DNA of 64,000 nt from a virus, in the UHGV virus genome UHGV-0064883. One strand, 5' to 3'. The notes beneath the pieces are model-generated. The model was not told the DNA's origin. It searched no databases and saw only the letters and a program-made list of their open reading frames with translations. Positions 1 through 64,000 of this stretch are shown here, one piece after another. The translations under genes were made by a program, and so were the position numbers. How positions within the stretch are numbered: position 1 is the first letter of the stretch; each line of letters begins with the position of its first letter.

Positions 1-2
1 CA

Positions 3-572
3 TTGCCTTATTGCACGCTCAGCGAAGTGCAGGCGGAAATTCGTAACTACGATGCCAACATCAACGATAAGCTGATTTCAGCCATTGAGCGGGCTACGGC
101 ATACATCGACGAGTACTGCCGGAAAACCTATCAGCCTGTTGACCGGGTGTCGGTCCCTTTCCGCGTGCCGTCCCCCTGTGTTGCCGGAAAATCCATACTG
201 CTTCCGTTCCCGGTCCGGGAACTGTTGAGCATTGAGGACGGGGACCAGCACGGAGAAGCCCTCACCCCGCAAACGGTCGAATGGTACTCCGGTTCCACCC
301 GCATTATTGCCCCAAGAAACCTTGTCAACCCGGTCAACATCTATGGCACGTTCGGCGGGGAATCCTCCAACAACGCGCAGGAGCCTCCCTTGGATTTGCC
401 CGCCGGAATACGGCGTGCCGCCGTGTTGATTGCCGCCGCCTTTTCCGGAGAGTACAACCGCGAGCGCATTGACATCAATGGCGAGCGGCAAAACGTCCTC
501 GAAACCTGGATTCCTAAAGAGGCCAAGGAGCTTCTGAACCGCTACGCCAGGACCCCCGCATCATATATTTGA
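3..572 (+). CDS. Head-tail connector/adaptor protein (phage gp6-like); 5' end at or just outside window
   Basis: 189-aa ORF at the window edge, first codon TTG. N-terminal pattern L-x-E-V-x-A-x-I-R...D-x-L-I-x-A-I-x-x-A-x-x-Y-I-D-x-Y matches gp6-like connector proteins. Lies immediately before other head-tail joining genes. Confidence 0.5.
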   Translation: MPYCTLSEVQAEIRNYDANINDKLISAIERATAYIDEYCRKTYQPVDRVSVPFRVPSPCVAGKSILLPFPVRELLSIEDGDQHGEALTPQTVEWYSGSTRIIAPRNLVNPVNIYGTFGGESSNNAQEPPLDLPAGIRRAAVLIAAAFSGEYNRERIDINGERQNVLETWIPKEAKELLNRYARTPASYI

Positions 573-577
573 CGTTC

Positions 578-1204
578 ATGGGCTGGATGCGCTGTAGATA
601 TGCTTCGGGCAATTTCAGCCGGGCGCTTTCCCGCATGGAAAAAGCCCTGTCGCCCCAGCGGCTGGACAAGGAGGTTGCCAAGAAGTGCGCGGATATTGTC
701 AAGGCAAGGCTGGTGCGTCGCACCCCGAAACGCTGGACGGGCCAGCTTCGCCGCAACTGGCGCACGGTGCAGTGGTCCACCGGAATATGGGTGGTGGAAA
801 ACCCGTCCCCGGTTATGTCGTATCTGGAACATGGCACCAGGCCGCATGGCGCTCGCGGATTCCGGCACACCAGCACCGGGAAGCGCGTCAGAAAAAAATT
901 GTTCATACCCCTGAACCGTCAAACCGCTATGGCCTATTCAGCCCAGGGCGGCACATTGGAATCAAAGCGCGAACTGTTCCGGAACGGTCGATTTATCACG
1001 ACAACCAGAAGAAACCGCCGGGGAATCAGACAACAGCGCACCACGCAAAAGAAACTCATATACGGAAAAGACTATATACTGGCAAAACGGGTGAAGGGCA
1101 TCCGGGCAAAGCATATTGTGGAAGGCATGCGGCCATTTGCCCGGAAGCTTCTCCGGATTGAAATGCGCCGGTATCTCCGGAAGGCGGTTTTGGGCCGCAT
1201 GTAA
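578..1204 (+). CDS. HK97 gp10-like head-tail joining / tail completion protein
   Basis: First ATG of the ORF (the track start at 569 is TTG). Motif NPSPVMSYLEHGTRPHG resembles the conserved core of the HK97 gp10 family. Sits directly after the connector gene. Confidence 0.45.
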   Translation: MGWMRCRYASGNFSRALSRMEKALSPQRLDKEVAKKCADIVKARLVRRTPKRWTGQLRRNWRTVQWSTGIWVVENPSPVMSYLEHGTRPHGARGFRHTSTGKRVRKKLFIPLNRQTAMAYSAQGGTLESKRELFRNGRFITTTRRNRRGIRQQRTTQKKLIYGKDYILAKRVKGIRAKHIVEGMRPFARKLLRIEMRRYLRKAVLGRM

Positions 1205-1255
1205 ACCCGTCTTTTTTTTGTTTTGCCACGAACCGTTGCAGGCTATTTTAACCTT

Positions 1256-1855
1256 ATGAGCACTCAACCCATTGATACGTCAAAACTGCCTATGGCCCTG
1301 GCGCCGCTTTACGTTTTGCTGAACCGTCTGACCGGGCACACGGATAAGGGGCGCATGCTTTACGGCCTGCGCCTGGAACTCTTCCCGGCAATGGCCAGGG
1401 TGCAGGGAAGAAAAGATTACCCGGTGCTTCGGATGCTGGTTCCAGCCCTTGGTTGCAGGCCCTCCGACGCGGGTTCCGGGTACCGGGCGGCAAAAAACCG
1501 GGACACGGAAGAATCTTCCTGCCTTACCCCGATGGACAGCCTGCTCACCGTGACATTCCAGTTGGAGACCTCCGCTGATTCCGGCTGGTTCGGCCCGGAA
1601 GTCCCCAGGGGCCGCGACCGTTGCGCGCTGGGGCATCTCGACTGGCAATGCTTGATTATGGACGCAATGGAGACGGACTGGACCCGTGGAGACAATTTCA
1701 TCGACATGCGTCTTTGCAAGACATTGCAATCACCGTTTTCCATTGAGCTGACCGACGACCCAAGCCCCAACGAATCCAGTATTGCGTCATTGATTGTCGT
1801 CAACATGTCCCAGTCGTTCCTTCCGCGCGGTTCCCGGTATAGTACGCTTGTATAG
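1256..1855 (+). CDS. Hypothetical protein in the neck/tail module
   Basis: ORF 1223-1855, trimmed to the first ATG (MSTQPID...). No recognisable motifs; assigned by position only. Confidence 0.35.
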   Translation: MSTQPIDTSKLPMALAPLYVLLNRLTGHTDKGRMLYGLRLELFPAMARVQGRKDYPVLRMLVPALGCRPSDAGSGYRAAKNRDTEESSCLTPMDSLLTVTFQLETSADSGWFGPEVPRGRDRCALGHLDWQCLIMDAMETDWTRGDNFIDMRLCKTLQSPFSIELTDDPSPNESSIASLIVVNMSQSFLPRGSRYSTLV

Positions 1856-1930
1856 CTTTATTTTTATTGACCCGCTATACAGCACCTAGCAAACTCTCAC
1901 ACAAACGGAGGAACCTTTTTTCACATTGCT

Positions 1931-2302
1931 ATGGCCGAAAGCAAATACAAACAATTTGGAGACGAGCTTACTTGGGGCGTACCCAAAGACGAAATGAGCT
2001 TGGTAACGCAGACTGTTACGTTTACGCAAAAATCCGACAAAAAGGAAGTGCGGGACCATGAAGGGGAAATCCGCACTGTTACTTATTACAACCAATCCGC
2101 GGATGTCACCATCGAAGGCTATGGCGACGCTTCCGCAAGCGTTGCTACCCGCATGACGATGCAAAACACGTTCCAGTCCGCCATGTCCGGGGCCTTGCTT
2201 ATTGACCAGTGCCAGGTGTCCCTGTCAAATGAGGACCACATCAAGTCATCCATCACGGCAGTGCTCTATCCGAACATTGCCGCATCGGGTTCAGAATTGT
2301 AA
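1931..2302 (+). CDS. Putative major tail (tube) protein
   Basis: 123-aa ORF preceded by GGAGGAA and sitting between the head-tail joining genes and the chaperone/tape measure genes. Function inferred from gene order only. Confidence 0.35.
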   Translation: MAESKYKQFGDELTWGVPKDEMSLVTQTVTFTQKSDKKEVRDHEGEIRTVTYYNQSADVTIEGYGDASASVATRMTMQNTFQSAMSGALLIDQCQVSLSNEDHIKSSITAVLYPNIAASGSEL

Positions 2303-2370
2303 GCGAATTTTCACGCTTTGAAAATTGACGCGCCCTTGCTGTTTTTTTACAGTAAGGGCGCATTGCCGTT

Positions 2371-2877
2371 ATGACCGATACCCCGAACTCGTCCCCTCCC
2401 GCCGCGTTTGCTTTTGAGCAGGCGCAATTAGATGCCATGCGCCTTAATGGCCAGCACTTCGTCTACACAAAAGATACGGAAATCGCCGCCATGCTGGCGA
2501 TATGCGGATATCGGCTGAAAAGCCCGAAAAACGATTATGTCATGGAGACCAAGGCGGGTAAAAAAGTGTATGCCTGGACATTTTATGATGACGTTATCGA
2601 CATCAATCTTCCCCCCCCGTATAAAACGGCGTCGCTGAAAGCCGTTATGCAGCTTATTGCCAAGCACGGGGAAGCAGGGTTTGCTTCCGAATTTCCCGAC
2701 TGCATGCTTTCCCCGCTGCTCCTGCTGCGGACCACCCGGAACAAGTTCCAGCAAAAGCTTGATGCCTGTGACCACACTTACGTTGTCTTCCTTGCCGGGG
2801 CTACGGGCAGATACTGCTACCCCAAAAATTCCCCCAGGGCAAAGCTCTTCCGGGAAAAAGGCATCCCGCAATTATAA
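2371..2877 (+). CDS. Hypothetical tail-module protein
   Basis: 168-aa ORF with no recognisable family. Contains an in-frame C8 tract at 2621-2628 encoding PPP. Confidence 0.35.
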   Translation: MTDTPNSSPPAAFAFEQAQLDAMRLNGQHFVYTKDTEIAAMLAICGYRLKSPKNDYVMETKAGKKVYAWTFYDDVIDINLPPPYKTASLKAVMQLIAKHGEAGFASEFPDCMLSPLLLLRTTRNKFQQKLDACDHTYVVFLAGATGRYCYPKNSPRAKLFREKGIPQL

Positions 2878-2939
2878 CTTTGATTCTTCCCGCGAATTTG
2901 CAATCATTGCAAATCGTCCATCCAACCGCACAATCTACT

Positions 2940-3515
2940 ATGGCCGCACAATCATCATCTGATATTGCTTCACTTGCCGCGCAGCTGGCGGCAGCCCCGC
3001 TTCCGGGAGACGGAGGAAAAGCCTCCGCCATTTCCGAACCTTCCCGCATGCTTCCGCAGGAAAAATATGACCATGACCTGTCGGAATTGTTTCTCACGGA
3101 GGGCACGACGGATATCGCCGGATATAAAGTCGCTTCTCCTACCCTGGCTTCATTTATGCTGCTGGAATTGCTCGGAAACAGTTTCGTCATGGTTGAAAAT
3201 CTTGGCCAGATTCCGGCAAACCTGTTCACGTTCACTACCGTTCAGGCATTGGCCGTCCTGCGTTTCAAGGACACCTACAAACTGGTGAAAATGATTGCCG
3301 AAGACCGGGACGCTTTTGACCGTCTGGTGCTGCGCATGGCCGAAGAGCTTCCGGCATCAACCCCCGTACTGGACATAGCCGTTGCTATCGTTGAATTGAT
3401 GAACAACGGAAAACGGTCGAGCGCCAAGGAATCCCCCAACCCGAAAAAGCGTCAGGCCCCGGCAAAAGGAAAAAAAGCGTCAAGCCGCCGTGGTGGTTTA
3501 TCACAGCCAGCATAG
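2940..3515 (+). CDS. Putative tail assembly chaperone (by position, directly upstream of tape measure)
   Basis: First ATG of ORF 2880-3515. Acidic N-terminus and a basic Lys-rich C-terminus. The gene immediately before a tape measure gene is usually a chaperone. Confidence 0.35.
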   Translation: MAAQSSSDIASLAAQLAAAPLPGDGGKASAISEPSRMLPQEKYDHDLSELFLTEGTTDIAGYKVASPTLASFMLLELLGNSFVMVENLGQIPANLFTFTTVQALAVLRFKDTYKLVKMIAEDRDAFDRLVLRMAEELPASTPVLDIAVAIVELMNNGKRSSAKESPNPKKRQAPAKGKKASSRRGGLSQPA

Positions 3516-3668
3516 CGGCGAAACAGAGCGGAACAACGTTCCACTATTGCCTTTACCGGATGCCCGCTATGGAGGCGTTTGCCCATGAGCATGTATGGAT
3601 GCTGATGCAGGGCATTGAGTGTTATCTTCCATTTTACGAGTCTTCATAAATCCATACACACACATTCT

Positions 3669-3694
3669 GGGTTGATTTACATCAACCCTTTTTT
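3669..3694 (+). terminator. Intrinsic terminator-like hairpin plus T-run between chaperone and tape measure genes
   Basis: GGGTTGAT-ttac-ATCAACCC stem-loop followed by TTTTTT. Confidence 0.5.
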
Positions 3695-3708
3695 ATCCTT
3701 TATCGTAT

Positions 3709-6700
3709 ATGGCCCAGGCGAATCAACAGGCGGAGCGTATTATTTTTGACGCGGAAATTTCTTCCGCGCAGTCAAACCTGGCAAAACTGCGCACGGAATT
3801 AAATCTGATAGTGGCGGCGGCGGCAAAGACCAATGCCGCCCTTTCACGGATTAACCTGTCTGGGATGTTTGGCGGGGCCGGGGCGTCAGGAAAAGGGCTT
3901 TCCGGAATGGCGGGCGGCGTAAACGCGTCAAAGACATTTGCCGCAGCGCAGAATGCCGCCACCATGTCAACAAACAGGCTGACCACAGCTATGCGGGCCG
4001 GGGTAGGCACGGCTGGAGCCTACAGCAGGGCATTGGCCGGGGCCGCCGCATCAGCCGGGCTATTGTCCGGAAGCCGTATCGGCCAGACAATCAATACGGC
4101 GAGAGCGCCTATGCGCGGGGCCAAAGCGGAATCTGACGGGCTGCGTTCCAGCTTTTCCGGCGTAGGGCTTGCGGCTACAGGGGCCGCCGTGGCGGTGCTG
4201 GGCTTTGCTACCAAGCTCACGGGCATCATCCGGGAATCTTCGGAAGCCGCATCCAACATGCAGCAGCTGAATACTGTTTTTGGTGTATTGCTGCAAAGCC
4301 AGTCCAAAGGCTCTGCACTTCTCGAAGAGGTCACGCAGTTTGCCGCTGCCACGCCTATGAAGGTTCCGGAATTGGCCAATGCTACGCGAGTTTTGCTGGC
4401 CTACGGCGAAAGCTCCACGACTGTCATGAGCACTCTCCGGAGGCTGGGCGATATTGCGGCCGGTACGGGACAGCGCATTGATGAAATCGCCACCCTTATC
4501 GGTAAGGCGCGGCAGGCTGGCCGCCTGTACGGTGACGACCTGAACCGCCTGAATGACCGCGGCATTCCTCTTACTGCTACATTGGCGAAAAATTTCGGCA
4601 TCACCAGCATGGAAGTCCGAAAGCTGGTGGAGCAGGGGCGGGTAGGGTTTTCCGCGCTGGAAGACGCTATTAACGAAGTAACCAACGAGGGCGGCCTTTT
4701 TTACGGCATGCTGGAAAAGCAGTCCAAAAACTATGGCGGCGTGATGTCCACGTTGGAAGATAATATTACTCTGGCGAAAAAAGCATTTGGCGCACCTATC
4801 AATAACGCCCTGACGCCTATCCTGCAGGATGCCATTGAAATGCTCAAGGAAATGAAGCCCCAGTTTACCGAGCTGGGTGAGGCAATGGCCCCAGTAGTCG
4901 CCAGTTTGGTCACGGCGTTCAAAGACCTTGTCGTCTGGATTGGCGAAAACGGGAAGCAGGTTTTGGACCTTGTGCAGACCTACGGCCCCCTTGTGGCTAA
5001 GGCTCTGGCATTGGCGGCAGCAGTCAAAGCCGCCCAAATGGTGTTTGGCGCTCTTGGCGCCATTATCCGGGGGATTACCGGAACCTTAAGCGGGTTTACG
5101 TCAATAATCACCACAGCCGCTTCGGCGGTGATAAACCTGGGTTCCACCCTTGACCGTCTTGCGGCTAAATATGCAACTGCCGGAGTGGCGGCCAGGACCG
5201 CAGGGGCACAAATAGCCGCCTCTTCCGCAATGATGGGGGCTGCTTCCGCAGGTGCTGCCGCCGCAGGGGCTGGCAGAGCTGGTGGAGTTGTCGGGGCCGG
5301 AATTGCCGCCGCAGGAGCCGCTGCACCAGCCATAGGGTCGGCGATACGCGGTCTTTCCACCGGCTCAAAAGTGTGGTCAGTGGTAAAGGGTGTAGGAGGC
5401 AAGCTGGGAGGAATACTTGGCCCTCTTACCGCACTGCATGTTTTAGGTAAAGTTTCTGATGGCCTGTTTTCCGGCGACGCTCCATTGTCCTGGGGAGCCA
5501 AGCTTAATTATGGGATAGCCGGCGCTCTTGGCCTGGCAAGCTTCATCCCCAAAATCGGATGGATTACCGGCCCCCTGGGCGAGTGGTTTGCGTCAATGGG
5601 CGACGACATCAAGGAGGCGGACACGGCGAAATACATGCAGGGCCAGTATTCACAGGCGCTTAAATCCGCCCCCGGCAAGGGCCTTAAAAACGTTTACCGG
5701 AAACAGCTGCTCAATTTGTTCCAGTCGGAAGAATCCGGGACGCGGGGCGACCGGACGGTTTCCTCCGTGCAGGAAGAACTGCGGCAGGAAATCTCAAGGC
5801 AGACTGCAATACTTGATAAACAACTCCGCGATAACACGGCTATTTCCGACGGGCAAAAAGCTTTGCTCAAGCGCCGCCTTGAATACCTCCGGAGCATTGA
5901 CGACGCCACCATATCGCGGTGGACGGAACAGCTGCTTGACGAGACGAAGAACGCGGCTGGACGGGCCAAGTATGATGCGGTCATCGCCGCCGAGCAGGAA
6001 GCCGCCAGACGGGCGAATGAGGAACGGAGAGCCGCCGAACGTTATGGTCAGGTCAAGGACAACCGCGTTAAATTACAGGAAGCGGAAATCAGGTACGCGT
6101 CCGGAATAGACCAGCAGATGTTCTGGTGGCGCAGGCGGCGGACGGCATTGCAGGAAGCGCAGCCTGACGTTCAAGCGCTGCTGACCGGCCCGGACACCGG
6201 AGCTTACATGACGGAAAAGCTTGGAGCCGATTTCCGCATCCGGGGGACCGAAGACATTAAAAAAGTGCTGGATGCGGCAGGGGAATCCGAAGACACGGTA
6301 ATTTTTGCCAGCGAAAATGTGCTGAACCTCCAAAAAGCCTACGAGAAAATTCTCGACTACGAAAAAGAAGAGAAAAAACTCCGGGATTCCAAGCAGGAAT
6401 ACGACAGGCAGGAGGAAGAGCGGACGCGAAGCCTCAACGTGCTTAAACAGAAACTCTATCTTGACCAGGCTTACGCCGCAGGGCTTATCAACGCGGAACA
6501 GCGAACACAGTATGAAGACCAGCTCAAGGCTATTGACGCGGCAAAATCTTTCATGGATGCCGGCATGGACCGGGAGGAAGCCATGCAGATGGGCGTGGCT
6601 TCGGTGGAAGCCGAACGGAGGGCGGCGGGGCAGGCCGCCATTGACAACGCGGCGGAAACCTATAAATCCGCCGCTACGGGAACCCTTGCACGACAGGGCT

Positions 6701-6897
6701 GGGTGGATGTTATTTCACTGGGCTGGCGCAAGGATTCCGCCGGGGCGTATCTGGACCCGAACCGTTATGACGAACAGACCACCGGCCCCTATCAGGACGA
6801 GGACACGGATTTGTTGAAAAAAATCAACGATACGCTGGAAGCCATTCAGGCGAATACCAACCCCGACCTGAAAAAGTCCTCGGTTGTGTGGGGATAA
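3709..6897 (+). CDS. Tail tape measure protein (TP901-family core domain)
   Basis: 1062 aa with Ala/Gly-rich coiled-coil regions. The conserved tape-measure core (...GDIAAGTGQRIDEIATLIGKARQAGRLYGDDLNRLNDRGIPL...LFYGMLEKQSKNYGG...) is present. The antisense ORFs inside it are shadow ORFs. Confidence 0.9.
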   Translation: MAQANQQAERIIFDAEISSAQSNLAKLRTELNLIVAAAAKTNAALSRINLSGMFGGAGASGKGLSGMAGGVNASKTFAAAQNAATMSTNRLTTAMRAGVGTAGAYSRALAGAAASAGLLSGSRIGQTINTARAPMRGAKAESDGLRSSFSGVGLAATGAAVAVLGFATKLTGIIRESSEAASNMQQLNTVFGVLLQSQSKGSALLEEVTQFAAATPMKVPELANATRVLLAYGESSTTVMSTLRRLGDIAAGTGQRIDEIATLIGKARQAGRLYGDDLNRLNDRGIPLTATLAKNFGITSMEVRKLVEQGRVGFSALEDAINEVTNEGGLFYGMLEKQSKNYGGVMSTLEDNITLAKKAFGAPINNALTPILQDAIEMLKEMKPQFTELGEAMAPVVASLVTAFKDLVVWIGENGKQVLDLVQTYGPLVAKALALAAAVKAAQMVFGALGAIIRGITGTLSGFTSIITTAASAVINLGSTLDRLAAKYATAGVAARTAGAQIAASSAMMGAASAGAAAAGAGRAGGVVGAGIAAAGAAAPAIGSAIRGLSTGSKVWSVVKGVGGKLGGILGPLTALHVLGKVSDGLFSGDAPLSWGAKLNYGIAGALGLASFIPKIGWITGPLGEWFASMGDDIKEADTAKYMQGQYSQALKSAPGKGLKNVYRKQLLNLFQSEESGTRGDRTVSSVQEELRQEISRQTAILDKQLRDNTAISDGQKALLKRRLEYLRSIDDATISRWTEQLLDETKNAAGRAKYDAVIAAEQEAARRANEERRAAERYGQVKDNRVKLQEAEIRYASGIDQQMFWWRRRRTALQEAQPDVQALLTGPDTGAYMTEKLGADFRIRGTEDIKKVLDAAGESEDTVIFASENVLNLQKAYEKILDYEKEEKKLRDSKQEYDRQEEERTRSLNVLKQKLYLDQAYAAGLINAEQRTQYEDQLKAIDAAKSFMDAGMDREEAMQMGVASVEAERRAAGQAAIDNAAETYKSAATGTLARQGWVDVISLGWRKDSAGAYLDPNRYDEQTTGPYQDEDTDLLKKINDTLEAIQANTNPDLKKSSVVWG

Positions 6898-6910
6898 TGT
6901 GATATTAGAA

Positions 6911-6929
6911 ATTTGCAATCATTGCAAAT
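6911..6929. repeat. 19-bp perfect palindrome ATTTGCAATCATTGCAAAT (copy 1 of 18)
   Basis: Two TTGCAA hexamers around a 3-bp centre. Ends 9 nt before the ATG of the next gene. Confidence 0.9.
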
Positions 6930-6937
6930 CAGGAATT

Positions 6938-7738
6938 ATGGCTATTTCACACAACGGACCGCGGGAACCCATTGAACAGCCCGGAACGATGACCGTCGAA
7001 CGAGTGTCGGAAGACGGCGTAGTCCGGTTTGAAAAATCAGCAACCAGAGTGTTTGAGGTTCCGAAGGATATGGCGGCGGCCTTCATGCTGACCCCCCCGG
7101 CAACCCCCATGCCGGGAACAATCTTTTTGGAATCAAGGTGTGAAGAAGAAAATGCGGAGTGGTCCAAGGTGACATTCACCTACGGCGAAGACCCGGACGA
7201 TTCATCCGGAAGCGGCGGAGACGATTCCGTGCGCCGAACGGTCAACGTCACTACCTCTTTAGTAGATATCCCTATCCAATGTTCGCCAAAGTACATTGAC
7301 ATTTCCGGGGATTCCCCAAAATCGAAAATTCCTGATGACGATTTAAAACTTCTAGCCTATGCCATGTCCGGGCAGTTCAAAGACCCCCGGAACAACACCT
7401 ATATTAAGGACAGCCTTACGTCGGACATGGCTCGTGAGATTTTCGACTACCTGACGCTCGGAATCACCCACTTTGCCTATCCGCAGACCGTGATACGCAT
7501 CTCTTACCCAAAGTCCAAAGTAGGTTCCGGCCAGCAATTCGGCGTTCCCACTAAAACACCCGGAAAAAAGGGAGATGCCATTCCAGTAAAACTTCCGGAA
7601 GACAGCAAAATTGATTTCACATTGATTTCCCGGTCTATCAACTACGACGGGAAATACCACACGACAGACGAGGAATACCAGTCATCGTCCCCGTTGGGCT
7701 GGAAAAATGACCGGAAATTCTGGGGGGAAGGAGAATAA
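6938..7738 (+). CDS. Putative distal tail protein (by position after tape measure)
   Basis: First ATG of ORF 6884-7738; the track start lies inside the palindrome. No family motif recognised. Confidence 0.35.
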   Translation: MAISHNGPREPIEQPGTMTVERVSEDGVVRFEKSATRVFEVPKDMAAAFMLTPPATPMPGTIFLESRCEEENAEWSKVTFTYGEDPDDSSGSGGDDSVRRTVNVTTSLVDIPIQCSPKYIDISGDSPKSKIPDDDLKLLAYAMSGQFKDPRNNTYIKDSLTSDMAREIFDYLTLGITHFAYPQTVIRISYPKSKVGSGQQFGVPTKTPGKKGDAIPVKLPEDSKIDFTLISRSINYDGKYHTTDEEYQSSSPLGWKNDRKFWGEGE

Positions 7739-7752
7739 ACCTGTAAAATATT

Positions 7753-10233
7753 ATGGCATTACGGCGAGTACGAAGAGGGGAACCCCTGCGTATTGGACAG
7801 ATTAACCAGTACGCCGAACTTCTTGGGCAGATGGCCGGGGGCGGAAAACTTTTCCGGGCTAACAGGACCGGCTACCAGATGGACCGGGACCTGAACCCCC
7901 TGTTCCCGTTTGAGTTGATGGCCCTGGATGCCCAGTCAAGCACCGGGGAAGCTACAAAAGGCGTGCCGCTGGCGAAATCCAAGGATTTAATTGCGTTTCT
8001 CCACCCCGGTTCCGTCACGTTTATCGGACTGGACGGCGCAGCCTCACAGGTGTTCCCGGTCATCAAAGACCCGAAATACGCCCCTACGGATTCCCCCGGC
8101 GGAGGAAACGAGGATGGAGCCGCCGTCAATACCTGGCCCCGCCCCGGTATTCAAATTGAGCTTGATACGGTATATGGCATTCATCTGTTCGCTAAATTGG
8201 AGCGAGTGACGATGCAGATAGGCCGTGACCGGATAATTCAGGTGTCGGTCAAGAAATGGTGTCGTGACCGCACCCCGTTCATCGGCACGGAGGACGAAAT
8301 GGACAGCTCCGCTTCGGACGATGAAGATATTATCCGGACGTTCATTCCATTGTTCCGGCCCATTGAAGACAGCGCAATCGAAGGAAATGTTTATGTGGAA
8401 AACCTGCATGAAAGCGATTTAATTCTTCCGGACATTCCGCTTGAAGGCGGGTCATCATCTTCCTCAGCGTCCTCTTCATCCAGCAGCTCCAGTAGTTCGA
8501 GCGGCGGAGTATCATTCAGCAGTTCAAGCAGCTCATCATCATCAAAATCAGAGGGTTCGGAATCCGCATCTTTTTCCTCGTCTTCGTCGTCGGCAGGCCC
8601 CTACATTGACCCTACATTGATTTCCGTGCCGGCGCGGGAACCCAATTCGGAATTCGGCGGCATCTACCGCACCCTGAAAGGCTTTAATTTTCCGCCCAGC
8701 GATGACAAGCCGGGCATGGCCTACATCATCATTTTCAGCCCTGTCGAATCTTGCGATTGGGTAAACTTTTCCACAGCCGGATTGGTGGTAACCAAGACGG
8801 ACAAACAATGGGAAGGCTATGTTGCCATTGACGACAACGGGAACTGGGATTGCAACGTCATCATTGACGAATTCACCGACCCGGAACATACCGGTGTCCA
8901 CCGCTACAAAGATTTCAAAGTCGGCTACCGGGCTAAAAAGCAGAACATAGCCGTAGATATTCTCATTGTTGACCAGGCGCCCCCGGAAGCGTCCTCTTCC
9001 TCGTCTTCGTCGTCTGTGAGTTCATCTTCGGAAGAAAAGTATTATTTCCGGTTTGTCCCTAATAAAATTACGGTGGACAGCCAATTTCAGAAAGTACAGG
9101 GCTATATCCGCACCGACTCCCCCTACGGGTGGAAAATCCCGGAGGACTTTCCGGCGCAGTTCCCTTCCGGGAAATGGGTATCTATTTCCCCGCTGACCGG
9201 GAAAGACCACGATAATTTTGAGGTTACGTTCCAGAAAAACGAGGAAGGGACCACCCGCGACAATCTGGTAACAGGGTACGCATTGACCTCGCACGGCACA
9301 TTGATGCTGGAAGCAACCGACACCCTGAATGTCACCCAGACCCCGGAAGCCTCTTTATCCAGCAGTTCCAGTAGTTCGAGCAGTTCCTCTTCATCTTCCT
9401 CGTCTTCCTCATCTTCCTCTTCCGGCTCGTCAAGCTCGTCCCAGGCGGACTGGTTTGAAGTGTTCCCCACTTCTATGGCTTTTAGCGCGGACGGCAAGCC
9501 AAAAGATTCTAACAAGGTAAGGCTTCGCGGAACGGTCGGATGGCGGGCTGATACGCAAAAAGACTGGTGTTCCATGTCCCCGTCATCAGGCCCAGCGCCA
9601 GGGGACGCGGGAACGGAAGCCGTGATAACCTGCCAGCCGAACAAGGAGGTAAACGGAAGAAGCACACTGGTTGAAATTAGCGTCACCCTGAATGGGTCCC
9701 CGCAATATTACTACGTCAATGTTATCCAGGAAGGCAATCCTCCTGTTCCTTCGTCGGAAAGCGAATCTTCCTCATCCTCGGAAGCCTCTTCGGGGGCCAG
9801 TTCGGCTTCATCAAGCAAAACCGCCATTTTGCCGGTGCGCGGAAAGTTCCTCGGCATGATGTGCATGGAGTCCCCGGAAACCTGGTTTATCGACTTTGCC
9901 ACTATCCACCTCCCGCTTGGGCTGATGTTGGTTGACCAGACGTTCATTGATGTTACCGAGCCGGGTTCCATAGCGGTTGTGTCCGCCATAGATGACCGGG
10001 GCCGCCCCGCAAGAGCATGGCTGCGGCTGGAAGGCGGGGAAAAGAAATATCTGACCCTGTATGCCCGTCCGCAGGGGTTGGGCCGGATATTCAGGCCGGA
10101 CCGCATTACCGTCCAACTGATAGGGAGGCGCCTCGGACACCGGAGCAGGTTCCCGGAATTTTCAGAAGCGCAGTTCCGGGCGAACGAAGCGTTCTACGCC
10201 CAGGCGCACAGGGAGAAAACCCCGAAAGATTAA
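7753..10233 (+). CDS. Tail-associated adhesin-like protein with poly-Ser linkers and two BACON/Ig-like domains
   Basis: 826 aa with five poly-Ser tracts encoded by (TCN)n DNA repeats at about 8449-8530, 8570-8595, 8985-9025, 9355-9440 and 9750-9815. Two segments (aa 430-520 and 575-660) have a BACON-like pattern (GW/W-x-S-x-SP...G...V...TL-V). Lies in the position of a tail tip or receptor-binding protein. Confidence 0.55.
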   Translation: MALRRVRRGEPLRIGQINQYAELLGQMAGGGKLFRANRTGYQMDRDLNPLFPFELMALDAQSSTGEATKGVPLAKSKDLIAFLHPGSVTFIGLDGAASQVFPVIKDPKYAPTDSPGGGNEDGAAVNTWPRPGIQIELDTVYGIHLFAKLERVTMQIGRDRIIQVSVKKWCRDRTPFIGTEDEMDSSASDDEDIIRTFIPLFRPIEDSAIEGNVYVENLHESDLILPDIPLEGGSSSSSASSSSSSSSSSSGGVSFSSSSSSSSSKSEGSESASFSSSSSSAGPYIDPTLISVPAREPNSEFGGIYRTLKGFNFPPSDDKPGMAYIIIFSPVESCDWVNFSTAGLVVTKTDKQWEGYVAIDDNGNWDCNVIIDEFTDPEHTGVHRYKDFKVGYRAKKQNIAVDILIVDQAPPEASSSSSSSSVSSSSEEKYYFRFVPNKITVDSQFQKVQGYIRTDSPYGWKIPEDFPAQFPSGKWVSISPLTGKDHDNFEVTFQKNEEGTTRDNLVTGYALTSHGTLMLEATDTLNVTQTPEASLSSSSSSSSSSSSSSSSSSSSSSGSSSSSQADWFEVFPTSMAFSADGKPKDSNKVRLRGTVGWRADTQKDWCSMSPSSGPAPGDAGTEAVITCQPNKEVNGRSTLVEISVTLNGSPQYYYVNVIQEGNPPVPSSESESSSSSEASSGASSASSSKTAILPVRGKFLGMMCMESPETWFIDFATIHLPLGLMLVDQTFIDVTEPGSIAVVSAIDDRGRPARAWLRLEGGEKKYLTLYARPQGLGRIFRPDRITVQLIGRRLGHRSRFPEFSEAQFRANEAFYAQAHREKTPKD

Positions 10234-10261
10234 CCTTCCCTGCCTTCCGGGGGCCTCCGGC

Positions 10262-10630
10262 CTATGCCCATATAACATTCCCCAGCCGGGAAATATCCAC
10301 CGCCTTTTTCCCGGCGCGCATAGCCGCCCTCAGTTCCCCGTAGTTCCTGCGGATTTCGTGCGTTACTGGGTAATCCCGGAACACGTTGATATAATTCAGC
10401 CACCGTTCCTTTTGCGTGTACACCGCCGAATCTTTTATTATGTAGATTGTTGCGCTTTCATCAATTTTCCTGTCCGGGAGGCACGTGCAGCAATACCACT
10501 GATACCACTCATGAATGAGGTACACTGTATTAAAGCCGCGCAGGGTCATGACAGCCGTATCAGCGATATATTTGGGGGCCAGATTAAAAAGCTGCTCTTT
10601 GGTCAGTTCAATTTTCTTTGGTGCTTTCAT
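10262..10630 (-). CDS. Hypothetical protein (the only clear minus-strand gene in the first 60 kb)
   Basis: 122-aa ORF with its own TTGCAA-17-TATGAT promoter upstream on the minus strand. Confidence 0.45.
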   Translation of the reverse strand: MKAPKKIELTKEQLFNLAPKYIADTAVMTLRGFNTVYLIHEWYQWYCCTCLPDRKIDESATIYIIKDSAVYTQKERWLNYINVFRDYPVTHEIRRNYGELRAAMRAGKKAVDISRLGNVIWA

Positions 10631-10639
10631 TGTATCTTG

Positions 10640-10676
10640 ATGCCTTCATCATAGCTATCTTTTTAAAAATTGCAAG
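10640..10676 (-). promoter_or_regulatory. Sigma70-like promoter (TTGCAA-17nt-TATGAT) for the minus-strand gene
   Basis: Reverse complement reads tcTTGCAAtttttaaaaagatagcTATGATgaagg, ending 12 nt before the ATG. Confidence 0.35.
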
Positions 10677-10702
10677 ATAAAAATACACATTCCGCGAGAA
10701 AA

Positions 10703-10721
10703 ATTTGCAATCATTGCAAAT
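10703..10721. repeat. 19-bp palindrome ATTTGCAATCATTGCAAAT (copy 2)
   Basis: Followed by TTCAGAAAT, then the GT25 gene start. Confidence 0.9.
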
Positions 10722-10773
10722 TTCAGAAATCAATGTTGCCCATGAAAATTCAGGCGGCTATAGTGTCAAAGAC

Positions 10774-11826
10774 ATGATAACCTTAAACCATCTCGGAATA
10801 TCCCACGCGGTCATCATTGCCCTGCCGGAACGTGCCGAACATGTTTCCCGGCTGAAAAACTCCATGATTGACGGAGGCATCGACCCGGAAAGCGGCGTTA
10901 CCATACTCCCCGCCTGGAACGGTCGTGAGCTGCACCCCCCGAAAAGCTGGAAGGGGACCCGTGGCGCATGGGGCTGCGTACAGTCCCACATCCGGGCCTT
11001 GCGGCTCGCAGTCAAAAACAATTGGGAATCAGTGCTCATTTTGGAGGACGACGCCATATTTTGCCGCAATGCCGCCGTCAGACTGCAAACGTTGTTTGCC
11101 GCTCTGCCGAAAGACTGGCGGTTGCTCTACCTCGGAGGCTACCACCAGAACTGGCCGAAAGAAGTCCACGCGGATTACATTCTGGCTTCCGGCATGACGG
11201 CCACCCATGCCTACATCGTCAAACGGGAATCCGTGCCCTGGCTTATCAAGCACATCGCCTATTATCCCGACTATGAACAACAGCAATGGGGTGTTGACCA
11301 GCAAATCCGGAACGCCGTCTATCGGGGCGACATCCTCCAATACGCCCCGCGCTGGAATATTGTGGGGCAACAGCGTCAGGAGTACAGCACCATTGCCCAT
11401 TCTAGAGCCGGAAACCGGGAACGCTGGTGGGAACATTCGCAAAACGACCAGTTCCGCCTGCTTCCGCTTGTACTTCTCCAAGAGCCGTTAACCGTGGAAG
11501 ACGTTGACGGGCTTGAGGAACTGGTGGACATCGCCCCGGAAAAAAGCGTTGAATCCCTCCTGGAAAAAACGGAAGACATGGCCGGCGCCATCATTGAAGC
11601 ACTTTCCTACAGCGCACGGGGGGCGTTCAGCCACCGGCGCGTTCCCGCCCTGTATTACAGCGACCGGAAAGCTGCGGACAGATGCGCCCGCCTGTGGTCT
11701 GCGGAATGCCTGTTTGCCGAAGCCGGTGATTCCGACCAAACCAGGGAACTACTCGTTACCACCCTGCGCCGCATTGTCGATTATGCGGAAAACCCGGATA
11801 TGAACCCGGACATGGGCGAAAACTAA
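10774..11826 (+). CDS. Glycosyltransferase family 25 (Lic2A/LpsA-like) protein 1
   Basis: N-terminal (h)INL-x-x-R motif (VIIALPERAEHVSRL). GAWGCVQSHIRAL and LILEDDAIF motifs typical of GT25. The C-terminal WWEHS...LLPLVLL region is shared with the second copy. Start is the first ATG after the palindrome. Confidence 0.7.
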   Translation: MITLNHLGISHAVIIALPERAEHVSRLKNSMIDGGIDPESGVTILPAWNGRELHPPKSWKGTRGAWGCVQSHIRALRLAVKNNWESVLILEDDAIFCRNAAVRLQTLFAALPKDWRLLYLGGYHQNWPKEVHADYILASGMTATHAYIVKRESVPWLIKHIAYYPDYEQQQWGVDQQIRNAVYRGDILQYAPRWNIVGQQRQEYSTIAHSRAGNRERWWEHSQNDQFRLLPLVLLQEPLTVEDVDGLEELVDIAPEKSVESLLEKTEDMAGAIIEALSYSARGAFSHRRVPALYYSDRKAADRCARLWSAECLFAEAGDSDQTRELLVTTLRRIVDYAENPDMNPDMGEN

Positions 11827-11848
11827 TTCTTTTTCCACGCACATTACT

Positions 11849-12889
11849 ATGGATTATTTATTTCCGCATTATTTTGACCGTATTGTCGTCATCAATCTCG
11901 CCAAAAACCCCGAACGGTTCACCCGCATTGCCGACGAGCTGAAACATAAGTGCCTGGCCGGGCCGGATGATATTGTCAGGCATGAAGCCGTGCATGGGGA
12001 TTCCATGCCGCACCCGGCATGGTACAGGGCCGGAAACGGAGCATGGGGGTGCTTATCCAGCCACATTGAGGTGCTGGAAGATGCCTGGAATACCGGAAGC
12101 GAGCATACTCTGATTATTGAGGATGACACCGTATTCGCCGACGACCTTTTGACGCGGTTCCCGGAAATCATGAAAGAAGTTCCGAAGGAATACGGGCAGC
12201 TGTATCTTGGAGGCCAGCACCAGCAGGCCCCGGAAGCCCTGTCTGACACGTTGTGGCGCGGCACGTCCATCAACCGGACGCACTGCTACGCCGTCACCCG
12301 GAAATTCATTCCGGAAATCCTCGCCCACATCATGGACTGGGACACCCACATCAAGGCTGCGGGAAACCCGCTCCATATCGACCACACGCTGGAAATCGGA
12401 CACCAGCGCCGGTACTGGCCCGTGTTCTGCCCCCGGTTCTGGTTCGCCGGGCAGGGAGAAAACCAATCCGACATCAACGGCAGGCCGCAGCGGGAAATGT
12501 GGTGGGAATATTCCGTGAAACAACAACACCTGGAACTTCCCCTGCTTGTGTTGCGGACCGTTGACATGCCAAAACATATTAAAGACCTTGTGTTTGCCGG
12601 TTGGCCGACAGATTTGGACGCCCGTGGCGTGAACAAAAAAATTGAGGATGCCAAAAAAGACAAGGCCACCCTGCTTCGGGAAATAAGCTGGCTGGCTTAT
12701 GTGGGATTCCAACACCACAGCCTTCCGGCGGTGTATCTTCCGGAGCCGGAACCTACCAGCGAGCTGCAACGCCTGTGGTCCGGGGAAGTCGTTGACACGG
12801 CCCGCATGGATGACGCGGACATTCACCGGATGCACCGCATTCTGGAATTCGCCAGCAACCCGGAGATGCTAAAGTATAGGTTCCGATAG
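11849..12889 (+). CDS. Glycosyltransferase family 25 protein 2 (paralog)
   Basis: FDRIVVINLAKNPERF, GAWGCLSSHIEVLE and LIIEDDTVF motifs. C-terminal WWEYS...LPLLVL and ASNPEM motifs are shared with copy 1. Confidence 0.8.
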   Translation: MDYLFPHYFDRIVVINLAKNPERFTRIADELKHKCLAGPDDIVRHEAVHGDSMPHPAWYRAGNGAWGCLSSHIEVLEDAWNTGSEHTLIIEDDTVFADDLLTRFPEIMKEVPKEYGQLYLGGQHQQAPEALSDTLWRGTSINRTHCYAVTRKFIPEILAHIMDWDTHIKAAGNPLHIDHTLEIGHQRRYWPVFCPRFWFAGQGENQSDINGRPQREMWWEYSVKQQHLELPLLVLRTVDMPKHIKDLVFAGWPTDLDARGVNKKIEDAKKDKATLLREISWLAYVGFQHHSLPAVYLPEPEPTSELQRLWSGEVVDTARMDDADIHRMHRILEFASNPEMLKYRFR

Positions 12890-12917
12890 GTTGACGGCTT
12901 TTCCGGGCGCAAGTATC

Positions 12918-13535
12918 ATGGCAGGCATGAAACGGTTACGTTTGATGCCTGTCTTTTTTGTGATTGCCGGGTGCGCCCAGCAAAACCCGCAGCCGTCCAT
13001 TACTACGCCCGTACCGGAGCCGGTTGTGGAAAAAACAGTCGTCCGGCCTGTAGCGTCGTCAACGGTCGAATGCGCGGCTACTGTCCAGGAAGCGGCCAAC
13101 GCCGTGCAGAACAGTATTGCGGCTATTGTCTCCACTCTGCAGCAGGCGGAGGCCGCCACACAGGAACCGCAAACCCCCGGATGGGCTGACATGTTGTCCG
13201 AGCTGGCAAAGCAGGCCGGAAACGCGGATAAGCAAACCGCCGTGCTGATAGACCGTTCCGACCGCCTGACCAAACAGGTGACCGCTTTATCCGGAACGTG
13301 CGAACAACTGGCGGAAGAACGGGACGCGGCAATCAAAACCGCGCAGGAATCCAGAGACGCAGCCTCGGCAATCAAGGCGGAAGCCGCAGAGGTAAAAGCT
13401 GATGCACAGGCCCGCCTGTCCTCCATGTCGGACGAGCGTTCCTGGTGGCGGAAATGCGCCCTTTACACCTGGGCAGGCATTGCGGTTTTTTGTTTGGCGT
13501 GGCTCGGAATCCGGCTGGCAAGGGCCGCCAGATAG
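12918..13535 (+). CDS. Lipoprotein with coiled-coil and C-terminal TMD (unimolecular spanin-like)
   Basis: N-terminal signal with a lipobox (VIAGC), an Ala/Gln/Glu-rich coiled-coil region, and a C-terminal hydrophobic helix (ALYTWAGIAVFCLAWLGI) followed by a basic tail. Lies upstream of the holin/endolysin pair. Confidence 0.45.
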   Translation: MAGMKRLRLMPVFFVIAGCAQQNPQPSITTPVPEPVVEKTVVRPVASSTVECAATVQEAANAVQNSIAAIVSTLQQAEAATQEPQTPGWADMLSELAKQAGNADKQTAVLIDRSDRLTKQVTALSGTCEQLAEERDAAIKTAQESRDAASAIKAEAAEVKADAQARLSSMSDERSWWRKCALYTWAGIAVFCLAWLGIRLARAAR

Positions 13536-13551
13536 CGGGAAAATATTCTCA

Positions 13552-13570
13552 ATTTGCAATCATTGCAAAC
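13552..13570. repeat. 19-bp palindrome ATTTGCAATCATTGCAAAC (copy 3)
   Basis: Immediately after the spanin-like gene, at the start of the AT-rich noncoding region. Confidence 0.85.
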
Positions 13571-14211
13571 CGGAAAAACCGGTGATTCAAGGCCGTAATT
13601 CTACGGTCTTTTTTATTTGTCAATATTGTTTTTTACGTTTTTATAACTTATTGAGCATCATTTGGTTGCAAATAGTATGCACCAAGAAATTTCTAGTTTA
13701 GTTATTTGTCATTGAGTATTAGATACTTACAAATAATTTGCACTTTTATAAGTTCAGGGCATTTGCAGGCGTTTGAGTATCAATAAGTTATAAATGCACT
13801 AAATCCGGAAAAACGCGCTGAATCCGCAATGGGTGCAAATATAACCAGCTGATTATCATATCATTGTGCATAACTTGCACTTGCGCGGAAGTGCATTTAT
13901 TTTACAAACTACTGAAAATGAACAGGTTATAAAGACAACCAGAAGGGAAAAACGTCAATTTTTGTTTTTATAAGTCATTGAACTATATGAAATTATAAAA
14001 AATTTGCACTTTGGGAGTGCATTAATATATATATATATATAATGTTCGTTCCTCACATTAATATATATCTATATTCTCCGTCCTTACCCTAAAGGGTAAG
14101 TACGGGGCCTGGGCTGTTCCGCCCAGGCACTCTGGGACAGGGTTGGAAGAGTAGCCCAGAGTGTGAAATTTCCACTACTGTTCCGGCCAGTTTCATGATA
14201 CGGTTCCGGGG
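13571..14211. other. AT-rich 640-bp noncoding region with TTATAA and TGCAC(T) motifs, (AT)n and hairpins; candidate origin or regulatory hub
   Basis: No ORF of 60 aa or more. GC content is far below the 55% genome average. Repeated TTATAA, AATTTGCACTTT and GTGCATTT motifs. Inverted repeats GCACTTgcgcggAAGTGC and TGCACTttgggAGTGCA. (AT)9 at about 14031-14048. Confidence 0.5.
14083..14170 (+). ncRNA. GC-rich cluster of three consecutive stem-loops (candidate structured RNA)
   Basis: CCGTCCTTACCC-taaa-GGGTAAGTACGG, then CCTGGGC-tgttcc-GCCCAGG, then CACTCTGGG-(18 nt)-CCCAGAGTG. Sits 40 nt upstream of the holin ATG and is not tRNA-like. Confidence 0.25.
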
Positions 14212-14562
14212 ATGAAAAACCTTCCGCAAATCGTCAAGGACAGTTGGCGCGATATTATCGCTTTTTTGCTCATTGGCATTTTTCTCTCCATTGGCGTGGA
14301 ATACCTGATTCGCCTCTCGGTCATCATGGACGTTACCGGGGCAGCTTCCTTCATCGCCTTGCTGCAGGGCTTCACCAAGTTTGCCGGGGCCAATCTCTGC
14401 GCATGGCTGCTGGGAGCCAATGTGGCCTTCCCGTACATTTCCCGTTGGGCCAGATTCGACTTCAATGCGACCTGGCGCACGATGGAGGGGTTCCGGAAAG
14501 TCCAATGCTTCCTCGCGGTTGCCATCGGGGAATTGCTCATGGCCGCCATCTGCTTTGCCTGA
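14212..14562 (+). CDS. Holin (about 3 TM helices)
   Basis: 116 aa with three hydrophobic helices. Ends 8 nt before the endolysin start. Confidence 0.55.
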   Translation: MKNLPQIVKDSWRDIIAFLLIGIFLSIGVEYLIRLSVIMDVTGAASFIALLQGFTKFAGANLCAWLLGANVAFPYISRWARFDFNATWRTMEGFRKVQCFLAVAIGELLMAAICFA

Positions 14563-14570
14563 TACGCCCC

Positions 14571-15263
14571 ATGAACGGTCGGAGTTTAATCGGTTTGGCC
14601 CTTGCGGCCCTGTCCGCGTTTTTCGCCTGCGGGGATATGCCGGCTTCCGGTCTGGTCCTAAGTGACCGGGCCGTAGATATGATTATCCGGTACGAGACCG
14701 GAGGGAAGGCGTACTACGTGAAAAAGCTCGTGCGGCCCACATGGCCCGGAGGGGACAGCGGGGTAACAATCGGCATCGGCTACGACCTGGGCTACTATTC
14801 GGTGGCGCAGATTCGTGCCGACTGGGCATCGCTTCCGGAAAAAGACCTCCGGTTGCTTTGCACCGTGGCCGGGTTGAAGCGTCAGACGGCCCGCGCATCT
14901 GTGAGCCGGGTGCGGTCTGTCACCGTTCCGTGGGAGCTGGCGTTGGACGTGTACCGGAAAAAGACGATTCCCGCCTATGCGTCCACGACTAAAACCGCGT
15001 TTCAGGGGCTGGCCTTAACTCATCCCCATGTGCAGGGTGCTATGGTGTCTTTGGTGTATAACCGGGGTGCTTCCATGTCGGGGGCCAGCCGGAAGGAGAT
15101 GCGGGACTGCCGGGATGACATCAAGTCCGGGCAGGTGCGGCGGGTTCCTGCCCATATCCGGAGCATGAAACGGCTGTGGATTGGGAAGGGCCTGAACGGG
15201 CTGTTAATCCGGCGAGAAGAGGAAGCCTGTCTGGTTGAACTGGGGCTGAAAGAAAAAAATTGA
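14571..15263 (+). CDS. Endolysin: GH24 (T4/lambda-type) lysozyme with N-terminal signal peptide or SAR domain
   Basis: ETGG...GGDSGVTIGIGYDLG matches the T4-lysozyme E-x8-D-x-G-x2-TIGIG core, and SLVYNRGASMSG follows. Hydrophobic N-terminus MNGRSLIGLALAALSAFFAC. Start is at an internal ATG; the Arg-rich upstream portion of the ORF (14244 onwards) is out-of-frame overlap with the holin. Confidence 0.75.
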   Translation: MNGRSLIGLALAALSAFFACGDMPASGLVLSDRAVDMIIRYETGGKAYYVKKLVRPTWPGGDSGVTIGIGYDLGYYSVAQIRADWASLPEKDLRLLCTVAGLKRQTARASVSRVRSVTVPWELALDVYRKKTIPAYASTTKTAFQGLALTHPHVQGAMVSLVYNRGASMSGASRKEMRDCRDDIKSGQVRRVPAHIRSMKRLWIGKGLNGLLIRREEEACLVELGLKEKN

Positions 15264-15274
15264 TAAAATGTCTT

Positions 15275-15305
15275 GCAATTTTTTTGTGTTGTGGGTATAG
15301 TTCTC
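15275..15305 (+). promoter_or_regulatory. Sigma70-like promoter TTGCAA-17nt-TATAGT
   Basis: tcTTGCAAtttttttgtgttgtgggTATAGTtctctcATG. Confidence 0.4.
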
Positions 15306-15307
15306 TC

Positions 15308-15517
15308 ATGCCTTACGATAAACATACGTTAGAACTTACTCTGGAAGAGCTTACGACGTTTGCCTCGAAGAATCCGAACTCTGATGCCGGATTCGTTGAA
15401 GCGTTGAATGTGGTTCGTGATTTTCAGCGTCAGGGAAAACCTGTGGTTATTCTCTGGCCCAGCCGGAAGCCGGTAGAGGTCCATGAGAGGGTCGAAAGGC
15501 GCCAAGAAGCGGAATAA
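15308..15517 (+). CDS. Hypothetical small protein
   Basis: 69 aa (MPYDKHTLELT...), directly after the promoter. Confidence 0.3.
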   Translation: MPYDKHTLELTLEELTTFASKNPNSDAGFVEALNVVRDFQRQGKPVVILWPSRKPVEVHERVERRQEAE

Positions 15518-15523
15518 TCGAAA

Positions 15524-15542
15524 ATTTGCAATCATTGCAAAT
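15524..15542. repeat. 19-bp palindrome ATTTGCAATCATTGCAAAT (copy 4)
   Basis: 33 nt upstream of the AAA ATPase ATG. Confidence 0.9.
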
Positions 15543-15575
15543 TTTCATAATCCATAGCTATCGAGGGATAACATC

Positions 15576-17249
15576 ATGACATCACAAGAAAAATACATTC
15601 AAAAATTGGACGACATGTTCGCCAGCGCGGTGAGTGTCGTATTTACGCCAAGCCGTGAACCGCGCAGAACTGTAGAGGCTGTCAAGGCAATGGGGGCGCG
15701 GGACAATGTGCCGGTGTTCGTCTGGAACGATGTGTACGGCTGGAAAGTCTTTACCGGACAGGACCGCACCGTAGGAGTCCCGGTTGACGCGGATTCCCCG
15801 GTAGGCAATTTTTATCAGGCGTTGCGCCGCATCCTGGGATTTAAAATCGGGGAAAACACCAGTAACGCGTCTTCCCGATTTGATTATGAAAAAGGCGCGG
15901 CGTATATCGTCATGGAGGGCACTAGCCCGCATCTTGGTTTGCTTCCAATGACGACAACTCTTCTCAAGGATTACGCCTATTCCTTCCCGGAAACGCTCAT
16001 GAGCCTTGTGTTGATTACGTCGGAATCCTACACCATTCCGGAAGAGCTGGCCCACGACATTCTGGTTGTGGATTTTGACCTGCCGACAAAAACCGACTTG
16101 CGCCACGCATGGGAAAGCACTGTAGCCAATCAGTACGAGTCCAAGAACCTTCCGATTCCCGAAACCTATATTCCGGGGGACAGCGTGGATGCGCTGGTCA
16201 ACGCGGCATCCGGCATGACGATTCTGGAAGCGGAAACTGCGTATTCGAGGGCTTTCACCCTTAATGACCGCCTGTTCCCGGACATTCCCGTTGAAAATCT
16301 TCTCGCGCAGGTTCACCGCTCGAAGGAAGACATTGTGAAAAAGTCGCAGACGCTGGAAATGGTTAACCCCATTCCGGTTGATTCCATCGGCGGCCTGGAA
16401 CTGCTGAAAGACTGGTTTATCACGCGGTCGGTATGTTTCAGCGAAGAGGCCCGCAAGGCGAAAGTTGATGCGCCTAAAGGCGTAGCCCTTATCGGGCCGC
16501 CAGGAACGGGTAAGTCGGTATGCTCCAAGGCGGTGGCATCCATTCTCAATCTTCCCCTCGTGCGGGTGGATTTGGGGCGGCTGTTCGGGTCTCTCGTCGG
16601 CCAGACGGAAGCCCGCACCCGGACCATGTTGAAGGAATTGGAAGCTATGGCCCCCTGCATTGTCTGGGTGGACGAAGTTGACAAGGCGGGCTTGTCTTCC
16701 GGGGCTAATGGAGATTCCGGCGTATCTTCCCGCCTGCTGGGTTCTCTGCTGACCCACATGTCGGAAAATGAGTCTGGCTTGTTCTGGATTTTCACCGCCA
16801 ACCGGACGGAAAACCTTCCGTCGGAATTCTTGCGGAAGGGGCGGCTGGATGAAGTATTTTCCGTTCTGCCTCCGACTTGGGCCGAACGCCGCCAGATTTT
16901 CGACATCCACTTGAGCAAGCGCGGAATCAATATTGATGATATTGTTGACTTTGACCAGGTGCTGACGGAAAGCCGGGGATTCGTGTCTGCGGAAATTGAA
17001 GCCGCGTGCAAGGAGGCGAAAGTACTTTCTTTTTATCGCAATGTTCCGGTTACGAGCAGCCTTTTGCGGTCCACCCTTAAAGGCATCATTCCAATTTCGG
17101 AAGCGTACAAAGACCAGTTTGACGCTATGACCGAGTGGGCGCAGAATAACGCGAGGCCGTCTTCCGAGCAAGAGGTTGACGTTGATGCTTCCAGCCCGCT
17201 TCCGTCCAGCATTCCGGAATCGTTGCGTGCCCGCCGCCGCAGGCATTGA
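15576..17249 (+). CDS. AAA+ ATPase (single AAA domain, CDC48/FtsH-like)
   Basis: Walker A GPPGTGKS, Walker B VWVDEVDK and an arginine-finger region, with a GAGGG ribosome-binding site. The 554-aa antisense ORF 15582-17246 is a shadow ORF. Confidence 0.8.
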   Translation: MTSQEKYIQKLDDMFASAVSVVFTPSREPRRTVEAVKAMGARDNVPVFVWNDVYGWKVFTGQDRTVGVPVDADSPVGNFYQALRRILGFKIGENTSNASSRFDYEKGAAYIVMEGTSPHLGLLPMTTTLLKDYAYSFPETLMSLVLITSESYTIPEELAHDILVVDFDLPTKTDLRHAWESTVANQYESKNLPIPETYIPGDSVDALVNAASGMTILEAETAYSRAFTLNDRLFPDIPVENLLAQVHRSKEDIVKKSQTLEMVNPIPVDSIGGLELLKDWFITRSVCFSEEARKAKVDAPKGVALIGPPGTGKSVCSKAVASILNLPLVRVDLGRLFGSLVGQTEARTRTMLKELEAMAPCIVWVDEVDKAGLSSGANGDSGVSSRLLGSLLTHMSENESGLFWIFTANRTENLPSEFLRKGRLDEVFSVLPPTWAERRQIFDIHLSKRGINIDDIVDFDQVLTESRGFVSAEIEAACKEAKVLSFYRNVPVTSSLLRSTLKGIIPISEAYKDQFDAMTEWAQNNARPSSEQEVDVDASSPLPSSIPESLRARRRRH

Positions 17250-17291
17250 TTAGCGTGGTGATTTTTTATCTCGCATTTTTTCAATATTTGT

Positions 17292-17326
17292 CTTGCAATT
17301 CTTAAATTAAAAGGGTATATTATTGA
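17292..17326 (+). promoter_or_regulatory. Sigma70-like promoter TTGCAA-17nt-TATATT
   Basis: gtcTTGCAAttcttaaattaaaagggTATATTattgacATG. Confidence 0.4.
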
Positions 17327-17327
17327 C

Positions 17328-17969
17328 ATGAGCAATGATTTAAGCACTCTTGATACCGTCACCGGGGAAATGCAGACGCTGGTGAATGGGTATGTTAAAG
17401 TGATTTTATTCAAGGTTCAGCTTCCGGGGCCGGGAACTCTGTATAAGGAAGATGGCATTTTCCGCAACAACGTTCCGGGCGTGAACCGCATCGGGTTCCC
17501 TGGGTCTATCGCCTCCCTGCAAAATGGGAGGCCGGAAGTGTGCGGAACGGTTTTTTCCGGGAAGTACAGCCTGACCCCAGGTTCCTTCCTTAAAATTTTT
17601 GTCAAGGCGCATCGGCGCAGGTCATTCCCGGAATCGGCCAGCCTGTTCATCAGGATGCGCCCTTCGGCCGCCTTGCGGCGTATCACTGTTTCCTGCCCGG
17701 AAGACCCTAAAGCCACCATTTCCGAGTTCAGCATTACCGGACGCTTCGACCTGGTAAAACCCATTGAGGCCATTGCCGCCGGGTGTAGAATCCCTGAGCA
17801 GTTCAAGCTTGGGTACGCTCCCACAGTGGTAAACCGTTTGATGCGGTTTAGCGTCCTGTCTCCGGAAACAGCCACCCGGACCGTAGTCCGCACGGCTTCC
17901 GGGGAAGAAAAAGAAGTCATTGTCGCCAAGAGGCGGCGGCGTTTGGGCGGGGTACGTTCCCACTCCTGA
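17328..17969 (+). CDS. Hypothetical protein
   Basis: 213-aa ORF directly after the promoter, with a basic C-terminus. Confidence 0.45.
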   Translation: MSNDLSTLDTVTGEMQTLVNGYVKVILFKVQLPGPGTLYKEDGIFRNNVPGVNRIGFPGSIASLQNGRPEVCGTVFSGKYSLTPGSFLKIFVKAHRRRSFPESASLFIRMRPSAALRRITVSCPEDPKATISEFSITGRFDLVKPIEAIAAGCRIPEQFKLGYAPTVVNRLMRFSVLSPETATRTVVRTASGEEKEVIVAKRRRRLGGVRSHS

Positions 17970-18004
17970 AAAATCTCTCATTATTAACAACAAAAAAATA
18001 AACC

Positions 18005-18490
18005 ATGAGCCATACAACTAAAGTCAAATCCGTAGTCATCCGGGATGTCCGGGCTATCCGTGCCGCTGTGCAGGAACTCCAACGTGCGGGGCGAAAAATC
18101 GCCTTGAAGGAAAATGCCGTTCCCCGTATGTATTACAAAGACCAGTTCCAAAATAGCACTAAGCGTCAGACGGCGGAATACGTCATTGAGTGTCAGGGGA
18201 TGTCCAACATTACCGGAAAACCGTGTGATGTGGGCCTTGTCAAGCAGGATGATGGAACGTTTGTGCCGTATCTTGATACGTGGGGAAACTACGTCAAAGA
18301 GCATTGCGGAAACCCGAAACTTACTGCCAAAGATGGCCTTACGGAGTCGGATATTGCCATTGCGGCTTTCTCCCAGGCGTATTCCAAGCACGCGGCCATT
18401 TTCGCGGCAACTGACCAGGGCTACACCGTGCAGGACTGCTACCTTGATTCCGCGGGCAATGTGCAGTTGACCGTAGCCACCGGATTCTAA
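18005..18490 (+). CDS. DUF1257 (Ycf35-like) family protein
   Basis: N-terminal MSHTTKVKSVVIRD and the central DVGLVKQDDGTFVPYLDTWG match, from memory, the DUF1257 consensus (MSHFTTIKT...DIGF...DGTY-LVADWWG). Confidence 0.5.
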   Translation: MSHTTKVKSVVIRDVRAIRAAVQELQRAGRKIALKENAVPRMYYKDQFQNSTKRQTAEYVIECQGMSNITGKPCDVGLVKQDDGTFVPYLDTWGNYVKEHCGNPKLTAKDGLTESDIAIAAFSQAYSKHAAIFAATDQGYTVQDCYLDSAGNVQLTVATGF

Positions 18491-18497
18491 GCCTGAA

Positions 18498-18516
18498 ATT
18501 TGCAACGATTACAAAA
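18498..18516. repeat. Degenerate palindrome copy ATTTGCAACGATTACAAAA (copy 5)
   Basis: The second half-site has two mismatches. Still intergenic and upstream of a + strand gene. Confidence 0.5.
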
Positions 18517-18525
18517 ATCAACAAC

Positions 18526-18729
18526 ATGGAAACAATTCACATTACGATTGACCCGGCAGGCCGCCCGACTCTGAAAGGGGAAGGATTCACCGGCACAAAA
18601 TGCAACGACCGCATGAAAGCTATCGAGGATAAGCTTGGAGCCGGAAAAGGAGCCACGCGGACCGACCACCCGGAAATGTACGCGCCGGAAGACACGACCA
18701 GCACGGAGCAGTCTATCCACATGTGGTAA
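18526..18729 (+). CDS. DUF2997-like small protein
   Basis: METIHITIDPAGRPTLKGEGFTGTKCNDRMKAIEDKLG matches, from memory, the DUF2997 pattern (I-x-IDPDG-x-V...G-x-G-x-x-C...LE-x-LG). Confidence 0.5.
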   Translation: METIHITIDPAGRPTLKGEGFTGTKCNDRMKAIEDKLGAGKGATRTDHPEMYAPEDTTSTEQSIHMW

Positions 18730-18751
18730 AAAATCAGCCCCTCTTATTATT

Positions 18752-19072
18752 ATGAGCCAGCAAATTACTATCTATCCGGACGGCGGCATGGAATCGCTCA
18801 GGGTATCTTCCGGGAACGGGCTTGACCTGCGGATGTTCGGAACCGTGGAAGCCCGGCGTGTGTCTGACATTGTTTTTGACGATGCGGCGCAGAAGTGGAA
18901 AATTGACATACTTGGGCAGGGCCTGCTGACCTTTTCCGAGTGGGCCAACGTGGCGAAGAAGCCTTTACCATGCTTTGCGCGTCTGGCGGCGGACGGCGTG
19001 ATTTTACTGGCGGAATATGAACAGGCGGTTGATGTCGAAGTGCAGTACTTTAACGCCCGGAGAATCAAATGA
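18752..19072 (+). CDS. Hypothetical protein
   Basis: Internal ATG of ORF 18635-19072 (MSQQITIYPDGGME...). The Arg-rich upstream part looks like out-of-frame noise. Confidence 0.4.
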   Translation: MSQQITIYPDGGMESLRVSSGNGLDLRMFGTVEARRVSDIVFDDAAQKWKIDILGQGLLTFSEWANVAKKPLPCFARLAADGVILLAEYEQAVDVEVQYFNARRIK

Positions 19073-19156
19073 CCGAAAAAATCCCCCTGCCAGCAATAAT
19101 CGCCGGCAGGGGGATTGCAAGTTACTCTGAAAACACTATATCGTGCGCCGTGAATT

Positions 19157-20065
19157 GTGCCAAAATCTCATGTACAGTCAAGCGAAAATCAGGATTTTCA
19201 CAAAATCTGGTGCTGGTTGTACCGAACGGTCCGCCCCGCAGTGGAAGCCGAATCCGCTACATTGTTTCCCGTGCTGGAATTCGTGTTCGACCGGACGCTA
19301 GCCTGCGGAAAAACCTGGGAAGTCATCAGGCTTTTTCAATTTTCGGAAAATCTGACGTTGCACCGGAACACCATTTCCCGGAATATCAAGCGGCTGGTTG
19401 CTCTGGGGGTTATTTTTACCCGGAACCCGAAACATGGCCGAGCAATATATGCTATCAATCTAAACTGGACTGACACCGATATGATGAAAATTCCAAAGCG
19501 GGGCCGGACGGAAGCCCCTGTCATTCCTCTTTCCGAAATAGGCCGCATGGCGGCGGAAAAAGCGGCGGAAGCCAAAAAGAAAAAGCAGCGCAAACTGTCG
19601 TTTGATGCGGTTTCCAGCTTATGGGCTTCCACCGTTGTGGACCTGCTGGGAAGGGAGGCGTTTATTGCGCCGACGAAAACAAATTACATGGCGCTGTTTT
19701 CTTACGCCAAACGGTTTACCTCCGAGGGTAAAACCTTCTCCGATTTTAAGGATTTTTTAACTTGGGCGATTGGACGCTGGCAACTCATCATGCGAGATAC
19801 CTTCCGCTGGACAAAAAACACCGCTCCGAAAGTGCCGTCCATTGGCTGGCTGGTAAAATTTTCTGCTCAATTTGAAGAAGCCTATCTGCTTTATCTTAAC
19901 CCGGTCGCAGGAAAAAACCTTTCCGGCAATCCAGCCGTTAAACCGAAGAGCGCCCGACCCCGAACGGTCGAACCGAAAATGCCAAAACCTAAACCCCAGC
20001 CCCCGAAGCTTTTGAGGCCGTCAGGCGGTGGCGCCGGAATTGAAGAGCTTCCCGAATGGCGATAA
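19157..20065 (+). CDS. Winged-HTH protein, putative replication initiator / replisome organiser
   Basis: An HTH-like segment LHRNTISRNIKRLVALGVIFTRN, a Lys-rich linker and a Pro/Lys-rich C-terminus. Sits directly upstream of the helicase genes. The true start is uncertain. Confidence 0.35.
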   Translation: MPKSHVQSSENQDFHKIWCWLYRTVRPAVEAESATLFPVLEFVFDRTLACGKTWEVIRLFQFSENLTLHRNTISRNIKRLVALGVIFTRNPKHGRAIYAINLNWTDTDMMKIPKRGRTEAPVIPLSEIGRMAAEKAAEAKKKKQRKLSFDAVSSLWASTVVDLLGREAFIAPTKTNYMALFSYAKRFTSEGKTFSDFKDFLTWAIGRWQLIMRDTFRWTKNTAPKVPSIGWLVKFSAQFEEAYLLYLNPVAGKNLSGNPAVKPKSARPRTVEPKMPKPKPQPPKLLRPSGGGAGIEELPEWR

Positions 20066-20107
20066 CCGTAACCCTAACCCTTTATCTCTCTTTTACTTTT
20101 TTCCGAC

Positions 20108-20671
20108 ATGAACAATGCGATTTCCTGTGATGAAGTGGCTGCCGCGTTGCAGCGCAACGGCATTCCGAGAATGTTCACCCGCCCCGGATATTCCGGGCTT
20201 TCCGACATTAAAGGCCGGCAGGCCGTTAATACGCGGATGCTGCTGGTTGACCGGGTGGCGGATTGTTCCCCCGCCGCCCCGTTGGTGCTAGAATTGTCCG
20301 GAGACGGAAAAACCTCAATAGAGGTATTTTATGGGGCAATCCGGGTGTTGGTCCTCCGATATAGGTTTTCGGTGCTGGTGACTCACCTGGCAGACCTGTT
20401 GCCCCGGATTGATTCCTGTTTCGATTTTTTGAAGACTACCCAGCACCATGTGCTTGCTCTGTCCTCAATGGTGGAGGATGACCGGACGGCGGGCTACCTT
20501 TCCCGGCAGGAGCTGTACCGGTGTGAGCGTTTTGTCCAGGAGTGGCTAATGGCCGGAAAGCATCTTGTTTTTACCGGGGCAAGGCCGCTGAAAGATTCGG
20601 AGATGTTCAGCCGGGGCTTTATCAATTTTTTGACCAGCCAGGATAATTACATTTTTGTTCCGGAGGATTGA
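20108..20671 (+). CDS. Hypothetical protein in helicase-loader position
   Basis: 187 aa. Ends 3 nt before the dnaB-like start. Only a weak P-loop-like segment (GDGKTS). Confidence 0.35.
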   Translation: MNNAISCDEVAAALQRNGIPRMFTRPGYSGLSDIKGRQAVNTRMLLVDRVADCSPAAPLVLELSGDGKTSIEVFYGAIRVLVLRYRFSVLVTHLADLLPRIDSCFDFLKTTQHHVLALSSMVEDDRTAGYLSRQELYRCERFVQEWLMAGKHLVFTGARPLKDSEMFSRGFINFLTSQDNYIFVPED

Positions 20672-20674
20672 CGT

Positions 20675-21946
20675 ATGGCCGTAGGCATTGATTTTTTGCG
20701 CGCCGTCTGCGCCGAACAGAACGTGTCCCTGCTCCACCAGGTGGATGCTACCTACTTTCTCGATGACGAGCGCCCTTTTTACCAGTTTGTCCGCAACCAC
20801 TACGACAACTACCACTCATTGCCGGATGCGAGGGCGCAGGCCATAGGGAGGTTTACCTTTAGCACGCCGTTGGTTAATAATGGGCAATACTGGTTTGCCA
20901 CCCTCGTCAACCGGACGAGGTATAACGCTGTGCGGCGGTATTACTCTCAATTTCAGACGGCGATAAAGACTTACGATTGGGAGCAGCTTTTAGGCATCAC
21001 TTCGGCCATACAATCGTCGGTGATGGCCGTTGGAGCAAGTCAGGGATATACCAACATGCACCAGCAGGCCCAGGCGGTGTGGGAGGATTACCAGATTGCC
21101 AGACGGTCGTCCGACATGCGGGGAATACCTACTCCGTGGGCGACGCTGAATCAGGCAACCGGAGGCTGGGCAGGCGGCGATTTGGTGGTAATTGCCGGAA
21201 GGCCCGGTATGGGTAAATCCTGGTCGCTTCTCAAATGCATGGAGGCGGCTTTCACTGCCGGGAAAAAATGCGGGTTTGTCTCAATGGAAATGTCTCCGAT
21301 TCAAATCGCCCGTCGCTGGATAGGGCTTCGCGCCGGCATCAATCCTAACTTGATTCGGCAGGGGACCATGACCACATATTCCGAGCGCAGGATGCGGGAT
21401 TTAATCGCCCGGATGGCGGACGAGGAAGCCCTTCATATTTTGTCCGGGGACATGTCAAAAACAACCGATAAAGTTGTGGGGATGATAGACCAGCTTCACC
21501 CGGACCTCATGTTTGTTGATGCGGTGTACTTGCTTTCCCCTTCCGGAATGCGGCTTGGGTATGTAAAAAGGTGGGAGGCATTGACGGAAGTTATCCGGGA
21601 ATTGAAACAGTGCGCTATTAAAAACGGGATTCCGATTGTGATTACCGTCCAGCTCAACCGCAACGTGAAAACAAACTCACGCCGGGAACTGGATTCCGGG
21701 GATATTTCCGGCTCTGATTCTATCCCTCAAGATGCGTCCATTTTGCTTGGCCAACGACATGGGCCGGGGCCTTTCGGCTACCGCTACCGCTACTACGATT
21801 TTATGAAAAACCGTGACGGCGAAACCCCTGATTTCATGACGAATTTTGTTTTCGACCCGCCTAATTTTGATGAGGTTCCCATACCGGATGATGACGCTTC
21901 CGGGGAACCGGTAGAACCTGATGCTTCCACCGGATATACTTATTGA
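20675..21946 (+). CDS. Replicative DNA helicase, DnaB family
   Basis: Walker A VVIAGRPGMGKSWSLL, Walker B LMFVDAVYLLSP and a RecA-like C-terminal domain organisation. GGAGG ribosome-binding site 8 nt upstream. Confidence 0.8.
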   Translation: MAVGIDFLRAVCAEQNVSLLHQVDATYFLDDERPFYQFVRNHYDNYHSLPDARAQAIGRFTFSTPLVNNGQYWFATLVNRTRYNAVRRYYSQFQTAIKTYDWEQLLGITSAIQSSVMAVGASQGYTNMHQQAQAVWEDYQIARRSSDMRGIPTPWATLNQATGGWAGGDLVVIAGRPGMGKSWSLLKCMEAAFTAGKKCGFVSMEMSPIQIARRWIGLRAGINPNLIRQGTMTTYSERRMRDLIARMADEEALHILSGDMSKTTDKVVGMIDQLHPDLMFVDAVYLLSPSGMRLGYVKRWEALTEVIRELKQCAIKNGIPIVITVQLNRNVKTNSRRELDSGDISGSDSIPQDASILLGQRHGPGPFGYRYRYYDFMKNRDGETPDFMTNFVFDPPNFDEVPIPDDDASGEPVEPDASTGYTY

Positions 21947-21974
21947 TTTCAACCCTCCATTTTACGTTCCCACG

Positions 21975-24803
21975 ATGAAAAAAACCAATACCGCTAATTT
22001 AAACCTGCTGCTTCAAAATGACCGTAAAACGGTCAAGCCCCCGATTCTGGTAGTGTGCGAGCCTCCCGGAGAGCAGACTTTTTCGCAGGGCGGCGTTATG
22101 TCCCAATTTCACTTGAGCCGGTTTAATCGGATGTGCAATAATTGCGGCATTCCGCTTTCCATGCTGGAATTCATCACCCCATGCCCCCCGGTCCCGGAAG
22201 CCATTACCAAGCGGGAAAAAAAGGTGCTTGAATATTTGAGTCAGTATCGGAATGAATTCATTACGGCTTTAAACCGGCTGCTTCCCGGAAAGCGTCTTGT
22301 GGTGTTTTTGGGCAAAAACGCGCTGAGGCAGTTCGCCGGGAAAAACGTTTCAATTAAGGAACTGCGCGGCTCGTTTGAGCGCATTGACCCTAAGCTGATG
22401 GCCGTTCCGGCATCCCTGCGTACCATAGCTATTTACGGCCCCGGACATTTTACCCGGTCACCGGAGGTGCTTCCGGTAGTGGAGGCGGACATGCGGCAGA
22501 TTGGCAACCTTATTAAAAATAACTGGGATTATTCCTGCTTTCGCTCGTCTATCGAGAGCGGGGAGTACACCTGGTGTCGGGATTTATCGCCCCTGCTGGA
22601 AAACCCTCCGAAGTTTATCGGGCTTGACACGGAAACGCGGGGCCTGGATTACGCTATGGGGCGCAAAGCCATTTTGACTGTGCAGATAACTGTCAAGGAT
22701 GGAAAAAGCCTTGTCATTCCATTGGACCCGGATTTTTACAATGACCGGGCGTTGCGTGATGAAACGGTCGATTATGGGGAGGATTTAACCGCTGATGAGG
22801 TGTCCGGAATTATTGAACAACTGAAACAGCTACTATCCAATCCGGGCATCAAGGTTTTCGGACACAATCTCAAGTTCGACTTGCACCACCTGAAAAACTA
22901 CGGGATAGAGGTCGCAAACTGGTTCGCAGATACAATGCAACTTTCTTACGTTGTCGATGACAACATGCAGGAGCGAAACCTTGATGAATGTACCCGCCGC
23001 TGGGTTAAGCCGATGGCCGGATATGCTGATGAGTTTAACAAAAAGGTGGATAAAAGCCACATGGAGACCGTGCACCACCGGGAGTTTCTACGCTACGCCG
23101 GCGGCGATACTGATGCCGTGTTCCGACTTTACCGGGAGCTGGTTATCTTGGCGAAGCAGGACCGGCGAAACTGGAATTGCTTTTTGCGGGTGCAAATGCC
23201 CGCTTTGCGGGCGTTTTTGAAGATGGAGCACGTCGGCATGAATGTGGACCAGCAGTCATTGCGGTCTCTGGGTGATGAGCTGGACGTGATGGACGCCGAA
23301 TTGGAGCAGGAACTTTCCGAAACGGTCAAGCGCGACATACCGGAGGCGGTGAAAGAATTGTTCGCGGAGGGGAAGCCGCTTGACTTTAATTCGTCTAAGT
23401 GCGTATCGCACTTGCTGTTCAGCCGTTCCGGGTATGGTCTCGCCCCAAAAGTGTTTACCCAGGGCAGTACCAAAGATGCGCCGGTTCCGTCCGTGTCTAT
23501 AAAAACGCATCTTCCTTTCTTTTCCGATTCCTGCCCGTTTGTGGCCCGATATATCAAGTACAAGCAGCTTCAAATGCTTCGGAACACTTACGTCGGCAAA
23601 CCGCGCCAGAGCAAAGAAACGCCTATCCTCCGTCTGAAAAATGGGAGCTATCCTGCGGTGTACAAAAAAGCCCTTGAAGAGATGGACGCTCAAATCATGG
23701 CTAAAGTCCCCGCATTTACCAGGACAAGGGACGCAGGCGGGGAATGTCCCCCGAACGGTCGAACCGTACTGGCCCAGGCAACAATACCCAAAGGAGTTGT
23801 GACGCTATACCGGGGCGGGCAGGCCACAATCACCACCGAGCAGCCCCCGTCCGGATTCTGGCAAAACATTTGCGCTGACGGGTCAATCCACGCCACCTTC
23901 CGGCTGGACAAGACCGTCACCGGACGCTCGTCCTGCCAAAACCCGAATTTGCAGAACATTCCCAAGCGGGGCCGGTTGGCGAAAATGTTCCGCCGGGTAT
24001 TCACCGCCAGGCCGGGGAAAGTTATCATTGAATGCGACCTTTCCCAGGCTGAGCTGCGTATCGCGGCCTGGATGGCCAATGAGCGGCATATGATTGAGCT
24101 TTATCGGAATGGTGTGGACATCCACGCGGCTACAGCCGCCAAGGCGGCACAAATGACGTTGGAGCAGTTTCAGGCCCTTCCGCATGACCAGTACAAAAAA
24201 CTCCGGCAAAACGGGAAGCCCGTCAATTTTGGATTTTTGTACGGAATGGGGTGGGATAAATTCATGCGGTTCGCCCGGACGGACTACGGCGTGACGTTCA
24301 CGCCGGAAGAGGCGCAGAATATGCGGAAACACTTTTTTGAGGCGTATCCGGCGTTGCAGGTGTGGCATAAAAACATGCGGGCATTCGTCCGCAAACATGG
24401 GTATGTGCGTGCCCTCCACGGAAGCTTGCGGCGTCTTCCGGGGATTTACTCAACCGATGAGGCGGTCGTCGCTGAATGTGAGCGGCAGGCCATTAACTCC
24501 CCGGTTCAAAAATTCGCGTCGGACATAGGGCTGATGGCCTTAGCTGAATTTTCCAAGCACGATACCCCGGATTATTACGGGATTTCTTTTATTCACGACG
24601 CAAACTACATTGAGGTCAACGCCGAGGCGGCGTATGAGGTCACTGGGTGGCTGAAATGGCAAATGCAAAATATTCCGTTTTATGACTGGTTTGGCTTAGA
24701 ACCTCCGCTTCCTATTATCGCCGATGCCGCAGTCGGTCCAAGTTTAGACAAGACGGAAGAGCAGGAAAATCAGGAAGTTATTGTGCCGCCGTGGGCAAAA
24801 TAG
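21975..24803 (+). CDS. Family A DNA polymerase (Pol I-like) with 3'-5' exonuclease and an N-terminal UDG-fold (family 4-like) domain
   Basis: Exo I GLDTETRGLD. Polymerase motif A DLSQAELRIAAW, motif B KPVNFGFLYGMG and motif C ISFIHDANYIE. The N-terminal 190 aa align to the UDG family-4 fold (LVVCEPPGEQ vs GEGPG; IYGPGHF vs HPS), but the catalytic residues are substituted. Confidence 0.85.
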   Translation: MKKTNTANLNLLLQNDRKTVKPPILVVCEPPGEQTFSQGGVMSQFHLSRFNRMCNNCGIPLSMLEFITPCPPVPEAITKREKKVLEYLSQYRNEFITALNRLLPGKRLVVFLGKNALRQFAGKNVSIKELRGSFERIDPKLMAVPASLRTIAIYGPGHFTRSPEVLPVVEADMRQIGNLIKNNWDYSCFRSSIESGEYTWCRDLSPLLENPPKFIGLDTETRGLDYAMGRKAILTVQITVKDGKSLVIPLDPDFYNDRALRDETVDYGEDLTADEVSGIIEQLKQLLSNPGIKVFGHNLKFDLHHLKNYGIEVANWFADTMQLSYVVDDNMQERNLDECTRRWVKPMAGYADEFNKKVDKSHMETVHHREFLRYAGGDTDAVFRLYRELVILAKQDRRNWNCFLRVQMPALRAFLKMEHVGMNVDQQSLRSLGDELDVMDAELEQELSETVKRDIPEAVKELFAEGKPLDFNSSKCVSHLLFSRSGYGLAPKVFTQGSTKDAPVPSVSIKTHLPFFSDSCPFVARYIKYKQLQMLRNTYVGKPRQSKETPILRLKNGSYPAVYKKALEEMDAQIMAKVPAFTRTRDAGGECPPNGRTVLAQATIPKGVVTLYRGGQATITTEQPPSGFWQNICADGSIHATFRLDKTVTGRSSCQNPNLQNIPKRGRLAKMFRRVFTARPGKVIIECDLSQAELRIAAWMANERHMIELYRNGVDIHAATAAKAAQMTLEQFQALPHDQYKKLRQNGKPVNFGFLYGMGWDKFMRFARTDYGVTFTPEEAQNMRKHFFEAYPALQVWHKNMRAFVRKHGYVRALHGSLRRLPGIYSTDEAVVAECERQAINSPVQKFASDIGLMALAEFSKHDTPDYYGISFIHDANYIEVNAEAAYEVTGWLKWQMQNIPFYDWFGLEPPLPIIADAAVGPSLDKTEEQENQEVIVPPWAK

Positions 24804-24823
24804 CTGGTATTCTCTTCCTGTGA

Positions 24824-24946
24824 ATTTGCAATGATTGCAAATTTTTTTCGTGAATTGAATACTTTTATCTTGCAATTTTCATTTTTTAGTGTTATAACAA
24901 ACCCATCAAAGGGCGAAAGCCCTGAATCAATAAAAACATCACCAAT
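24824..24946 (+). promoter_or_regulatory. Palindrome (copy 6, ATTTGCAATGATTGCAAAT) plus promoter/leader cassette
   Basis: Palindrome followed by TTGCAA-17nt-TATAAC and a leader containing the hairpin GGGC-GAAA-GCCC, then an A-rich stretch to the ATG. Confidence 0.5.
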
Positions 24947-26215
24947 ATGAGCAAGACCGAAATTGATATTACCAAGCCGCTTAATCTGGCTGACCGCCAA
25001 GAACTCCGTTTTATCGGATATGCCACGCAGAATAACGACCCGAAGCTGTCTCCGGGGGATGTCATCTATTTTCTGAAACAGGCGCGGGACGATAAAAACA
25101 TCCCTGTTTATGACGTTGCCACTACCAAAAAGGGCAAGGTAGCCGTGGAAAGTCTTTACGCTGACGAATTTGAAGTTGTGGATGCGGATTCCGCGCCGGA
25201 AGTCGCCCCGGTTGCGGCCCCTGCCAAAAAGAAAAAGACGGAACTCAAGAAGGTGGAGGAACCCGGCGAAGAGCAGCCCGCCCCCAAGGCTAAGAAGGCC
25301 AAAGCCGTCAAAGCGGAAGCTGCCCCTGCCAAGAAGACCAAGAAGGAAAAAGTGAAGGCCGAAGCCCCCGTGGAAGTGCAGGAGCCGCAGGAAGTCCAGG
25401 AACCTGCAGCTGAGGTTGAATCCGTTCCCGCCGTCCAGCCCGAAGCCGTCAAGGAGGTTGAAGACATCAAGCCCGCCTCCACTCCGGAATTGGGAATGGA
25501 TGCCGTAACCCTTAACTTGATTCAGGAACACGGCGGGAATGCCTGTGCCGCCGCCCTTGCCATTGCCAAGGATTCTGAGGCTAAGCGATTCCTTCTTGGC
25601 GGCGTGCTGCTGTACATTCAAAAAACAAAAGTTTATGAAGAAGAAAAGGATTCTGCCGGAGTTCCACGCTTCACCGGGCAAAAGGGCTTTGCCATGTTTT
25701 GCGAGCAATACATCGGGCTTTCCTACTCTTCCGCAAAATTGTACCAGCGCATCTATGCTAATTTTACCAGCATGGGCCTCGGTGTTGAGGATTTTCGGAG
25801 AGTGGGTACGGCTAAGGCCCGTGAAATTGTGCAAATGATTGAGCTGGATTTTTCCAAGGCTGATGTCGAAGAGGCTATTCATATCGGCGAAACGAAAACG
25901 CACGAAGAACTGCACTCCCATGTGAGCTCGAAAATGCAGGATGCTGAAATTGAGGGGCATGGACTGCGTGATAAAGTCAAATGCACGCTCTACAAATTCG
26001 AGGTGTTTGCCGACCAGGAAGACATCATCAACGCCGCCATCCGGCTGGCAATGGACAACGGGGACATCAAGGACACCGATCAGAACGCCCTTGGACGCGC
26101 GTTTGTTTCCATTTGCTCCGACTATTTGCAGGCATATAGCAAAGTGGCGCAGCCGACGGTGGACGAAACTGAAGAATTTCAGGAATCTGTAGCCCAGGAA
26201 TCCGTCAATGCCTGA
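24947..26215 (+). CDS. Hypothetical protein with histone-H1-like Lys/Ala/Pro-rich linker (putative DNA-binding)
   Basis: 422 aa. A KKAKAVKAEAAPAKKTKKEK region lies between the N- and C-terminal domains. Confidence 0.45.
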   Translation: MSKTEIDITKPLNLADRQELRFIGYATQNNDPKLSPGDVIYFLKQARDDKNIPVYDVATTKKGKVAVESLYADEFEVVDADSAPEVAPVAAPAKKKKTELKKVEEPGEEQPAPKAKKAKAVKAEAAPAKKTKKEKVKAEAPVEVQEPQEVQEPAAEVESVPAVQPEAVKEVEDIKPASTPELGMDAVTLNLIQEHGGNACAAALAIAKDSEAKRFLLGGVLLYIQKTKVYEEEKDSAGVPRFTGQKGFAMFCEQYIGLSYSSAKLYQRIYANFTSMGLGVEDFRRVGTAKAREIVQMIELDFSKADVEEAIHIGETKTHEELHSHVSSKMQDAEIEGHGLRDKVKCTLYKFEVFADQEDIINAAIRLAMDNGDIKDTDQNALGRAFVSICSDYLQAYSKVAQPTVDETEEFQESVAQESVNA

Positions 26216-26924
26216 CATTTCCAGATTTCGGTCTGAACTGGCTCGTTTCTTTTCGGAGGACGGGCCAGGCTCCCAGCCTACCTTCCCTGATGCCTGCGAG
26301 GGCGACTTGTGCCTATGGACGGACGGGTCAGCTCTTGGAGACGCAAGGCAACTGGGAACTGGCGGAGGTTCCGCTTTTGCAGTGACAATAGTAGCCGGAG
26401 GCGTGGAGCATTATGTAGCCTCCTACGCGGAGCGCCTGGAGCCACAATCGGATTCCGATTGCGGGGTGACGGTAAACTACGCGGAAATCAAGGCTATCCA
26501 TAACGGGCTTTCCTACCTCCAAAAATTGGACGGGGCCGAGGACAAGACCATCCATGTGTTTTCCGATTCCGCTTACGCCGTTTCCGTCCTGTCCAAATGG
26601 GTCCATCGCTGGGAACGGTCGGAGCGTACTTTGGAATCCGTAGCAAAATCCGGCTGGTTGTGCGCCGACGGGTGGCCTGTGGCTAACGCCCGGCTGATAA
26701 AAGATACGCACCGGCTGAGAGTGGAATTTTTCCGGGTTGTGTATCATAAGATCGCCGGGCATTCTGGGTACTTTTTTAACGAGCATGCCGACCATCTGGC
26801 ATCCATCGCCAGAAACGGTCAGCTTTCTGACGCGCTGGTTGCGGATTATAATTGGCAGGGCCAGCGAATAAAATCGGTGCGCTTTGATTACGCAACCGGA
26901 AAAGTGGTGCTGGAAGAGTATTAG
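26208..26924 (+). CDS. Ribonuclease H (RNase HI-like)
   Basis: LWTDGSA (catalytic D), AEIKAIHNGL (E), HVFSDSAY (D) and HKIAGHSG...NEHADHLA (H/D) motifs. Confidence 0.8.
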   Translation: MPDISRFRSELARFFSEDGPGSQPTFPDACEGDLCLWTDGSALGDARQLGTGGGSAFAVTIVAGGVEHYVASYAERLEPQSDSDCGVTVNYAEIKAIHNGLSYLQKLDGAEDKTIHVFSDSAYAVSVLSKWVHRWERSERTLESVAKSGWLCADGWPVANARLIKDTHRLRVEFFRVVYHKIAGHSGYFFNEHADHLASIARNGQLSDALVADYNWQGQRIKSVRFDYATGKVVLEEY

Positions 26925-26932
26925 CGTTTTCA

Positions 26933-27075
26933 ATTTGCAACGATTGCAAATTTTTTTCTCAAAAAGATTCTTTTTTCTCTTGCAATTCATCAAAAATAAT
27001 GCTAACTTATATTCATCAAAGGGAGGGAATCCCTAAGAGAAAAAACCTAAAAACCGAATTAGAAAGACCAAAACA
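26933..27075 (+). promoter_or_regulatory. Palindrome (copy 7, ATTTGCAACGATTGCAAAT) plus conserved promoter/leader cassette
   Basis: T-run, then TTGCAA-17nt-TAACTT, then CATTCATCAAAGGGAGGGAATCCCT with the hairpin AGGGA/TCCCT, then an A-rich leader to the ATG. Confidence 0.55.
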
Positions 27076-27405
27076 ATGATTATCTCCATGAACCCTTACG
27101 ATAACTGGAAGATTGAAGTTAGCGAATTTTCCCATCTCAATCTGGGCATCGAAGGTGATTCCACAACGCTTGAAGATGAATCCGATGTTGCCTGGCTTCA
27201 AAATAAAATAGAATCCCGGCTGGAAACGTTGGGAGACCAGATTGACGCGAACCCCGGAGATAAAACTCTGGAAGGCGACATGGAAGAGTTGGAAGAAGCG
27301 CTGGAAGACCTTGCTGCCGCCCGCGAAGAGCAGGAAGCCTACGAAATTAGGGAAGCCGAAGAATTTCTTCAGGAACGATATGAAGAATGCTGCTACGCTT
27401 ATTGA
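27076..27405 (+). CDS. Highly acidic small protein (candidate DNA-mimic or anti-restriction protein)
   Basis: 109 aa, about one third Asp/Glu (EELEEALEDLAAAREEQEAYEIREAEEF). First gene behind a cassette promoter. Confidence 0.4.
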   Translation: MIISMNPYDNWKIEVSEFSHLNLGIEGDSTTLEDESDVAWLQNKIESRLETLGDQIDANPGDKTLEGDMEELEEALEDLAAAREEQEAYEIREAEEFLQERYEECCYAY

Positions 27406-27443
27406 TTAAATCTTATTTAACTCATTAAAAAACCTACTAAAAA

Positions 27444-27893
27444 ATGAAAAAGAACACATACGTAAGAACACGCCGTCAGGAGCCGCTGAATTCCGAAGTG
27501 AAGCAGCCGACCTCCAAGGAACTGGAAGACATCGCTACGCTGGCCCGACAGTTTTATCAGCAGAACAAGATTAAAAATGCTGCTTCGACCAAGGAGCGTT
27601 CCATACGGTCCCGGCTGCTTTCCCTGTGCGTGGAAGCCGGGGTGAAGTCCCAGGAAGTGGACTGCATCACCGAAGATGGAACCAAGCTCGTGCTGTCTGT
27701 CACTGTGGCCCCAGGGCAGAAAAGCGTTATTGACCTGGACACGCTGAAACGGCTCATTCCTGCAGAACTGTACGAAAAATGCCTGTCCGCCACCCAGTCG
27801 AAAGTGGAGGAAGTGGCCGGAAAGAGCATTGCACTGGCCGCGAGGCGCGTAGTGTCCACGGAAATGAACGTGTCCGTGTCCACGAAAAAGTAA
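27444..27893 (+). CDS. Hypothetical protein
   Basis: 149-aa ORF behind an A-rich leader. Confidence 0.45.
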   Translation: MKKNTYVRTRRQEPLNSEVKQPTSKELEDIATLARQFYQQNKIKNAASTKERSIRSRLLSLCVEAGVKSQEVDCITEDGTKLVLSVTVAPGQKSVIDLDTLKRLIPAELYEKCLSATQSKVEEVAGKSIALAARRVVSTEMNVSVSTKK

Positions 27894-27913
27894 CTTTGGT
27901 TGGGCAAAAGGGC

Positions 27914-28933
27914 ATGAAGGAATCAAGCATTCGGGAAATCCTGGCCGAACTGGGCATAGATGCGGCCCATCTGTCTCCCACCGGCTGGCTAATCTGTTCA
28001 TGCCCTTTTGCCCAGGCCACGCATCAATACGGGACTGACCGCAGGCCGTCTTTCGGCGTCAAGGTGGATTTGGAATCCCCCTCAGCGTATAAATGTTTCA
28101 CATGCCACGAGCACGGACTGTTCACCGGGCTTCCCATCCGGCTGGGCACGCTGCTGGGCGACCCCGGCATGTATAAGCAGGTCCGCAATCGGGCCGTGTT
28201 TCTGGAATCCGCCACCCTCCCTGACTTTGATGAGGGAGTGGCCGCCCAAACGGTCGAATCTTTGAGAGTGCTTGACGTGGCAATGCTTGATATTTATCCG
28301 TCGCCAATGGATTCGGAGGCCCCACGGAAATACCTGCTTGAGCGCGGCGTTTCAGAGCATGCCGCCCTCGTCATGGATTTACGGTTTGACTCAAAAGAAA
28401 ACCGAATTCTTTTCCCGCTGTTTTCCAGAGACCGGGAACTGCTTGGATTTTCGGGCCGGTCTATCCTGTCCCCGCTTCCGGACGACACGCCAAAGATAAA
28501 GACCTACGCCGGAGTGAAAACCGACCGCTGCCTGCTGGGTATTCATCTGATTCCGCATCAGCCGGACGGCAAACCCATATTTGTTGTTGAGGGCCTGTTT
28601 GCGTACGCGCATTTAATCTCCATTGGCGCCCGCAGATTCTGCCACCCGGTGGCCACCCTCGGATGCCACCTTTCATTTCCGCAGCGGGATATGCTGGCAA
28701 TGCTGGGGCGGCCTGTGTTTCTTTGCTACGACGGTGACGTTGCGGGCACAATAGGATTGTTCGGAAAATGGAACCGGCAGGCTAAAAAGTTTATGGGTGA
28801 CGGGGCGGTGGACAGATTGAAAGACCATGTGCCCACGTTTGTCTGCAAGTACCCGGTGGGGCGTTCCGACCCTGATGATTTGAGGTTGTCGGACGTAACG
28901 CAGATGCTCGACAAGTGGAACACGGGCTATTGA
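27914..28933 (+). CDS. DNA primase (DnaG-like: CHC2 zinc finger plus TOPRIM)
   Basis: CSCPFAQATHQYGTDRRPSFGV...YKCFTCHEHG is a CHC2 zinc ribbon. IFVVEGLFAYAHL is TOPRIM-like. Start is at an internal ATG of ORF 27779. Confidence 0.7.
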   Translation: MKESSIREILAELGIDAAHLSPTGWLICSCPFAQATHQYGTDRRPSFGVKVDLESPSAYKCFTCHEHGLFTGLPIRLGTLLGDPGMYKQVRNRAVFLESATLPDFDEGVAAQTVESLRVLDVAMLDIYPSPMDSEAPRKYLLERGVSEHAALVMDLRFDSKENRILFPLFSRDRELLGFSGRSILSPLPDDTPKIKTYAGVKTDRCLLGIHLIPHQPDGKPIFVVEGLFAYAHLISIGARRFCHPVATLGCHLSFPQRDMLAMLGRPVFLCYDGDVAGTIGLFGKWNRQAKKFMGDGAVDRLKDHVPTFVCKYPVGRSDPDDLRLSDVTQMLDKWNTGY

Positions 28934-29094
28934 TAGCCACTTCTAGCCTTTTTCTTTTATAGGACGTTATAACTTTTAATTTTTTTACTCTTTTTTCTTG
29001 CAATAAAAAAATATCATGCTTAATATTTCATTGTTCCCATCATGGAACATCAGTAAAAAAACAATACTCCCATTGGAGACATTAAAAAAATAAT

Positions 29095-30120
29095 ATGAAT
29101 ACAAACCAACCATCACAGAGCGCAAGGCGCGGTAAATCCGCATTGGAGCAGGCCGCAAAAAGTCAGCAGCAGCAATTCAGCCGGCAGCGCATGCCGTTCA
29201 GGTTTTTCCTCCCCAAAGGCGGCGAGGCTAAAATCGTCATTCTTGATTATGCTTTTGCCACCGACGACGGAACCGGAAACGGGCTTGTCATCAAGGAGCA
29301 TAATTTGAAAAAGCCTGACGGGACGTTCGGGGATTTTCAGCCCTGCACTTCGGAGCGCGGGCATTGTGATATTTGCGAAACCTATAAGAAAGAATTCGCC
29401 CCGTATTACGCCGTAGTCATGTCCATTATTGACTGGCGGCCGTACACCAACAAAAACGGGGAGACCGTCCAAGGCTCCAAAAAGTTGCTGGTCATTAAAA
29501 TGTGGCAGCGCGACAAGTGGTACGAGCTTCAAGAAGTCGCGTTCGCGCAGAACGGCAAGCGCGGCATGCGGGGCATGACCCTCCGGATGAAACGGAGTAT
29601 GGACGCGAAGAGCAGCAGCATTGGCGAGCCTGTGGCGTTTACTTCCCCCGCATCAATGGCCGGGCGCATGTGCGGATTCATGTCGGAGGAAGCTATGTTG
29701 ATACGATTTGGCGGGCAGGATATTGTTGGACGCGACGGCAAGGTCTATCAGAAGGCCGGAGACGGCATCAAGCCGTTCAACTACGACGAGCTTTTCCCGG
29801 AACCGGAACCCATCAATGAATTTTCCAACTCCAATTCCCGGTCTTCCGGTGATGCGGATTTTGGTGACGATGAAGACTTCGGTCAGGATTTGCAGGACGG
29901 TAACAGCGCGTCCGGAGATTTCGACCCGGAAGATTTCCGCCCCTCGGCAGACCAGGACGGCGGGGAAGATTACCTTAACGCCGACGCGGATTTTGCCGGT
30001 GATGAAGATTTTGAGCAGGAGCCTCCCGCCCGCACCAGAGGACGCCGCGTGCCTGACCCGGAAGAACCGGGGCAGCCGGGCCAAAGCCAGGATGATTTTG
30101 ATGATGACATTCCCATGTAG
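29095..30120 (+). CDS. Single-stranded DNA-binding protein (T4 gp32-like zinc motif, acidic C-terminal tail)
   Basis: CTSERGHCDIC is a Zn-ligand cluster. An Asp/Glu-rich C-terminal tail ends DDDIPM, like the SSB DDDIPF tail. Confidence 0.5.
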   Translation: MNTNQPSQSARRGKSALEQAAKSQQQQFSRQRMPFRFFLPKGGEAKIVILDYAFATDDGTGNGLVIKEHNLKKPDGTFGDFQPCTSERGHCDICETYKKEFAPYYAVVMSIIDWRPYTNKNGETVQGSKKLLVIKMWQRDKWYELQEVAFAQNGKRGMRGMTLRMKRSMDAKSSSIGEPVAFTSPASMAGRMCGFMSEEAMLIRFGGQDIVGRDGKVYQKAGDGIKPFNYDELFPEPEPINEFSNSNSRSSGDADFGDDEDFGQDLQDGNSASGDFDPEDFRPSADQDGGEDYLNADADFAGDEDFEQEPPARTRGRRVPDPEEPGQPGQSQDDFDDDIPM

Positions 30121-31572
30121 TTGCAACCATTAACTTACCTGCCGGAAATGGACGCTATTTTATCTCAACTTTGCTGGATTCCAAAAATGCGGTTAACGCC
30201 GACACAGGAAGCGGAATTGATTTCCGACCTGACTATTTACCCACGGCTTTCCGGGTTTTCGGATGATGCAGCTCTGAAAAAGATTCAAACGTTCATTTCC
30301 GGCAAAACTTATATCGGCGTGCCGTGCTTTTACGGGCGGCAGTGGTGCGAGAAGCACCGCATTGCCATTAAGGATGACACGTCTTCCGGGTTTAACATTT
30401 CCCGGTACATCCGCAAGTTGCCCGACCCGCATCATCCGTCCGCTTCCCAGGGGCAGGAAGAATTCTTTTCTTCCCTTCTGGAAACGGTCAAATCCAACAA
30501 TACCGTTTTGGCCGAAGCCCCCACTGGAAGCGGAAAAACCGTGACGGCATTGAATGCCATTGGTCGCCTGGGGCGTTCCGCGCTGATAGTCGTCCCGAAC
30601 GGTCCATTGATGGAACAATGGAAAAAAGAGGCTATCCGGCATCTTGGATTGACCGAGGATGAAGTCGGCGTGATTGGCGGGGGTAAATCCGTTTGGAAGG
30701 ACAAGCCGGTGGTGGTGGCTATCATTCACAATATTTGCATGGCCTCCATGCCGGATGCGTTTTACCGGGCGTTTGGTATTACGGTATGGGATGAGGCCCA
30801 TGTTGTGGGTGCGGAGTGGTTTAGTTTGTCCACGCAGCACCTGCGCTCAAAATACCGGATTGCCATTACCGCCACCCCAAACCGTTCCGATGGGTGCATG
30901 CGAATTGTTACGGACGCATTCGGCCCCGTTGCCGTAAGGCATAGCGGGAACGCGGTTCCGCTGATTTATGCCCCGTTGAGTTACAATCTCCCGGCTAAAC
31001 TGCGGGCCTGGGCTGACCGTGCCCAGGGTAAAGAGATGTCCAGAGTGCTAAAGGCCTTGACCGCTGACTTGCCGCGTAATATTAAAATCGGGAGGCTGGC
31101 GGTTGCCGGATATAAAAAAAACCGTAACATACTGCTGATTTCCGACCGCATTTCCCACTTGGAGGCCATGCAGGATATTTTAGTTCATCTCGGCATTCCG
31201 TCCGAACACATAGGCATGTTTTCCGGGGCGGTAAAGGGCGACAAGGACGCATCCGGGAAAAAAAAGTTGACCAAAAAACAAAAACTGGATGATGTGGTCA
31301 AAAATCCTAAATACCGGGTGATTCTGGCGACCTACGCAATGATGAAACTCGGAATTGATATCCCCCGGCTCGACATGGGAATTGACATCAGTCCGAAGAG
31401 TGAGGCCGTGCAGACTGTGGGGCGCATCAGGAGGCCGTTCCCGAACAAGCCGACCCCAGTCTGGTTTACGGTTGTCGATTCCAGCCGGAAATTCCAGGCC
31501 CTGTACCGCAGCCGGGAACGGGAACTGCTGTCGAAGGGCAGCGTAGAAATAAGACCGATTAAAACTTTATGA
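30121..31572 (+). CDS. Superfamily 2 DNA helicase (DEAH-type)
   Basis: Motif I AEAPTGSGKT, motif II VWDEAH, motif III ITATPNR, motif VI QTVGRIRR. Confidence 0.8.
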   Translation: MQPLTYLPEMDAILSQLCWIPKMRLTPTQEAELISDLTIYPRLSGFSDDAALKKIQTFISGKTYIGVPCFYGRQWCEKHRIAIKDDTSSGFNISRYIRKLPDPHHPSASQGQEEFFSSLLETVKSNNTVLAEAPTGSGKTVTALNAIGRLGRSALIVVPNGPLMEQWKKEAIRHLGLTEDEVGVIGGGKSVWKDKPVVVAIIHNICMASMPDAFYRAFGITVWDEAHVVGAEWFSLSTQHLRSKYRIAITATPNRSDGCMRIVTDAFGPVAVRHSGNAVPLIYAPLSYNLPAKLRAWADRAQGKEMSRVLKALTADLPRNIKIGRLAVAGYKKNRNILLISDRISHLEAMQDILVHLGIPSEHIGMFSGAVKGDKDASGKKKLTKKQKLDDVVKNPKYRVILATYAMMKLGIDIPRLDMGIDISPKSEAVQTVGRIRRPFPNKPTPVWFTVVDSSRKFQALYRSRERELLSKGSVEIRPIKTL

Positions 31573-32114
31573 CATTAAGTGACACTAACAAAACTGCTGT
31601 TGAGGCCGGAGCCGGGAATGATTCTGCCCGGATTCCTGGCCGCAAAAAAAAATACGAGACAAAGCGTGAAATGCAGATAGCGAAAAACCGCTACCACAAA
31701 ACGCTGACCTACAAAGTCAAAAACCGGGCGCGGTATCATGTGGATTCCGACTACCGGGAATCGGTACGATTGCAAAACCGGAAAGCAAATGAGCGGAAGA
31801 AACGCATCATGCTGGCGCAGGCAGTCGTCCGGGGAGGGAAGTACCTGCGTGCGGTGATGAACGAACCGCCCATTGTCGTTGCTGGGGAAGAGCTGATAAC
31901 AAGAAAAAGATTTTTGGAGTTAATCAGCCGGTCATATCCAACCCTGGTACGGTGGAGGGCACACAGAAAATTTACCGTGGAGGAAGTGCACATTTCCGTG
32001 GTCCGGAACGGTCGAGTTGTCCCCCGTCTGGAACAGATAGCCTACCGGAAAAAAGATTTAATCCAATTCATCGATGCCAACCGCGAGTATGTCGGACTGA
32101 CGAAAACGAGCTAA
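31569..32114 (+). CDS. Hypothetical basic protein
   Basis: 181 aa, Arg/Lys-rich. ATGA overlap with the helicase stop. Confidence 0.4.
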   Translation: MTLSDTNKTAVEAGAGNDSARIPGRKKKYETKREMQIAKNRYHKTLTYKVKNRARYHVDSDYRESVRLQNRKANERKKRIMLAQAVVRGGKYLRAVMNEPPIVVAGEELITRKRFLELISRSYPTLVRWRAHRKFTVEEVHISVVRNGRVVPRLEQIAYRKKDLIQFIDANREYVGLTKTS

Positions 32115-32123
32115 CTCTTTTCC

Positions 32124-32142
32124 AATTTGCAACGATTGCAAA
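32124..32142. repeat. 19-bp palindrome ATTTGCAACGATTGCAAAT (copy 8)
   Basis: 34 nt upstream of the next ATG, followed by a T-run. Confidence 0.9.
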
Positions 32143-32176
32143 TTTTTTTCGCAAAAACCAGAAACAGAAATAAACC

Positions 32177-32554
32177 ATGAGTCAAGAAACATCCAATCGT
32201 TCCAGAGCGTTGCCCCCGCAGGGAGGTTCCGCTATCGTAGAAACCGCCGTCACGCAGAACCGCGTTCCGGTAACGGGCGGTGCGCATTCCATGCCGCTGA
32301 ATCCGTTGTACAATGATAACCGCCCGTCAAATAATCCGGCGTATGTGGCCGTTGGCGCGTCCCTGACGCTTCCGGGGCGGCAAATGTATTCATCCGTGAA
32401 AATTATGGCCACAGTCACCCTTCCGGCTTTTCCGGACGATGAATCCATTCAGGCTGCGGCGCAGGCCGCCGGAAATATGGCGGAAACGTTTTTATACGAA
32501 GAAGCCGACCGTTTTAAAGACTTTCTTCCGGAAGAAGGGAGGGGGCGTTGCTGA
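32177..32554 (+). CDS. Hypothetical protein
   Basis: 125-aa ORF. Confidence 0.4.
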   Translation: MSQETSNRSRALPPQGGSAIVETAVTQNRVPVTGGAHSMPLNPLYNDNRPSNNPAYVAVGASLTLPGRQMYSSVKIMATVTLPAFPDDESIQAAAQAAGNMAETFLYEEADRFKDFLPEEGRGRC

Positions 32555-33780
32555 TGGCCGGGGAATCGCCAAAACGGTCGAGGTCGCAAAAAGCATCCGC
32601 CCCGGCGGGGCTGGCCGAACTGCGTGCCGACCTCGTGAAAGGCGGGCGCGGGCGGGCTATGGACGGCAGCCGCATCGGCGTAGATGACTGGATGATTCCC
32701 ACGGGAATCTTCCACTTGGATTACGCTTTTTTGGGCGGCATCCAGGAAGGCCAGGTGACGATGTTCCTGGGGCTTCCGTCCGCGCATAAAACGACTATCG
32801 CCCTGAAAACCATTGCCGGGCTGCACCGGAAATACCCGGATAAATGGGCGGTGCTTGTGGATGCGGAAGACAACTACGACCAGAAATATTCACAGGATTT
32901 GGGCATTGATACCGACCGCCTGGAAGTCATCAAACCCTTTGACGGGCCTACCGCCGTTGATGCGCTGGAAGCCGCATTGCGCGTCCCGGAAGTAGGGCTT
33001 GTCGTGCTGGATTCCATCCCTGCCTGTTCCGGAATGCAGGTGCTTACCAAATCGGCGGAGGATGCCAGCGTGTCGGAATTGGCGACAATCATGAGCCGGA
33101 TGGCGAGTAAAATCACTTCGACGCTTGTGACGGAAAAAGAAAAAGGGCATCTGGTGTCCGTTATTCTTTTAAATCAGTTCCGGTCTAAAATCGGCGTCAT
33201 GTTCGGGAATCCGCTGACCAGCCCCGGAGGTTATTTTATCAACCACCTGGCGACGAGAAAAATCGTGTTCCGGTCAAAGCCCATCCTCCAAAGCACCAGC
33301 CTGGATGAAAAAGCGGAAGGAGTGGCCCAGATTTCTTTCACGGTGGAAAAATCAAAGTTCGGCGGCCCTGTCCGGGCTGGGGAATTTTTCATGTCGCATC
33401 TTCCGCAGGGCTACCCGGTGATGAACCCGTCGGCAACCAAGGAAAGCACCCGCATCTGCGTCAACCGCCCCTATTTACAGGGGGAGGTGATTGAAGAGCC
33501 GCAGGTAGTCCAGCTGGCCGTGAAATACGGGCTGCTTTCCGGCGCGGGGGCCAACATGTCTTGTCCGCTTGTCTCCCAGGAAAAGATGTCCAAGACGCAA
33601 TGGATGCTGTGGCTTAGGGACCACCCGGAAGAATCGGCTGTGCTCAAGGCAAACCTTGTCGCTCTGTACCGGGCGTACTCCAACCGCCAAACGGTTCCGG
33701 TTGACGGGTATCTGCTCGGAGTCGGAAAAGATAAGATTCTGCCGGAGGAAAGCCTCCGGAAGATTATCGCCAACATGTGA
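32548..33780 (+). CDS. RecA-family recombinase homolog (UvsX/RadA-like core) with atypical P-loop
   Basis: IPTGIFHLDYAFLGGIQEGQVTMFLGLPSAHKTT...AVLVDAEDNYD...LVVLDSIPA aligns to the RecA core. The Walker A reads GLPSAHKT: His replaces the conserved Gly before Lys. Confidence 0.65.
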   Translation: MLMAGESPKRSRSQKASAPAGLAELRADLVKGGRGRAMDGSRIGVDDWMIPTGIFHLDYAFLGGIQEGQVTMFLGLPSAHKTTIALKTIAGLHRKYPDKWAVLVDAEDNYDQKYSQDLGIDTDRLEVIKPFDGPTAVDALEAALRVPEVGLVVLDSIPACSGMQVLTKSAEDASVSELATIMSRMASKITSTLVTEKEKGHLVSVILLNQFRSKIGVMFGNPLTSPGGYFINHLATRKIVFRSKPILQSTSLDEKAEGVAQISFTVEKSKFGGPVRAGEFFMSHLPQGYPVMNPSATKESTRICVNRPYLQGEVIEEPQVVQLAVKYGLLSGAGANMSCPLVSQEKMSKTQWMLWLRDHPEESAVLKANLVALYRAYSNRQTVPVDGYLLGVGKDKILPEESLRKIIANM

Positions 33781-33792
33781 GGTGGGGGGGGT

Positions 33793-34152
33793 ATGAAACA
33801 ACCAAAACGTTTAGGGGTTTTGACACAGAGCCGGGCCTATAACCACGCCCCGGTACAGGAGCGGGAAGCCGCGAAAAGGCTTGGCGGGCGTACCACCCCG
33901 GCATCTGGCTCCCTCCTGGAAAAAGGTGATGTGCGCGTTTCCGGCATTCTTCGTTTGGAGTGCAAGGCCACTTCAAAAAAATCGTTTTCCGTCACCAGGG
34001 ACATGGTGCGGAAAATCACGGAAGCCGGGGAACTTTCCGGGGAACTGCCCGCCATTGAAATTGAGTTTCTTCCCCTGGCCGGGCAATTTCACGGGAGGGT
34101 TGCCGTTGTCCCGGCATACGTCCTGAATCAACTTGTTACCGGAGAAAAATAA
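33793..34152 (+). CDS. Small PD-(D/E)XK-type nuclease (resolvase-like)
   Basis: GDVRV...LECK fits a D...E-x-K motif. 119 aa, between the RecA-like and Cas4-like genes. A G8 tract precedes the ATG. Confidence 0.35.
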   Translation: MKQPKRLGVLTQSRAYNHAPVQEREAAKRLGGRTTPASGSLLEKGDVRVSGILRLECKATSKKSFSVTRDMVRKITEAGELSGELPAIEIEFLPLAGQFHGRVAVVPAYVLNQLVTGEK

Positions 34153-34153
34153 C

Positions 34154-35110
34154 ATGGATAAGCAACAATTACTCCGCCGCCTTGGCTGGGAGCGTTCCCA
34201 GCCCCGGATAACTATATCGGAAGCGGCGCATCCGACACAGGGGCCGTCATCATCATTGGGGAGGGTTGACCTCCTCTCGGCGATTTCCGGAACGGTCGAA
34301 CTTGAATCGCTGTCCGATATTTTAAACCGGGCCAGCAGGCAGCTTCACGAATCTGAAAGGGTGCATGCGGACTGCCTGCACGTATCAAGTCTGATAGGCG
34401 ATTATTTATGCCCCCGCCGGATTTGGCTCGCAAGGCATCACCATCTCACGGCTGTCAGCCGAGTCAGCCCCGCGATGAAAATTGTGTGGGACATGGGCCG
34501 GGCATGCGAAAAAACCGTCCGCGATTTGCTGATTGCCGGAATGGGCCGGTCAAGAGTCCTCGGAAAGTGGTCATGTGCGTGCGGAAAGACGTCGCACGTC
34601 GGGCAGGGTCAGGAAATTCATTGCAACATCTGTGATACCGACTGCGCTATTTATGGCGAAGCCGATCTGTACTATTCGCCGCTAAAGATTTTCGGGCATT
34701 CCGATTTTATTTATCTGGACGAAAACCGGAACGTCAATGTCGTGGAGATTAAATCCATCAATAAATCCGACTGGCTTGCATTATCAGAGCCGAAGCGTGA
34801 CCACGTTGCCCAGGTCTCCATGTATTACTTTATGCTACGGGAGTCGATGGGGCAGGAGCGCATGTATCCGGGTGCGCAGATTATTTATGTGTGCAAGGAT
34901 TACATTACGCGGCAAATGCCGTGGAAGTGCTACACCGTCCCGCAGGGAACCTGTGAAGCCGCATCCGAAGAGGTTTTACGCACGGCAACCGCAGTCCAGA
35001 GCGGATACGCCCCCGCCTGCCCGCCCCGGCTGTTGTGCTGCACGTCGCCGGATTGCCTCACGTCCCGAAATTGTATTGCATGCGCCGTCTGTTTTATGCA
35101 CAATGATTAA
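34154..35110 (+). CDS. Cas4/RecB-like exonuclease (PD-(D/E)XK with Cys cluster)
   Basis: DFIYLDENRNVNVVEIKS (D...E-x-K), QVSMYY (Q-h-x-x-Y), an N-terminal Cys and a C-terminal cluster ACPPRLLCCTSPDCLTSRNCIACAVC (putative Fe-S). GGAG ribosome-binding site 9 nt upstream. Confidence 0.5.
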   Translation: MDKQQLLRRLGWERSQPRITISEAAHPTQGPSSSLGRVDLLSAISGTVELESLSDILNRASRQLHESERVHADCLHVSSLIGDYLCPRRIWLARHHHLTAVSRVSPAMKIVWDMGRACEKTVRDLLIAGMGRSRVLGKWSCACGKTSHVGQGQEIHCNICDTDCAIYGEADLYYSPLKIFGHSDFIYLDENRNVNVVEIKSINKSDWLALSEPKRDHVAQVSMYYFMLRESMGQERMYPGAQIIYVCKDYITRQMPWKCYTVPQGTCEAASEEVLRTATAVQSGYAPACPPRLLCCTSPDCLTSRNCIACAVCFMHND

Positions 35111-35134
35111 ACATCAAAGATAGATAGACGATTT

Positions 35135-35362
35135 ATGTTTTTGCAACCAATATCCCCCGCCGTAGTCCGGACTTGCCGGATGTACGGAGTTCCTGAGGCC
35201 CTTGCCCCGATATGCCGAAATTTGACGAAGACGGGAATCAAAAAATTAGGAAGAGCGTATAAGGATTATACCGTCAAATGCGGGGCTGACCCGGCCCACG
35301 CTGATGCCAGCAACTGGGGCGGAACCGTCATGCGAATCTTACGTGATTATCGGAAAAAATGA
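35135..35362 (+). CDS. Hypothetical small protein
   Basis: 75-aa ORF. Confidence 0.3.
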   Translation: MFLQPISPAVVRTCRMYGVPEALAPICRNLTKTGIKKLGRAYKDYTVKCGADPAHADASNWGGTVMRILRDYRKK

Positions 35363-35928
35363 ACATCCTCGGCATTGACCCGTCCCTGACTGCCACCGGG
35401 CTTTATTTGCGGGAAACCGGGCTTATGGCCGCCCCGGAATCCACGCTGATTGCCCCAAAAAATTTGAGGGACATGGAGCGGCTGTGTTTTATCCGCGACT
35501 TCCTTCTCGGATTCATCAACAGAGACCGGGCGTTTTTTCCCGAATTGGCGGTCATTGAAGGGTACGCAATGGGGGCGAAAACCCATACGCACGACCTCGG
35601 AGAAGCCGGAGCCATGCTGAAAACTGCGGTTTACGAGGCGGGAATTGACCTGCTGATAGTCCCGCCCGCCACGCTGAAAAAGTTCATCACGGGAAGCGGG
35701 AACAGCAAAAAACAAGTGATGATGGTGGAAGCGCTTTCTCGGTATCATGTTAAAATCACCGATGATAATATTTGTGATGCGTTCTGCCTGACACACTTTG
35801 GGGAAGCCTGGTACGCGGCTAATGCTTTTGGCCGTACAGCGGGAGGAATCGGCATCACAAAAAGCCAGTATGCCTGCCTGTCCGCTGCCCGGCTGGTTCC
35901 TGGCCGCAAACGGTCGTCTCGGAGATAA
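35359..35928 (+). CDS. RuvC-family Holliday junction resolvase
   Basis: MNILGIDPSLTATGL (catalytic D), AVIEGYAM (E), and a C-terminal DDNICDAF (D). Confidence 0.75.
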   Translation: MNILGIDPSLTATGLYLRETGLMAAPESTLIAPKNLRDMERLCFIRDFLLGFINRDRAFFPELAVIEGYAMGAKTHTHDLGEAGAMLKTAVYEAGIDLLIVPPATLKKFITGSGNSKKQVMMVEALSRYHVKITDDNICDAFCLTHFGEAWYAANAFGRTAGGIGITKSQYACLSAARLVPGRKRSSRR

Positions 35929-35953
35929 CCGGCTGCCGGTTTTTCCTTTTTTC

Positions 35954-36093
35954 AATTTGCAATCATTGCAAATTTTTTTCGCTGACTGTGTAATTTTATC
36001 TTGCAATTTCTAAAAAATAATGCTAAATTGCATTCATCAAAGGGAGGGAAACCTCCCAAGAATAAAAAACCTAAAAACCTGAAAGACAAGATT
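35954..36093 (+). promoter_or_regulatory. Palindrome (copy 9) plus conserved promoter/leader cassette
   Basis: ATTTGCAATCATTGCAAAT, then TTGCAA-17nt-TAAATT, then CATTCATCAAAGGGAGGGAAACCTCCC (hairpin GGGAGG-GAAA-CCTCCC), then AAAAACCTAAAAACCTG and the ATG. Confidence 0.55.
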
Positions 36094-36306
36094 ATGAATA
36101 ACAAAGAAACATTCTATCTGGTTGAAGTTTACCACCTCGGAACCGCTGTTGGCAGCCTTATTTCCCTTGACCATGTGCACCGCTGCAAGTCCCTGGAATC
36201 TGCGAAAGATTTCGGTTCCATCATGAAAGAAAAAAATGGGTGGTTTGAAGTAACGGAAATCACTTCCGAAGGCCGTTCCATTGTGTTTGATTCCCGCAAC
36301 AACTAA
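36094..36306 (+). CDS. Small hypothetical protein (cassette-driven)
   Basis: 70 aa (MNNKETFYLVEVYHLG...). Confidence 0.4.
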   Translation: MNNKETFYLVEVYHLGTAVGSLISLDHVHRCKSLESAKDFGSIMKEKNGWFEVTEITSEGRSIVFDSRNN

Positions 36307-36549
36307 CCCGTCAAGACAATGAAAGTACAAGCTAAAATTATCACCGAACAGGAGTACAAATGGTACGGGGGTTGCCCCTCAAGATGCGGAACACGGAATG
36401 GGAAAATCGGTATAAAGAAAACGGCATTAAGTTTGAAACCCGCGTGAATATCTAAAATCCTCAAGCCCCTCTTTGGAGGGGCAAGACCCCTCCACCGCAA
36501 CCAGAAAAACTTTTCAGCAGTAAAAATTTTCGGTGGTACTAATTAGGTT

Positions 36550-36596
36550 CTGCCCCTTTTCCGGCCTTTCGTTGCTGGGAAGGGGGCAGTTTTTTT
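36550..36596 (+). terminator. Intrinsic terminator
   Basis: CTGCCCC...GGGGCAG stem with a TTCC/GGAA inner stem, followed by T7. Confidence 0.5.
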
Positions 36597-36599
36597 GCG

Positions 36600-36762
36600 T
36601 CAATTTGTAGTGGTATTTTTAATTTTAGCGCACAAATAACTATATATTGCGGCTATTTTCGTAAACGGTTGACTTTAAGAAAAATAAACTCTTGAACCGG
36701 TTTGACGGCAAGTTAAGATGCCGGAGGTTAAACACTAGTTTGGCTGTCTTCTATCTTTTCGA
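36600..36762 (+). ncRNA. Candidate small transcript between two intrinsic terminators
   Basis: 160 nt with no ORF, a TTGACT/TTGAAC promoter-like sequence, bounded by terminators at 36550-36596 and 36763-36803. Confidence 0.2.
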
Positions 36763-36803
36763 CCCCTAATTCGGAGTGATGCCCGGATTAGGGGCCTTTT
36801 TTT
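36763..36803 (+). terminator. Intrinsic terminator
   Basis: CCCCTAAT-(16 nt)-ATTAGGGG stem followed by CC and T7. Confidence 0.5.
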
Positions 36804-36806
36804 CTC

Positions 36807-36952
36807 CATTTGCAATGATTGCAAATTTTTTTCTCAAAAAAGATTCTTTTTTCTCTTGCAATTTCTAAAAAAGAATGATAAATTACATTCATCAAAGGGA
36901 GGGAATCCCTGAGAGAGAAAAACAAAAAACCTAAAAAACCTGTTAGACTAAA
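36807..36952 (+). promoter_or_regulatory. Palindrome (copy 10, ATTTGCAATGATTGCAAAT) plus conserved promoter/leader cassette
   Basis: TTGCAA-17nt-TAAATT, then CATTCATCAAAGGGAGGGAATCCCT (hairpin AGGGA/TCCCT), then an A-rich leader. Confidence 0.55.
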
Positions 36953-37222
36953 ATGAATACCGTAACCGAAACTGAAATCAAGTTAGGCTCCAAGATTAAA
37001 CCGACCTGGAAGCTTTCCAAAGTGCGTGCAATTGTTGGAAAGGAAACCGAAAAGGCAATCCGCATTGACCTCGACTACAGCAGCAGGTCTGAATATCATT
37101 GGCTTCCGAAAAGCCTCATTGCGGCTATCGAAGAAAAAGAGGACGGAACATGGGCCGGGGATTCTTACATTACTCTTCCCACCTGGTTCTGCATCGAAAA
37201 TGGCTTTGTAACCGAACAATAA
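36953..37222 (+). CDS. Small hypothetical protein (cassette-driven)
   Basis: 89 aa. Confidence 0.4.
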   Translation: MNTVTETEIKLGSKIKPTWKLSKVRAIVGKETEKAIRIDLDYSSRSEYHWLPKSLIAAIEEKEDGTWAGDSYITLPTWFCIENGFVTEQ

Positions 37223-37229
37223 AACGCGT

Positions 37230-37424
37230 ATGAAATTCTTTCTGTCTTTCGTTTCCGAAGCAATGGGCGTTGCCGTGATTGGGTACATGGCCGTGTGCGC
37301 CTACTGGCTTTTGTTCTGTTACCTGGCAACCGACCAGGAATTTAATTCAACCCTTTATCCTCCCCCGGCATATGTCCAGGCCGCTTTTAACGCGGCGGAT
37401 TCTCTTTATCACCTGATATTTTAA
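37230..37424 (+). CDS. Small membrane protein
   Basis: 64 aa with one or two hydrophobic helices (GVAVIGYMAVCAYWLLFCYL). Confidence 0.35.
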   Translation: MKFFLSFVSEAMGVAVIGYMAVCAYWLLFCYLATDQEFNSTLYPPPAYVQAAFNAADSLYHLIF

Positions 37425-37426
37425 TC

Positions 37427-38029
37427 ATGAAACCCGCTATGCAATCTCAAATGACTGATTTACTGCACGACGCTGACCGCCTTTCAGAAGAGGCGTACCG
37501 TTCCCGGCTGCGCTATCTGGGCAGGCTGGTTGATTCGCCCCAAAATGCCCCTACAGTGCGGAAAGTGCGGAATATGGGCGCCAAACGCTGGAACAGCCTG
37601 ATTCAGCTCGTACATGCTGTGTGCATTGCTTCCGATGAGCCTCTGGGGCTTCATGACCGGAACTGGCTGGAATCGGCGCTAGGCTACACGGCGTTGCATG
37701 TGTTTATTTCCGCCGGAAACCGGAGGCTGATGTTTATCCAGATTATGCTGGACGAGCTGTTTTCCGGGCGGGAATTCGCGGGCTTTGACCGCATCATTGC
37801 CCTTGTGGCCAAAGAGGCTCCCATTGTATATAATGGTTCCGGGCTTTATTACCATATCCCCCCGGTAATCCGTCAGGAGCTGGAACTAAACGCGGGAAGA
37901 GGAAGCGGCGCCAGCGTCCGAAAAAATCTGGAAGACAGCATCCGGCATTTGGACGGCATCAGCCGGAAATGCACGGGTGTTCCCGTTATCACCCATATGC
38001 TTTACTATGGCCTCCGTTTGTTCTCCTGA
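37427..38029 (+). CDS. Hypothetical protein (possibly the N-terminal part of a split methyltransferase-like gene)
   Basis: 200 aa. Overlaps the next ORF by about 50 nt in a different frame. Confidence 0.4.
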   Translation: MKPAMQSQMTDLLHDADRLSEEAYRSRLRYLGRLVDSPQNAPTVRKVRNMGAKRWNSLIQLVHAVCIASDEPLGLHDRNWLESALGYTALHVFISAGNRRLMFIQIMLDELFSGREFAGFDRIIALVAKEAPIVYNGSGLYYHIPPVIRQELELNAGRGSGASVRKNLEDSIRHLDGISRKCTGVPVITHMLYYGLRLFS

Positions 38030-38156
38030 TTCCCGGCCCGTTGAGGGCAGTCTGGTAAAACCGGGCTTTTACTCTGTGCTGGAAAAATTGCCGCTGGTGG
38101 AATACATAGGCCCCTCCGAACGGTTTTTCCTGTGGTTGGAATTTGCTTTTTCCGCC

Positions 38157-38783
38157 ATGTCCGGAACGCCCCTGAATTCTTCCGTTACCGAAAAAATGAG
38201 CGCGGGAAGGGAAGGTTATGAGGCTATCCAGCGCGGGTTTCTGGACTGCATCAGGCTTCTTGGAGACGACATGGAGCGGAAGCCCTATGAAGACCTGCTG
38301 GGAGACTATCATGAAATGTTGAACAGTCGGATGACCCGGACGGCAAACGGTCAATTTTATACCCCAATGCCGGTCTGCCGTCTTATGGCTAAAATCACCG
38401 TATCGAAACAGCTTGCGGAAAAACTGAAACTTGGGGAAGTGATACAGATGAACGAACCCGCCTGCGGCTCCGGGCGCAATATGCTTGCCGTAGCGGAAAT
38501 ACTTTCCGAACATCGCTCCAAGCTGCGTGTGACTTGCACCGATATTGACATCCGGGCCTGCTGGATGTGCTTCATCAACTTGACCATGTGGGGCATCCCG
38601 GCAACAGTCATCCACGGGGATGCGCTGTCCGGGAAAGAGTGGGGGCGCTGGGTCAATATGTTTTGGCTGATTGGAGAGGCAGAACGGAAACGCCAGCTCA
38701 AGGTTAAAAAAATCATAGACGCAGTGCAGAAGCTTTGCCCTGATGAACAAAATATTCCGGCATTTCCCCGGTGCAGAGACTAA
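38157..38783 (+). CDS. N6-adenine DNA methyltransferase-like protein lacking the catalytic (D/N)PP(Y/F) motif
   Basis: Motif X GQFYTP, motif I EPACGSGRNML, motif II-like TCTDID and motif III-like IHGDAL are present, but no NPPY/DPPY follows. The longer ORF 37977-38783 overlaps the previous gene. Confidence 0.45.
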   Translation: MSGTPLNSSVTEKMSAGREGYEAIQRGFLDCIRLLGDDMERKPYEDLLGDYHEMLNSRMTRTANGQFYTPMPVCRLMAKITVSKQLAEKLKLGEVIQMNEPACGSGRNMLAVAEILSEHRSKLRVTCTDIDIRACWMCFINLTMWGIPATVIHGDALSGKEWGRWVNMFWLIGEAERKRQLKVKKIIDAVQKLCPDEQNIPAFPRCRD

Positions 38784-38803
38784 CAAAAAACCTAACAAAA
38801 AAA

Positions 38804-39382
38804 ATGAAAGCTAAGAAAAGAGTATTTACCCCGGAAATGCGGGAAGAAATCCGCACGTTTATTACCGACATGATTAGCCGGGGGGCGGCCTATAATTCCA
38901 TTGATTTTATCCTGGATTCCCTGGCCGACGATATTAAATCCCTCCGGGAATCCCCAGACTTGTCGCGGAAAGCGGAAACGGAAACCGCCATTGCCTGGTG
39001 CGAGGAACTTTGCAAGCATATTGCGCGTTTGCGCGGAAAATATAACTCCGTAAAAAATCCGTATGACGAAGGTCTGGCGGCCTGCAACGTATTGGCTCAA
39101 ATCAGGATAGACTTGCTGGAACGGTCCACCTCGAAAGAATTTCACCGTAATAACAGCCCGGACGGGAAGACACCGCGGTCAAGCCCTAATATCAATTATG
39201 AGCTTTGCATCGCCATCACGTCCGCTGCGATAAATAACCTGTACCGTCAGATTGATGCGGCGGTGAATTTGCATAACATGAATATCCTCCTGGGCTTTTA
39301 CGACGACATCCAGAATGACCGAATCACGCCCCATCTTACCGGATGGGGAGGAAGCCCTGCCGGGGAACCTGAAACCCGTTAA
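38804..39382 (+). CDS. Hypothetical protein
   Basis: Internal ATG of ORF 38771 (MKAKKRVFTPEM...). Confidence 0.4.
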   Translation: MKAKKRVFTPEMREEIRTFITDMISRGAAYNSIDFILDSLADDIKSLRESPDLSRKAETETAIAWCEELCKHIARLRGKYNSVKNPYDEGLAACNVLAQIRIDLLERSTSKEFHRNNSPDGKTPRSSPNINYELCIAITSAAINNLYRQIDAAVNLHNMNILLGFYDDIQNDRITPHLTGWGGSPAGEPETR

Positions 39383-39410
39383 GTTTACTTAAACAGTAAA
39401 AAAGAAAAAG

Positions 39411-40043
39411 ATGAATACAGCACCGAAAAAACATTCCTGGGTAAGCTGGTTTTACCCGTTTCCCGCTCATTGCGTTATCCTGAACCGGCTATTCTGCCGG
39501 CTGGCAATAGCGAGTCTGGCGCTTCTGGCCGTCCTGCCCCTTTACTGGCTTTTCTTCCCGGACTTGTGGGAGGGCTGGGTGACGGAAGGGCAGACCATAT
39601 ATTGGATGCTGATTGCCGTTATTTCTGCGGTGGAATGTTCCGACGTCTGGATTTCCCGGTTGAAAATATCCTTGTTCCGGAGGCATTGCTCCAAGAAAAA
39701 AATGCACGATTTATATTTCCGGCAGCAGGTACGGCAGCTTATTATCCAGGAGCGGGGCGTAGTTTACTTTTCCGACTATTTAATCGACGGAGAATTTACG
39801 CGGAAGCATTTTTTATTTTTATACTGGGAATTTAAATGGGGCCGTTTTCTGGCTTTCCGGGAACCCTGGAAAGTGTATGTTGTGATGCACGAGGATAAGG
39901 ATTGTGCGTCTATTTTTTCCCGCGATACCTCTTCGGATTTTCATTTGGAGCTTGCTAGACATTTGCCGAGCATTAAAATGGCCGACGCACACGTTTGTGG
40001 CCGCGCCATTTCTATCGACTATGACCATCCCGCTGTTCCGTAA
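39411..40043 (+). CDS. Hypothetical membrane protein
   Basis: Two or three N-terminal TM helices, e.g. LAIASLALLAVLPLYWLFF and IYWMLIAVISAV. Confidence 0.4.
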   Translation: MNTAPKKHSWVSWFYPFPAHCVILNRLFCRLAIASLALLAVLPLYWLFFPDLWEGWVTEGQTIYWMLIAVISAVECSDVWISRLKISLFRRHCSKKKMHDLYFRQQVRQLIIQERGVVYFSDYLIDGEFTRKHFLFLYWEFKWGRFLAFREPWKVYVVMHEDKDCASIFSRDTSSDFHLELARHLPSIKMADAHVCGRAISIDYDHPAVP

Positions 40044-40488
40044 AAAAAAATATGTGCCGAATCCTGATTTAATTTTTCCCGATACGCAGGATGAATATCT
40101 GTTCAGATTCCGGGAAGCCTCAATGGCTCACAAGGCTATCCATTTTGAGATAACCGGGTATCCGGGGGATTCAAGGGCGTTTTTGTACAAAGTCCACCAC
40201 CTCGACGGCACTTGCATGGAGCACCGCTGCCCCAACAGGCGGGCAGTTAGCCGCCTGTCCGCTTATGACGATTTGTTCTCAATATACTGCAACCGGAAAT
40301 TTTGGTTGTACATCAAAGACTACGTTGACCCCAAGTGGTTCCGCTCCATGAGCACGATTTTATTTCTGGCCGCGAAAAAGGGGCATCGGATGCGCCGGGA
40401 AGACTTGATTCATAAAGTGTTTTTGGAGGGCTACTGCTACGACCCGGATGTCGATTACGACGGGTTGACGGTGGCTTTATTTTCCTGA
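40021..40488 (+). CDS. Hypothetical protein
   Basis: ATG within ORF 39904-40488 (MTIPLFRKKK...). Overlaps the previous gene by 23 nt. Confidence 0.35.
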   Translation: MTIPLFRKKKYVPNPDLIFPDTQDEYLFRFREASMAHKAIHFEITGYPGDSRAFLYKVHHLDGTCMEHRCPNRRAVSRLSAYDDLFSIYCNRKFWLYIKDYVDPKWFRSMSTILFLAAKKGHRMRREDLIHKVFLEGYCYDPDVDYDGLTVALFS

Positions 40489-40503
40489 TAGACTTCCCGG
40501 CAT

Positions 40504-41358
40504 ATGGCAACTGATAATGATGACGAGTTTTCCGGTTTTTTCGGGGACGATTCCGGCGGCTTTTTCGACGAACCCCAGGAACCTTCCAGCGCCCCAGATA
40601 CCCCGGAATCACAGGAGGAAGCCCCGCCGGAGGAACCTGATGAGGACGAGGATGACGGGGAACTTAATGAGCTTGCCGGGACTGGCGCCGGAACGGTCGC
40701 ACGCCTGAACCCGGAGATTCGGCATCAGATTATGGCCCAAGCTAATTCCCGCGCCTGGACGCGCCATGAACGCCATGTTGTCATGCGCCGGGCCATGTCG
40801 GCGGGAAAGCTGGAAGAGATTATTGACTGGTACCCGCGTTCCGGACAGAGCATCCACATTTTATCCTGCGGGGAAGTAGATTTGTTTTCCTACCTTCATT
40901 TCATGCTTCGGCAACGCCCCTATGCCTATATTTTGCTTTCGACATTTAGCTTAGGTTATATGGAAATTCGCAACCTGCACGAATATCTGGAAAAAGGAGT
41001 GATTGGCCGCCTGGATGTGTACGCTGGAAGTATCTTCCGCAACCGGACTATCCGGACGCGGGAATATGATGCGCTGGTTGCCCTGCATCAGAGATTTCCG
41101 CATTGTTTTTGCGGTCTGGCAAATGTCCACGCGAAAGTCATTGCCGGGATTGACCGAGATAACGGGGAAGGTGATTTTGTCGTGGAGGCCAGCGCTAACG
41201 CCAACCTGAATTTCCGTGTTGAGCAGGCTTGTCTGACGATGGACACCGATTTGGCGCTTTTTTACAAGGAGGCGTTTGACGGCGTGGATTGCCCGCAGGA
41301 TGCCCAGTATTTTAAGAATGTGAGACGGACTCCGTGGGTGGTTGATCGGAAAAGCTGA
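40504..41358 (+). CDS. Hypothetical protein with acidic N-terminus
   Basis: 284 aa. The N-terminus is rich in D, E, F and G. Confidence 0.45.
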   Translation: MATDNDDEFSGFFGDDSGGFFDEPQEPSSAPDTPESQEEAPPEEPDEDEDDGELNELAGTGAGTVARLNPEIRHQIMAQANSRAWTRHERHVVMRRAMSAGKLEEIIDWYPRSGQSIHILSCGEVDLFSYLHFMLRQRPYAYILLSTFSLGYMEIRNLHEYLEKGVIGRLDVYAGSIFRNRTIRTREYDALVALHQRFPHCFCGLANVHAKVIAGIDRDNGEGDFVVEASANANLNFRVEQACLTMDTDLALFYKEAFDGVDCPQDAQYFKNVRRTPWVVDRKS

Positions 41359-41493
41359 TTTGCAATCATTGCAAATTTTTCCCGGCAATCCTGATTTTTT
41401 CTCTTGCAATTTGTCAAAAAGAATGCTAACTTATATTCATCAAAGGGAGATAAAACCTTAAAAATAAAAAACCTAAAAACCTGTTAGAATAAG
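41358..41493 (+). promoter_or_regulatory. Palindrome (copy 11) plus conserved promoter/leader cassette
   Basis: ATTTGCAATCATTGCAAAT, then TTGCAA-17nt-TAACTT, then CATTCATCAAAGGGAGATAAAACCTT (stem AAGG/CCTT), then an A-rich leader. Confidence 0.5.
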
Positions 41494-41766
41494 ATGACCG
41501 GAATTACATTGCAAGACGGAGTTTCAGAAATCAATAAGTATTTTCAGAAGTATTGCCGCCCCAGTAAGGTGCGTAACGCTTCCCTTATTTCTCAGCGTTC
41601 CGTAATGATAAAGGCAGACCCCAGTGACATCAAAGACGATTCCAGCTGTGATAAGGCCCTCCGCCATTTGAAGCAGCTCGTGCAGGACATGACTTGCATG
41701 GAGGTGGAATCCGTGGATATTGACCGCTATTCCAGCGGGTACGAGTTCACTTTTACCCTGCGTTGA
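41494..41766 (+). CDS. Small hypothetical protein (cassette-driven)
   Basis: 90 aa. Confidence 0.4.
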   Translation: MTGITLQDGVSEINKYFQKYCRPSKVRNASLISQRSVMIKADPSDIKDDSSCDKALRHLKQLVQDMTCMEVESVDIDRYSSGYEFTFTLR

Positions 41767-41824
41767 TTTTTGCATTGCGGAGGGGGAACAATCCCCCTCC
41801 GGGAATAAAAATCTGACAGCAACT

Positions 41825-42046
41825 ATGGAGCCGCAGCGGGACAGGGACGGGTACTGGCGCAGTTTATCGGAATCTATCAATAAAATTGCGGAAGACTACC
41901 GGCTATCCAGAGCCGAGCTTGAACAGAGCGCAATTGCTTTTCACCGCGCCGCGCAGCAGCTGCTGGAACTGCGGAAAAAGTCAAGCAATCCTCCCAAGTC
42001 TCCGGAAGTAATAGTACGTCGGGTTCCGCGTAAATTCCGCGGCTAA
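41825..42046 (+). CDS. Small hypothetical protein
   Basis: Internal ATG of ORF 41720 (MEPQRDRDGYW...), 73 aa. Confidence 0.3.
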   Translation: MEPQRDRDGYWRSLSESINKIAEDYRLSRAELEQSAIAFHRAAQQLLELRKKSSNPPKSPEVIVRRVPRKFRG

Positions 42047-42075
42047 ATGACAGTTTTTTTAACAAAAATATAAAT

Positions 42076-42408
42076 ATGGAAGACGAGCCGAAAATTACAT
42101 CACCAAGAAAAATTAAACCGGTGTTCCGGAAATGGGGATTTGACTACCGCCTAATCCGGAGGCAGGGGAACGTGGTCTTGTACGAGCAGAAATCCAAATA
42201 CGGGAATATCATATCGTATGAGGTCATGCGCGTCCAAACGGTCAAGTCCCCCACGGAGTTTCATCAGGTCGGCGACGAGTACCTTCCCGGAACCAACTCC
42301 TGGGGAACTCTGGGCTGGACACTCGGCACGCTGAAAGATGCTGAAAAGCGTTTTGCCGAAATAGTGTACCGGTATGAGCCTTCCGAGGTAAAAATCTCAA
42401 GACGCTAG
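42076..42408 (+). CDS. Hypothetical protein
   Basis: 110-aa ORF behind an A-rich leader. Confidence 0.4.
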   Translation: MEDEPKITSPRKIKPVFRKWGFDYRLIRRQGNVVLYEQKSKYGNIISYEVMRVQTVKSPTEFHQVGDEYLPGTNSWGTLGWTLGTLKDAEKRFAEIVYRYEPSEVKISRR

Positions 42409-42428
42409 CGCGGGCTGGCTACCGACTG

Positions 42429-42602
42429 ATGTTTCTGCAGTTTTTAGCTTCCGGGGCCGTGACAGTTCTAGGCGCTCAAATGTTGCTTTGCACCTTTTCC
42501 TGCATCAGACACCGGATGCCGGTTGGAGCAATCCTTAACTGGCTGGCGGGCATTGCGCTGATTAAATGCGGGTATTATTTATTACTGGATATTTTCATGT
42601 AG
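42429..42602 (+). CDS. Possible small membrane protein (57 aa, below the ORF-track cutoff)
   Basis: Read directly from the sequence: MFLQFLASGAVTVLGAQMLLCTFSCIRHRMPVGAILNWLAGIALIKCGYYLLLDIFM. Confidence 0.25.
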   Translation: MFLQFLASGAVTVLGAQMLLCTFSCIRHRMPVGAILNWLAGIALIKCGYYLLLDIFM

Positions 42603-42609
42603 TTAAAAA

Positions 42610-42720
42610 ATTATTTTTTGTGCTTTTTATCTTGCAATTTCTGAAAGATAATACTAAAGTACATTCATCGAGGGGAGAGAAAAACCCTGAGAATAAAAAC
42701 CTGAAATATAATAAAACACG
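42610..42720 (+). promoter_or_regulatory. Promoter/leader cassette without the palindrome
   Basis: TTGCAA-17nt-TAAAGT, then CATTCATCGAGGGGAGAGAAAAACCCT (stem AGGG/CCCT), then an A-rich leader to the ATG. Confidence 0.45.
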
Positions 42721-43104
42721 ATGAGCAACAATTATTGTTTAAAAGCTTCCGGCAAGCAGATTGTCGAACTCGCGCGGTTAATGGATGTGCATTCCAGACG
42801 CACCGGATTTGATGAGCCGATATTGTACCTGGGAGATGCCTGCCGCCTGGAACCCATTCCCTACTCCAAAGTGTATGCGACTTGCGACACGCCCCGGATA
42901 TTTTCCGCATGTCTGGTGGATGAATCCAGCTCCCATGACCTGATGGAGCTGACTGACCTGTTTGGTGTGGTAGGCTTGTTCCCTCATCACCCCCGGCTGC
43001 TTCCGTCTTATTTCAGCACGCAAAAATTAAAGTTCTGCGGGGAATATGTCTCCGTATATTGCGCGTATATTTACGTTCCTGAACATCCTGATTTTTTGCA
43101 ATGA
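42721..43104 (+). CDS. Hypothetical protein
   Basis: 127-aa ORF. Confidence 0.4.
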   Translation: MSNNYCLKASGKQIVELARLMDVHSRRTGFDEPILYLGDACRLEPIPYSKVYATCDTPRIFSACLVDESSSHDLMELTDLFGVVGLFPHHPRLLPSYFSTQKLKFCGEYVSVYCAYIYVPEHPDFLQ

Positions 43105-43112
43105 TTGCAAAT
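43094..43112. repeat. 19-bp palindrome TTTTGCAATGATTGCAAAT (copy 12)
   Basis: Overlaps the stop of the previous gene; 37 nt before the next ATG. Confidence 0.85.
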
Positions 43113-43149
43113 TCAAAAACTTTTTTATCAATTACAATAATTTAATTTT

Positions 43150-44217
43150 ATGAAGTTCTACACGAAAATCCCTAAGAATCCTTCCAACGTTTCCCACACC
43201 TCTTCCCTTACAGGCGAATACCAGGATTATCTTGAACATGGGTTTGTTTACGATAAACTTCCGGCTTACAAACCAAAGCGAGGAACGCTTTTCCAGGCGC
43301 TTTCCTCCATAGCAGGGTTGAAAGCTACCTGGAATCCGGGCTACTTTTCTCCGGTAGTGCATAATAATATCGCTTACGCTACAAACGGTCGTATTCTGGT
43401 CTGGATAGACCTGTCTCTGGTGGACGAGGCGGAAAGAATGGATGAAGGCATTCATTTTAATCCGACATTGTGGGCAGGAGACCTGGACAGGACGGAAATG
43501 GTGGAAGCTTCCATTTGTCGGCTGGCAGAATCCAGCTGGGGCGAGTTTAAACAACTGCTGGAAAAATCCGGGGAAGCCGATTACGTCACACGGCAATTCC
43601 GCATTGAGCATATGCCGGTGCTGAAAAAAGCCGGGCAAAGTTTTTATTGCCTGGATGAGGGCACACAGGCAGTTTGGGCCACAGTCAATATCCCGGTATG
43701 TCCGATTGTCCACGTATCAAGTGCGTCCCTATACACGTGGATGGATGCCGTTTATTCCCTGATGCCGGAAAAACAGTTTCCCGCCATTACCGCGCACCTG
43801 TCCGTTCCGAAGGAATCCGGGCGGAAAAATAGCATCTATCTATCCGTGGAAGGGTTTGAATACAACCGGCTTGGCGCCCTCGTTTATGGTACTGACCATT
43901 TTCCGGAAAGGCTGACCTACCTATGGACTGACCCGGATGCGGATTCCAAAGCCGGAGGGCTGACTTTGCCGATACAAAAAGACCCGGAGAACGATGGCCC
44001 AAGATGGAGTGAAGCGCGTCTTGTCCCTGTACATAACCCGACGGACCGTTCCATGATTATTTCCGTGCCGGGAAGAGTAAGTGATTGCGTCCAGGTAAAA
44101 GGAAACAATGGAGGCCCGGAACTGCATTTTTACTGTGATGAGCGTTCTATGCGCCGGTTTTATCAGTCTTTAGGGGAATACTTTAGCCGACGGGACGCGG
44201 AAAAAAGTGAATCATAA
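43150..44217 (+). CDS. Hypothetical protein
   Basis: 355-aa ORF with no recognised motif. Confidence 0.45.
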   Translation: MKFYTKIPKNPSNVSHTSSLTGEYQDYLEHGFVYDKLPAYKPKRGTLFQALSSIAGLKATWNPGYFSPVVHNNIAYATNGRILVWIDLSLVDEAERMDEGIHFNPTLWAGDLDRTEMVEASICRLAESSWGEFKQLLEKSGEADYVTRQFRIEHMPVLKKAGQSFYCLDEGTQAVWATVNIPVCPIVHVSSASLYTWMDAVYSLMPEKQFPAITAHLSVPKESGRKNSIYLSVEGFEYNRLGALVYGTDHFPERLTYLWTDPDADSKAGGLTLPIQKDPENDGPRWSEARLVPVHNPTDRSMIISVPGRVSDCVQVKGNNGGPELHFYCDERSMRRFYQSLGEYFSRRDAEKSES

Positions 44218-44287
44218 ATAGCCGCAGGGGAACTCCGGGGAGGATTATTTCCCCGGAGCTTTTTTATTCCTTTCGATTTCCTTCCCC

Positions 44288-44429
44288 ATTTGCAACGATT
44301 GCAAATTTTTTTCTCAAAAAAGATTCTTTTTTCTCTTGCAATTTATAAAAAATAATACTAAATTGCATTCATCAAAGGGAGGGAAACGTCCCAAGAATAA
44401 AAAACCTAAAAACCTAAATTACTGATACC
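44288..44429 (+). promoter_or_regulatory. Palindrome (copy 13, ATTTGCAACGATTGCAAAT) plus conserved promoter/leader cassette
   Basis: TTGCAA-17nt-TAAATT, then CATTCATCAAAGGGAGGGAAACGTCCC (stem GGGA/TCCC), then an A-rich leader. Confidence 0.55.
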
Positions 44430-44690
44430 ATGAATGCTAAAACCGAAACCAAAACGACAATGTACAAATGGACTGCTTGCAACCCTTACAACTACCTCAA
44501 TGGAGTTGTAGAAGCCCGCACTTTGCTTGGAGCTGTCCGGGCGGGGCGCAAGTATGTGGAAGGTGAACTTGGCGGCGAGGGAGAAATCCGCATCTGGGAA
44601 AGCATTGACGGAGGCCGCACATGGAAGCTGGTGAGGACGGATGAAAAAGGCATCCTTTCCATGACTGGATGGGCAGTTCGGCACGAGTAA
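44430..44690 (+). CDS. Small protein, paralog family A (with 55432-55683)
   Basis: YKWTA...TLLGAVRAGRKYVEGEL...ESIDGGRTWKLV aligns with the product of 55432-55683. Confidence 0.45.
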   Translation: MNAKTETKTTMYKWTACNPYNYLNGVVEARTLLGAVRAGRKYVEGELGGEGEIRIWESIDGGRTWKLVRTDEKGILSMTGWAVRHE

Positions 44691-44767
44691 TCGTGCCTTT
44701 CCCCTCCTATTTTTAATTAACCAAGCAAAAAGATATATCAAGCAAAAAAAACGAAAGGAACTGAAAC

Positions 44768-44938
44768 ATGTATAAAATGTGCCGTGATTGCAGTTGGAGA
44801 GACCAGGAAGACGGCTGTTGCTGGAATTCGCGAAGCTTTCGATACCTTACCGAAGTGGACGAAGATGAGGAAATCTGCGAAGAATACACGAACCGGATGA
44901 AGAAACCCAGGACGCGTAATGGTAATGAAAACTCCTAA
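44768..44938 (+). CDS. Possible small Cys-containing protein (56 aa, below the ORF-track cutoff)
   Basis: MYKMCRDCSWRDQEDGCCWNSRSF... Overlaps the next gene start by 14 nt. Confidence 0.25.
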   Translation: MYKMCRDCSWRDQEDGCCWNSRSFRYLTEVDEDEEICEEYTNRMKKPRTRNGNENS

Positions 44939-45290
44939 ATGCTGGATGTGCGGACAAAAGCTGACCACAAACTGGGTACCTTCTGTGGTGGATTATCACA
45001 CCGGATGCTACCGCGTTGGATGCCGTCATTGCGGCTGGGCAACTTATCTTACAAGTGCAACGGAGGAACAGGCGATAGATTCCGCGAAAGAATTCATGGC
45101 GAAAATTCCTCCCACCATGCGGGTGCGGGAAGGGGACACCGTCCTCATGCGGTTCGGGGAAGAGGTCAAAAGTGCAAAAATACGAGCCGTAACCAATACG
45201 ACTTTGTTTGAAACCGATGAAGGAATCGTATTCCCGGACAGCATCGAAAAATGGCCCTGGGAATTTGAACAGAAAGGAGGGGATAAATAA
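44925..45290 (+). CDS. Zinc-ribbon protein, paralog family C (copy 1 of 3)
   Basis: MKTPKCWMCGQKL...C-x-x-C, then FMAKIPPTMRVREGDT, then C-terminal WPWEFEQ. Shared with the genes at 56824 and 57165. Confidence 0.45.
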   Translation: MKTPKCWMCGQKLTTNWVPSVVDYHTGCYRVGCRHCGWATYLTSATEEQAIDSAKEFMAKIPPTMRVREGDTVLMRFGEEVKSAKIRAVTNTTLFETDEGIVFPDSIEKWPWEFEQKGGDK

Positions 45291-45538
45291 TGAAACGGAA
45301 CCCTCACATCATCGTCCAGCAGGTCTGCCCCATGAAGAAAACCGACGATGGGAAATATGAAGTTCAGGCCGCGATTGTGCACCACAAAGGGATTATCGCC
45401 CGCTATCGCATGGAGTACCCCACGAAACGGCATGCCCGGTGGGCGCAGCACCTTATTTGCACGACAAAAAATCATACACGTCTGCGAGTATTTGGTGAAT
45501 TAAAGGCTATCATTGACGGAAAGGAGAATAAACAATGA
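45290..45538 (+). CDS. Small hypothetical protein
   Basis: 82 aa. ATGA overlap with the previous stop. Confidence 0.35.
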   Translation: MKRNPHIIVQQVCPMKKTDDGKYEVQAAIVHHKGIIARYRMEYPTKRHARWAQHLICTTKNHTRLRVFGELKAIIDGKENKQ

Positions 45539-45918
45539 TGCGGAACACATTTTACTGGGAGGCCGCCCGGTACATATCTGTGGCAGTCATACCCGGCGCG
45601 GGGGCAAGGTATTTCACTTATGTCAACGAATCTGACGCACGCCGCCATGAAACCAGCATGAGGGAGTGGCACGGCTCCCAGGGCAGAATCACATATTACA
45701 CCATCCAAGACGCCGGGAACATCCTGCGTGCGGCGGAACATTGGACCATGTGCCGGGATTGTAAACGATGCCGCCCCTCCCAGCCCCATCTTCACCAACC
45801 AGGGAAGCAGCATGAATGCGACCTCCTGGGAACGGATGGGCACTGGTACGTGGACCCGGAGAAGGATGGCTGCACCTGGGGAACCAGAAAGGAGGAAGAA
45901 AATGAAACTAAATCCTGA
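45535..45918 (+). CDS. Small Cys-rich hypothetical protein
   Basis: 127 aa. MCRDCKRC...C cluster. ATGA overlap. Confidence 0.35.
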   Translation: MMRNTFYWEAARYISVAVIPGAGARYFTYVNESDARRHETSMREWHGSQGRITYYTIQDAGNILRAAEHWTMCRDCKRCRPSQPHLHQPGKQHECDLLGTDGHWYVDPEKDGCTWGTRKEEENETKS

Positions 45919-46258
45919 ACAGAAGACTGTTTATGAATATGGAAAAGCAGTCAAGGACCTCAGCAACATAATTAAAGAGATTCGCAATAAGGCCCGAATG
46001 CAGTTTGCAACGGAGTATCACGAGCTACCTCTACAATATCGTGCAGAGTTATTGAATTATTTTGGTTTTGAGACCTTTGTTGATGAAGTTCGATATAGGC
46101 GGGCCGAGTGCCGGGCGTTTATGGTCCCAAATGACTGTAGCAAGTGTATTCACTTTCCCAATAAATATCCCGGTTGGAAATGTGTCGGCTGTAAATGGGA
46201 TATATCTTACAAAAATGTTAAATCACGTTGGGAACCAAGAAAAGAGAACGAAAACTAA
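45901..46258 (+). CDS. Cys-cluster protein, paralog family B (with 56076-56636)
   Basis: MKLNPEQKTVYEYGKAV... parallels MKLTLEQKAFYEYGRAV at 56076. CSKCIHF...CVGC cluster. Confidence 0.4.
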
Positions 46259-46647
46259 TGAAAAAGACTATTGAACAAACAGCCTTTTATTGGTATGGGT
46301 ACTATAAAGCCTGCCTGAAATTAAAAATTAAAGAGGCCCGTAATTATGCTGAGTGTGAATACGAGAGACAATACAGTGAGCTGACACCAGCGGGGCGGGA
46401 AGAGTGTTTGGTATATGCCGGGGTTAGGTCTTACATCATTCTGACCAGAAGGGCACGCCGCTCATGCCGGTTATTTGGCATACCCAGCGCTGAACGGTCA
46501 TGCGTTAATTGCGCGTATGTCGATTTATTGCATTACCAGCCGCCATGCAATAACTGCCTTCGTTCCCCGTATGCCGTGCACGGAGAAACGACCGACGACG
46601 CCTGGAAGCCGATTGGAAAATGGCAAAACCCATACAAGCGGGCTTGA
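46258..46647 (+). CDS. Small Cys-rich hypothetical protein
   Basis: Internal ATG of ORF 46228. C-x-x-C...C-x-x-C motifs. Confidence 0.35.
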   Translation: MKKTIEQTAFYWYGYYKACLKLKIKEARNYAECEYERQYSELTPAGREECLVYAGVRSYIILTRRARRSCRLFGIPSAERSCVNCAYVDLLHYQPPCNNCLRSPYAVHGETTDDAWKPIGKWQNPYKRA

Positions 46648-46802
46648 TTTTTCAGCCTGTAGAATATAAGCTGGGGCCGTTTCCCCCGGCAGAAAAAGGG
46701 AAAGGGGAACAGGCGTTCTTTCTTTCCTTTTTTTCAGGTTTGTAATTTGCGTTGGTATTGCCGCAAGCCGCAAGGGGGAATGGAAAGACAGATACCCCCG
46801 CC

Positions 46803-47495
46803 ATGCAGGAAGAAAAGTCCAATATATCCGCCAGACCCGCCCCGCACCGAGCCAGGAAAAGACACAGGCCCATTCCCGTACCGGGTGATTTGCCGGCCCC
46901 TCCGTCCAACAGGATTATTGGCCGTATTGTTTCTGACGACAGCGTCCGGCAAAAAGCCCTGGAAGTCCAGCGGGCGGCGCAGGCGCAGAAAAAAAAGGAA
47001 GAACAGGAAGCTTTTTTAACTGCCTACAGGGATTCGTTCGCCCTGCCGCACATTGCCGCGAAAAAATGCCGGATTTCCGTTACCAAGCATAACCAGTGGT
47101 TCAGCACGGATATGGACTACCGCCGCCGGGCGGAGGAAATCAAGGAATTCTGCGCCGAGCGTTTGCAGGCGAAAATGTACAAGAGCGCCCTTGCCGGTGA
47201 CGGCCAGATGCTCCGGTATTTGGACCAGCGCCGAATTACCGCTGAGCAGAGCGCGGCATTGAAGATTGCCGTCGAACACTCCGGAACGGTCGGATGTTCA
47301 TTCACGTCGGAAGAAGACATGAAGGAAAAGACCGGGTTCACTGTGAGCCGCATGGAACATACCCTGAAAATGCTTGCCGACTACGCCCCGGAAGCGCTGC
47401 GGCAGATTCTTGTCGCCCCGAACGAAATACCGGACAAGGCCCCGGACCTCAGAAAAATGGGGAGGAAGCCTTCGGAGAGGCGTAAATCCCTGTAA
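46803..47495 (+). CDS. Putative terminase small subunit (by position; HTH-like segment)
   Basis: Directly upstream of the large terminase gene. HIAAKKCRISVTKHNQW is HTH-like. Internal ATG of ORF 46752. Confidence 0.4.
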   Translation: MQEEKSNISARPAPHRARKRHRPIPVPGDLPAPPSNRIIGRIVSDDSVRQKALEVQRAAQAQKKKEEQEAFLTAYRDSFALPHIAAKKCRISVTKHNQWFSTDMDYRRRAEEIKEFCAERLQAKMYKSALAGDGQMLRYLDQRRITAEQSAALKIAVEHSGTVGCSFTSEEDMKEKTGFTVSRMEHTLKMLADYAPEALRQILVAPNEIPDKAPDLRKMGRKPSERRKSL

Positions 47496-47558
47496 TGGCA
47501 GGGCGGGCGTAAGAGCCTCTTTTTTCCTGTTTTCCGTTTTTCATTTTTTCCTTTTTCC

Positions 47559-49049
47559 ATGCACCAGGACACCGACGCAGAAAATGCCGCCAGTCAGAGC
47601 CGGTTAAATGAAACCGCCATGCTGATTCCCCGGCTGCTGTTAAAAGCCCGTACTGATTTTATTGCATTTTTGCTTGCCATTTCCGACGACGAATCCGGCT
47701 ACATCCTGTCCCGAATGCACCTGTTTATTGCGGGCAAGCTCAATGATACCGTCACCCGGAAGGACGTGCCGAGGAATTACACCATTTCCGTACCGCCCCA
47801 GCACGGGAAGTCCTCCCTGATTGTGCGGTATGTCGCGTGGCTGGTTGGGTCTTATCCCAGATTGTGCGTTGCCCTGACTGGCTTCTCCGCCGAATTGATG
47901 GGTCAGATGCTCCGGCAGGTCACATCCATTATGGATTTGCCTGTGTACCAGGTGATTTTTCCCGGTGTGAAAGTGAAGCCGAAGGATGACCGCTGGGACT
48001 ATAAACGGTTCACCAATGACGCTATTATTTATGCTAAGCCGGCAGGCTCCAAGCTGACCGGGAGGCGGGTGGACATTCTCATTATTGACGACCCCCATGC
48101 CGGGCGTGCCGAAGCCGAATCCCCCACTATCCGCAACCGCGTTGTGCAGTGGGCGGTTGCAGACTGCTTTTCCCGCCTTTCGCCCCATTGGCGGGTGTTT
48201 GTCATTGGGACCCGGTGGCATCCGGAAGACCTCATTGGACATCTCACCGGGCGGGAATACAATAAACGGCTTGAAATGCTTGGCAATACCGCCATGAAAT
48301 TTGAAGTCATCAAGATTCCCGCTATCTGCGAAGACCCGGCTACCGACCCCCTGGGGCGGAAGGCTGGGGAAGTGGCGTTTCCGGAAGAGCGTGACTTGGA
48401 GTTTTTAACGTCCATCCGTGGGGCCATGACCACGACGGAGTGGAAATCCCAGTACCAGCAGGAGCCGGTCACGTCCAAGGGCGGGCAGGTCAACGCGGAT
48501 GATTTCAACCTCATTTCCCCGGAGGAAGTGCCGTGGAGCGAACTGACGGCCATAGGCTCCGGCTGGGACTTGGCCGCAACCGACAAAACGGCATCCGACT
48601 GGACCGTGGGCGCGTGCGGGGCGCGGACAAAGGATGGCCGCCTGTATATTTTCGACCAGTTCCGCAAACAAATGCAGATTCCAAAACTGCTTCCGGCCAT
48701 TGAAGCCCGCGCCCTGGCATGGAAGGATATGTACGGGGCCAATCAGCTGGGCGTGGAAGGCGTGGGGGGCATGGTGGGATATTACCAGCAGCTTCGGCAA
48801 ATGCTTTTAGGAAAAATCAGCGTGCGGCTCAAAAATCCCCCGGTCAAAGGAGGGGGGAAACTGGTGCGGGCACAAAACTGGCTGGCCTTGGTGGAGGCAA
48901 AAAAAGTGTATCTGGTACAGGCCCCCTGGGTGCGGTCGTTTTTGGAAGAGGTGGAAGTATTCCCGGACGGGGACCACGATGACCAGGTGGACAGCGTATC
49001 CATTCTTTACGAGCTTCTGTTTCTCTCCGCCCGCATTCTGGTCGGATAA
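47559..49049 (+). CDS. terL: Terminase large subunit
   Basis: ATPase Walker A-like VPPQHGKSSL and Walker B DILIIDDPH. C-terminal RNase-H-fold nuclease region with DGDHDDQVDSVS. Confidence 0.85.
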   Translation: MHQDTDAENAASQSRLNETAMLIPRLLLKARTDFIAFLLAISDDESGYILSRMHLFIAGKLNDTVTRKDVPRNYTISVPPQHGKSSLIVRYVAWLVGSYPRLCVALTGFSAELMGQMLRQVTSIMDLPVYQVIFPGVKVKPKDDRWDYKRFTNDAIIYAKPAGSKLTGRRVDILIIDDPHAGRAEAESPTIRNRVVQWAVADCFSRLSPHWRVFVIGTRWHPEDLIGHLTGREYNKRLEMLGNTAMKFEVIKIPAICEDPATDPLGRKAGEVAFPEERDLEFLTSIRGAMTTTEWKSQYQQEPVTSKGGQVNADDFNLISPEEVPWSELTAIGSGWDLAATDKTASDWTVGACGARTKDGRLYIFDQFRKQMQIPKLLPAIEARALAWKDMYGANQLGVEGVGGMVGYYQQLRQMLLGKISVRLKNPPVKGGGKLVRAQNWLALVEAKKVYLVQAPWVRSFLEEVEVFPDGDHDDQVDSVSILYELLFLSARILVG

Positions 49050-49061
49050 GCCGCCAATAAA

Positions 49062-49080
49062 ATTTGCAATCATTGCAAAT
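49062..49080. repeat. 19-bp palindrome ATTTGCAATCATTGCAAAT (copy 14)
   Basis: 13 nt after the terL stop. Followed by TTCAGAGAC, then a 320-nt leader containing a C8 tract (49348-49355). Confidence 0.9.
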
Positions 49081-49403
49081 TTCAGAGACTACGGCCAAAA
49101 AGCTTTTTTCCTTTACTTTTCACTTTTCCGGCACAAACAATACCAGCCCATGAAGTTCCACAGCCTTTCCATGCTTTTTACGCTCCGTGGCCCTCCCCGC
49201 CCTGTTTTTCAGCTTGTCCCCCAGGCAATCCGCGAACGGTCGGATGCGCGAGGACGGGAACGCATCATTTCCCGCGTCTGAAATAAATGGCTTTCACCAT
49301 CAGGCGCAATCTCCGCATTTCCTTTTTCTGTTGCCTTCGCCGGATTGCCCCCCCCTCGTCAGGAAGGGAACGGCAAACCGTAACCATAAACAAAAAGATA
49401 GAA

Positions 49404-50279
49404 ATGACAGTTCAAACCTTACCGGCAACCGTGCCGGACAGCGTTTCTGCGACCTTGCGCGTCGTCATGAAGCCCGTGGAATCAATTCACCCCTACGAAA
49501 ATAACCCCCGCTACAACGACAGCGCGGTTCCCTACGTCAAAAACTCAATTCAGGAGTTCGGCTTCAAGGTTCCGATTATCGTCGATGAAGCCGGAAGCAT
49601 TGTCTGCGGTCACACGAGGTACAAGGCGGCCCTGGAATTGGGCATGAGCCATGTGCCTTGCATTGTCGCTTCGGATTTGACCCCAAAGCAGATTCAGGCG
49701 TTCCGCCTTGTTGATAACAAGGTGTCGGAGTTTTCAAGCTGGGATTTTTCCAAACTTGAAATTGAGATAGGGGAGCTGGATGCCGAATTTAATCTTGATG
49801 ACTTCGGTTTTTTCTCCGATTCAGAGCGGGCGGGAAGCTCGCCGGCGGATGTGGGCAGTGCCGCAGAAATGCAGGATGATACTGCGAGGGATGACCGGAA
49901 TATCTATACAGGACGCATCATTACTCCGGTTTATGAAATTACCGGGGATTGTCCAAAAACCGAAGAGCTGGTTGACCGCACCAGAGCGGAATCCCTGCTG
50001 GAAGAGATTGACCGGACCCCAGGGCTTCCGGATGCCGTGCGTGACTTTTTGCGTATTGCCGCCATGCGGCACTATGTCCTGCATTTCGACAGGATAGCCG
50101 AGTTTTACGCCCATGCGGTCCCTCCTGTGCAGCGGCTCATGGAAAACTCCTGTCTGGTCATTATTGATTATGACCGCGCCATTGAGCTTGGATATGTGCA
50201 AATGGCACGTGCCCTGGCCGATGAATACGACCGAGAATACCCGGAAGGGGAGGAACAGGAAGGAGGCGGCGAATCATGA
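49404..50279 (+). CDS. ParB-like N-terminal (ParB/Srx) nuclease-domain protein 1
   Basis: IHPYENNPRYND...GFKVPIIVDEAGSIVCGHTRYKAALELG matches the ParB N-terminal domain with its GxxR arginine motif. The C-terminal domain is shared with copy 2. Start is an internal ATG of ORF 49287. Confidence 0.65.
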   Translation: MTVQTLPATVPDSVSATLRVVMKPVESIHPYENNPRYNDSAVPYVKNSIQEFGFKVPIIVDEAGSIVCGHTRYKAALELGMSHVPCIVASDLTPKQIQAFRLVDNKVSEFSSWDFSKLEIEIGELDAEFNLDDFGFFSDSERAGSSPADVGSAAEMQDDTARDDRNIYTGRIITPVYEITGDCPKTEELVDRTRAESLLEEIDRTPGLPDAVRDFLRIAAMRHYVLHFDRIAEFYAHAVPPVQRLMENSCLVIIDYDRAIELGYVQMARALADEYDREYPEGEEQEGGGES

Positions 50280-51211
50280 TGCGGCACTCTGATTTCTGCG
50301 TCTTGATTATTTCCCATGGACGGGCCGGGAGGGTGAAAACCCTGAACGCGCTTGAGCGTTTTGGCTACAGCGGCCCCTGGTACATCGTCATCGACAATGA
50401 GGATTCACAGGCCGGAGACTACCTTAATTGCTACGGGAGTGACCACGTTGTTGTTTTTGATAAACCCCTTGAGGCATCCAGGCTGGACATAGCGGATAAT
50501 TTTACAGGCCGTCTTGGGCGCAAAAGCACCGTGTACGTACGCAATGCGAGCTTTGACATTGCCCGCCGCCTGGGATTCCGGTATTTCATGGTGCTGGACG
50601 ACGATTACGACTATTTCCGTTTCGTATTGGACAGCAACCGCCGCTATACTTGCCGGCGCTGTGTCTGTCTGGACACAATCCTTGACATCTGCCTCGATTA
50701 CTTCACCCGTACACCGGCCCTTGCCACCATAGCGTGGCTTCAAGGCGGCGACCTGCTGGGAGGGGCCAACTCCAACAGCCTTTTCAGCCTCCGGCGAAAA
50801 GCCATGAACAGTTTTATCTGTGACACGGAACGCCCCTTTTCCTTCATGGGCCGGTTTAATGAAGACGTGAACACCTACATCACTCACGGAAACCGGGGAG
50901 TGGTCATGTTCTCAATTACGGAATTGGCGCTTAACCAGGCCAGCACCCAGCAGACGGCGGGAGGGATGACGGAAGCCTACCAGGAAAACGGAACCTACGT
51001 GAAATCGTTTTACAGCGTCATGCATATGCCGTCTGCGGTGAAAATCCGGACAATGGGCGAACGTTACCGAAGAATCCACCATGCTATTACATGGAATAAT
51101 TGTGTACCGAAAATCATCCGTCCGGAGTACCGGAAACCGGATATTGTGCGGGGTGACAGGAGAAAACGCGGCAGGAGCCGAAAAAAACTGCTTGCAATTC
51201 CGGCCCCTTAA
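50276..51211 (+). CDS. GT-A-like putative nucleotide-sugar transferase 1 (DxD-like motif)
   Basis: Hydrophobic beta1 CVLIISHGR, WYIVIDNED, and FMVLDDDYDY at about aa 105, consistent with a GT-A fold DxD. ATGA overlap with the ParB-like gene. Paralog at 54342. Confidence 0.35.
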   Translation: MMRHSDFCVLIISHGRAGRVKTLNALERFGYSGPWYIVIDNEDSQAGDYLNCYGSDHVVVFDKPLEASRLDIADNFTGRLGRKSTVYVRNASFDIARRLGFRYFMVLDDDYDYFRFVLDSNRRYTCRRCVCLDTILDICLDYFTRTPALATIAWLQGGDLLGGANSNSLFSLRRKAMNSFICDTERPFSFMGRFNEDVNTYITHGNRGVVMFSITELALNQASTQQTAGGMTEAYQENGTYVKSFYSVMHMPSAVKIRTMGERYRRIHHAITWNNCVPKIIRPEYRKPDIVRGDRRKRGRSRKKLLAIPAP

Positions 51212-51396
51212 TAGGATATTGCTAGTGTTACCCGCCCAGCGGGAACCCGACAACAACCAATAATAGCTGCTATCCAGAAAAGACAAGCCCCCGGCCCCTT
51301 CCTGCATCCCACCCGCGTATCGGATTGCCTGTCATGCGTACCGCAGGAAACCGGGGGCTTGTTTTCTTTCCCCCCTCCGGGTATAACGGCGGCGTT

Positions 51397-51723
51397 ATGA
51401 TTGCCTTGAATACTCCTATTGCCACCATACCGGGGCGCCGGTACTGCATCACCACAGTATCTTCCGTCCAGGTGATTGCCGTCATTGACGACGAAGAGTT
51501 TGATTTGCTGGGGGGCCTTCCCATCACTGGCCAGGCGCAATTTGTCGCCCCCACGGACCACATTGAGGTGCGTGACGCGTCAGCCCCGGAAGAAGGGGCG
51601 GCGGCCAGCGCGTCGGAATCATCCCCGGAAACGTCAAGCGTCATGTTTGACGGCTCCGCAACGCCCCTTGCCGGAGACGCGGCTTCCGTGTCCGGGAGCA
51701 TCGTCGAAATTGTACGCAGTTGA
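51397..51723 (+). CDS. Hypothetical protein
   Basis: Internal ATG of ORF 51325. Ser/Ala-rich C-terminus. Confidence 0.3.
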   Translation: MIALNTPIATIPGRRYCITTVSSVQVIAVIDDEEFDLLGGLPITGQAQFVAPTDHIEVRDASAPEEGAAASASESSPETSSVMFDGSATPLAGDAASVSGSIVEIVRS

Positions 51724-52041
51724 CAAGCTATCCCGGATTTGGCAGGATGCTCCCCGCATGCGCGACGCGCTTCAAAGGCGTGGATTGAGGCGATAAGGGC
51801 ATGCTTCCGCAGGGTGTATGCGTGGGGGGCAAAAGAAGGCTTCCCTTGGAGGGTATAGTGAAGACTCTCCCCTTCTCCTGCGGCAAACGGGAACAACAAA
51901 AAAGGGGATGCCCTTCCTTTTTTCCAGGATGGCCGCAGTTTTCCGCTGCGGGGAAAGAAGGAAGGGTATTTTTCCGCCTCCAATTTTTCTTTTTACTCTT
52001 TGTGCCTGATGCAGATTCCTCCCCCCCCCGATAAATGCCGA

Positions 52042-52800
52042 ATGCACTGTATCATTCCCCTGAAAGCGCGCTCTATGCGTTGCCCTGGAAAAAATTTTAG
52101 AACCTGCAACCCGTATCTTTCCGGGGGCCTGATTCCGCTGTGGGAAGTGTCGGCCCGGTACGTCAGGGGCGAGGGATGGGAACCAGTTATTTCCTGTGAC
52201 AGTCCGGAATTGTTGCATGATATTTCCCGGCGCGGATATGAACGCACTGTTTTATGGCATCCCGACCCGGAATCCCCATATATGCAGGGCCACATCAGTC
52301 AGGTTGCCGTGCAGATTAACGCCGGGGATTCTGACCTGCTTTGCGTAGTCCAGGCAACTTCCCCGGTAAGACGGCCCGGACTGCTTCGGGACATGCACGC
52401 CTTGATGTCATCCGATACCAATATTCAGGTGGCTTTTACGGGAGAACACCTGAAAATTTGCGGTATCTTGAATGGCTCTCTTTTTGGGCAGGATGAAAGC
52501 CAGTCCGCCCGGCACTGGTACGACCACTATGACGGGGCGCTTATCCTGCTGCGCTATGATACTCTGAAACGCTGCCCCCCCCGAACGGTCGTGCATCCAG
52601 GGCTGCTGTCCGGCCCCGGTGATAAAGTGGCCGTGTTTTACCAGACCCTGCCCTGGTCATTTCAAATCGACACGGAAGACGATTATTCCTTTTATCTGCA
52701 AATGCGGCGGCCTGATGCGGAAAAACAGTCAGCCTTCTGCAAACGGTCGAACCCGTATCGGGTATATACAAAAAGCGCAACCCCTGATGAATTGGCATGA
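52042..52800 (+). CDS. Acylneuraminate / CMP-ulosonic-acid cytidylyltransferase-like protein (CTP_transf_3 family)
   Basis: N-terminal IIPLKARSMRCPGKNF matches the IIPARxGSKGxxxKN P-loop of CMP-NeuAc/CMP-Kdo synthetases, followed by GGLIPLWEV. VVQATSPVRRPGLL matches the hallmark QxTSPLR motif. A C9 tract lies 13 nt upstream of the ATG and another inside the CDS at 52575-52583. Confidence 0.65.
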   Translation: MHCIIPLKARSMRCPGKNFRTCNPYLSGGLIPLWEVSARYVRGEGWEPVISCDSPELLHDISRRGYERTVLWHPDPESPYMQGHISQVAVQINAGDSDLLCVVQATSPVRRPGLLRDMHALMSSDTNIQVAFTGEHLKICGILNGSLFGQDESQSARHWYDHYDGALILLRYDTLKRCPPRTVVHPGLLSGPGDKVAVFYQTLPWSFQIDTEDDYSFYLQMRRPDAEKQSAFCKRSNPYRVYTKSATPDELA

Positions 52801-53396
52801 TTGTATTGGTAGGAAATGCCCAGGAATCTGAACACCGATTAAAAGACTACTCCGCTTTTATCGACTCCGACAAGCCCCGGTTGGTGGTGAGGGTGTCGAA
52901 AATGTGCAACTACGATTCTGGAAAGACCGGAACGCGCTGTGATTGGGTGTTCCTCAACCCTAATCCCATGTACTGGACTTTTCCGCCAGAGCGCCGCCAT
53001 TGGAATGTGCTTGCCGGGGCCAGTAAAATCATCATCACCTATCCCCCTCCCGGAAGCCTGAAAGAAGGGCCTTGCATTCCTCCGTACTGGCAAAAGGAAG
53101 AATACCGGTTTCTGCACCAGCACCCTTTTCTGGAATACTTGCCGGAGGCGGTGTTCCGGGAAGGGGTGGACCGGCGGCTGACGACGTTCGGATTTGCCCT
53201 GTGGGTGCTTTCGCGGCGTTTCCCGCATGAGCAGATAGCCCTGCATGGGTGCATTACCTCGCAGGATGCCTGGCGCCGTGTCCGCTGGTGTCCCTGGCAC
53301 AATGGCGTTGGCGAGTTTGCCCTGTATGCCAATCTGTTCCGGAACGGTCGGATTTTCAGGCTGGACGGTGGCGGATTATGCTTTGATGAGGATTGA
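52797..53396 (+). CDS. Hypothetical protein translationally coupled to the cytidylyltransferase
   Basis: ATGA overlap. 199 aa with no recognised motif. Confidence 0.35.
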   Translation: MIVLVGNAQESEHRLKDYSAFIDSDKPRLVVRVSKMCNYDSGKTGTRCDWVFLNPNPMYWTFPPERRHWNVLAGASKIIITYPPPGSLKEGPCIPPYWQKEEYRFLHQHPFLEYLPEAVFREGVDRRLTTFGFALWVLSRRFPHEQIALHGCITSQDAWRRVRWCPWHNGVGEFALYANLFRNGRIFRLDGGGLCFDED

Positions 53397-53419
53397 AACC
53401 ATGCTAAGAATCCATGAGA

Positions 53420-53438
53420 ATTTGCAATCATTGCAAAT
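53420..53438. repeat. 19-bp palindrome ATTTGCAATCATTGCAAAT (copy 15)
   Basis: Ends 20 nt before the ATG of the second ParB-like gene. Confidence 0.9.
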
Positions 53439-53458
53439 TTCAAAAATCGTTTTCGCAC

Positions 53459-54295
53459 ATGGAAATTGTAGATATTGCCGTAAAAGACCTGATTCCTTAT
53501 GATAAAAATCCGCGCCGTAATGATGAAGCGGCCGTCAAGGTGGCGGAATCCATTAAACAGTTCGGTTTTAAGATTCCCCTTGTGGTTGACCGCAATAATG
53601 TTGTTGTCTGCGGGCACACCCGTTTAAAGGCCGCAAAAAAGTTAAAGCTTAAAACTGTTCCCTGTATTCTCGCTGACGATTTGTCGGAAGACCAAATCAA
53701 GGCGTTCCGTCTGGTAGATAACCGGACGGCGGAAATCGCCGAATGGGATTTTGCCCTTTTAGAAGAGGAACTGGCGGACGTGCAGCTTGACATGACCGCC
53801 TTTGATTTCGACGACCTTTTGGCAGAAGAGGAAGCCGGAAGCGAAAACAGTCAGACCCCAGTAGGAGCCGAAAGGGAGGAAGAAAGCGCATCACCGGAGT
53901 CGCAAACTGCAGAAAATATGTACACGCAGCGCATCGTCACTCCGGTTTATGAGGTTACCGGAGATTGCCCGGAAGTGTCTTCCCTGGTGGACAAGGGCAA
54001 AGCGGAAGCGCTGCTGGAATCCATTAACCAAGCCCAGGAACTCCCGGATGATGTGCGGGAGTTTTTACGCATCGCCGCCGCCAGGCATTATGTTTTGCAT
54101 TTTGACCGCATCGCTGAATACTACGCCCACGCCCCGGCCCATATTCAGCGGCTCATGGAGGATTCCTGTCTGGTTATCATTGATTTTAACAAAGCCATTG
54201 AGCAGGGATATATCCGCATGTCCGAACGATTGGCCGCGCTGGCCAGCATAGACGAACAGGGCGCAACGGAAGAAGAAGACGAAGCGGACGAATAA
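53459..54295 (+). CDS. ParB-like nuclease-domain protein 2 (diverged paralog of 49404-50279)
   Basis: LIPYDKNPRRND...GFKIPLVVDRNNVVVCGHTRLKAAKKL. The C-terminal YTQRIVTPVYEVTGDCPE...LRIAAARHYVLHFDRIAEYYAHA is about 70% identical to copy 1. Confidence 0.65.
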   Translation: MEIVDIAVKDLIPYDKNPRRNDEAAVKVAESIKQFGFKIPLVVDRNNVVVCGHTRLKAAKKLKLKTVPCILADDLSEDQIKAFRLVDNRTAEIAEWDFALLEEELADVQLDMTAFDFDDLLAEEEAGSENSQTPVGAEREEESASPESQTAENMYTQRIVTPVYEVTGDCPEVSSLVDKGKAEALLESINQAQELPDDVREFLRIAAARHYVLHFDRIAEYYAHAPAHIQRLMEDSCLVIIDFNKAIEQGYIRMSERLAALASIDEQGATEEEDEADE

Positions 54296-54341
54296 CACAG
54301 GCCGCTTTGATTTTTTTACCGCAATAACTTTTCTTTTTTTT

Positions 54342-55205
54342 ATGCTGACGCATTCCGATTTTTGCACGTTTATTTTGTCTCATGGACGGCCAAACAATAT
54401 CAGAACCCTGCACCCGTTGCTAAACACCGGAAATTACAGCGGCCCCTGGTACATCATTATCGACAATGAGGACCCCACGGCGGAAACCTACTATCAGCTT
54501 TACGGCTCCGACCGGGTAATCATGTTTGACAAGGAGGCCGAAGCCCGTCGCCTGGATATTGCAGATAATTTCGTCCACATGAGCCGCAAGACCATTACCT
54601 ATGCCCGCAATGCCTGTTATGACATTGCCAAAAACTTGGGCTACACGTATTTTTGGCAGCTGGATGACGATTATTGCCGGTTTCGGTACGTGACCGACCA
54701 GGCCGGAAAATACGTGTACCACAGCATCCGCCACCTGGACGAAGCGTTGAACGCGACCCTTGATTATTATAAAAGCGTTCCTTCCCTGACCCTGTTGTCC
54801 TGGATGCAGGGCGGGGATTTACTGGGCGGCGCCAACAGCCAGTCTCTGACCGTGGTGAAGCGAAAAGCCATGAACAGCTTTATTTGCTCTACCGAGCGCC
54901 CCATAAAGTTCCGGGGCCGGATGAATGAGGACGTAAACACCTATGTTTCCGAGGGCAACCGGGGAAAGCTCATTATGATGGCGAATTGTGCCGGCATTTT
55001 ACAGACCCCCACCCAGATTAACGACGGAGGAATCACGGAACTTTACAGGTCTTGCGGCACTTACACCAAGGCAATGTACACTGTGATGCACATGCCCTCA
55101 GTAACTACAGTGGGCATGATGCACAGCACTTTTCCCCGGATTCACCACACAATAAATTGGAACAACTGCGTTCCGAAAATTATCCGGCAGGAGCTTAAAA
55201 AATAG
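54342..55205 (+). CDS. GT-A-like putative nucleotide-sugar transferase 2 (paralog of 50276-51211)
   Basis: MLTHSDFCTFILSHGRP...WYIIIDNED...YFWQLDDDYCRF; about 55-60% identical to copy 1. Confidence 0.35.
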   Translation: MLTHSDFCTFILSHGRPNNIRTLHPLLNTGNYSGPWYIIIDNEDPTAETYYQLYGSDRVIMFDKEAEARRLDIADNFVHMSRKTITYARNACYDIAKNLGYTYFWQLDDDYCRFRYVTDQAGKYVYHSIRHLDEALNATLDYYKSVPSLTLLSWMQGGDLLGGANSQSLTVVKRKAMNSFICSTERPIKFRGRMNEDVNTYVSEGNRGKLIMMANCAGILQTPTQINDGGITELYRSCGTYTKAMYTVMHMPSVTTVGMMHSTFPRIHHTINWNNCVPKIIRQELKK

Positions 55206-55293
55206 AGCTTTTCCGGGAAGAAAGACCCTTCATCTATCGGCCCTGTCTGGATATTAGCCCGGCAGGGCCGCAGTATATCTTTCTCTTTTTCTC

Positions 55294-55431
55294 AATTTGC
55301 AATCATTGCAAATTTTTTTTCTCAAAAAAGATTCTTTTTCTCTTGCAATTTATAAAAAATAATGCTAAATTACATTCATCAAAGGGAGGGAATAACTCTC
55401 CTACAGCAAAAAGCCTGAAAGTTAAAACATA
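55294..55431 (+). promoter_or_regulatory. Palindrome (copy 16) plus conserved promoter/leader cassette
   Basis: ATTTGCAATCATTGCAAAT, then TTGCAA-17nt-TAAATT, then CATTCATCAAAGGGAGGGAATAACTCTCCT (stem GGAG/CTCC). Confidence 0.55.
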
Positions 55432-55683
55432 ATGAAGACTGCAACCATCATTTACCGCTGGACCGCCAAAACCTCTTCCAGATGTCTTGGCCGCTATTAT
55501 ACCGCCAGCACCCTGCTTGAAGCCATTAAGGCGGGAAAAGAATTTGTGACCCGTGAGTTCCACGGGACGGGTTCCGTACTTATTGAAGCTTCCCTGGACG
55601 GAGGAAAAACCTGGCACGTTAATCGCGAATACAGACGCGACCGTTATACCCAGATGCGCTGGACAGCGGAAGTTTTCTATTGA
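55432..55683 (+). CDS. Small protein, paralog family A (with 44430-44690)
   Basis: YRWTA...TLLEAIKAGKEFVTREF...ASLDGGKTWHV. Confidence 0.45.
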   Translation: MKTATIIYRWTAKTSSRCLGRYYTASTLLEAIKAGKEFVTREFHGTGSVLIEASLDGGKTWHVNREYRRDRYTQMRWTAEVFY

Positions 55684-55769
55684 TACCCCCTTCCCCGGCT
55701 GGAAATTATATTTGGCCGGGGAATAAACCTGATTTCATTATTATTTACTTAAATCATAAAGAAAAAACC

Positions 55770-56060
55770 ATGAACAGAAACGTAACTAAAACCGTAACCC
55801 ATCATATTCTTCCCTGTCTGGGCCTTCTGATTGTTGAAGCCGTCTCCTGCGTGCTTGCCGTCTATGGCATTGTTATCCTGCTTGGATATGACGCGCCTTC
55901 CCTTTATTGTGTGTTATCCGGGATTCTGAAAGCTATCGCGCTGGTAATATTGCTTCTCATCAGCGTGGGAAGCCTGGTGGGTATTGTGGGTGTGGCAGTG
56001 CATCTTTTTTCCTCAAATTGCCGTTGCCAGGAAGAAGACAGTGATGAAATTAACCGATAA
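55770..56060 (+). CDS. Small membrane protein
   Basis: Two or three TM helices (ILPCLGLLIVEAVSCVLAVYGIVILLG; AIALVILLLISVGSLVGIVGVAV). Confidence 0.4.
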   Translation: MNRNVTKTVTHHILPCLGLLIVEAVSCVLAVYGIVILLGYDAPSLYCVLSGILKAIALVILLLISVGSLVGIVGVAVHLFSSNCRCQEEDSDEINR

Positions 56061-56075
56061 TCCTCCAGACAAAAA

Positions 56076-56636
56076 ATGAAATTGACGCTTGAACAAAAAG
56101 CTTTTTATGAATATGGCCGGGCTGTGGAATCCCTCAAGAGGACAATTTACGAAACCCGCGAAACTGCTATTCAGGAATTCAAAGACCCATACCGCTTTCT
56201 TTCGACATATGACCGGAAACAGCTGATTGACGCAATGGGTCTTGCCTCGGAGATTTCTGCTGTCCGGCAGAAGCGTGCCGCGTGCAGGGCGTGGAAGTTG
56301 CTAGCACAAAGACATTGCCAGAATTGTTGTTATTACGGAAAATCCGGTAATGATGCGCCCTGCGTCGATTGTACCTTGGGAGACATTGGTGATGATACTC
56401 GTCTTAGCTGTAATTGGGCGCCAAGGCGCAAGTTCAGAAAAGGTGATATTGTACGTCGGATTGATACCGGAAAAATGCGGGCGTATGATGACCATATTCC
56501 ATTCGGAAAACTTGTAACCATACTGAAAGACGAGACTGATGACGACTGCGGAAATATCTTAGTAGGAACTAGAGAAACTACGCAGGCCGTAAAATTCTAT
56601 GAAGTGAAACTTTTTTTAAAAAAAGCTAACGATTGA
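56076..56636 (+). CDS. Cys-cluster protein, paralog family B (with 45901-46258)
   Basis: MKLTLEQKAFYEYGRAV... and a CQNCCYYG...CVDC cluster. Confidence 0.4.
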   Translation: MKLTLEQKAFYEYGRAVESLKRTIYETRETAIQEFKDPYRFLSTYDRKQLIDAMGLASEISAVRQKRAACRAWKLLAQRHCQNCCYYGKSGNDAPCVDCTLGDIGDDTRLSCNWAPRRKFRKGDIVRRIDTGKMRAYDDHIPFGKLVTILKDETDDDCGNILVGTRETTQAVKFYEVKLFLKKAND

Positions 56637-56837
56637 TTGAACATGAAAAAAGAAAAACTTAAATGTTTTATATGCGGGCAAGCAGTAGAATTAGTTGGTG
56701 ACTCTGCTCAAATAGAACGTATGGGTTATGACAGGCACAATGACCGTCCGTTTTTTAATGTCTGCCGTGAATGTCAACAACTTATCGACAAATGCCTTAT
56801 AGAATTTGAGCAGAAATTTCCAGATGAAGACGCTTAA
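56637..56837 (+). CDS. Small zinc-ribbon protein
   Basis: CFICGQ...CREC, 66 aa. Confidence 0.35.
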   Translation: MNMKKEKLKCFICGQAVELVGDSAQIERMGYDRHNDRPFFNVCRECQQLIDKCLIEFEQKFPDEDA

Positions 56838-57168
56838 ATGTCCACTGTGCGGGAGTTTGTTGAAACTGGATTTCAGTTGCAAATATATCTGCCCCAATTG
56901 CGAACTAGCTGCAAAAAGCGGAATCTCAAAAGAAGAGGCACTAAAACGTGCGGAAAAACTTATTTCTCAATTCCCACCTATCATGCGGGTATTTCCAGGA
57001 GATAAGTTAAAGTTTTTTAACCACCAAATGCGCCAGAAAATTGCATACATAGAAAAAGTTAATTTGAAGTCTGGCTGGATAAAAACAAATAAAGGATTTG
57101 CCCGCCCGGATGATGTGATTCTGTGGCCTTGGGAACTTGAACAAAAAGAAGAAGGAGATAAACAATGA
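56824..57168 (+). CDS. Zinc-ribbon protein, paralog family C (copy 2)
   Basis: MKTLKCPLCG...CPNC, then ISQFPPIMRVFPGDK, then WPWELEQ. Confidence 0.45.
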   Translation: MKTLKCPLCGSLLKLDFSCKYICPNCELAAKSGISKEEALKRAEKLISQFPPIMRVFPGDKLKFFNHQMRQKIAYIEKVNLKSGWIKTNKGFARPDDVILWPWELEQKEEGDKQ

Positions 57169-57506
57169 AAACACCTAGATGTCCGCTGTGCGGAGAAGAA
57201 TTAACGCCGTCTGTACAAAAATACGGATTTGAATACGTCTGCTGGAAGTGCAAATGGCAAACCGCTTCACTTTGCTCCACCAGGCAAGAAGCGGAAAAAA
57301 CAGCTCAAAAGCTAATCTCCAAGTTCCCTCCCATCATGAGGGTTCATCCTGGCGATAAGCTTCATGACAAGTGGTGCGGGCTGGTCACGGTTGAATCCGT
57401 CGATAAGGAAGACTGTGTAATCACAGTACGAACTGTCAAGGGGAATGTATCCCGTACTTATTGCGAGGATGTTAATGAATGGCCCTGGGAAATCGAACAA
57501 GAATAA
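57165..57506 (+). CDS. Zinc-ribbon protein, paralog family C (copy 3)
   Basis: MKTPRCPLCG...CWKC, then ISKFPPIMRVHPGDK, then WPWEIEQ. ATGA overlap with copy 2. Confidence 0.45.
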   Translation: MKTPRCPLCGEELTPSVQKYGFEYVCWKCKWQTASLCSTRQEAEKTAQKLISKFPPIMRVHPGDKLHDKWCGLVTVESVDKEDCVITVRTVKGNVSRTYCEDVNEWPWEIEQE

Positions 57507-57509
57507 ATT

Positions 57510-57803
57510 ATGGACATAAATGAATTGTTAGAAGATAAGGATAACGGGCTTGTTCCGTTAGACGGGCGCAGTTATGATATAGCTGCATACGCTGGACAAC
57601 TACGGCAGGCCCGGAATCTTTTACTGGGTTCCCTGCCCGCTGAAACAGTGGCTTGCATGTCGGATAATGAAGTACTCCAAACTTTGGTTGACTGCAAGAA
57701 TCTCGTTCCAGTCGCCGCCTCCTATAAAGACGGCATAGACGATGAAGTCATCTTTCTGGTTCCGGCGGAAATATTGAAGAGGTGCAGGGTTCTGCAACGC
57801 TGA
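57510..57803 (+). CDS. Hypothetical protein
   Basis: 97-aa ORF. Confidence 0.35.
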   Translation: MDINELLEDKDNGLVPLDGRSYDIAAYAGQLRQARNLLLGSLPAETVACMSDNEVLQTLVDCKNLVPVAASYKDGIDDEVIFLVPAEILKRCRVLQR

Positions 57804-57862
57804 ATGATTTTCCGGCAAACCACGCTATGAACGGAAAAACATGAGAAAAAAGGAATCATGCA

Positions 57863-58270
57863 ATGACCGATATTCTTCTATCTATCAAAAAGCCGTTCTC
57901 CGACCTCATTTTGTCGGAGGAAAAGAAATGGGAGCTGCGGAAAACCGAACCCCGCGCCATGAAAGACGGCCCCATAATGCTCTGGCTTTATGAATCCGGG
58001 AAGGATGGGGCGCATGCCATTATTGGAAAATGCCAGACAAAGTATGCGCTGCCCATGCTCCAACAACTGAACAACTGGCAACGCCTGTGGATGATGCGGG
58101 AAGCCTGCATCACGAAAGAATACCTGTCTTCCTACATCCCCTGCCGCGCCTGGAACCTCACCAGCCCCGTGCGGCTTCCCTACGCCGTACCGCTCTCTGA
58201 AATCGGCCTGGTCCGCCCTCCGCAGTCCTGGCAATACCTCACCGAAGAACAAGCAGCACTTTTACGATGA
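57863..58270 (+). CDS. ASCH-domain (PUA-like) protein
   Basis: N-terminal ILLSIKKPFSDLILSEEKKWELRK matches the ASCH start pattern (ILLSIKP-x-Y-x-x-I-x-x-G-x-K-x-x-E-x-R). Confidence 0.45.
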   Translation: MTDILLSIKKPFSDLILSEEKKWELRKTEPRAMKDGPIMLWLYESGKDGAHAIIGKCQTKYALPMLQQLNNWQRLWMMREACITKEYLSSYIPCRAWNLTSPVRLPYAVPLSEIGLVRPPQSWQYLTEEQAALLR

Positions 58271-58420
58271 AAAACCCTATAAAATTTCTACAGCACATGA
58301 TTACCGGCATACAGACTGCCACCCCCCCCCACCTCTACTACCGCCGCCGAAGAAACCCCGGAAAGGCAGACGTACAGGAATCTCCGGCAGGCATGGAGAT
58401 ATTACTACCGCACTCACAAG

Positions 58421-58633
58421 GTGGATTTGGCCATTCTTTACCAGTTAACCGGCCTGCGTGACCGGCTGGACCCGGACAAAGACCCGGAACAGTACGCCCA
58501 TGCGGTGAAGGCGGTGGAAGCCATCAATGGTGTCCTGGCTCAAAACCGGATTATCCAGACACGCATTTCCGCCCTGATGACCGACTGCCGGAAAAAGTAC
58601 GAGAAAAACAGAACGCCCCATCATGAGCAGTAA
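58421..58633 (+). CDS. Hypothetical protein; possibly the C-terminal part of a gene split at a C9 tract
   Basis: 70-aa ORF. The upstream ORF 58267-58461 carries a C9 tract (58322-58330). Deleting one C would fuse the two frames. Confidence 0.3.
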   Translation: MDLAILYQLTGLRDRLDPDKDPEQYAHAVKAVEAINGVLAQNRIIQTRISALMTDCRKKYEKNRTPHHEQ

Positions 58634-59423
58634 TTTTGAAATACCGCCCCAGGAACTTTATGTTGACTGGCCGGAACAGCCCTGGCCCCGCCTGTCAGGG
58701 CAGCTTGACCGGAAGCAGCTCCGCCGCGAATTGCTGGACGTGCTGAAACATCTTTCAAACAAGGCGAAACTCCGTATTGGGCCGTCCGGGACCACCAGCA
58801 AGAAAGTACATTATGCCTGCGAATCCAGATATACCCGTCTGATAGCCTCTGACTGTGTGGCGCTGGCCGTCATTACCCGGAAACGGCTGGAAGCTGACAA
58901 GCCGGCAGGCTATTGCGGGCATATTGCACCCAAATCGGGAAGAATCTACCCCGACAAGCCGAACTACTTCACGCAGTTCTGGAAACGGTCGATGCCCGGC
59001 AGCCCGGAATGCACCATTGCCATCAACTACGATACGTGCATTGCCAGCCTCGAACGGTTTGCCTTTTTCGCCAATATGGCTGATTCCAGCCAAAACTGCT
59101 GCGCGGAAAATTACTATTTTGGCGTAACAAACCGCCGTGGAAACTTTATTGCCGTCCATCCGTGCTATATCGGCAATTTTCTCCGGCTGGTGGAAATCCT
59201 GCACCGCCATCTTGGCGGCCGATTGAAAATGACCCTGCGCGTTCCCGCCGCACAGAGCGGCCCTCTGCGTTTTTCCTTCCTGGCGGGCAAGAATGCGGGC
59301 GATTGCTATATTCTGGACTACGCCGTAATGCCGTTCTGGCATAAGCATCCCCTCAAAGGCTTCCGCCGCGTGGCGCTGAACTGCTTCCAGATAGGCAATT
59401 GGGCGGGGAAGAACAAGCCCTGA
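58623..59423 (+). CDS. Hypothetical protein
   Basis: 266-aa ORF. Confidence 0.45.
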   Translation: MSSNFEIPPQELYVDWPEQPWPRLSGQLDRKQLRRELLDVLKHLSNKAKLRIGPSGTTSKKVHYACESRYTRLIASDCVALAVITRKRLEADKPAGYCGHIAPKSGRIYPDKPNYFTQFWKRSMPGSPECTIAINYDTCIASLERFAFFANMADSSQNCCAENYYFGVTNRRGNFIAVHPCYIGNFLRLVEILHRHLGGRLKMTLRVPAAQSGPLRFSFLAGKNAGDCYILDYAVMPFWHKHPLKGFRRVALNCFQIGNWAGKNKP

Positions 59424-59426
59424 AAA

Positions 59427-59445
59427 ATTTGCAATGATTGCAAAT
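59427..59445. repeat. 19-bp palindrome ATTTGCAATGATTGCAAAT (copy 17)
   Basis: 3 nt after the previous stop; 90 nt before the tail fiber ATG. Confidence 0.9.
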
Positions 59446-59535
59446 TTCAAAAAAGTGCGCGGGATGCCATATGTGCGGGGTTCCGTGCGCTTTGCGGTTT
59501 GACAGCCTGCGCCCTTTGAAACAAAGTGTGCCTGT

Positions 59536-61941
59536 ATGATTCAAGCCGCCCATTTTGACATCAAGACCGTTACCGGACTCCGGCAGGCGCTGGTACTGTC
59601 CGCAGAGTATGAAAATGAGCCTTTCCCTCTTGAGGGCTACACCCTCCACGGCAGTATCGGGACGTACCCAAGAATGGATTTGAAATGTTCCGTGGACGAA
59701 AACGGTCGCGCCCGGATTGAATGGGATTCCGTGCCTCCGGGGAACTGGAAATATGATGTGTTTCTCATCAGTGCCAGCAACGATGAAACCCCCCTCATGG
59801 AAGGGACTTTCACCGCCCTTCCAAGAATCACCCCCGTTCTGGACGATGAATCCGTCAATGATGAAGTCGGCGGGGTTCTGCACCTGCCTTCCGGGAACGA
59901 GGGAACTATCACCTTGGAGGTTGACGGCGGATTCGTCTCAAAAGAATATGCGGCCATTGCCAAGGATGCGGCGGAGAAGGCCCAACAGGCTCTGGAAGAC
60001 ATCAAGCAGGCATTGCAGGGCGTAGTCACGTCGATTGGCGGGGCATCCGGAGACATCCTTCTGGATTCCGGTCTGAAAATCACCGGCGACCGGGAAAAAG
60101 GCAATGTTTCCCTGTCCCTGGACGACAAAACGGTCGTATTGACCGCGGGCAGCCAGACGATTGACGGCGTGAAAACCTTTTCATCCCCTCCCGTCATTGC
60201 GTCCGCCCCCGCTTCCAACAATGAGGCGGCAAACAAGAAGTATGTCGATGACATGGCGAGCAAGGCCACCGGCACTACCATTAACGGCGTTTCCGGGAAC
60301 ATCACGCTGGACCTTCCCATGCAGCTGGACCCTGGTACCAAGTCCATGTCTGTAGATTTGAGCGGCTACGCCTCTTTGCAGACGGATAACGTTTTTGAGG
60401 GCGGCAATACGTTTATGGCCGGAATCAAGGGCCATGTCGACAGCGTAACCGGCACTGATATCCTGTACGCAACCAACGTCCCCGGCGACAGCAGCAGCGG
60501 GCATCCGGTATTGACCATTGAGCATGTCGGTTCCAGCAACGTGAGGATTTCCTCCGGAACGCATTTGCTGTTGAAAGCCAGGGGCGGCAATATTTATGCG
60601 GAATCCATCTTCACCGCGAACGGGGGCGTCAATGTTTACGGCTCCGCCCTGTTCAATTCCGGCGTAACCGCCAGCCAGTCGCTCACCGTGGGCGGCCATG
60701 CCCAGTTCAATGATACTGTGCGCGTGGAAACCGGGAAAATCGACCCCGGCAATTTCGGCCATACCTGGACATTCGGCTCACTGATTGATTCCCCCACGAC
60801 TGACGACAACAACAATCACCGGCTATGCTGCAAATCCACTTCCGACAACGGGGCCTACATCATCTACCATGAGCGGGTGATCAACGGCGCATGGATGAAA
60901 GATAAGATTATTCCCGCCTGCCAGTTCGATTTTTCCTGGCACAACGACGCCTCCCTTGTCGTCAAGGACCCCACTAAGGCGGAACAGGCCGCCAACAAAA
61001 ATTATGTGGATTCGCAGTTTAATTGCCTGTCCCTGTCCTACATGACTCTGGACACCCCGCAAACGGTCAAAGCCGAAAAAACCTTTACCGGCAACGTCAA
61101 TATCAACACCAACGGAAACAACGGCACGCTGACCCTGAAAACCAGCGGGGGCGTGGGGTATCTGGTAATGGACACCGGAGAATTCTCCATTTCTGTCGAT
61201 TATCTCACTCTGGGGGGCCAAACTTTCGTTCAAACGCTGAATGTGGCGGAATCCTCCCTGTTCACCGGGTCCGTAACCGTGAGCCAATACCTGAAAACAA
61301 GCTCGCTGGACGCTGAAAACGTGGAAGCGAGTACGATAAATCTGGTGGATAGTTATGACCTGTCCTGCATTGACCTGATGCCGTTTTACGACTCTCCAGA
61401 TACAGCAAGCCTAATCTTCCATCCCGCCCAGACCGGCCCCGGCACAACGGATTACGATATACAGCTTTATTTCACCTACGGTTCCAGCGGCGGCTTCGCG
61501 GACTGGCTGGCCGGACCATCTATACAGATGATGCGGTTCCATCCGGCAATCGGGTTTTACAATGCGGTATCTTACAGCAATCCGGTAGTGTTTCTCGGTT
61601 CAGCTACATTCAGCGCCCTGTTGAAAGCGCAGCAGGCTGAAATAGACCAGCTGAAAATCAACAGCCCGTTGTATGAGGAGGGGTTTTTAGCCTGGCAGGA
61701 TGCCGGGGGCCTCTCCATGACCCGCCCCAGCATTACGGAATCCCTATACGATGCCGACAACCCCAAAGCCATGTTGAACCGGGAAGACAACGACCAGCGC
61801 TATTTGCAGGTAAAATCCCTTACGGCGGCGGAATACGCAGCCCTCGGTTCCTACAGTCTGACAACCCTGTACCGGATTACGGATGCAGACCCCGCCGCGG
61901 TATATCTGGGGGACCTGAAATTATCCGTGGCCGCCGACTGA
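59536..61941 (+). CDS. Tail fiber protein
   Basis: 801 aa. Repeated A-x-NK-x-YVD motifs (EAANKKYVDDMA, AANKNYVDSQF) are typical of phage tail-fiber repeats. Gly/Ser/Thr/Asn-rich beta-type composition. Confidence 0.7.
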   Translation: MIQAAHFDIKTVTGLRQALVLSAEYENEPFPLEGYTLHGSIGTYPRMDLKCSVDENGRARIEWDSVPPGNWKYDVFLISASNDETPLMEGTFTALPRITPVLDDESVNDEVGGVLHLPSGNEGTITLEVDGGFVSKEYAAIAKDAAEKAQQALEDIKQALQGVVTSIGGASGDILLDSGLKITGDREKGNVSLSLDDKTVVLTAGSQTIDGVKTFSSPPVIASAPASNNEAANKKYVDDMASKATGTTINGVSGNITLDLPMQLDPGTKSMSVDLSGYASLQTDNVFEGGNTFMAGIKGHVDSVTGTDILYATNVPGDSSSGHPVLTIEHVGSSNVRISSGTHLLLKARGGNIYAESIFTANGGVNVYGSALFNSGVTASQSLTVGGHAQFNDTVRVETGKIDPGNFGHTWTFGSLIDSPTTDDNNNHRLCCKSTSDNGAYIIYHERVINGAWMKDKIIPACQFDFSWHNDASLVVKDPTKAEQAANKNYVDSQFNCLSLSYMTLDTPQTVKAEKTFTGNVNINTNGNNGTLTLKTSGGVGYLVMDTGEFSISVDYLTLGGQTFVQTLNVAESSLFTGSVTVSQYLKTSSLDAENVEASTINLVDSYDLSCIDLMPFYDSPDTASLIFHPAQTGPGTTDYDIQLYFTYGSSGGFADWLAGPSIQMMRFHPAIGFYNAVSYSNPVVFLGSATFSALLKAQQAEIDQLKINSPLYEEGFLAWQDAGGLSMTRPSITESLYDADNPKAMLNREDNDQRYLQVKSLTAAEYAALGSYSLTTLYRITDADPAAVYLGDLKLSVAAD

Positions 61942-61977
61942 TTTACTTTACAGCAATCCCCCTCCGCCTATAATTGC

Positions 61978-62547
61978 ATGCCTATGAAAGACAACATCCT
62001 AGTGTTATGCCACAGCAACATGCACCGCAGCCCGTTCGTTGCGGAATTCATCCGGAACTCCCCCTACGGAGACAGCTATGAAGTCCGTGATGCGGGACTG
62101 CACGTCGACAAGGAGCAGCGCGTGCCCAAATCCCTTCAGCGGGCCTTCCAGACCGTCTCCCAGGGGAGCCTGAAAAGCCACAAGTCGCGCCCGGTGGGAA
62201 TCAGCGATATTCTGTGGGCAGACAAAATAATCATCATGGAGCCGGAGAACAAAAGCGACCTCCTGCAAATGCTCGGAAGCCTGCACCTCTCCGACAAGCC
62301 CCGGTACGACCACATTGTCTCCAAGATAATCTCCCTGGCCCAAATCGGCGGGAAGACAGCCGTGGACGACCCTCACCACTACTCCCCCGGAACGATCGAA
62401 TACGGAAAAGTAGTATTAAACCTCGCCTGCCTGACAGCCGTCCTTCTGGAAACGTGGGAAGCCCAGCGTTCATTGAGCGGAGGGGAAAAATCCAAAGACC
62501 GGAAACCGGACGACGCGGAATCCGCAGCAGGCCCATTCGGAGCTTGA
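61978..62547 (+). CDS. Low-molecular-weight protein-tyrosine phosphatase (LMW-PTP/ArsC-fold)
   Basis: ILVLCHSNMHRSPFVAEFI carries the C-x5-R-S P-loop signature. A downstream DP (VDDPHHYS) matches the position of the catalytic Asp. Confidence 0.65.
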   Translation: MPMKDNILVLCHSNMHRSPFVAEFIRNSPYGDSYEVRDAGLHVDKEQRVPKSLQRAFQTVSQGSLKSHKSRPVGISDILWADKIIIMEPENKSDLLQMLGSLHLSDKPRYDHIVSKIISLAQIGGKTAVDDPHHYSPGTIEYGKVVLNLACLTAVLLETWEAQRSLSGGEKSKDRKPDDAESAAGPFGA

Positions 62548-62846
62548 CCCGTACCCCCCCCGCATACAATACCGCATAGCCTACACCTCGACATGATATA
62601 TGCTTTCGGCGCAGGACAACGAAAGCCTCCGGTGGAGGCTGATTCAGATGAATGTAATCGTCGTCTGGTTTTACCTCCTGCGGCTCCGGGATTCCGGAAT
62701 CTGGAACAAACACCTGCAGCAGAAGCTGGACGACACGGAACTCGTCTTTTTAATCATCAAATGGTACATGTGGTACATGCCCGTTCTGTTCCCCGCCTGA
62801 TTGCGGGTGGCGAGATGAGATAAAATGATGGGCCGCGCGGAAAAAA

Positions 62847-62882
62847 CGTGTAAAACGTGTAAAACATGTAAAATATGTGCAG
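62847..62882. repeat. Tandem 9-bp repeat (C/T)(G/A)TGTAAAA x3-4 (iteron-like)
   Basis: CGTGTAAAA CGTGTAAAA CATGTAAAA TATGTGCAG, in a 440-bp noncoding stretch that also holds C8 and C9 tracts. Confidence 0.5.
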
Positions 62883-62986
62883 TGCATGTATGCAGGGGGG
62901 ACATATCGCGCGCAGGCGCGGATGCGTAAAGGCATGCGGCCCTACCCCCCCCTATGAAAGTAAATAAATAAAGAAAAAAATCGGAA

Positions 62987-63742
62987 ATGCACGCCTATTT
63001 GCTCTACACACCGGGGGAAATGCTGGAAGGCGAAGACGAACTTACCGCACTGGGCTACCATGTCCATCCTTTTTTGGGCAATAATGATACGTCCGGCCTC
63101 CGGAACAAAGTCAAACACATTCCCAGCCTGGGGCATTCCGCGTCCTATTTATCAGACGGACTGGGCTACAACTGGTGCGGCCACGTCCATGCGCTCCGCG
63201 CCAACTTTGCAACCATGCTGGAAACTTACATGGATGCGGACGACCTTACTATATATGGAGAGTCGGACTGCGTGCCCGCGCCTTATCCCCCTGTGTCCGC
63301 CGACGATATTTCCTGTGTTTGTCAAGAAGCGGTTTCCCGGCATCCTGAAATCGGCATCATCCGTCTGTACCGCCGCGCCACACTATTTAACGAGCCTACC
63401 TGGTGGAACCATGCGCCCCTTGAGATTGTCCCGCTGAAAAAGGCGGCCAGAATCTCCAACATTCCTTTTACGAAATATTACTGTCAAACCCACGCCCTGA
63501 TTATCCGCAGGCACGTCCGCCAAACGGTCATCGACGCCATGCGGGATTATTATTTGCCCATTGACGTGCTCCTATCTTATTTGTCCCAGATTGGGACCGT
63601 GCCCGTGTGGCACACCAGCATCAACCTAATGCTTCAACGCCCCCACAGCACGGGAAAGAGGCTGGCGGACTGGCAGCGCAAACATTCTGTTCCGGCAGCG
63701 GACTATTGGCGCGACAGGCCCGGACTGACTGGAAAAAGGTAG
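62987..63742 (+). CDS. Hypothetical protein
   Basis: 251 aa. A C9 tract lies 35 nt upstream of the ATG. Confidence 0.4.
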   Translation: MHAYLLYTPGEMLEGEDELTALGYHVHPFLGNNDTSGLRNKVKHIPSLGHSASYLSDGLGYNWCGHVHALRANFATMLETYMDADDLTIYGESDCVPAPYPPVSADDISCVCQEAVSRHPEIGIIRLYRRATLFNEPTWWNHAPLEIVPLKKAARISNIPFTKYYCQTHALIIRRHVRQTVIDAMRDYYLPIDVLLSYLSQIGTVPVWHTSINLMLQRPHSTGKRLADWQRKHSVPAADYWRDRPGLTGKR

Positions 63743-63750
63743 GTGCACAA

Positions 63751-63769
63751 ATTTGCAATCATTGCAAAT
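63751..63769. repeat. 19-bp palindrome ATTTGCAATCATTGCAAAT (copy 18)
   Basis: Last copy. Downstream the gene strand switches to minus. Confidence 0.9.
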
Positions 63770-63788
63770 TTTCCTTTTCCCCTCTTTT

Positions 63789-63986
63789 TTACTCTTCCCG
63801 CCTGTCCCGATTGCCGGAATCCCCCAGTAGTGAGTTCCGCGCCTGCTGGGTTTTCAAAAATTCTTTCCAGTAGTGCTCATACGGCCTGTTCGGCTGCGAC
63901 CGGATAATTTCTCTGCAAATCCGCGCATTTTTCAGCAGGCTTTCCATGCCGGAAATCATTGCGGTGTCTGGATGCTCTTCTGTCAT
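63789..63986 (-). CDS. Hypothetical protein (minus strand)
   Basis: 65-aa ORF (MTEEHPDTAMISGMESLLKN...). The only ORF of any length at the window end. Confidence 0.3.
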   Translation of the reverse strand: MTEEHPDTAMISGMESLLKNARICREIIRSQPNRPYEHYWKEFLKTQQARNSLLGDSGNRDRREE

Positions 63987-64000
63987 ATCTGCGGGAGATT

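Follow-up and report, generated by a model that had tools for sequence, protein, structure and literature searches.

Two diverged copies of a ParB-like/glycosyltransferase cassette as candidate parallel DNA glycosylation modules in a gut phage

The gut phage UHGV-0064883, with a genome of roughly 90 kb, carries two diverged copies of a gene pair in which a ParB-like protein is followed by a glycosyltransferase (Table 1; positions refer to the window, the whole stretch of 64,000 nucleotides that was analysed). The island containing them lies directly downstream of the large terminase gene (TerL stop at 49049). Our best reading, to which we give about an even chance, is that these are two DNA glycosylation modules within a glycosylation island, each with its own ParB partner, which act in parallel and can each be dispensed with. 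On double-stranded DNA, phage ParB homologues can activate thymine dioxygenases, and ParB-N modules also occur fused to DNA methyltransferases; by analogy, the ParB-like protein would engage DNA for the adjoining glycosyltransferase, or activate it, and this enzyme would move a sugar onto phage DNA. An earlier sequence-only reading had described the pairs as tandem. The common gene order is confirmed, but the modules are not adjacent, as three genes intervene. For ParB-like 2 the start at 53459 is likelier than that at 53414, because the palindrome at 53421 falls within the 5′ extension of the longer frame; gene calls in relatives agree with 53459 (276–279 aa).

Table 1. Genes of the island and neighbouring palindrome copies, in window coordinates
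Feature	Position	Strand	Details
ParB-like 1	49404-50279	+	291 aa
GT1	50276-51211	+	311 aa; start overlaps ParB-like 1 stop (ATGA)
Small conserved gene	51325-51723	+	132 aa mechanical ORF
Cytidylyltransferase-like gene	52045-52800	+	251 aa from ATG; mechanical ORF from 52000
Sialyltransferase-fold gene (predicted)	52797-53396	+	199 aa; start overlaps stop of cytidylyltransferase-like gene
ParB-like 2	53459-54295	+	278 aa; mechanical ORF from 53414
GT2	54342-55205	+	287 aa
Palindrome copy	49063-49079		TTTGCAATCATTGCAAA; just past TerL stop; upstream edge of module 1
Palindrome copy	53421-53437		22 nt 5′ of ParB-like 2 start; upstream edge of module 2
Palindrome and promoter-like element	55296-55390	+	After GT2; downstream edge of module 2

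The two ParB-like proteins are 51% identical over 259 aa (BLASTP, E 5e-94) and the two glycosyltransferases 54% over 288 aa (E 9e-116). In neighbour-joining trees of 28–35 dereplicated homologues, the glycosyltransferase copies were sisters in 100/100 bootstraps and the ParB-like copies in 200/200, so that the proposal of two diverged paralogues stands for both proteins. Identity between the ParB-like copies falls from 66% in the C-domain to 47% in the N-domain and 26% in the linker; the first estimates, of about 70% and 55% for the two domains, were close for the former and slightly high for the latter, and that of 55–60% for the glycosyltransferases is close to the aligned value of 54.5%. 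Between the copies, dN is approximately 0.45 and dS approximately 2.0–2.3, and this saturation of synonymous sites bears out the view that the duplication is old. Divergence between GT1 and GT2 clusters in two segments beyond the DxD motif, residues ~106–150 and 196–240 (30–43% identity), a pattern compatible with diverged specificity.

By sequence, GT1 and GT2 are TAGT-family glycosyltransferases of the GT-A type, and the DDD motif is intact in both. They match Pfam TAGT (PF20691) at 98.8 and 109.9 bits, respectively (cutoff 27.5), and phrog_842, which takes its name from the T2/T6 beta-glucosyl-HMC-alpha-glucosyltransferase, at 2.9e-63 and 4.8e-58. TAGT members are DNA glycosyltransferases (PMC13216743, PMC13390438). 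Both enzymes clearly belong to this family by sequence and, like its members, the T2/T6 enzyme included, are of phage origin and have the DxD motif of GT-A enzymes, but they differ in having no association with TET/JBP, alpha-GT, beta-GT or hydroxymethylase genes and in always having a ParB-like partner. This places them among the ‘solitary TAGTs’, a group noted in 288 of 753 GT-encoding phages and left without explanation (PMC13216743).

The ParB-like proteins both consist of a ParB/Srx CTPase-fold N-domain, a helical segment, an acidic disordered linker and an all-helical C-domain, the last of which is conserved and family-specific but falls in no Pfam family. Pfam ParB_N is matched at 31 bits by ParB-like 1 (cutoff 26.3) and at 31.5 bits by ParB-like 2, and phrog_620 at 2.4e-55 (full length) and 3.8e-58; across 48 homologues there is no variation in the NPR, GHTR and RxxDN motifs. 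In the AF2 model of ParB-like 2 both domains are confident and residues 127–156 disordered, and the N-domain resembles ParB-CDP (6sdk) and MxParB, the CDP- and CTP-bound ParB structures having the same fold. Neither the model nor the fold matches reveal a recognisable DNA-binding domain. The phage ParBs that activate 5mYOX enzymes likewise comprise an N-domain, a disordered linker and a C-domain with no recognisable DNA-binding domain (PMC13229309), and 5mYOX176/ParB176 (O'Toole et al., PNAS 2026, PMC13229309) resembles the present pairs in that a ParB homologue of the same architecture, with an NTP-binding N-domain and with chromosomal ParB CTPases as its nearest solved folds, adjoins a DNA-modifying enzyme. 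Here, however, the partner is a GT-A glycosyltransferase rather than a 2OG/Fe dioxygenase, no 5mYOX is present, and many relatives of the cassette keep the C-domain alone. The nearest sequence relatives of the N-domains are the N-terminal modules of DNA methyltransferases (phrog_498 at 7e-37 and 3e-41; PADLOC MTase_II N-terminal domain versus ParB-like 1 at 1.1e-23). These ParB-N fused enzymes (PMC12704722) thus have the same N-domain subtype, at 1e-23 to 1e-41, and a similar phage or prophage DNA modification setting, whereas here the ParB-like protein stands apart from its enzyme, a glycosyltransferase, and has a C-domain of its own.

The ParB-like–TAGT pair is a fixed, apparently mobile two-gene cassette, usually single-copy and present in hundreds of phages and prophages, with 532 matches in IMG/VR. 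The ParB-like protein, or its C-domain alone, is encoded directly 5′ of the glycosyltransferase at 79 of 81 IMG/VR loci and 72 of 80 species-genome loci from many bacterial phyla, and from this strict adjacency we infer cognate pairing. In about a quarter of lineages the partner is the C-domain without the ParB N-domain, and NTP-dependent DNA clamping is therefore not essential to the cassette family. In E. coli, the cassette is found in 1566 of 5426 complete genomes as the Rac-type ynaK and its neighbour. The K-12 Rac pair is of the same family: in the interval from the lysis genes to terS, the gene of a protein with a ParB/Srx N-domain precedes that of a TAGT-like ‘hypothetical protein’; it differs in being single-copy, at ~37–40% identity for the ParB protein and ~47–50% for the glycosyltransferase, and ynaK is annotated as truncated in many strains. 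We found no functional study of this Rac pair in the searchable literature.

Of the three genes between the modules, the small conserved gene has no match in Pfam, PHROG, NCBIfam or PADLOC, and is kept in all clade members with 0–1 nonsynonymous against 7–8 synonymous differences to relatives. The second gene appears to encode a cytidylyltransferase-like protein of the CMP-sugar synthetase type: it has no direct Pfam match, but aligns by BLASTP with the Pfam-called CTP_transf_3 stretch of P0030 (6e-22, 29% over 218 aa) and with P0033 (5e-12), and has a weak PDB match to NeuA at a QATSP motif. The third product is, on its AF2 model (pTM 0.80), a sialyltransferase-fold protein, with the top 11 PDB matches all being sialyltransferases (ST6GALNAC2-CMP, ST8SiaIII, CstII and Cst-I among them; probability 0.99–1.0). 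Homologues of this protein occur as C-terminal fusions to CTP_transf_3 domains; one has a match to Glyco_transf_29. This gene pair may add a CMP-activated acidic sugar of the sialic, Kdo or nonulosonic type; there is precedent in Kdo and heptose put on DNA by phage glycosyltransferases with a cytidylyltransferase (bioRxiv 10.1101/2023.12.21.572611). Since the two cassettes flank a pair for activation and transfer of a sialic-acid-type sugar, the region is a probable island for coating DNA with sugar.

It is less probable, though worth serious consideration, that the target is not DNA at all but a protein of the virion (capsid, tail, terminase or portal), a glycan of the host envelope or a small nucleotide. 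The cassettes would then belong to a broader programme of glycan building by the phage, in which the ParB-like protein has just a regulatory or scaffolding role. Neither a TET/JBP dioxygenase nor a hydroxymethylase of the thymidylate-synthase type was found in the scanned ORFs of the window, in precomputed Pfam calls covering ~24 kb of flanking genome in relatives, or in the lambdoid prophage loci, so that 5hmC and 5hmU, the usual acceptors of DNA O-glycosylation, lack an evident source. For glycosyltransferases with neither 5mYOX nor ThyS close by, the authors of the GT survey consider a DNA target less obvious, and ~65% of phage GT contigs have no adjoining base-modification enzyme. Among its virion genes the phage itself encodes a GT11 between a portal-sized gene and the prohead protease, two GT25 proteins behind the tail genes, and a Sulfotransfer_2 with CysD/CysN/CysC-like genes of the PAPS pathway, which could indicate that proteins or polysaccharides are glycosylated; the reduction of the partner to its C-domain in many lineages fits the same interpretation. 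Against this, the characterised TAGT members act only on DNA (PMC13216743), the partner N-domain is of the subtype fused to DNA methyltransferases, and the cassette is just as frequent in small lambdoid prophages, where the other glycan genes are all lacking. One relative (L119) moreover has, in the slot after TerL, a ParB_N protein with a C5 DNA methylase (170 bits) and another methyltransferase, indicating that the slot swaps ParB-partnered DNA-modifying cassettes.

If DNA is the target, the question arises how two modules would share it. The sequence-only reading had suggested sub-functionalisation, by different donors, acceptors or DNA targets or by a two-step modification. A serial scheme, in which one glycosyltransferase sets the first DNA sugar, the other extends it and the sialyltransferase-like enzyme caps the product, recalls the T-even TAGT that adds a second glucose to a glucosylated base (PMC13216743, PMC13390438) and the di-sugar products known for phage DNA glycosyltransferases. 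Several lineages also have two strongly diverged TAGTs after one ParB (24–35% versus 45% identity to the query). Here, however, the copies are each other's closest relatives with the same conserved positions, rather than distinct initiating and extending subfamilies, and among 18 related contigs covering both module positions there are phages with module 1 only (L121, L122) and with module 2 only (L125), the middle genes and the remaining cassette being intact in each. Because single modules occur in both directions, an obligate two-step route, with GT2 working on what GT1 has made, is unlikely, and we regard serial action in general as improbable. Of the earlier proposals, parallel, alternative specificities fit better.

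We consider it more doubtful still that the second module is redundant cargo, duplicated or recombined in, without a distinct role and now being lost. A single copy is usual in the family, and 9 of the 18 contigs (L002, L113, L120, L004, L126, L121, L122 and L119 among them) have module 2 missing, deleted or frameshifted, as do the partial contigs L001, L112 and L117. Its dS of 0.18–0.37, against 0.02–0.13 in the surroundings, suggests exchange through recombination. Nevertheless, dN/dS against close relatives is 0.05–0.25 across all genes, ParB-like 2 and GT2 included (for GT2, 0.16–0.17 at a dS of 0.33–0.37, above that of module 1), and family-invariant residues are retained: of the 65 positions with a family-wide conservation of at least 90%, each glycosyltransferase keeps 64, DDD motif included, and each ParB-like protein keeps 45 of 50. 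Plain redundancy was the scenario that the sequence-only reading set against its own; relatives with a single module do exist, but simple decay misfits because both copies are under purifying selection. Despite their old divergence, both are intact in two sublineages (the window type and L127–L129, ~82% nucleotide identity), module 1 is lost or disabled as well (L125, L119, L116, L120), and double-TAGT layouts recur independently in other lineages (L055, L148, L194, L155, L159, L161, L192 and L172). The earlier statement that both copies are retained thus applies to this genome, where they appear intact and functional, but the arrangement is unstable, with all four genes intact in only 8 of the 18 related contigs.

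The palindrome said to precede each pair is indeed present at 49063 and 53421, but is a genome-wide intergenic element and no feature of the modules. Its consensus, TTTGCAAT[C/G]ATTGCAAA, has 19 copies in the window, where 0.12 would be expected, each just after the end of an ORF. The copy at 55296 is followed by a conserved promoter-like element (TTGCAA, 17 nt, TGcTAAAtT, then AAAGGGAGGG), and such an element of ~75 nt also lies behind six other copies. The module 1 deletion in L125 begins right behind the 49063 palindrome, at window position 49089, and in L121 and L122, from which module 2 is cleanly missing, homology to the window ends at 53389 and restarts at 55259. The modules behave as flexible accessory cassettes with the palindrome as boundary.

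Close relatives acquire, lose, inactivate or recombine parts of the island: L125 has lost module 1, which in L119 has given way to another cassette, L004 and L126 have lost GT2, L126 carries a module 1/module 2 chimera, and L002, L113, L116 and L120 have frameshifted ParB genes. Such frameshifts often stand beside an intact glycosyltransferase, which counts against our main reading. The poly-C survey placed among these frameshifts a C7/C8/C9 tract in the ParB-like 2 linker of relatives (about 53893–53902; not in this window), and in some relatives this homopolymer could be an on/off switch. The T4 alpha-GT and beta-GT offer a parallel, with two related DNA sugar transferases in one phage, a proposed duplication, co-occurrence that is rare among relatives, and two products that hedge against defences recognising one glycoform (PMC13216743). 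The T4 enzymes differ in having a GT-B fold, no ParB partner and a known acceptor, 5hmC. Acting in parallel, the two ParB-partnered modules may differ in sugar, linkage or sequence context, and would so give the phage DNA alternative or mixed glycoforms.

The two ParB-like/glycosyltransferase (GT) pairs represent old paralogous copies of a mobile cassette, made up of a ParB-like gene and a gene for a GT of the TAGT (TET-associated glycosyltransferase) family. On sequence, both GTs are clear members of that family (Pfam PF20691; 98.8 bits for GT 1 and 109.9 bits for GT 2, gathering cutoff 27.5), whose name reportedly comes from Iyer et al. 2013, and both match phrog_842 (2.9e-63 and 4.8e-58), which carries the name of the T2/T6 beta-glucosyl-HMC-alpha-glucosyltransferase. 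The GT-A DxD motif is kept as LDDDY in both copies, D108, D109 and D110 being invariant among 18 homologues, and each protein retains 64 of the 65 positions conserved at ≥90% across the family. A search of PDB sequences with the GT-family profile found no related solved structure.

Relatives of GT 2 number 532 in IMG/VR. Immediately upstream of the GT there is a ParB-like gene in 79 of 81 IMG/VR loci and, when a single genome was sampled for each bacterial species, in 72 of 80 loci across Firmicutes, Bacteroidota, Proteobacteria, Verrucomicrobiota and others. The two genes thus form a fixed pair, which is normally present in single copy. The upstream partner is a C-domain of ~130 aa alone in about a quarter of lineages, so the partner that the GT keeps throughout is this domain and not the ParB N-domain. 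Lambdoid prophages account for many of the loci and have the pair placed between the lysis genes and terS; in E. coli it corresponds to the Rac-type ynaK and a downstream ‘hypothetical protein’ and is found in 1566 of 5426 complete genomes (29%), and our literature search on ynaK returned no functional study. Layouts with two TAGTs have arisen independently elsewhere among phage and prophage lineages (see table); where the order is ParB-GT-GT, the extra GT is often just 24–35% identical to those of the window.

Within the window, ParB1 and ParB2 (the products of ParB-like 1 and 2) are 51% identical over 259 aa, and GT 1 and GT 2 54% over 288 aa (BLASTP). By domain, identity of the ParB pair is 47% in the N-domain, 26% in the acidic linker and 66% in the C-domain, and the estimates of the sequence-only reading were therefore roughly right. 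In neighbour-joining trees of 28–35 dereplicated homologues the two copies pair as sisters for both genes (bootstraps of 100/100 for GT1/GT2 and 200/200 for ParB1/ParB2), in agreement with the paralogy proposed there, and the nearest IMG/VR homologue of either GT is ~50–52% identical. Synonymous divergence between the copies is saturated (dS ~2.0–2.3, dN ~0.45), which places their split far back, as had also been supposed. The arrangement is not the tandem one described, since GT 1 and ParB2 are set apart by 2.2 kb containing three other genes.

Positions of the cassette island, its repeats, its variants among related or homologue-bearing contigs (L handles) and nearby genes
Feature	Position or contigs	Strand	Remark
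TerL (large terminase)	47559-49049	+	island begins directly after
ParB-like 1	49404-50279	+	module 1
GT 1	50276-51211	+	module 1
Small conserved ORF	51325-51723	+	between modules
Cytidylyltransferase-like ORF	52045-52800	+	between modules
Sialyltransferase-fold ORF	52797-53396	+	between modules
ParB-like 2	53459-54295	+	module 2
GT 2	54342-55205	+	module 2
Palindrome	2897, 6912, 10704, 13553, 15525, 18499, 24825, 26934, 32126, 35956
Palindrome, continued	36809, 41359, 43095, 44289, 49063, 53421, 55296, 59428, 63752
C-domain-GT-C-domain-GT	L055:7072-9516; L148:2759-4843; L194:2478-4849		two-TAGT layout
ParB-GT-GT	L155, L159, L161, L192, L172		two-TAGT layout
All four genes intact	window, L003, L106, L114, L118, L127-L129		n=8
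ParB2-only frameshift	L002, L113		n=2
ParB1-only frameshift	L116		n=1
Both ParBs frameshifted	L120		n=1
ParB2 truncated, GT 2 deleted	L004 (4.6-kb deletion), L126		n=2
Module 2 cleanly absent	L121, L122		n=2; breakpoints adjoin palindromes at 53421 and 55296
Module 1 deleted	L125		n=1
Module 2 absent, module 1 replaced	L119		n=1
ParB2 C9 tract	L001:6054, L002:8333, L004:13574, L112:2135, L113:7086, L117:7086		six contigs
ParB2 C8 tract	L106:12055, L125:5939		two contigs; in frame
ParB2 C7 tract	L120:7086		one contig
Small-ORF block after GT 2	55432-58270		several ORFs with CxxC pairs, e.g. 56637-56837, 56806-57168, 57165-57506; lost along with GT 2 in L004
Repeated ORF start	56068-56116		repeats ORF start 46250-46298 (76% over 49 nt)
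Low-molecular-weight phosphotyrosine phosphatase-like gene	61978-62547		LMWPc match, 28 bits
251-aa ORF without known function	62987-63742		two paralogous copies in relatives (L108:8332-9087, 10001-10756)
Adjacent GT25 genes	10705-11826, 11849-12889		after tail and BACON-domain genes
GT11 (fucosyltransferase family) in relatives	L110:1755-2471		between 746-aa portal-sized gene and prohead protease
Sulfotransfer_2 cluster (beyond window end)	L108:13301-17155, L109:5625-9479		Sulfotransfer_2-like gene by PAPS_reduct (CysD-like), GTP_EFTU (CysN-like) and APS_kinase; full sulfate-activation pathway plus sulfotransferase, then Cpn10 (GroES-like) gene

The genes of the window, which include those for the tape measure, DnaB, PolA, RecA-like, RuvC and TerL proteins, lie nearly all on the + strand. 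Searched at the nucleotide level with the region, 50,697 phage records gave only short matches of 66–73% to ParB or GT genes, so the region has no annotated close relative there. The ~325 nt between the palindrome that follows TerL and the start of ParB1 (49080–49403) contain no convincing gene and no Rfam match, and the entire window was likewise without a match in Rfam and tRNA scans; in some gene calls ParB1 starts as early as an ATG at 49287 (330 aa), an extension that homologues do not cover.

The palindrome itself, of 17 bp (TTTGCAAT[C/G]ATTGCAAA), is found 19 times in the window where 0.12 copies are expected, each time directly past the end of an ORF; the copy at 55296 follows GT 2. 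Seven copies are succeeded by a conserved promoter-like element of ~75 nt (TTGCAA-17 nt-TGcTAAAtT) that bears a strong Shine-Dalgarno sequence or ribosome-binding site, AAAGGGAGGG, and the others lie 10–35 nt ahead of a start codon. The palindrome marks the boundaries of gene blocks genome-wide, and in relatives the breakpoints of indels also coincide with it. It probably serves as an operator or a promoter element; a role as a parS-like loading site is possible. A copy does precede each pair, at 49063 and 53421, as had been pointed out, but a site specific to the modules can be rejected given its genome-wide distribution at ORF ends, often with the promoter-like element.

Both ParB-like proteins match ParB_N (PF02195; 31.0 and 31.5 bits for ParB1 and ParB2, cutoff 26.3) and phrog_620, the latter along its full length. 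The best scores of their N-domains are to models for DNA methyltransferases with a ParB module at the N terminus (phrog_498, 7e-37 and 3e-41; PADLOC MTase_II, 1e-23); PADLOC assigned no defence-system membership, the sole match being this one of the ParB N-domain to a methyltransferase model. With 48 homologues as input, AlphaFold2 modelled ParB2 with residues 1–127 and ~165–250 confidently predicted, an all-helical C-domain, and residues 127–156 disordered. Foldseek matched the N-domain alone to ParB-CDP/CTP, Noc and KorB structures, the best alignments (rmsd ~2 Å) spanning only ~90–115 N-domain residues; for 6sdk (ParB-CDP) the E value was 1.8e-6, with 35% identity and an rmsd of 1.8 over 92 columns. 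A profile search of the PDB gave 5.8e-9. Foldseek matched the ParB2 C-domain to nothing in the PDB and found no DNA-binding domain. From the profiles and the model, the N-domains of ParB1 and ParB2 belong to the ParB/Srx superfamily and are predicted to adopt its CTPase fold. Each protein keeps 45 of 50 family-conserved positions, and the two copies have four of their five losses in common.

Neither protein is a canonical partition ParB of a ParABS system: the TIGR00180 scores of 32.6 and 35.3 bits fall below the cutoff of 58.45, the structure search did not match the central helix-turn-helix domain that binds parS, and the gene adjoining each ParB encodes a TAGT glycosyltransferase rather than ParA. 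No ParA-type match was seen among the window ORFs scanned, which include part of the small ORFs. ParB homologues of phages have been found to switch on thymine dioxygenases (5mYOX) on double-stranded DNA (PMC13229309). As in those activators, an N-terminal nucleotide-binding domain is combined with a C-terminal domain, without a DNA-binding domain, in the architecture predicted here from the model; unlike theirs, the neighbour is a GT and not a thymine/5mC dioxygenase, and no TET_JBP match occurs in the window ORFs scanned or in the flanking contigs of relatives.

Against close relatives, dN/dS is 0.05–0.25 for every gene of the island. Purifying selection on both copies disfavours plain redundancy of the duplicated modules. 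The dS of module 2 (0.18–0.37) exceeds that of neighbouring genes (0.02–0.13), which suggests a separate recombination history for this module. Despite purifying selection the island is fluid. In the window both copies are intact and under selection, as the claim that both had been retained would have it, but ten of the 18 related contigs that cover both module positions (window included) do not have all four genes intact; none of the 18 has a frameshifted GT gene. The module remaining in contig L126 (349–2208) is a chimera, in which ParB1 residues 1–178 are followed by the ParB2 C-domain, and GT 2 residues 1–38 are joined to the remainder of GT 1; judged from its sequence, this is a gene-conversion tract of ~500 nt across the ParB-GT junction. 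The existence of phages with module 1 only and with module 2 only argues for parallel, individually dispensable modules and not for an obligate two-step pathway. The suggestion that the copies have been sub-functionalised is therefore partly supported: selection keeps both, and the divergence of GT 1 from GT 2 is greatest in two segments beyond the DxD motif, whereas the two-step version of the idea accords poorly with the single-module phages.

The frameshifts in ParB2 map to a poly-C tract in the linker, whose length of 7, 8 or 9 sets the C-domain in or out of frame. The tract is interrupted yet in frame in one contig, and CCGGAGTCG or CCGGATTCG takes its place in the window and four other contigs, the non-repetitive allele of the window lying at ~53893–53902. 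From its sequence the poly-C looks like a contingency tract, and it may act as a phase-variable switch of the modification module, although the differences in length may instead be homopolymer assembly error.

Of the genes between the modules, the sialyltransferase-fold ORF has no direct Pfam match, but its structural model (pTM 0.80) has sialyltransferases as all of its top 11 PDB matches (TMq 0.50–0.55, one 0.44). Distant homologues sit fused C-terminal to CTP_transf_3 cytidylyltransferase domains, and one of these, P0037, scores 22.9 bits for Glyco_transf_29 (cutoff 23). The modelled fold and this linkage to CMP-sugar synthetases point to a GT29/GT42-like protein. The ORF upstream of it has no direct Pfam or NCBIfam match and, as a single sequence, a marginal PDB match only; it aligns with the CTP_transf_3 segments of the fusion proteins (BLASTP 6e-22 to P0030, and 5e-12) and shows the motifs IIPxKxxSxRxPxKN and QATSP. 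Its database homologues all fall inside the phage clade, so the assignment rests on the fusion proteins. Through these links, the cassettes appear to enclose a CMP-sugar synthetase and a sialyltransferase-like protein encoded as a split pair. There is a precedent in phage GTs that add Kdo or heptose to DNA, in one case together with a cytidylyltransferase (bioRxiv 10.1101/2023.12.21.572611).

In contig L119 (2093–4370), from a sister phage, the slot after TerL contains, in place of ParB1-GT1, a 179-aa ParB_N protein with a C-terminal zinc ribbon; a C5 cytosine DNA methylase (170 bits) and one more SAM methyltransferase accompany it. This slot would thus appear to swap ParB-partnered DNA-modifying cassettes, which with the family assignments is the best argument for our inference that the GTs act on DNA. 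By analogy, the ParB-like partner would engage DNA and activate the adjoining GT, and the middle gene pair would add an acidic sugar. A non-DNA glycan stays a serious rival as the target, because the same genome encodes a GT11, two GT25 enzymes, a sulfotransferase and CysD/CysN/CysC-like proteins for PAPS synthesis; the phage's set of glycan enzymes is unusually large. Known DNA glycosyltransferases, to our knowledge, require a 5-hydroxymethyl (or 5-hydroxy) pyrimidine. In the window ORFs scanned we found no TET/JBP, thymidylate-synthase-like enzyme, hydroxymethylase, primary alpha-/beta-GT or other acceptor-supplying enzyme (Pfam on 39 ORFs, PHROGs on 20 and a crude HxD motif scan of unassigned ORFs), nor did Pfam calls on ~24 kb of relatives' flanking sequence, or the prophage loci, reveal a precursor enzyme, the search spanning all but a genome gap of ~5.5 kb and several ORFs without family assignment. 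That neither TET/JBP nor a hydroxymethylase was found also speaks for a non-DNA target.

The nearest analogy for the two modules is the alpha-/beta-GT pair of T4, whose two glycoforms hedge against form-specific defences (PMC13216743). Surveys leave solitary TAGTs unexplained (PMC13216743), and likewise GTs without a 5mYOX or ThyS neighbour and the majority of GT-A matches. What our analysis shows is that a large share of the unexplained TAGTs/GT-A matches are in a fixed pair with a ParB-like protein, without a visible precursor enzyme. Taken together, the data allow a joint reading which we consider rather unlikely: the ParB-like(C-domain)+TAGT pair would be a self-sufficient, widespread unit for phage DNA glycosylation that needs no hydroxymethyl-pyrimidine precursor, the two modules and the CMP-sugar synthetase/sialyltransferase-like pair, possibly with the sulfation genes, would build alternative acidic oligosaccharides on DNA, and the ParB2 homopolymer would toggle one glycoform within the population.

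Sugars on phage DNA influence how restriction, CRISPR and glycosylase defences play out, and such modifications are a source of enzymes for epigenetic sequencing. The pair described here spans a range from Rac-type prophages of E. coli to gut Bacteroidota and Clostridia, and the joint reading, if true, would imply that canonical or otherwise modified bases act as acceptors through a new chemistry. As a two-gene unit that can be cloned in E. coli, the pair bears on a possible general role of ParB homologues in activating DNA-modifying enzymes and on a possible new route to DNA glycosylation, and the duplicated, recombining and possibly phase-variable modules of this phage clade provide natural single, double and chimeric variants for tests of specificity.
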